Positions 1-18,501 of a stretch of 18,501 nucleotides of DNA are shown here, piece after piece. This stretch comes from Candidatus Omnitrophota bacterium (lineage in GTDB: Bacteria; Omnitrophota; Gorgyraeia; Gygaellales; Profunditerraquicolaceae): contig JBEKSD010000021.1 in assembly GCA_049517335.1 (NCBI GenBank), forward strand, positions 1 through 18,501, in the 5' to 3' direction. Under the pieces are notes generated by a model. The model did no database searches. It saw only the letters and a program-made list of their open reading frames with translations, and was not told the DNA's origin. Every line of letters starts with the position of its first letter. Within the stretch, counting starts at the first letter, position 1. The translations under genes and the position numbers were made by a program.

Positions 1-31
1 TTGCCCTAAGGGCAATAACGTAGGAGGCGGT

Positions 32-187
32 ATGATAAAGAAGAGGATATTGTTTATCGACGACGAAGAAGATTTTACTAAATTCATAAAATTGAATCTT
101 GAGGAAACCGGAAAATATGAAGAATCGGCTCTCCAAAAAGGTGAAAAAAGTGACATCAAAACAACTTCTCTAGACTCCGCTCATTAA
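32..187 (+). pseudogene. Truncated response-regulator receiver (CheY-like) gene, 51 aa
   Basis: AGGAGG at 22-27, ATG at 32. Manual translation is MIKKRILFIDDEEDFTKFIKLNLEETGKYEESALQKGEKSDIKTTSLDSAH*. The first ~30 aa match the receiver beta1-alpha1 pattern (ILxIDDE); similarity is lost after ~nt 121, before the phospho-acceptor Asp. Not in the supplied ORF track. Confidence 0.75.
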
Positions 188-346
188 TTTTTGCACCCCC
201 TAAAGGCTATTTTTAAACAAAATACCATAATCGCACCCTGAAATCTATCTCTCTTTAGGCTTTATTTTCAGCTTATCCCGTCTTATTAAATTATTAGAAA
301 GCTGGCAAAAGGGCGGCTGGTACTGGTACAAAAATTATACACGTTT

Positions 347-386
347 ATAGACGATCCCCGCCTGTAAAGGCGGCGGGGTCGTCTAT
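347..386. terminator. GC-rich hairpin, probable terminator of the minus-strand permease or a REP-like palindrome
   Basis: ATAGACGA(T)CCCCGCC / GGCGGGG-TCGTCTAT: about 15 bp stem with a one-base bulge, 60 nt downstream of the permease stop. No strong U-tract. Confidence 0.5.
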
Positions 387-445
387 CTGCCATCTCAGTA
401 ACTTTCCTCTTGATGAGAGAGGATTATAGATTATAGCGCTGGTTC

Positions 446-2062
446 TTAATGAGGATCAGCGCTATTTTGTTGGTGAGTATGCTCGAAGTGAGGAGGAGTC
501 GGGTGTGCTTTATGATGTAGTAAACTGTGTTCGAAGCTGTAGGTGAAATAAACAATCAGCCCGATGATCAGCCAGACAACAAATCTTATCCAGGTAATAC
601 CGGGGAGCCCTGTCATTAGAAATACGCAGCTAGCTACCCCCAGAAGCGGAATGATCGGATTAAGCGGAACTTTAAAGGTGCGATGCCTTGATGGTTCTTT
701 GATACGTAGGATTATAATACCGAAGCAGACTAGGACAAAGGCAAAGAGAGTACCGATATTGGTCAGGTCAACCATTTCATCGATATTGGTTAAGGCGGCG
801 ATAGAAGCAATAATTACGCCAACGACAATCGTTGTAATATGAGGTGTTTTGAATTTTTCATGGACACGGGCGAAAACTTGCGGGAGAAGGCCGTCGCGGG
901 CCATGGAAAAGAAAATTCTGGATTGTCCGAGTATCAAGACCAGGAGTACTGCGATATGGGCCACAATAGAACCGAAGGCTACTAGAACCGCAGCCCAGGG
1001 AAGATTAATATACTGCATGGCTAAGGTCAATGGTTCAGCCTTTTCGTGAGCAAGGGATGTTTTTAATAGCGGGAAGGGGACAATGCCGGTAAAGACCGCT
1101 GCCACCAACATATAAATAATTGTGCAGATAACCAGTGAGCCTATTATCCCGATAGGCATGTTACGTTTAGGATTGCGCGTTTCTTCGGCAACGGTAGAAA
1201 TGCAGTCAAATCCGATATAGGCAAAGAATGCAATGGCAGCGCCTGCCTTAATTCCGGCGAACCCATTGGGCGCAAACGGAACCCAGTTCTGCGGTTTTAC
1301 GTAGAAAGAGCCGAGTGCCACAAAGAAACCAAGCACTAAAAGCTTCACGGTGACCATGGCGATATTAAACCGGGAACTATGTTTTATACCGGTTACCAGA
1401 ATCAGGGTTAAAAGCAGGACGATAAAGCCGGCAGGAATATTGCATATAATAGGCAAGCCAAAGATATGCGGCGCGCTATTAACCGCATTCCAGGCATTCT
1501 GCAACACCGGTTGCAGTTTATCAAAGGTGGTTCCAGAATTAAGAAACTCAGCAGCTTTGTGAAAGCCATGCATTGCCGAACGGTAGTCGATACTAGTCCA
1601 TGGGGGCAGGGTTATTCCGAATCCATGCAATAGTGCTGTGAAGTATCCTGACCAGCTGATGGCAACCGCGATGCTTCCTACGCAATACTCAAGCATCAGA
1701 TCCCAGCCGATAATCCAAGCAATCAATTCTCCAAATGAAGCATAAGAATAGGTATAAGCGCTGCCGGATATCGGGACAAGCGAGGCAAATTCGGCGTAAC
1801 AGAGGGCGGCGAAACAACAAGTCACCGCGGTGATGGCAAAAGAAATTATCAGAGCAGGTCCGGCTCCTGGACGCAATGCATCCCCGGCTGCAGCTGTTCC
1901 GACTGTGGCGAAAATTCCTGCACCGATGATAACACCGATACCAAGGAGGATAAGCTCAAATGGGCCGAGGACCTTTTTTAGCCGGTGACCGGGTTCATGG
2001 CTTTCGGCTAAAATCATATTCAGATCTTTAAGGCGGAATAGTTGGCGTGAGAGTCTTTTCAT
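446..2062 (-). CDS. APC-superfamily amino acid permease (cationic amino acid transporter-like, YfnA/CAT type)
   Basis: Motifs GIGVIIGAGIF, AGPALIISF, LCYAEFASLVPISGSAYTYSY, WIIGWDLMLEY, FFAYIGFD, EETRNPKRNMP, SRIFFSMARDGLLP; many TM helices; His-rich C-terminal tail. Confidence 0.95.
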   Translation of the reverse strand: MKRLSRQLFRLKDLNMILAESHEPGHRLKKVLGPFELILLGIGVIIGAGIFATVGTAAAGDALRPGAGPALIISFAITAVTCCFAALCYAEFASLVPISGSAYTYSYASFGELIAWIIGWDLMLEYCVGSIAVAISWSGYFTALLHGFGITLPPWTSIDYRSAMHGFHKAAEFLNSGTTFDKLQPVLQNAWNAVNSAPHIFGLPIICNIPAGFIVLLLTLILVTGIKHSSRFNIAMVTVKLLVLGFFVALGSFYVKPQNWVPFAPNGFAGIKAGAAIAFFAYIGFDCISTVAEETRNPKRNMPIGIIGSLVICTIIYMLVAAVFTGIVPFPLLKTSLAHEKAEPLTLAMQYINLPWAAVLVAFGSIVAHIAVLLVLILGQSRIFFSMARDGLLPQVFARVHEKFKTPHITTIVVGVIIASIAALTNIDEMVDLTNIGTLFAFVLVCFGIIILRIKEPSRHRTFKVPLNPIIPLLGVASCVFLMTGLPGITWIRFVVWLIIGLIVYFTYSFEHSLLHHKAHPTPPHFEHTHQQNSADPH

Positions 2063-2071
2063 ACTTCATAT

Positions 2072-2099
2072 ATTCTACTAGAAAAATTTAATTTGTTAA
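2072..2099 (-). promoter_or_regulatory. Sigma70-type promoter of the permease
   Basis: Minus strand reads TTAACA-16 nt-TAGAAT, ending 9 nt upstream of the ATG; no Shine-Dalgarno visible. Confidence 0.5.
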
Positions 2100-2185
2100 A
2101 TAAAAAATAAGTATTGAGCAAGCTCTTTAAAGCCAGAAATACTTAATGATAGTAATTATTTACATATATAATTAGGCTAACAAAA

Positions 2186-2293
2186 CGGGATTCACCTCTC
2201 AATTTTACCAATAGCTGTGTACGGAGAGTACATCCATTTGTCGAATATTACTGCCCGTCCCGACCGAGAATACCTCTTAGTTCGACACAAATT
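2186..2293. repeat. Diverged dispersed repeat, copy A (homologous to 16661-16762)
   Basis: CTCTCAATTTTACCAATAGCTGTGTACGGAGAG vs CTCTTAAATTCTACCATAGCTGTGTGTAAAGAG, followed by a second block with 19/28 identities (2266-2293 vs 16735-16762) at similar spacing. Confidence 0.55.
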
Positions 2294-2470
2294 CATCCCT
2301 TTAAAGCAATATCTTAAAGCTGCTTTTGCACTACTTCCTCCTTAAATTGATTATGAAGCCTTACTACAATTAGTTAAAAACCTATAATTATATGGTATAA
2401 TAACACAGCCTTAAGAAGTTTAATATGCTTTACTACTCTGGAGGGCAGATATAATTTTTGCACCATACGA

Positions 2471-2599
2471 GCTATTTTATTCCTAAGTAAACGCAACAGG
2501 AGAATAGCCAGTGTCTCTATATGGCATTTTGTGAAGAAATACCTTAAAGAAGCGTTGATAGAAAAGAGTAAGCTCTCGCCATATACCCTGTGGTATTTA
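2471..2599 (+). pseudogene. Tyrosine recombinase (XerC/D/integrase) remnant covering the patch III to box II region
   Basis: Manual translation AILFLSKRNRRIASVSIWHFVKKYLKEALIEKSKLSPYTLWY matches the LFLS...VKKY...AGI...SPHxLRH pattern, with HxxRH mutated to YxxWY. No ATG start and no C-terminal catalytic Tyr region. Confidence 0.75.
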
Positions 2600-2696
2600 C
2601 ATCTTTCATGCAGAGAGTCTTTCTGCCGCGCTGTATTTCTGAGCCTAAACCTAGTTCCCGAATAGGGTCTTTGGGTGTTGTAGCGCTTTGATAATC

Positions 2697-2724
2697 TTGA
2701 ATTAGCTGCTAACCAATATATAAT
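2697..2724 (+). promoter_or_regulatory. Sigma70-type promoter of the thioredoxin-CcdA gene
   Basis: TTGAAT-16 nt-TATAAT, 7 nt upstream of ATG 2732. Confidence 0.5.
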
Positions 2725-2731
2725 TAAATGT

Positions 2732-3946
2732 ATGTTTGCGCTTTTAGGAAATCATAATATGAAAAGCAGAATATTTATTATTTGTATATTTATTATTGCA
2801 ATAACTTTTTTCGCAACTGGCATTTCATATAGCAAAGAATACATTTCTAGTTTACCAACGTTAATTATTTTTTACTCCCCTGGTTGCCACGATTGTATCC
2901 ACATAAAAAAAGAGGTAATGCCTATCATTGATAAAGAATTTAAAGATCGGATTAAGGTAGAATACCGTGATATTGATGATATCGAAAATTATAAGTTGAT
3001 GTTGAGCTTAGAAGAGAAATATCATGCCAAAATAAACAATGTTTTTCCAATATTTTTCTTCGAAGGCCACTTCTTAAATGGCGAGGGTAACGTTAAGAAT
3101 AACTTAATGTTGCTTCTTGCAACGACATCAATGGCTATTACCGATATGCGAAAAGAGGCTTTGCCAAAGATAGATTTAGTCAAGCGTTTCAGTGGCTTTA
3201 CGCCTCTTGCCCTTATCGCTGTAGGGTTAATTGACGGCATAAACCCTTGCGCGGTTACGGTTATTGTATTCTTCATGTCTTTTCTGGCTTTTCAGGGTTA
3301 CAGGAAGCGCGAAATAGTGGTCATTGGCCTGATTTTTATATTCTCGGTGTATCTAACCTACGTATTAATAGGCTTAGGGATTTTTGAATCCCTATATAAA
3401 TTACAGGGTTTCTGGCTACTCACAAAGATAATCAATATTACGGTTGGCGTTATCAGCATTGCCTTTAGCATATACGCACTGTATGATTTTATTCAATACA
3501 AAAAGACAAAGTCAACCGATGATATGCTTTTATCTTTGCCTAAGGGTATAAAGAATCAGATACATAAGGTTATCGGAGCGTATTATCGAGCGCATAATAA
3601 GCCTCACGGAAGCACTTTTAAAAAACATCTTTTGGGTCTGGCCTTAAGTGCCCTGATTACCGGATTTTTAGTTTCGGTGTTGGAGGCGGTTTGTATTGCC
3701 AAGATCTACCTACCTACCATAATTTTTGTTTTAAGAACCACAAGCCTTAAATTAAAAGCCTTGTCTTATCTTTTGTTGTATAACCTGCTGTTTGTTTTAC
3801 CTCTATTTGTAATATTTCTTTTTGCGCTTTTCGGTACGACTTCCGAACGTTTCTCCGTGATATTAAAAGGGCACCTTGGAACAATTAAGATATTAATGGG
3901 AATTATGTTTCTCGGCTTGGGTATATTCCTGATTTTACGGGCGTAG
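2732..3946 (+). CDS. Thioredoxin/glutaredoxin-fold domain fused to a CcdA/DsbD-like cytochrome c biogenesis transmembrane domain
   Basis: N-terminal signal/anchor, FYSPGCHDC (CxxC) and VFPIFF cis-Pro-like loop; TM domain with GLIDGINPCA and LEAVCIAKIYLP, the two conserved membrane Cys of CcdA-type carriers. Alternative start at ATG 2759. Confidence 0.85.
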   Translation: MFALLGNHNMKSRIFIICIFIIAITFFATGISYSKEYISSLPTLIIFYSPGCHDCIHIKKEVMPIIDKEFKDRIKVEYRDIDDIENYKLMLSLEEKYHAKINNVFPIFFFEGHFLNGEGNVKNNLMLLLATTSMAITDMRKEALPKIDLVKRFSGFTPLALIAVGLIDGINPCAVTVIVFFMSFLAFQGYRKREIVVIGLIFIFSVYLTYVLIGLGIFESLYKLQGFWLLTKIINITVGVISIAFSIYALYDFIQYKKTKSTDDMLLSLPKGIKNQIHKVIGAYYRAHNKPHGSTFKKHLLGLALSALITGFLVSVLEAVCIAKIYLPTIIFVLRTTSLKLKALSYLLLYNLLFVLPLFVIFLFALFGTTSERFSVILKGHLGTIKILMGIMFLGLGIFLILRA

Positions 3947-3987
3947 AAAGAAAATCGAAGTTTAATAAAATATGACAAGTTATAACT

Positions 3988-4380
3988 ATGCGCAGGATTA
4001 AGCTAAGGTATTTTTTTCTTATATTTTTATCTATCTTAGCTCTTTCGTGTTCTCAAAGAGATACCTCATCGCCTCCAATTTTAGAATCAAATATAAGTTA
4101 TGCCACTAATGTTAGGGCAGGCGATTTTGCTCCAGGGCAACTCCAAGCACATTATTTGAAGCACGGATATCAGTTTGGTAACATTACTCAAGTCCAGTAC
4201 CTTGAAAACGCACGAGAACTCTTAAATGCATCTGCAGGGAATGATATCTTAGAAAAAACAAGGTCTGATGGCGATATTTTACATTATAGAGTAAGTACCG
4301 GAGAGTTTGCAGTTATGGCCAGAGATGGACGGATTAAGACCTATTTTAAAGCGGATTATCAATACTGGATGAGACAATGA
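3988..4380 (+). CDS. Putative lipoprotein with a C-terminal nuclease-toxin-like domain
   Basis: Basic N-terminus, hydrophobic stretch and LALSC lipobox. The C-terminal pattern HYLKHGYQFG...QY...A...RSDGD...Y...TGEF...DGRIKTYFK...YW resembles small RNase-type tips of polymorphic toxins (recognised by eye). Confidence 0.6.
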   Translation: MRRIKLRYFFLIFLSILALSCSQRDTSSPPILESNISYATNVRAGDFAPGQLQAHYLKHGYQFGNITQVQYLENARELLNASAGNDILEKTRSDGDILHYRVSTGEFAVMARDGRIKTYFKADYQYWMRQ

Positions 4381-4631
4381 ACGAAAAGCATTATATATGT
4401 CCTGTATGCGGTTTTGATGCATTAAAAGAATTACCTTATGACAAGCGAAACACGCCTTCTTATGAGATTTGTCCGTGTTGTGGCTTTGAGTTTGGGTTTG
4501 ACGGGGTTAATAACCAAATAGCATTTACTGATTTTCGCCAGCGCTGGATTAAAAATGGTGCCCACTGGTTTATCCCAAAATTAAAGCCAAAGAATTGGCA
4601 TCTACGGAAACAATTGAATAATCTTCTATGA
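4377..4631 (+). CDS. CPCC-type cysteine-rich protein, putative cognate immunity protein
   Basis: CPVCGF...SYEICPCCGFEFGFD...RQRW...GAHWF...PKNW...QL; ATGA overlap with the upstream gene indicates translational coupling. Confidence 0.7.
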   Translation: MNEKHYICPVCGFDALKELPYDKRNTPSYEICPCCGFEFGFDGVNNQIAFTDFRQRWIKNGAHWFIPKLKPKNWHLRKQLNNLL

Positions 4632-4737
4632 ATCTTAAACCCACTGCCTCTTTGATGTTTTCATACCTGTTTAGAGAGAGTGTTTTTATGGTGAGCCCCT
4701 TCTGGGCGTCCTAGTTGGGCGCAACTAGCCGTAGAAA

Positions 4738-4760
4738 AGCATAATTCTTTATGCTACAAT
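4738..4760 (+). promoter_or_regulatory. Extended -10 promoter overlapped by a palindromic operator-like site
   Basis: TG-C-TACAAT at 4752-4760; perfect inverted repeat AGCATAA-ttct-TTATGCT at 4738-4755. Confidence 0.4.
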
Positions 4761-4806
4761 AAAAAATAATTATTTTATTATCCAGAAACATAAGAGGATA
4801 AAGGCG

Positions 4807-5886
4807 TTGAAGAAATCACTTCGTATTAGCACAGTTTTATTTATCGGCCTATTTACATTTTTATCTATTCTCTCTTTTATCTCGGCTGGACATGATCGGC
4901 CGCTTTTTTATGCTAAATTCATATGGTCTTTGCTGGTATCTTACCTTGGTTTTTGTATATATCGGAATGGAGTCATTTCAAAATACAGATCAATTCTGTT
5001 TATTCTAATTGCCTTTTTCTTTTTTCTAGAATTTAAATTTTTCCGTTTTATATCTCTTACTAGAACAACAATCCCTCCATATTGTCATATTGCCCAAGCA
5101 CCCACGCTGTTTAATTTCCTTTATAGCCAATTTTTGGCTATAACCAGCGGTGAGTGGGGGATATGGGGCGTTTTAACCCTGGGGTTTCTTTGGCTTTTAA
5201 TAATCTTTACGATAGGCCAGGGGATCTGTTCCTGGGTTTGTTTTTACGGTGGGATAGATGAAGCATGCTCAAAAATCGCAAGAAAACCGTTAATAAAATT
5301 AAAGATTCCCAGGCCCTGGCGCGACTTTCCTATAGCCTTTTTAATATTTCTTTTGGTTGTATCTTTTCTGCAAGGGCTGCCTGTTTTTTGTACCTGGTTT
5401 TGTCCTTTTAAACTAACAGAAGCTTTTTGGGACAGCGATCCGGTTATTAAGACTGCTCAAACCGCGTTATTTTGGTCAGCTTTAGCGGGATTTGTAATCA
5501 TACTTCCAATTCTGACTAAAAAAAGAACATTCTGTTCCCTTATTTGTCCTTTTGGCGCGCTTGTAAGTATCTGCGGCAAAGTTAGTCCCTATAAAGTAAC
5601 TATAAATAAAGAGAAATGTATACACTGCGGAAAATGTCAGGATGTTTGCCCCGTATTTGCGATAGAAAACAAGAATTCAGATAAATACAAAGTCTCTTCC
5701 TTTTGCAATAGATGTGGGAAGTGTATCGACACTTGTCCTGTTAATGCGATAAATATATTATCTGAACAAAGTGGGCAACAGATTGATACGAGGGCTATCT
5801 TCATTTTTCTCTCCCTCTTGGTAACCGGGGTCATATCAGGTTCTTTTGTTCCGTGGGTCTTTTTACAATTAATAGGTCTAAAATGA
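4807..5886 (+). CDS. Membrane 4Fe-4S binding protein (NapH/MauN/YccM-like)
   Basis: TM helices with CSWVC, CTWFCP and CSLICPFG motifs plus two ferredoxin motifs CIHCGKCQDVCP and CNRCGKCIDTCP; TTG start preceded by GAGGA. Confidence 0.9.
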   Translation: MKKSLRISTVLFIGLFTFLSILSFISAGHDRPLFYAKFIWSLLVSYLGFCIYRNGVISKYRSILFILIAFFFFLEFKFFRFISLTRTTIPPYCHIAQAPTLFNFLYSQFLAITSGEWGIWGVLTLGFLWLLIIFTIGQGICSWVCFYGGIDEACSKIARKPLIKLKIPRPWRDFPIAFLIFLLVVSFLQGLPVFCTWFCPFKLTEAFWDSDPVIKTAQTALFWSALAGFVIILPILTKKRTFCSLICPFGALVSICGKVSPYKVTINKEKCIHCGKCQDVCPVFAIENKNSDKYKVSSFCNRCGKCIDTCPVNAINILSEQSGQQIDTRAIFIFLSLLVTGVISGSFVPWVFLQLIGLK

Positions 5887-6500
5887 TCCGAATAATTTTA
5901 GAAGGTCTGATGCTGGGTTTGTCTGCCGGAATTTATTGCGTCGGTGCATGCCTTGTTTTCTTCATGCCTTATCTTTTGGTAGAGGGCAAGCAGAAGATAT
6001 TCGAAAACCTAAGGAAGATATTGTCATTTATGCTGGGACGGCTCATAGCGTATATCGCTTTTGCGCTTATCATTGGTTTTCTAGGGTCGTCTTATCAAAA
6101 TATTTTTACAGTCAGATTCTCATATATCTGTCTGATTGTAGCATCATTATTGATGTTGTTCTATTCGTTAGCCCATAATTTTAGAGATTCCAGGTTTTGT
6201 GTACCTTTTATTAATCGTTTTAGTCTGATGCGCATACCATTTTTTCTCGGCCTATTTACGGGGCTAAATCCATGTCCGCCGTTTTTGGTGGGGGCTACCC
6301 GGCTTTGGACCCTAAACAGTATCTTGGGAGGCGTTATATTATTTATCGCATTTTTTATTGGAACATCTGTTTATATGATTCCGTTGATCTTTATCTCTTA
6401 TTTCAACAAGAGCGAAAGGATTAAACAAATAGGCCTGATGGTGGCTTTGCTTTCTAGTCTTTGGTTCTTATTTGTGGGGATATCGGGGTTAATACACTAA
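5883..6500 (+). CDS. DsbD_2 / TauE-SafE-like membrane protein (CcdA-related)
   Basis: About 6 TM helices; GLSAGIYCVGAC, FMLGRLIAY and GLNPCPPF motifs. Start placed at ATG 5883 (ATGA overlap with the upstream stop) rather than the GTG at 5853. Confidence 0.8.
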   Translation: MIRIILEGLMLGLSAGIYCVGACLVFFMPYLLVEGKQKIFENLRKILSFMLGRLIAYIAFALIIGFLGSSYQNIFTVRFSYICLIVASLLMLFYSLAHNFRDSRFCVPFINRFSLMRIPFFLGLFTGLNPCPPFLVGATRLWTLNSILGGVILFIAFFIGTSVYMIPLIFISYFNKSERIKQIGLMVALLSSLWFLFVGISGLIH

Positions 6501-6518
6501 ACTTATCTACGATCGATT

Positions 6519-8702
6519 ATGTATAACTTTATATTTTTGTATTATGGTCTTTTGGCGATACTGACGCAACTCGTGGTTTTTAGAGAGCTGCTGATCCTGT
6601 TTTATGGCAGCGAACTCTTCCTTGGAACATTTTTATCTTCTTGGCTATTTTGGGTTGGCTTGGGGAGCCTGTTAGTACAGCGTTTATTAAAAAAAGAGTG
6701 GCCTGTTGAGGCGTATTTTTCTTATGGCTTTTTAGTAATCTCGTTATTGTTTCCCGCTATGATCTTGTTAATAAGGGCGAGTAAAAGCGTATTTGCTTTT
6801 GGAGAGTTCATAGGGCCTATCGGAACGGTCTTATACACGTTTAGCGTAATGAGTGTTCTTTGTTTTGTTATAGGCGGACAGTTTAGTTTAGCCTGTGCCG
6901 TAGCGTCTAATAAGATAAAAAGAGAAGCTGTTTTAGGCCGGGTTTATATGTGTGAGGCGCTAGGCGCGGTAATAGGAGGAGTGATATTTACTTACATGCT
7001 GATTGGCTTTGTACCGACATTTATTATTGCCCTAGCGCTATCTTTAGGATGTATTTTTGTAAGCTTCGGCACATTAATTAAAAAGATATCCTTAAGAAGC
7101 ATATTATTGATCGTAGCGGCCTTGGTAATATTATTTGTTAATTTTAGGGCCGAACCGGCGATAAACAGAATTGAATGGAAAAGATATCAATTCATTAAGC
7201 AGAAAGAAACGCGAAATACTACTTTATCTTTGGTAGCTATGGGAAGTATTAAAAATGTTTTTGTGGACGGAATGCTTTCAGCGAGTTTTCCTGAACCTGA
7301 AAGTTATGAGCCTGTAGCTCATTGGCCGCTACTTGCAAGTGCCGAACCAAACCAAATATTGATCATAGGAGATGCGTCCTTAGGTGTACTCAAAGAAGCC
7401 CTTAAACATGGCCCTAAACGAATAGATTATGTTGTGTTGGATAATTCATTTCTTAGTTTGGTAGGGTCTTATCTGGAGGCTGAAGATATTTCCGCTTTAA
7501 AGAATTTGGCTGTTCATAGCCATTATCTCGATTCGCGCACTTTTATCAGGAACAATAAGAATAAGTATGATGCTGTGATAATAAACATCCAAGAGGTTCC
7601 CAATCTTAAAACTAATAGATTTTATACCGAAGAATTCTATAGCCAGGTGAGACGAATATTAAAACCGAATGGGATATTGGGGTTAAGTGTTGTTTCATCC
7701 GAAAATTACTTATCTATGCAGACTAGGATCTTTAATGCGTCGGTGTACGATACATTAAAGTCTGTATTCAATACTGTAGAGGCAATCCCCGGAGATAGCC
7801 TTATGTTTCTCGCCAGCCCCTCGGCGATAGATATGCAAAAAGAAACGCTCCTGGAACGGTTCAATAAAAGGAACATCTCTAATCATTACGTTATTCCTTC
7901 TTACATTGAATATAAGCTTAAAGCCGAGCGCCGTACCGAACTAAAAAAGCTACTGGAAGGAACGGCTGGCGCAGAGATTAATAGGGATTTCAGGCCGACG
8001 ACTTGCTATTATTTTGCCAACTTCTGGCTGAATAAATTCACCTCCCCCTTAGGGTACCTTGTGGTGACTATCCTTTTTATTGCTGTCGCACTCGGCATCT
8101 TTAAAAAAAGGAGATCACTACTATTTTCCAGCGAGAGAAGAGAATTTATTCTTATATTTGTCCTTGGATTCATCAGCATATTACTAGAGTTGATACTTTT
8201 ATTGGGATATCAGATAATTTCAGGGTATGTTTATTGGCAGATGGGTGTCCTTTTTGCTTCATTCATGTCCGGATTATTCTTAGGTTCACTTTTAGGTAAT
8301 AGATCTAAAAACAATTCCCGGAAAAGACATTCTATTTCCCTGGTGATATTATCTTTAATTATCATAGAGCTATCTGTATGTACGGCTTATCTTTTACCGC
8401 ATTTGATTTATCTATCTACTCTTCAGAACATAACTATCTTTATTGCGTTTTTAGTCCTTATCGGGGCTATTGTCGGAGCCGCCTTTGTCATTACCGGTTT
8501 TCTTATTCGTGCAGATAATGTAATGGTAAAGGCAGGCAGCCTTTATGCGGCTGATCTTTGGGGCGCCGCACTTGGCGCAATACTTTCCACGAATTTTATA
8601 GCGCCTCTTTTTGGTATTTTAGGAGCGTTAAATCTTTCAGCCGTTATCGGATCGGCAGGATTGGTTATATTCTTGATTTTATCCGGGAAAACTAATCTAT
8701 GA
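6519..8702 (+). CDS. Membrane-embedded spermidine-synthase-like protein (TM-Rossmann-TM fusion) with degenerate catalytic motifs
   Basis: N-terminal TM block (QLVVFRELLILFYGSEL, VYMCEALGAVIGG); central SAM-fold region (ILIIGDAS, LKHG, DSRTFI, YDAVIIN, NRFYTEEFY, ILKPNGIL); INRDFRP; C-terminal TM block (LYAADLWGAALGA). Confidence 0.85.
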   Translation: MYNFIFLYYGLLAILTQLVVFRELLILFYGSELFLGTFLSSWLFWVGLGSLLVQRLLKKEWPVEAYFSYGFLVISLLFPAMILLIRASKSVFAFGEFIGPIGTVLYTFSVMSVLCFVIGGQFSLACAVASNKIKREAVLGRVYMCEALGAVIGGVIFTYMLIGFVPTFIIALALSLGCIFVSFGTLIKKISLRSILLIVAALVILFVNFRAEPAINRIEWKRYQFIKQKETRNTTLSLVAMGSIKNVFVDGMLSASFPEPESYEPVAHWPLLASAEPNQILIIGDASLGVLKEALKHGPKRIDYVVLDNSFLSLVGSYLEAEDISALKNLAVHSHYLDSRTFIRNNKNKYDAVIINIQEVPNLKTNRFYTEEFYSQVRRILKPNGILGLSVVSSENYLSMQTRIFNASVYDTLKSVFNTVEAIPGDSLMFLASPSAIDMQKETLLERFNKRNISNHYVIPSYIEYKLKAERRTELKKLLEGTAGAEINRDFRPTTCYYFANFWLNKFTSPLGYLVVTILFIAVALGIFKKRRSLLFSSERREFILIFVLGFISILLELILLLGYQIISGYVYWQMGVLFASFMSGLFLGSLLGNRSKNNSRKRHSISLVILSLIIIELSVCTAYLLPHLIYLSTLQNITIFIAFLVLIGAIVGAAFVITGFLIRADNVMVKAGSLYAADLWGAALGAILSTNFIAPLFGILGALNLSAVIGSAGLVIFLILSGKTNL

Positions 8703-9844
8703 TGGAAAAGGCAAGATTGTATCTCTTTATATTTTTAAACATTATTCTTTCCATAATCATTGTTTCTGTTATTGCGGTATATCCTCCTCCGCAGACAGTA
8801 AGCAGCATTATTCCTATTGACGGGATAAGGATTAGGCAGGCGGATTGGTGGAGGCAGGACTGTTTAGGCGTGCAGTGTGGATTATGCCCGTTTCGCTGTT
8901 TTCTTCCGGAAGGTAGCCGCGGTAGATGCCGGGTGAGGATGAACGTCGGAGGAAAACTTAGAACACTTGTTTACGGCCAGCCGGTGAGCGTACATATCGA
9001 CCCTATTGAAAAAAAGCCTGTCTATCATATGCTTCCCGGCAGTAGTATCTTTTCTATCGCTACTGTAGGATGCAATTTAAGATGTAGTTTTTGTCAGAAC
9101 TGGGAGATCTCACAGTGTAATCCCGAAGAAGCAAAGACTGCTGGCCAGATTTTAACTCCCGAGCAAGTGGTGGATGCGGCAATAGCAAATAATTGCAATT
9201 CTATTGCCTATACATATTCAGAACCAGTAGTATTTTATGAATATGTGTTGGATATTGCAAAGCTTGCCAAGCAAAAAGGCTTGAGGAATGTTCTGGTAAG
9301 TGCGGGTTATATAAACCGTAAGCCATTAAGAAAGCTTGTTCCTTATTTTGACGTCATCAAAATCGACCTTAAAGGTTTTAATGAACAATTTTACAAAAAA
9401 GTAGTAGGTGGTGATTTAAAAGAAGTCTTAGCCACTTTAAAAGAATTGCATAACCTTGGAGTTTTGACCGAGGTGGTCAACCTTGTCGTGCCGAGTTTAA
9501 ATGATGATATGCAAGATATAACCAGGATGTGTAAATGGATATATGATAATATGGGCCCGGACACGCCGCTTTTCTTCTCAAGATTTACTCCCCAGTACAG
9601 GTTAGGCAATCTGCCCGCTACTCCGATAGAGACATTAGAGAAGGCAAGAAAGATAGCAATGGACGTAGGGTTAAGATACGTATATATTGGTAATGTGCCG
9701 GGTCATCCGGCTGAAAACACCTATTGCCCGGGTTGTGGCAGGATGCTGATACACAGGTACGGTTATACGATACTGGAAAATAATATAAAAAATGGTAGGT
9801 GCATTTTTTGTGGTAAAAAAATACCTGGCATATGGGAGAATTGA
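8699..9844 (+). CDS. amrS: AmmeMemoRadiSam system radical SAM enzyme with an N-terminal membrane anchor
   Basis: CGLCPFRC...CRVR, HIDPIEKKPVYH, GCNLRCSFCQNWEISQ (CxxxCxxC), IAYTYSEP, IDLKGF, FSRFTPQY, YVYIGNVPG, TYCPGCG...CIFCG. ATGA overlap with the upstream gene. Confidence 0.95.
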   Translation: MMEKARLYLFIFLNIILSIIIVSVIAVYPPPQTVSSIIPIDGIRIRQADWWRQDCLGVQCGLCPFRCFLPEGSRGRCRVRMNVGGKLRTLVYGQPVSVHIDPIEKKPVYHMLPGSSIFSIATVGCNLRCSFCQNWEISQCNPEEAKTAGQILTPEQVVDAAIANNCNSIAYTYSEPVVFYEYVLDIAKLAKQKGLRNVLVSAGYINRKPLRKLVPYFDVIKIDLKGFNEQFYKKVVGGDLKEVLATLKELHNLGVLTEVVNLVVPSLNDDMQDITRMCKWIYDNMGPDTPLFFSRFTPQYRLGNLPATPIETLEKARKIAMDVGLRYVYIGNVPGHPAENTYCPGCGRMLIHRYGYTILENNIKNGRCIFCGKKIPGIWEN

Positions 9845-9858
9845 GGTATAATTATTCT

Positions 9859-11316
9859 ATGAAGAAAACAGTGCAAATAATTGTTTATTTGATATTTTGT
9901 TTAGGCATAGCGGTAAGCCCTTCTTTTGCAGAGGATGTAAAATTACCTAGTGCCGCTGGAAGTTTTTATCCGGATAATGCCCAGGAGTTATCAGATAAGA
10001 TTGATTCGTTAATCGCTAAGGCTAACCCTGAACAGATGCCGGGGGAAATTTTTGCTTTGATTTCGCCCCATGCCGGTTATGATTTCTCAGGTGGTGTAGC
10101 TGCATATGGATATAAACTCATCAAGGGCAAGAGTTATAAGACAGTTGTAGTTATCGGTCCCAGCCACTTTTTTGGTTTTTATGGCATATCGGTATATCCC
10201 AAGGGCGTATTTTATACTCCTTTAGGCGCCGTTGGGATTGATGAAGAATTTACTGCCCAGTTAATTGGAAAAGATAAAGATGTATTCTTTGAACCGCAGG
10301 CCTTTACCAAGGAGCATTCGCTAGAAGTAGAAATTCCTTTCCTTCAAAAAATACTTAAAGAGAATAGCTGGAAGCTGGTGCCGGTTATTATGGGAGATTG
10401 CAGTTTAGTGGAATGCAAGAGGTTTGCTGAACTGCTTAAGGATACCATAGGTTCGCGTAAAGATGTGTTAACAGTAGCTTCATCGGATATGTATCATGGT
10501 TATGATTATGATGAAGCGGAGGCTGTCGATAACCTTACCTTATCTTATTTAAAGAATATGGATGCCGAAGGTTTGTATAAGGGCTTAAGAGAAGGTAAAC
10601 TGCAGCTTTGTGGCGGGTTACCAGTAACTACTACATTACTCTTAGCAAAAGAAATGGGCCACAACACCATAAAACTTTTAGCTCATACAAATTCCGCTAA
10701 AGTTACCAAGAATAAAATCAAGGGTATCTGGACCGTAGGCTATTGTAGTATGGCTATTGATAACCCAGAGTTAAATAAGGAACAGCGAAAGAAATTGCTG
10801 CAGATTGCAAGGAGTTCGATTGAGCATTATCTATTACGTGGAGAGAAAATAAAACTAGAAGAAAAGAATCCATCCTTGTTGGTTCAGAGTGGCGCTTTTG
10901 TGACATTAAATAAGCATGGACAACTGCGTGGTTGCATAGGCAGCCTTAAAGGAAATCAGCCGCTTTATTTGACTATAAGAGATATGGCAATTGAGGCGGC
11001 AGTGAATGATTGGCGTTTTTCAAAAGTCGAATTATCGGAACTGAAGGATATAGAGATAGAAATTTCAGTACTTTCGCCACTAAAGAGAATTTCTTCTCCT
11101 GATCAGATAATGTTGGGGGTCCATGGAGTATTGATAAAATCTGGATTTAATACGGGAGTTTTTCTACCGCAGGTTGCAACAGAGACAGGGTGGTCAAAGG
11201 AGAGATTTCTTTCTGAATTGTGTAGCCAGAAGGCCGGCTTATCTTCCGATGCATGGAAAAATCCTTCCACAGAGCTGTATATATTTACTGCTGAGGTTTT
11301 TTCGGAAGCGAATTAA
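9859..11316 (+). CDS. amrB: Fused AmmeMemoRadiSam protein B (MEMO1-like) and protein A (AMMECR1-like) with a signal peptide
   Basis: MEMO motifs AGSFYP, ISPHAGY, GPSH, EHSLEVEIPFLQ, SSDMYH, LCG, VGY; AMMECR1 motifs GAFVTL, LRGCIG, EISVLSP, FLPQVA, KAGL. Start placed at ATG 9859 (MKKTVQ...PSFA-E signal peptide); the ORF track starts at 9832. Confidence 0.93.
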   Translation: MKKTVQIIVYLIFCLGIAVSPSFAEDVKLPSAAGSFYPDNAQELSDKIDSLIAKANPEQMPGEIFALISPHAGYDFSGGVAAYGYKLIKGKSYKTVVVIGPSHFFGFYGISVYPKGVFYTPLGAVGIDEEFTAQLIGKDKDVFFEPQAFTKEHSLEVEIPFLQKILKENSWKLVPVIMGDCSLVECKRFAELLKDTIGSRKDVLTVASSDMYHGYDYDEAEAVDNLTLSYLKNMDAEGLYKGLREGKLQLCGGLPVTTTLLLAKEMGHNTIKLLAHTNSAKVTKNKIKGIWTVGYCSMAIDNPELNKEQRKKLLQIARSSIEHYLLRGEKIKLEEKNPSLLVQSGAFVTLNKHGQLRGCIGSLKGNQPLYLTIRDMAIEAAVNDWRFSKVELSELKDIEIEISVLSPLKRISSPDQIMLGVHGVLIKSGFNTGVFLPQVATETGWSKERFLSELCSQKAGLSSDAWKNPSTELYIFTAEVFSEAN

Positions 11317-11395
11317 AGAAAGATAGATATCGGTCTCTCTCGATTTAGCGAATAGTGCGCAGTTTTAAGCAAAAAAATGACCGGACAAAACGAAC

Positions 11396-11455
11396 AATCC
11401 TGCTTAGTAATTGCTACAAAATTCTCTTTGATAATTTTGTAGCACTCGCAGGATT
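11396..11455. repeat. Long inverted repeat / hairpin downstream of the amr operon
   Basis: Perfect 12-bp TGCTACAAAATT-9 nt-AATTTTGTAGCA (11412-11444) nested inside an 8-bp AATCCTGC/GCAGGATT stem. Confidence 0.6.
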
Positions 11456-11638
11456 TTGCTAGTTAAAAGCTTAATATCCTTCTCGTATGGGTCGAAGGTA
11501 AACCTCTTTCTATTTATAGGGGTGTATTATAAGGTGAATATGGTAGTTATCAGGAAAATTCGGCTTTTAGATAGGTCATTTCCTCGCGTAATTTGAGCAC
11601 ACTAGTAATATCATTCTCCTCGAGTATTGGGAGAGTTT

Positions 11639-11676
11639 AAAGGCTATTGATCAGATACGGTTAATAGCCTTTTTTT
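11639..11676 (+). terminator. Rho-independent terminator
   Basis: AAAGGCTATTGA...TTAATAGCC followed by T7. Confidence 0.7.
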
Positions 11677-11759
11677 CTACCTATTTACAGAGAGTATTTT
11701 TTATAGGTGTCCTAAATAAGAATATTTGTAACCAGCTATTGAAGCTTAATAAAATTATG

Positions 11760-11787
11760 TTGTTAAGCATTCAGTTAGTGGTATAAT
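11760..11787 (+). promoter_or_regulatory. Sigma70 promoter with extended -10
   Basis: TTGTTA-16 nt-TATAAT with TG at the extended position, ahead of the AAGGAGGT RBS of the gene at 11816. Confidence 0.55.
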
Positions 11788-11815
11788 AAATAAATTTTGG
11801 AAAGGAGGTGAAAAT

Positions 11816-12175
11816 ATGAAAAAGACACTTCTCGTAGTACTTGCTTTTACCTTTGTCAGTTCCTTGTGTTTTGCCCAACAGCCAACAGCACCGGTTAGCC
11901 AAGCTGCTCCAAAATCAGTTGAAACTAAAAGTTTTGTAGGCAAGATAGATACTATTATTTTGGCTGATGCTGTAAAAGGCACGCACTCAGCAATTGCGGT
12001 TGTAGATGAAAAAGGACAAAAAATGAACTTTACGGTCAAAATCAGCACTGTCATCTCTGCGAAAGATGGGAAGAAGCTTACCTTTAGCGAGTTAAAGAAA
12101 GATAACAAAGTCATCGTAGAGTATATAACGACTGAAAAAGGCACTAATAGAGCGCAATCTATTAAATTAGTATAA
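11816..12175 (+). CDS. Small secreted protein, probably a beta-barrel (OB-like) fold; function unknown
   Basis: Strong RBS AAGGAGGT; Sec signal ending LCFA-Q; low-complexity linker followed by a beta-rich domain. Confidence 0.8.
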   Translation: MKKTLLVVLAFTFVSSLCFAQQPTAPVSQAAPKSVETKSFVGKIDTIILADAVKGTHSAIAVVDEKGQKMNFTVKISTVISAKDGKKLTFSELKKDNKVIVEYITTEKGTNRAQSIKLV

Positions 12176-12202
12176 TAATAGATAAGTTGTTATAACGGAT
12201 TA

Positions 12203-12240
12203 CGGCAGGCAGATTTAATTTATGCCTGCCGCTTTCGTTT
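12203..12240 (+). terminator. Rho-independent terminator
   Basis: CGGCAGGCA-11 nt-TGCCTGCCG followed by CTTTCGTTT. Confidence 0.7.
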
Positions 12241-12264
12241 ATAATCGATAAGTTATTAGAAATT

Positions 12265-13191
12265 ATGAAAAAGAAAATGCAAGTTTTAATAATTCTATTT
12301 ATTGTCATCGGTATAGGTTTATTTTTCTTATATAAAAATTATGAAAATCGTGGTCGGACAACCAAAAGTGGTCAGGTATTATTAGAAAATAAGAGGCAGG
12401 CATGGCTAAAGTTGAGGGATACCCTGGAAAATAAAATCAGACATTTTAAAGGAACAGTTAGTCTTGTGATTACAGATTTAGATAACAATTGGGAGATCGC
12501 CTTTAATAAGGATACCCTGATTCCTTCCGCAAGTTTAGTAAAAATCCCCATTATGCTTTCTTATTTTTATGCTACACAGGAAGGCAAGGTAAGTTTAAGA
12601 GACACTATAAAGCTTAAAACTTGTGAGAAAGTAGCTGGGTCAAGAGTATTGGGAAAGGAACCGTCAGGTTCCCTGTTTACCATAGAAGAACTATTTGAAC
12701 CTATGATTACTCAAAGCGATAATGCTGCCGCCAATATACTTATAGATTTCTTAGGATTCGATACGCTAAATATCTATTTTAAAAAAATGGGTTTAAAAAA
12801 TACTAATATTGCCCGTAAGATGATGGATTTTAAAGAAAGAAGGGAAGGCGATGAAAACTATACTACAGCGCAAGATATGGCTTATTTGCTGGAAGAACTA
12901 TATCATAAGAACTTTTTAAATAAAGATATTTCTGAAAAGTGTCTGGAATTATTAGGACAACAGAAAATTAACGACCGCATTCCTAAAAAACTTCCTAAAA
13001 ATGGGACCTTTATTGCTCATAAGACAGGTCTAGAAAGACATATTTGTCATGATGTGGGAATAGTGTTTACCAATAAAGGAAATTTTTTAATTTGTGTTCT
13101 AGTAAAGCACGACAACAAACTTGCAAAACCCGCGAAAAAACTTATTTCGGATATCGCACTGCTCGTGTATAATTATTATCAAAGTCTCTAA
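12265..13191 (+). CDS. Class A beta-lactamase-related serine hydrolase (PBP-A-like), membrane anchored
   Basis: SxxK (ASLVK), SDN and HKTG motifs; N-terminal TM helix; the omega-loop region reads ARKMMD, with no evident Glu166 equivalent. Confidence 0.9.
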   Translation: MKKKMQVLIILFIVIGIGLFFLYKNYENRGRTTKSGQVLLENKRQAWLKLRDTLENKIRHFKGTVSLVITDLDNNWEIAFNKDTLIPSASLVKIPIMLSYFYATQEGKVSLRDTIKLKTCEKVAGSRVLGKEPSGSLFTIEELFEPMITQSDNAAANILIDFLGFDTLNIYFKKMGLKNTNIARKMMDFKERREGDENYTTAQDMAYLLEELYHKNFLNKDISEKCLELLGQQKINDRIPKKLPKNGTFIAHKTGLERHICHDVGIVFTNKGNFLICVLVKHDNKLAKPAKKLISDIALLVYNYYQSL

Positions 13192-13230
13192 AGACTATAA
13201 CTGAAACAGGCAGTTGGATCTTGAATCAGA

Positions 13231-13974
13231 ATGTTGCAGATGAGAACAATAGGAATAAAATATCGATTTTTTGCAATAGCGGTTTTTTGTATTGCTTTAA
13301 TTTTATCTGTAAATAAAGTCTATGCCAGTTTGGATAAAAAACACAATGAGGTAGGCCTTGTATATTGGCACGGCGATATAGACCAACCTAAAATTGCCCT
13401 CACTTTTGACGATGGACCCAATGAGCCTTATACAACGGAAATTCTTGATATATTAAAGAAATATAACGTGAAAGCAACCTTCTTTGTCTTAGGGAAAAAT
13501 GTCGAGCGTTATCCGGATACAGCTAGGAGAATTGTTAAAGAAGGCCATGTTATTGGCAACCATACGTACGACCACCCTTATTTATTACTGCAAAGTAAGT
13601 CGCATATTAAATATGAGATACGGAAAGCAGAGCAAGCAATTATGGTAGCTACAGGTATGAAGCCGCATCTATTTAGGTCGCCGTATGGCGTAGATAATTC
13701 TTGGATATATCATGCCGCTCGAGACTTCGGATATGTAACCATTGAATGGTCAGTAACCGGCAATAATGGAGGCAAAGAAATATCCCCTGATGAAATTACA
13801 AAGAAGATTTTAAGCGGAGTAAAAAACGGATCAATAATACTTCTTCATGATGGAGATCGACTTATCAAAGGAGCCAACCGCAGAAATATTGTAAAAGCTT
13901 TACCGTTTATTATCGAATCGTTACAACATAAGGGGTATCAGTTTCTTACGGTGTCAAAATTGTTAGGTCTTTAA
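13231..13974 (+). CDS. NodB/CE4 polysaccharide (peptidoglycan) deacetylase, exported
   Basis: TFDDGP, GNHTYDHP, FRSPYG and IILLHDG motifs; N-terminal signal ending VYA. Confidence 0.93.
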   Translation: MLQMRTIGIKYRFFAIAVFCIALILSVNKVYASLDKKHNEVGLVYWHGDIDQPKIALTFDDGPNEPYTTEILDILKKYNVKATFFVLGKNVERYPDTARRIVKEGHVIGNHTYDHPYLLLQSKSHIKYEIRKAEQAIMVATGMKPHLFRSPYGVDNSWIYHAARDFGYVTIEWSVTGNNGGKEISPDEITKKILSGVKNGSIILLHDGDRLIKGANRRNIVKALPFIIESLQHKGYQFLTVSKLLGL

Positions 13975-14023
13975 GACGAGGAAGGTCGGCTAAAATCAAT
14001 AAATTTGAAGTAAGGAGGTAAAT

Positions 14024-14431
14024 ATGAATAAACTAAAGGTGTTAGGTTTGGTAACCGTTACTATAATGTTCTGTTCGGTCATTGCTTTTGCCCAAGATTC
14101 TAGCGAGAAGAAGGAACTCACGATAGAGGAAAAAACGAATGAGAAACAAATAGAAAAAGAACGCATGGGTGGCATGGTGATGCAGATGATGGGGACGATA
14201 CAGAAACAGATAGTTGCTACCAATGACGGCGGGGTTATTGTTATGGCAGGTAATAAGCTTTTCAAATACGACAAAGACCTGAATTTCGTAAAAGAAGTTG
14301 AATTAAAAACAGCTGTTGAATTAAAAGTGGATGCTGGGTCTATGCAGGAAATGATAAAAAGCATGAAAGAAAAATACGGAAAGCATGGTAAAATGACACA
14401 AGGAGAAAGCCAAGAAACAGAAAAGAAATAA
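14024..14431 (+). CDS. Secreted hypothetical protein with a Met-rich segment
   Basis: RBS AAGGAGGT; signal peptide ending IAFA-Q; RMGGMVMQMMG then VATNDGGVIVMAGNKLFKYDKDL. Confidence 0.8.
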   Translation: MNKLKVLGLVTVTIMFCSVIAFAQDSSEKKELTIEEKTNEKQIEKERMGGMVMQMMGTIQKQIVATNDGGVIVMAGNKLFKYDKDLNFVKEVELKTAVELKVDAGSMQEMIKSMKEKYGKHGKMTQGESQETEKK

Positions 14432-14536
14432 ATATAATAATTACCAGTTAGAAGTGGTAAGATACGGTTAGAATAGCAGTAAAGTTCAAGGTAACTTTCT
14501 TAAAGTAAGGGGTTAATTTTTCGATAGGAGGAATCA

Positions 14537-15259
14537 ATGGAAAACTTAAAGTTATCCGATAAATATAAGAATATTCTTCAAAAACTCACTCAAGACTTAA
14601 AGGATGTTTATCAGGAAGGATTGGTGTCGATAATTCTTTATGGTAGCGCAGTAAGCGGAGAATTTGTGGATAAACATTCAAATTTGAATCTGCTTGTAGT
14701 ATTGAAAAGCACAGACTTAGAGAATTTAAAGAAATCATCAAAGCTGATACGTAAATTTAATATGATTAATACCTTGTTTTTAACAGAAAATTATATTGCC
14801 AATTCCATAGACATTTTTCCTATTGAATTTCTAGATATACAGGAAAATCATTTTGTAATATACGGTAAGAATATCCTAAAAGATATCCATATTGATATGT
14901 GTAATTTACGATTTCAGTGTGAACACGAACTAAAAGCAAAACTGCTTAAATTAAGGCAGGCATACTTAATGCTTCACGATAATGCTACTACGCTTAGGAA
15001 TTTACTATTTTTATCATTTACCTCAATTTTACATATAATAAGAAATGTTTTACGTTTGAAAGGGAAGGAACCACCTTATTTAAAACAGGATATTTTAAAA
15101 GAAATTGGTATGGAATTTAAAATTGATATTATACTTTGGGAAAAAATATTAGCTGCTAAAAATAAAAATGTAAAATTAAGCGGGAAAGAAATTGAACAAT
15201 TATTCATTAGTTTTGTTAGAGAATTAGAGTCGATAGTTGCTATTATTGATAAGTTATAA
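14537..15259 (+). CDS. Nucleotidyltransferase-fold protein with a C-terminal helical domain
   Basis: SIILYGSAVSGEF...SNLNLLVVL, DIFPIEFLDI and NLRFQCEHELK motifs; AGGAGG RBS. Confidence 0.8.
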   Translation: MENLKLSDKYKNILQKLTQDLKDVYQEGLVSIILYGSAVSGEFVDKHSNLNLLVVLKSTDLENLKKSSKLIRKFNMINTLFLTENYIANSIDIFPIEFLDIQENHFVIYGKNILKDIHIDMCNLRFQCEHELKAKLLKLRQAYLMLHDNATTLRNLLFLSFTSILHIIRNVLRLKGKEPPYLKQDILKEIGMEFKIDIILWEKILAAKNKNVKLSGKEIEQLFISFVRELESIVAIIDKL

Positions 15260-15263
15260 GTAT

Positions 15264-16010
15264 ATGCGTAAAATATTTCTTACATTTTATTTCCTTATTT
15301 TTACTCTTTTGGGTTATGCCCAAAATGTTCCCCAACCGGTAGGCTGGGTCAATGACTTTGCAAAGGTTATTGATAAAGGAAATACCGATAAACTCAGCTC
15401 TTTAATTGAAGAAGTAGAACAAAAGACGACTACGGAAATTGCTGTAGTAACAATTAATTCCATCGCCCCTTATGATGAAAAAGAATATGCAAGACTTCTT
15501 TTTGATAATTGGAAGCTGGGGAAGAAAGGAAAAGACAATGGTGTTTTAGTACTTTTATCGGTTAAAGAAAGACGCTGGCGTATTGAGACTGGATATGGAG
15601 TGGAAGGAGTTTTACCAGATGGTCTATGCGGCGAGATTGGCCGAAACTATATGGTACCGTATTTTAAAGAAGGTAAGTACGGGGAAGGTTTATATCAAGG
15701 TATATGCGCCATCGCGAATATTATTGCTAAAGATACGCATGTTACTTTGGCTGGACTAGGTAATTTTGAAGAAATTACCACGGAAAACCAGTCTTCATCG
15801 AGTATGCCCAATGCTTTAGGAACGTTGGTTATTATCATTATTATCGTATTATTTATTGTGATAAGTAATTTGGGAACATATAGAAACAGATATTCCGGCG
15901 GCGGTTACTATGGCGGTTCCTGGGGTGGTGGTTTTGGAAGCGGAGGAGGCGGTTTTGGAGGTTTTGGCGGAGGGGGAGGCGGTGGCGGCGGTGCCGGAGG
16001 TGGATTTTAG
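15264..16010 (+). CDS. TPM-domain (YgcG-like) membrane protein with a Gly-rich tail
   Basis: VNDFAKVI, EIAVVTI, WKLGKKGKDNGVLVLL, RIETGYGVEGVLPDG, one TM helix, then GGFGGFGGGGGGGGGAGGGF. Start placed at ATG 15264. Confidence 0.92.
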   Translation: MRKIFLTFYFLIFTLLGYAQNVPQPVGWVNDFAKVIDKGNTDKLSSLIEEVEQKTTTEIAVVTINSIAPYDEKEYARLLFDNWKLGKKGKDNGVLVLLSVKERRWRIETGYGVEGVLPDGLCGEIGRNYMVPYFKEGKYGEGLYQGICAIANIIAKDTHVTLAGLGNFEEITTENQSSSSMPNALGTLVIIIIIVLFIVISNLGTYRNRYSGGGYYGGSWGGGFGSGGGGFGGFGGGGGGGGGAGGGF

Positions 16011-16022
16011 AAAGGAGAAAAA

Positions 16023-16589
16023 ATGAAAAGTATTCTTATAGGATTAGCGATAGTTGTTCTTATCGTAGTCTTTGTTATCATGGGTTTTGCAGGAGTTTAT
16101 AATAGCATTGTCTCAAAACAGGAAACAATCACTGCCAAATGGGCGCAGGTAGAAAATCAATTGCAGAGACGCAATGACTTGATACCAAATTTAGTCAGTA
16201 CAGTTAAAGGTTACGCTGCACATGAAAAAACTGTTTTGGAAGATATCACCAATGCCCGTTCTCAATGGACAAAAGCAAGCTCAATGGAAGAGAAAGTTAA
16301 AGCAGCAGGGGCAATAGATAGAGCATTGGGTCGTCTTCTTATGGTTACGGAAAATTACCCAAATTTAAAAGCAGACCAGACATTCTTGAAACTTATGGAT
16401 GAACTATCTGGCACTGAAAATCGTATCTCAGTAGAAAGGATGCGGTATAACGAGGCTGTCAGAGATTATAATGTTACTGTAAGAATGTTCCCGGGTAATA
16501 TTGTGGCAGGAATGTTTGGTTATAAGGTGGCCACAGAATACTTCAAAGCAGAAGAAAAAGCAAAAACTGTTCCCGAAGTAAAGTTCTGA
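16023..16589 (+). CDS. lemA: LemA family protein
   Basis: WAQVENQLQRRNDLIPNLVSTVKGYAAHE, ENYPNLKA, ELSGTENRI, RYNEAV, FPGNIVA, PEVKF. Confidence 0.96.
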   Translation: MKSILIGLAIVVLIVVFVIMGFAGVYNSIVSKQETITAKWAQVENQLQRRNDLIPNLVSTVKGYAAHEKTVLEDITNARSQWTKASSMEEKVKAAGAIDRALGRLLMVTENYPNLKADQTFLKLMDELSGTENRISVERMRYNEAVRDYNVTVRMFPGNIVAGMFGYKVATEYFKAEEKAKTVPEVKF

Positions 16590-16660
16590 ATTCGTCCATG
16601 ATAGGTGGATAGGCTAAGGATATAAAGAAATGGAAGCTTACCTTCTGGGGGGGAGTGGGA

Positions 16661-16762
16661 AGGGATAGCTCTTAAATTCTACCATAGCTGTGTGTAAAGA
16701 GGTCGTCTCCTTCTATAATCGTTCCGCTATTCCCAAAAATATTTCTTACTACTCCATAAATT
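16661..16762. repeat. Diverged dispersed repeat, copy B (homologous to 2186-2293)
   Basis: Same orientation as copy A; shared core TACCA(A)TAGCTGTGT and a second block TCTTA...CA.AAATT. Confidence 0.55.
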
Positions 16763-16782
16763 ATTTAATCACGTAATTTTTT

Positions 16783-16813
16783 TGAAACTTTTTCTTAAGT
16801 TATGTTGTCTAAT
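16783..16813 (+). promoter_or_regulatory. ECF sigma-type promoter
   Basis: TGAAAC-17 nt-TGTCTAAT; the same motifs and spacing occur upstream of the ECF sigma gene. Confidence 0.7.
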
Positions 16814-16892
16814 CTAATAGAAACAGGAAGAATATCTATATTTCATCAAGTTATTTTATTGTAGAAAAAGAGAACAAGGAAGAAGGATATTC

Positions 16893-17441
16893 ATGACAAA
16901 ACAAATACTAAAAAGTAAGGTTTTGGTAGTTGTAGCTCTTCTTTTGGCATTCACGGTATCTTATTCATCGAATGCATTTGCTTGGGGAGGCCACGGCGGC
17001 CATGGCCATTACTACTATCGCGGTGGTCGCTGGTATGATAGTGGATGGTTTTGGGGAGGTTTTGCAACTGGGCTGGCAATTGGCACAATAGTCGTAACGC
17101 TTCCTCCTTATTATGAAACTGTTTATGTAAACGGTGCCCCATATTACTATTATGATAGCGTCTACTACAGACCAGGTCCTAGCGGATATATCGTTGTTCC
17201 GGCACCAGCAACTACTACTGTTGTAACAGCGCCTGCCGCTATCCCTGTTGCAGCTGCACCTACTGTTACACAGCCAAAAGTGACATCCGGTGAAGCGATA
17301 GTAATAAACATCCCTAATGCAAGTGGCGGATACACGCCGGTTACATTAACTAAACACAAAACTGGTTACATAGGCCCGCAAGGGGAATATTACGAAGGGC
17401 ATCCGACCGTTGAGCAGTTAAGAGTTTTATATGGAAAGTAA
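16893..17441 (+). CDS. Secreted Gly/Tyr/Pro-rich protein (DUF6515-like)
   Basis: Signal peptide ending NAFA-W; GLAIGTIVVTLPPYYETVYVNGAPYYYYDSVYYRPGPSGYIVVPAP; C-terminal GYIGPQGEYY...PTVEQLRVLYGK. Confidence 0.8.
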   Translation: MTKQILKSKVLVVVALLLAFTVSYSSNAFAWGGHGGHGHYYYRGGRWYDSGWFWGGFATGLAIGTIVVTLPPYYETVYVNGAPYYYYDSVYYRPGPSGYIVVPAPATTTVVTAPAAIPVAAAPTVTQPKVTSGEAIVINIPNASGGYTPVTLTKHKTGYIGPQGEYYEGHPTVEQLRVLYGK

Positions 17442-17471
17442 GATACCAGCAATATATAAGGAAAGGAGACA

Positions 17472-17750
17472 GTGATGTGCATGATGATGTCTGGAGTAGT
17501 TTTTTCTTTTGTTCATGCGGTTGTGCTTTTAGCCATTAGTTTTTTTATTCTACTAGCTGTTCGTAAATTAGACTCTCAGAATATCAAAACATTCGGCTAT
17601 GTTATTGCGGTTTTGCTGTGGGTTGCTGCAGCGCTGGTCCTTGGCAAGGGAGTCTCCGTTCGTCATCCCATGTTCCACAGGATGCATATGATGGGCGAGA
17701 AGTATCCCGAAGTTTCTCAGCATGTCGAACAGGCAGCGCCAACTAAATAA
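17472..17750 (+). CDS. Small two-TM membrane protein with Met/His-rich termini
   Basis: AAGGAG RBS, GTG start, two hydrophobic helices (ISFFILLAVRK; FGYVIAVLLWV), tail HPMFHRMHMMG. Confidence 0.75.
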   Translation: MMCMMMSGVVFSFVHAVVLLAISFFILLAVRKLDSQNIKTFGYVIAVLLWVAAALVLGKGVSVRHPMFHRMHMMGEKYPEVSQHVEQAAPTK

Positions 17751-17792
17751 ATATTTATTTGTGTCAGCAAAAGACAATATTTTTGGAATTCA

Positions 17793-17831
17793 GTTAGGCT
17801 GAACTAATTAGGTTCAGCCTAACCATTTTTT
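17793..17831 (+). terminator. Rho-independent terminator
   Basis: Perfect 12-bp stem GTTAGGCTGAAC-7 nt-GTTCAGCCTAAC followed by CA and a T-run. Confidence 0.85.
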
Positions 17832-17969
17832 AGATATAAATCCCATTACCATTTCAAAAATGAAGGGGTATAATTATAAAATAACAGAAGAAGATAACTA
17901 TAAGTAGAGGGCCAGGATTGTTATTTGTTTACTAGTTTACGCTGCATTATATTTATTATAGGTTATCCA

Positions 17970-18000
17970 TGCAACTTTTAGCTAAAATTGTTTGTCTAAT
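17970..18000 (+). promoter_or_regulatory. ECF sigma-type promoter, probably autoregulatory
   Basis: TGCAAC-17 nt-TGTCTAAT, 15 nt upstream of the ECF sigma ATG. Confidence 0.75.
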
Positions 18001-18015
18001 ATATAGGAAGCATCA

Positions 18016-18501
18016 ATGCGAGATATACCGAAGGGAACCTTGATAAAGGCTCAGGGGGATGATCTTGAGTCTTTTGAAAATATTTATAAAGAAACTTCTG
18101 GTTTTATTTATAATATCGCATTTCGCATTGTGAATAACAAGCAAGATGCTGAAGAAGTTGTGCAGGATGTTTTTCTGAATATTTATCACAATTTAAAGAA
18201 TTTCCGTTTTCAGTCTTCTTTTAAAACATGGGTTTATAGGATTACGGTAAATTGTGCGATTAATTATGTCAAAAAAATGACTAGAGAAAAAAATAGAATA
18301 AAAGAATACGGCAATAATTTGATTCAAACAGGTGAAATATCTCAAGAGCCAGAGATAGAAAAAACAAATGAGGGACAAGAAAAAATAATTAATTCGCTTT
18401 TAGGGCTTCTAGATGTTAATCAAAGAGCCTGTATCGTCTTAAGAAATATTGAAGGCTTAAGTTACCAGGAGATCTCTAATACCTTAAAAATTAATATTAA
18501 T
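18016..18501 (+). CDS. ECF (sigma-70 family, RpoE/SigW-like) sigma factor, 3'-partial
   Basis: Manual translation MRDIPKGTLIKAQGDDLESFENIYKETSGFIYNIAFRIVNNKQDAEEVVQDVFLNIYHNLKNFRFQSSFKTWVYRITVNCAIN...QRACIVLRNIEGLSYQEISNTLKINI, covering region 2 and the start of region 4. Open to the window end, so absent from the ORF track. Confidence 0.95.
   Translation, partial: MRDIPKGTLIKAQGDDLESFENIYKETSGFIYNIAFRIVNNKQDAEEVVQDVFLNIYHNLKNFRFQSSFKTWVYRITVNCAINYVKKMTREKNRIKEYGNNLIQTGEISQEPEIEKTNEGQEKIINSLLGLLDVNQRACIVLRNIEGLSYQEISNTLKININ

Follow-up and report, generated by a model that had tools for sequence, protein, structure and literature searches.

A putative extracytoplasmic AmmeMemoRadiSam operon with dedicated membrane partners in an Omnitrophota bacterium

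Introduction

The AmmeMemoRadiSam trio comprises a radical SAM enzyme (AmrS), a Memo-like protein (AmrB) and an AMMECR1-like protein (AmrA), the last two also being known as an AmrB-AmrA fusion; eukaryotic relatives of the trio are linked to disease, and we know of no function or substrate for the trio. Radical SAM enzymes require SAM and a low-potential electron; they also depend on Fe-S assembly, and these needs are why they are taken as strictly cytoplasmic. To our knowledge, neither extracytoplasmic Fe-S assembly nor a periplasmic SAM pool or SAM exporter has been described. Tat-exported Fe-S proteins and anchors include hydrogenase small subunits, NapG and Rieske proteins. Electrons are moved at or across membranes by NapH-type and CcdA-type proteins, and NapH/NosR and CcdA types serve many periplasmic systems; quinol would be too weak a reductant here.

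Here, we analyze an operon from Omnitrophota contig JBEKSD010000021.1, within a stretch of 18,501 nucleotides hereafter called the window. On evidence that is computational throughout, we lean towards reading it as an extracytoplasmic version of AmmeMemoRadiSam with its own supply lines. We found no published description of an exported AmmeMemoRadiSam system.

Results

Five co-oriented open reading frames on the + strand, at 4807-11316, encode from 5' to 3' a NapH-like polyferredoxin, a DsbD_2 protein, an MFS/SpeE-like membrane protein, AmrS and an AmrB-AmrA fusion (AmrBA). The features are as follows.

4807..5886, + strand: NapH/NosR-type membrane polyferredoxin, 359 aa (TIGR02163, PF00037 and PF12801 matches; hydropathy)
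5883..6500, + strand: DsbD_2 (CcdA-like) membrane protein, 205 aa (PF13386, 70 bits, cut-off 24.9)
6519..8702, + strand: MFS-fold transporter with inserted SpeE-fold domain (AF2 model, structure matches, PF01564)
7143..8048, + strand: SpeE-fold domain, predicted periplasmic, residues 209-510 (motif comparison, complex prediction)
8699..9844, + strand: AmrS, radical SAM enzyme of AmmeMemoRadiSam, 381 aa (TIGR04337, 369 bits, cut-off 220; 369.8 bits in the genome-wide search)
8699..8875, + strand: N-terminal extension of AmrS, about 59 residues (alignment, hydropathy)
9859..11316, + strand: AmrB (Memo-like)-AmrA (AMMECR1-like) fusion, 485 aa (TIGR04336 and TIGR04335)
9859..9930, + strand: putative AmrBA signal peptide of the Sec type, 24 residues, with an SPase I-type site (read from the translation)
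9946..10758, + strand: AmrB domain (TIGR04336, 243 bits, cut-off 26)
10792..11301, + strand: AmrA domain (TIGR04335, 179 bits, cut-off 99)
11639..11672, + strand: terminator-like hairpin, 14-bp stem and T run (pattern match only)

Read directly, the napH/dsbD_2 and speE-like/amrS junctions are ATGA start/stop overlaps (5883-5886 and 8699-8702, respectively), while 18 nt (6501-6518) separate dsbD_2 from the speE-like gene. A further gap of 14 nt (9845-9858) lies between amrS and amrBA if AmrBA starts at ATG 9859, which has a GAGG 13 nt upstream; the longest amrBA frame begins earlier, at 9832. For DsbD_2, ATG 5883 is preferred over GTG 5853, in agreement with the N-termini of homologues. The original prediction had described five tightly packed co-oriented genes, and its overlaps, gaps and protein families all proved correct. 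The hairpin downstream of amrBA likely marks the operon end.

The napH-dsbD_2-speE-amrS order is found again in locus L004 and in all seven metagenome contigs of the closest relatives with sufficient upstream DNA (76-90% identity), and because of this recurrence we do not consider the arrangement a product of chance. One of those seven contigs (L084) also carries amrBA downstream of the four-gene block, as the window does; amrBA is non-adjacent in most close relatives. As in canonical AmmeMemoRadiSam (TIGR04337/04336/04335), all three families score above cut-off, the Amr genes are adjacent, and both the radical SAM motif and the AMMECR1 cysteine are present. The window differs from the canonical set in the export-type leaders on both of its Amr proteins and in the three added membrane genes. 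Leaderless AmrS, AmrB and AmrA are encoded on other contigs of the same genome, which indicates that leaders were added specifically to the copies in the operon.

At its N-terminus, AmrBA shows a basic n-region followed by a hydrophobic core and by a cleavage-type site (S-F-A/E-D), and most of the 38 neighboring homologous AmrBA fusions start with Sec or lipobox (lipoprotein) leaders. Its translation contains L-R-G-C-I-G, an instance of the AMMECR1 R-G-C-h-G cysteine motif described in PMC2034487.

AmrS retains an intact CX3CX2C motif, whose cysteines (C125, C129, C132) do not vary across 20 aligned sequences, and it carries extra N- and C-terminal Cys clusters. The protein is 76-90% identical across the closest relatives, with all family-invariant residues intact. 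Its next-best NCBIfam matches, far below cut-off, are the glycyl-radical activating enzymes PflA, YjjW and NrdG (PFLA 74 bits), and the nearest characterized chemistry would thus be H-abstraction on a bound partner; no glycyl-radical enzyme gene lies near amrS. Relative to the genome's second AmrS, which has no extension, the window protein has about 50 additional N-terminal residues, within an extension of about 59 residues. Besides a basic n-region, this extension includes one very hydrophobic helix, a linker and a conserved P-P-P, with K-A-R in place of a twin arginine and no small -3/-1 cleavage-type site; by charge and hydropathy, this leader and that of AmrBA would fit a Sec/SRP signal anchor or signal peptide. 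Since the n-region is the more positive flank of the anchor, the predicted orientation is N-in, with the AmrS domain outside. In relatives L005-L008, RRxFL occupies the corresponding site and precedes the same P-P-P, and these leaders look uncleaved, like Rieske anchors. Tat-exported Fe-S proteins have counterparts among relatives of the window AmrS, which share RRxFL, weakly hydrophobic cores and a genomic TatC, whereas the window leader lacks the twin arginine, has a far more hydrophobic core, and belongs to a genome (92% complete) in which neither TatC (PF00902) nor TatA (PF02416) gave a match, an absence short of proof at that completeness. Given no Tat and no twin arginine, AmrS would have to cross unfolded and mature after Sec export.

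AmrS proteins from 80 loci and the window (n=81) were classed by regular expression and hydropathy. A Tat class (37/81) has an RR/KR motif and a weakly hydrophobic core, and all 37 genomes are TatC-positive. The non-RR class (33/81) has strongly hydrophobic leaders, of which 24 come from genomes where no TatC was detected, the window's included, the completeness of the other genomes not being stated. Several Omnitrophota AmrS proteins from a sister clade bear cleavable Sec-type peptides. The hydrophobic leaders that the original prediction noticed on both Amr proteins are therefore conserved in homologues, textbook Tat and Sec signals among them.

The membrane genes accompany these leaders. 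NapH, DsbD_2 and SpeE together flank leader-bearing AmrS in nine loci from three phyla. DsbD_2 adjoins 21 of 33 non-RR, 3 of 37 Tat and 0 of 10 leaderless AmrS loci, a comparison of leader class with neighbors whose contingency tests ignore phylogeny; on the AmrS tree, the DsbD_2-linked loci are spread over four separate clades. In the metagenome set, SpeE, DsbD_2 and NapH occur beside 20, 15 and 13 of the 29 non-RR loci, compared with 2, 1 and 1 of the 36 leaderless loci, and these few leaderless cases trace by eye to two misclassified rows (L109 and L124). The expected co-occurrence of membrane genes with leader-bearing amr genes was thus borne out, these genes being essentially absent beside ordinary leaderless amr. 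A leaderless AmrS clade (L037, L050, L064 and L082), together with L011 elsewhere in the tree, adjoins exported AmrBA and SpeE-like genes, suggesting that AmrS may sometimes occupy a different compartment from its partners, or that AmrS may hitch-hike. Fusions occur as DsbD_2+FMN_bind+Fer4_5 (L029, L031), SpeE+FMN_bind+Fer4_5 (L082) and FMN_bind+Fer4_5+Fer4 (L037); judged from their domain matches, they tie the membrane trio together and add a putatively periplasmic NosR/RnfG-type FMN_bind domain. L035 encodes a protein that resembles the L029/L031 fusions in length and in its DsbD_2 hit, the two features compared.

The third gene was originally called a membrane spermidine-synthase-like protein. 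Membrane and SpeE fold both stand, but motifs and the MFS fold make it better described as an MFS transporter with a non-canonical SpeE-fold domain. Its AF2 model (pLDDT 88, pTM 0.89) has 12 core helices plus two extra ones (residues 190-208 and 511-530) that bear the SpeE-fold domain, with seven helices on either side of the insert. By VIA-align, the core matches VMAT2 (9kqa; Z 29.7, rmsd 3.6, 343 residues aligned), SotB (6kki; Z 28.8, rmsd 3.8, 354 residues aligned) and many more MFS entries; no MFS Pfam family matches the protein at E <= 0.01. The PF01564 match (63 bits) has membrane helices on both sides, and the domain matches 1uir (E 6.5e-13). Across 24 homologues, K+R sums are 10.75 for predicted inner loops and 3.84 for outer loops, and the two extra helices are predicted to put the SpeE-fold domain on the outer face. 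The protein shares MFS and SpeE folds, and partial model matches, with the fused MFS/spermidine synthases (NF037959) and the membrane aminopropyltransferases (PRK03612); unlike in those, two extra helices carry its SpeE domain as an insert that separates the MFS halves. NF037959 reaches 25.4 bits against a cut-off of 40, over residues 333-421 only.

We take the Asp of the SpeE GGGDG loop to be dcSAM-specific and the catalytic Asp to sit in D-S-x-D-P. At the aligned sites the window domain has G-D-A-S-L-G and N-I-Q-E-V-P; none of the 24 homologues has the GGGDG Asp, nor is the first catalytic Asp conserved. Aminopropyltransferase equivalog scores all fall under their cut-offs (TIGR00417 69/250, PRK00811 80/260, PRK03612 103/472 bits). 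Lacking both Asp residues and an equivalog-level score, the protein is not a canonical spermidine synthase. In the window copy, moreover, the glycine loop is degenerate and the ribose-binding Glu retained in most relatives is missing, so that SAM binding by this copy is doubtful.

Complex modeling, which the original prediction had proposed, predicted a contact between AmrS and the SpeE-like domain. Three runs returned ipSAE values of 0.76, 0.77 and 0.75, compared with 0.00 for the best of 3 controls, with at least 80% of contacts in common and a partner pLDDT of at least 83. Among solved complexes, 58 of 80 attain the ipSAE mark, as do 2 of 110 mismatched pairs; since our own alignments were used, these figures apply only approximately here. 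Binding of the SpeE-fold domain to AmrS is thus supported by prediction. Leader-type specificity is not clearly higher at the interface residues than in the remainder of AmrS.

Ahead of its final helix, the NapH-like protein has two CX2CX2CX3CP 4Fe-4S motifs; it also has three CX3C(P) motifs and about seven hydrophobic segments. Fourteen cysteines are invariant in 15 homologues: C141/C145, C195/C199-P, C243/C247-P and the eight of both 4Fe-4S motifs. It scores 89 bits with TIGR02163 (NapH/MauN; cut-off 213) and is therefore NapH-like rather than an equivalog; NF007013 gives 75 bits (cut-off 234). In its membrane core, its CX3CP motifs and its pair of 4Fe-4S motifs the protein resembles NapH/NapG, NosR/NosH and MauN, which feed periplasmic enzymes, whereas the extra N-terminal helices, the C-terminal helix and the third CX3CP set it apart from them. 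An FMN_bind domain is typical of NosR, and relatives carry this periplasmic domain in fused form. No nap, nos or mau gene lies near the gene, and its proposed client is a radical SAM enzyme, unlike those of NapH/NosR/MauN. By hydropathy and charge, the 4Fe-4S domain follows a K-K-R loop and is therefore predicted to be cytoplasmic, so the protein could equally supply AmrS on the inner face. Its AF2 model was too poor for use.

DsbD_2 carries C-x3-C in helix 1 and C-x-P in helix 4, and these three cysteines are invariant in all 19 Amr-linked homologues. Conserved cysteines in helices 1 and 4 recall CcdA/DsbD/ScsB carriers, as does the Pfam DsbD_2 domain, and some relatives also match DsbD_TM; those carriers have a single Cys in helix 1, in contrast to C-x3-C here. 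No thioredoxin-like partner is encoded within the operon, and DsbD_2 may instead serve metal or other transport. A further DsbD-like (thioredoxin-like) gene lies in the window at 2732-3946 and is not conserved among relatives.

Discussion

In the model that we favor, an uncleaved N-terminal signal anchor, derived from a Tat signal anchor that relatives still have, would hold AmrS on the outer side of the inner membrane, while Sec would release AmrB-AmrA into the periplasm. The MFS-fold protein would export a small cationic molecule, for which we favor SAM, with an amine or other substrate as the alternative, and its outward SpeE-fold domain would dock on the cluster-loop/substrate face of AmrS and hand the molecule over. 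To reach the exported radical SAM cluster, low-potential electrons would leave the cytoplasmic 4Fe-4S domain of the NapH-like protein and travel along its CX3CP motifs. DsbD_2 would send thiol-reducing power outward to keep the AmrS cysteines and the AMMECR1 catalytic Cys reduced, and this would matter most where AmrS is exported unfolded. The division of labor, in which electrons come from NapH, thiol-reducing power from DsbD_2 and either SAM or substrate from the SpeE-like protein, is one that we infer, and protein location, electron path, transporter cargo and Tat-less Fe-S acquisition are likewise inferred rather than computed. We entertain more tentatively, with doubt outweighing belief, the fuller proposal that in Tat-less bacteria a radical SAM enzyme is exported unfolded by Sec and gains its Fe-S clusters outside, with DsbD_2 and a NapH/NosR wire providing reducing power and the MFS-SpeE protein handing over exported SAM.

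A different placement, in which AmrS acts at the cytoplasmic face, its helix a mere tether (N-out/C-in or peripheral), is in our estimate unlikely. Clusters, SAM and electrons would then come from inside, the last directly from the NapH-like ferredoxin, and a membrane-embedded or exported substrate would be finished outside by AmrB-AmrA. A genome without TatA/TatC, a leader without RR, the cytoplasm as the only known place of Fe-S assembly and SAM, the K-K-R loop that puts the 4Fe-4S domain inside, and the leaderless AmrS proteins that adjoin exported AmrBA would all suit it. However, the basic n-region predicts N-in, true Tat motifs occur in orthologues that all come from TatC-positive genomes, and the sister clade has cleavable Sec peptides; moreover, MFS topology and helix parity place the predicted SpeE partner domain outside, and the link between DsbD_2 and non-Tat leaders would be left without a role. 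A cluster-free AmrS, Sec-exported in a Tat-less lineage as a scaffold without radical chemistry or as the decaying remnant of an ancestor that depended on Tat, would fit the absence of Tat, a leader resembling a degenerate Tat motif and the degenerate SpeE glycine loop of the window copy. We consider it highly improbable, as the cluster cysteines and family-invariant residues are intact at 76-90% identity among the closest relatives, many Tat-less genomes keep the same design, and dedicated DsbD_2 and NapH genes are still kept.

Whether the five genes form one machine is a separate matter. They could be mere neighbors, with NapH-like and DsbD_2 proteins for general envelope redox and MFS-SpeE an unrelated polyamine synthase or exporter, given that NapH/NosR and CcdA types work for many periplasmic systems, that the window has a second DsbD-like gene (2732-3946), and that most close relatives lack an adjacent AmrBA. 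We judge this very unlikely in view of the translational overlaps that join genes, the four-gene order kept in L004 and all seven long-enough close-relative contigs, and adjacency that repeats in several phyla, also as fusions. The membrane genes are, in addition, essentially absent beside ordinary leaderless AmrS, aminopropyltransferase residues are absent from the SpeE domain, and the AmrS-SpeE interface is supported by prediction. The extracytoplasmic reading, which had been put forward originally as an envelope-localized radical SAM machine, is partly supported, by leaders, co-occurrence and the predicted outward SpeE domain, and would require Tat-less export of an Fe-S enzyme. On the three points at which that prediction was most exposed, namely leaders, domain location and co-occurrence, nothing contradicted it.

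If true, the extracytoplasmic reading would provide a widespread conserved exported branch with its own electron wire, a thiol carrier and a transporter-borne adenosyl-fold domain, overturning the cytoplasm-only view of radical SAM enzymes. The fuller proposal, should it hold, would be without precedent on three counts, namely Fe-S maturation outside the cytoplasm, export of SAM by a transporter and radical SAM chemistry in the periplasm. The extracytoplasmic reading would raise the questions of how electrons of about -450 mV would reach the periplasm, whether SAM is exported, and how Fe-S clusters would form after Sec export in Tat-less bacteria. For the Memo/AMMECR1/radical SAM trio, it would offer a new handle in the form of an envelope-side substrate and defined partner proteins.

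Operon layout and gene families

The five genes proposed to encode an extracytoplasmic AmmeMemoRadiSam system span 4807 to 11316 on the + strand by ORF reading, with ATGA overlaps at 5883-5886 and 8699-8702, a gap of 18 nt before 6519 and a gap of 14 nt before the amrBA start codon (ATG 9859), upstream of which lies a GAGG. Pfam and NCBIfam searches returned the gene identities originally assigned: a NapH/MauN-like polyferredoxin (score under the family cut-off), a DsbD_2 protein, a spermidine-synthase (SpeE-like) domain flanked by membrane segments, AmrS (TIGR04337, 369 bits) and an AmrB-AmrA fusion, AmrBA (NCBIfam, 243 bits for AmrB and 179 bits for AmrA). Other features of the window are as follows.

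2732-3946, + strand: 404-aa protein, two small genes 5' of the operon, resembling a DsbD/CcdA core; it has a hydrophobic segment at the N-terminus, a thioredoxin/glutaredoxin-like stretch with C-x-x-C (Pfam matches weak, under cut-off) and a multi-helix part with N-P-C; no homologue found among 80 related loci
3988-4380, + strand: 130-aa protein with a lipobox-like start, no family, overlapping the next gene
4377-4631, + strand: Cys-rich protein of 84 aa that resembles a zinc ribbon (weak matches to CPCC and zf-IS66)
4732-4760: promoter-like site (pattern match only)
11317-11638: about 320 nt from the amrBA stop to the hairpin, with no + strand ORF of at least 80 aa
11639-11672: terminator-like 14-bp hairpin (pattern match only)
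12265-13191, + strand: class A beta-lactamase-fold protein (PF13354, 197 bits; NF033103, 131 bits, under the cut-off of 200)
13231-13974, + strand: polysaccharide deacetylase, after the beta-lactamase-fold gene
15237-16589, + strand: TPM-domain protein adjoining a LemA protein

The beta-lactamase-fold and deacetylase genes are likely an envelope upkeep pair outside the operon, and TPM and LemA genes are a common pair without an assigned role.

The window's genome also contains a dispersed second copy of all three Amr families on three different contigs (C3, C2 and C24), each lacking a hydrophobic N-terminus.

C3:56638-57636: second AmrS, 340 aa
C2:139596-140360: second AmrB
C24:5393-5902: second AmrA

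As this leaderless set lies on other contigs, the genome has both cytoplasmic-type and export-type sets. Aligned with its C3 paralogue, the operon AmrS has about 50 extra residues, comprising a basic start, a very hydrophobic helix, P-P-P and a linker.

Leader types of AmrS and TatC

The hydrophobic leaders noted on the operon AmrS and AmrBA look like export-type additions: the organism's own second set has none, and relatives carry Tat or Sec leaders. In a search of 5.8 billion proteins, many of the best 120 AmrS matches were 370-446 aa long, and the sources named Omnitrophota, Elusimicrobiota and Planctomycetota for organisms among these best 120 matches listed. Names attached to proteins in public sources assign the window's own organism to Omnitrophota. 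An N-terminal extension was present in 20/20 sequences examined among them, two of which, from Planctomycetota, have a plain R-R-R-F-L Tat motif.

A genome set of 80 AmrS loci was then drawn from species-representative genomes, with an alignment that included the leaderless paralogue. Leaders were classed by a Tat regular expression and hydropathy on the region before the first Cys cluster; two KR rows whose core is very hydrophobic and one row cut by a contig end were then reassigned. TatC (PF00902) was detected in 56 of the 80 genomes behind the loci (26/50 in the first batch and 30/30 in the second).

AmrS leader classes in the genome set (window included), TatC in the genomes, and genes beside AmrS
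Class; AmrS; TatC found; TatC not found; SpeE-like; NapH-like; DsbD_2; AmrBA
Tat motif; 37/81; 37; 0; 11; 10; 3; 12
Hydrophobic, no RR; 33/81; 9; 24; 12; 7; 21; 23
Leaderless; 10/81; 9; 1; 5; 1; 0; 5
Cut by contig end; 1/81

The window's AmrS is of the non-RR class, and neither TatC nor TatA was found in its genome, which is 1.45 Mb and 92% complete and of which the window is one entire 18.5-kb contig. Core hydropathy was 1.3-2.1 in the Tat class versus 1.7-3.4 in the non-RR class, weaker core hydrophobicity being the usual difference of Tat from Sec signals. On a quick tree of AmrS enzyme cores (SH-aLRT support only), the window's AmrS falls in a well-supported clade whose 17 rows comprise 11 non-RR, 4 Tat and 2 leaderless ones. 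The Tat label needs 5 changes, at least 3 of them forced by well-supported branches, so leader type switched repeatedly. L005-L008, the closest relatives of Tat type, carry RRxFL, a hydrophobic core and the same P-P-P at positions that align with the window's leader, a likeness that makes the window's anchor appear to be a Tat signal anchor remodelled for Sec/SRP.

In eight Tat-class AmrS (L040, L042, L058, L066 and L068-L071), the stretch that links Tat signal and radical SAM core holds a conserved C-x-x-C-H with an A-R-(F/Y)-W motif ahead of it; this candidate site could bind haem c or act as a metal ligand.

Membrane genes beside AmrS

Neighbours were counted with HMMs built from first matches and run over all ORFs of the AmrS loci. 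SpeE-like, NapH-like and DsbD_2 genes all occur beside leader-bearing AmrS at nine loci (the window, L004, L005, L007, L008, L017, L018, L021 and L022). As a control we used a second set of 80 metagenome contigs, which overlaps the genome set in part (L100 and L104, for instance, are the contigs of L015 and L018). Here, the 29 non-RR rows had 20 SpeE-like, 13 NapH-like and 15 DsbD_2 neighbours, and the 36 leaderless rows had 2, 1 and 1, respectively; of the remaining rows, 7 were Tat, 7 were cut and 1 lacked the Cys motif. By eye, the leaderless-class matches trace to L109, with a borderline hydrophobic P-P-P, and L124, with an R-R-E-C-L start, and with these two set aside the count of membrane genes beside leaderless AmrS is 0/34. 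The predicted co-occurrence is thus borne out in the metagenome set, where membrane genes adjoin leader-bearing AmrS and essentially none lie by ordinary leaderless AmrS.

The order napH-dsbD_2-speE-amrS is kept in 7/7 closest-relative contigs (76-90% identity) with enough upstream DNA, and one of them, L084, also has amrBA downstream, like the window. L004, the nearest genome-set locus, has the same four-gene order with amrBA absent within 10 kb; downstream of its amrS, the place of amrBA is taken by a row of six ORFs (11273-17064), each 282-345 aa long and signal-like at the N-terminus. A SpeE-like gene that is not adjacent is usually elsewhere in the genome, and SpeE-like matches reach into the membrane parts in 42/50 genomes (ranges judged by eye). 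At seven loci from Desulfobaccales-type genomes (L041, L055, L056, L059-L061 and L080), a NapH-like gene of about 295 aa lies just upstream of a Tat-signal amrS, and no amrBA or SpeE-like gene was found within 10 kb.

Gene fusions tie the membrane trio together: DsbD_2, FMN_bind and Fer4_5 are joined at L029 (1744-3435) and L031 (5585-7252), FMN_bind, Fer4_5 and Fer4 at L037 (8254-10005), and SpeE, FMN_bind and Fer4_5 at L082 (12072-15243). A protein of L035 equals the L029 and L031 fusions, which the domain scan covered, in length and DsbD_2 match. In NosR, RnfG and NqrC, FMN_bind serves as the periplasmic flavin domain, and since flavodoxin is the usual cytoplasmic reductant for radical SAM enzymes, a periplasmic flavin domain would be a fitting stand-in.

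DsbD_2 is strongly linked to non-Tat leaders (21/33 non-RR versus 3/37 Tat loci, counts that ignore phylogeny), the linked loci falling in four separate clades of the quick tree, and 19 Amr-linked DsbD_2 proteins have in common a C-x3-C in helix 1 and a C-x-P in helix 4. This link agrees with the inference that a Cys-rich enzyme crossing the membrane unfolded would need thiol-reducing power passed outward. The AF2 model of the NapH-like protein (15 homologues) had a mean pLDDT of 62.8, with values below 50 across the CX3CP regions, and was left out of the topology. The ferredoxin domain of the NapH-like protein is predicted by hydropathy on the inner side of the membrane, so an electron path across the membrane, by which the protein would supply AmrS, rests on the precedent of NapH and NosR.

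A major facilitator protein with an inserted SpeE-fold domain

The AF2 model of the SpeE-like protein (24 homologues; pLDDT 88, pTM 0.89) comprises seven helices, a 300-residue domain and a further helix set. The inserted domain has a spermidine synthase fold (1uir: Foldseek E 6.5e-13, TMt 0.72; VIA Z 31.1), and the helices have the fold of an MFS transporter (VMAT2, 9kqa, Z 29.7, 343 aligned; SotB, 6kki, Z 28.8, 354 aligned), the nearest structures being the amine and drug exporters VMAT2, SotB, VAChT and NorA. MFS proteins have both termini and the central loop in the cytoplasm; in the model, extra helices connect the domain to the sixth MFS helix on one side and to the seventh on the other, and by parity the SpeE-fold domain is predicted to lie outside the cytoplasm. 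Mean K+R counts over the 24 homologues agree (predicted inner loops 2.58, 1.25, 1.0, 2.67, 1.96 and 1.29; predicted outer loops 0.25, 1.88, 0.62, 0.71 and 0.38).

Judged by its residues, the domain is no ordinary aminopropyltransferase: none of the 24 homologues has the Asp of G-G-G-D-G, and the first catalytic Asp is not conserved among them. What they do conserve is a D-x-R, an acidic residue with Pro after it, and an N-R pair. The glycine loop and ribose-binding Glu are kept by most relatives and both lost in the window's copy, which may be unable to bind SAM.

Predicted contact between AmrS and the SpeE-fold domain

Complex prediction with AmrS residues 30-381 and SpeE-fold residues 209-510, each with its own alignment, gave ipSAE values of 0.76, 0.77 and 0.75, against a maximum of 0.00 over three controls; the runs had at least 80% of contacts in common, and partner pLDDT was at least 83. 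The mark used is passed by 58/80 solved complexes and 2/110 mismatched pairs, rates that are rough here given the custom alignments. Modelling, suggested earlier as a check, therefore supports but does not demonstrate binding of AmrS to the SpeE-fold domain. No solved complex joining these two families is known to us, so a pass owed to a memorised structure seems unlikely. In the predicted complex, the AmrS contribution includes the radical SAM cluster loop (121-145) as well as the D-P-I-E-K-K-P region of the family, and that of the SpeE-fold domain includes its active-site face (241-262, 358-360, 392-402 and 456-471). Interface conservation did not discriminate: leader-type AmrS scored 0.83 at the interface versus 0.77 elsewhere, and the leaderless paralogue matched the AmrS consensus at 0.43 versus 0.46.

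Another reading, in which AmrS would install a glycyl radical on the SpeE-fold domain, was dropped because no named interface residue is among the invariant or near-invariant Gly of the 24-sequence alignment.

Discussion

The gene observation behind the original prediction, an envelope-localised AmmeMemoRadiSam machine with a membrane electron supply, is confirmed, and its interpretation is supported in part: leaders, neighbours and the predicted SpeE contact speak for it, and the roles of the proteins are inferred. Two independent lines, the AmrS leader family and the outside-facing SpeE partner, place the AmrS domain outside. The leaders might instead be tethers holding cytoplasmic enzymes, a reading that sequence makes hard to apply to several Omnitrophota AmrS from TatC-negative genomes, whose Sec peptides are of the ordinary cleavable kind, small residues standing at -3 and -1. 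Sec or lipobox signals start most of the 38 neighbouring AmrB-AmrA ORFs read. On the other side, we know of no route for Fe-S cluster insertion into a Sec-exported protein, and no Tat was found in the genome; to our knowledge there is also no exported SAM. When the window's genome was scanned for further proteins pairing an Fe-S motif with a hydrophobic leader at the N-terminus, AmrS, the NapH-like protein and one probable mis-start were all that came up, which gives no hint that Fe-S proteins are exported by Sec in general. On balance, we lean towards the system acting outside the cytoplasm in the window's organism, and do so with more confidence for its Tat-type relatives.

Some leaderless AmrS also have exported partners. 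Members of a clade of eight on the quick tree adjoin lipoprotein AmrBA and SpeE-like genes, an arrangement that could reflect hitch-hiking or separate compartments. Small ORFs of 73-95 codons with R-R-x-F and a hydrophobic stretch sit between leaderless amrS and lipoprotein-type amrBA at L050 (10981-11208), L064 (6235-6456) and L046 (1309-1596), and may supply a signal in trans or be an artefact.

A 2007 paper (PMC2034487) described the AmmeMemoRadiSam trio and how gene neighbourhood links its members, and according to a citing passage in PMC7159879 a 2019 paper did so again. In our searches of the published literature, the term AmmeMemoRadiSam was found in no title or abstract, and we found no paper joining radical SAM, twin-arginine and AMMECR1, and none on a fused spermidine synthase/major facilitator with radical SAM. 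Burroughs et al. 2019 (J Biol Chem 294:10211) reportedly treat Memo-AMMECR1 gene contexts, and their abstract is said to link Memo to nucleotide-base and isoprenoid modification. No exported, periplasmic, extracytoplasmic or secreted radical SAM was found in these searches, with the proviso that Burroughs et al. 2019 may mention exported or membrane-linked contexts.

The window contributes the Tat-less, anchor-type form of the system, the ties of leader type to TatC and of DsbD_2 to non-Tat leaders, the identification of the membrane part as MFS, the fusions of SpeE and DsbD_2 modules with FMN_bind and Fer4_5, the controlled AmrS-SpeE contact prediction, and a leaderless second set within the same genome as the export-type one.
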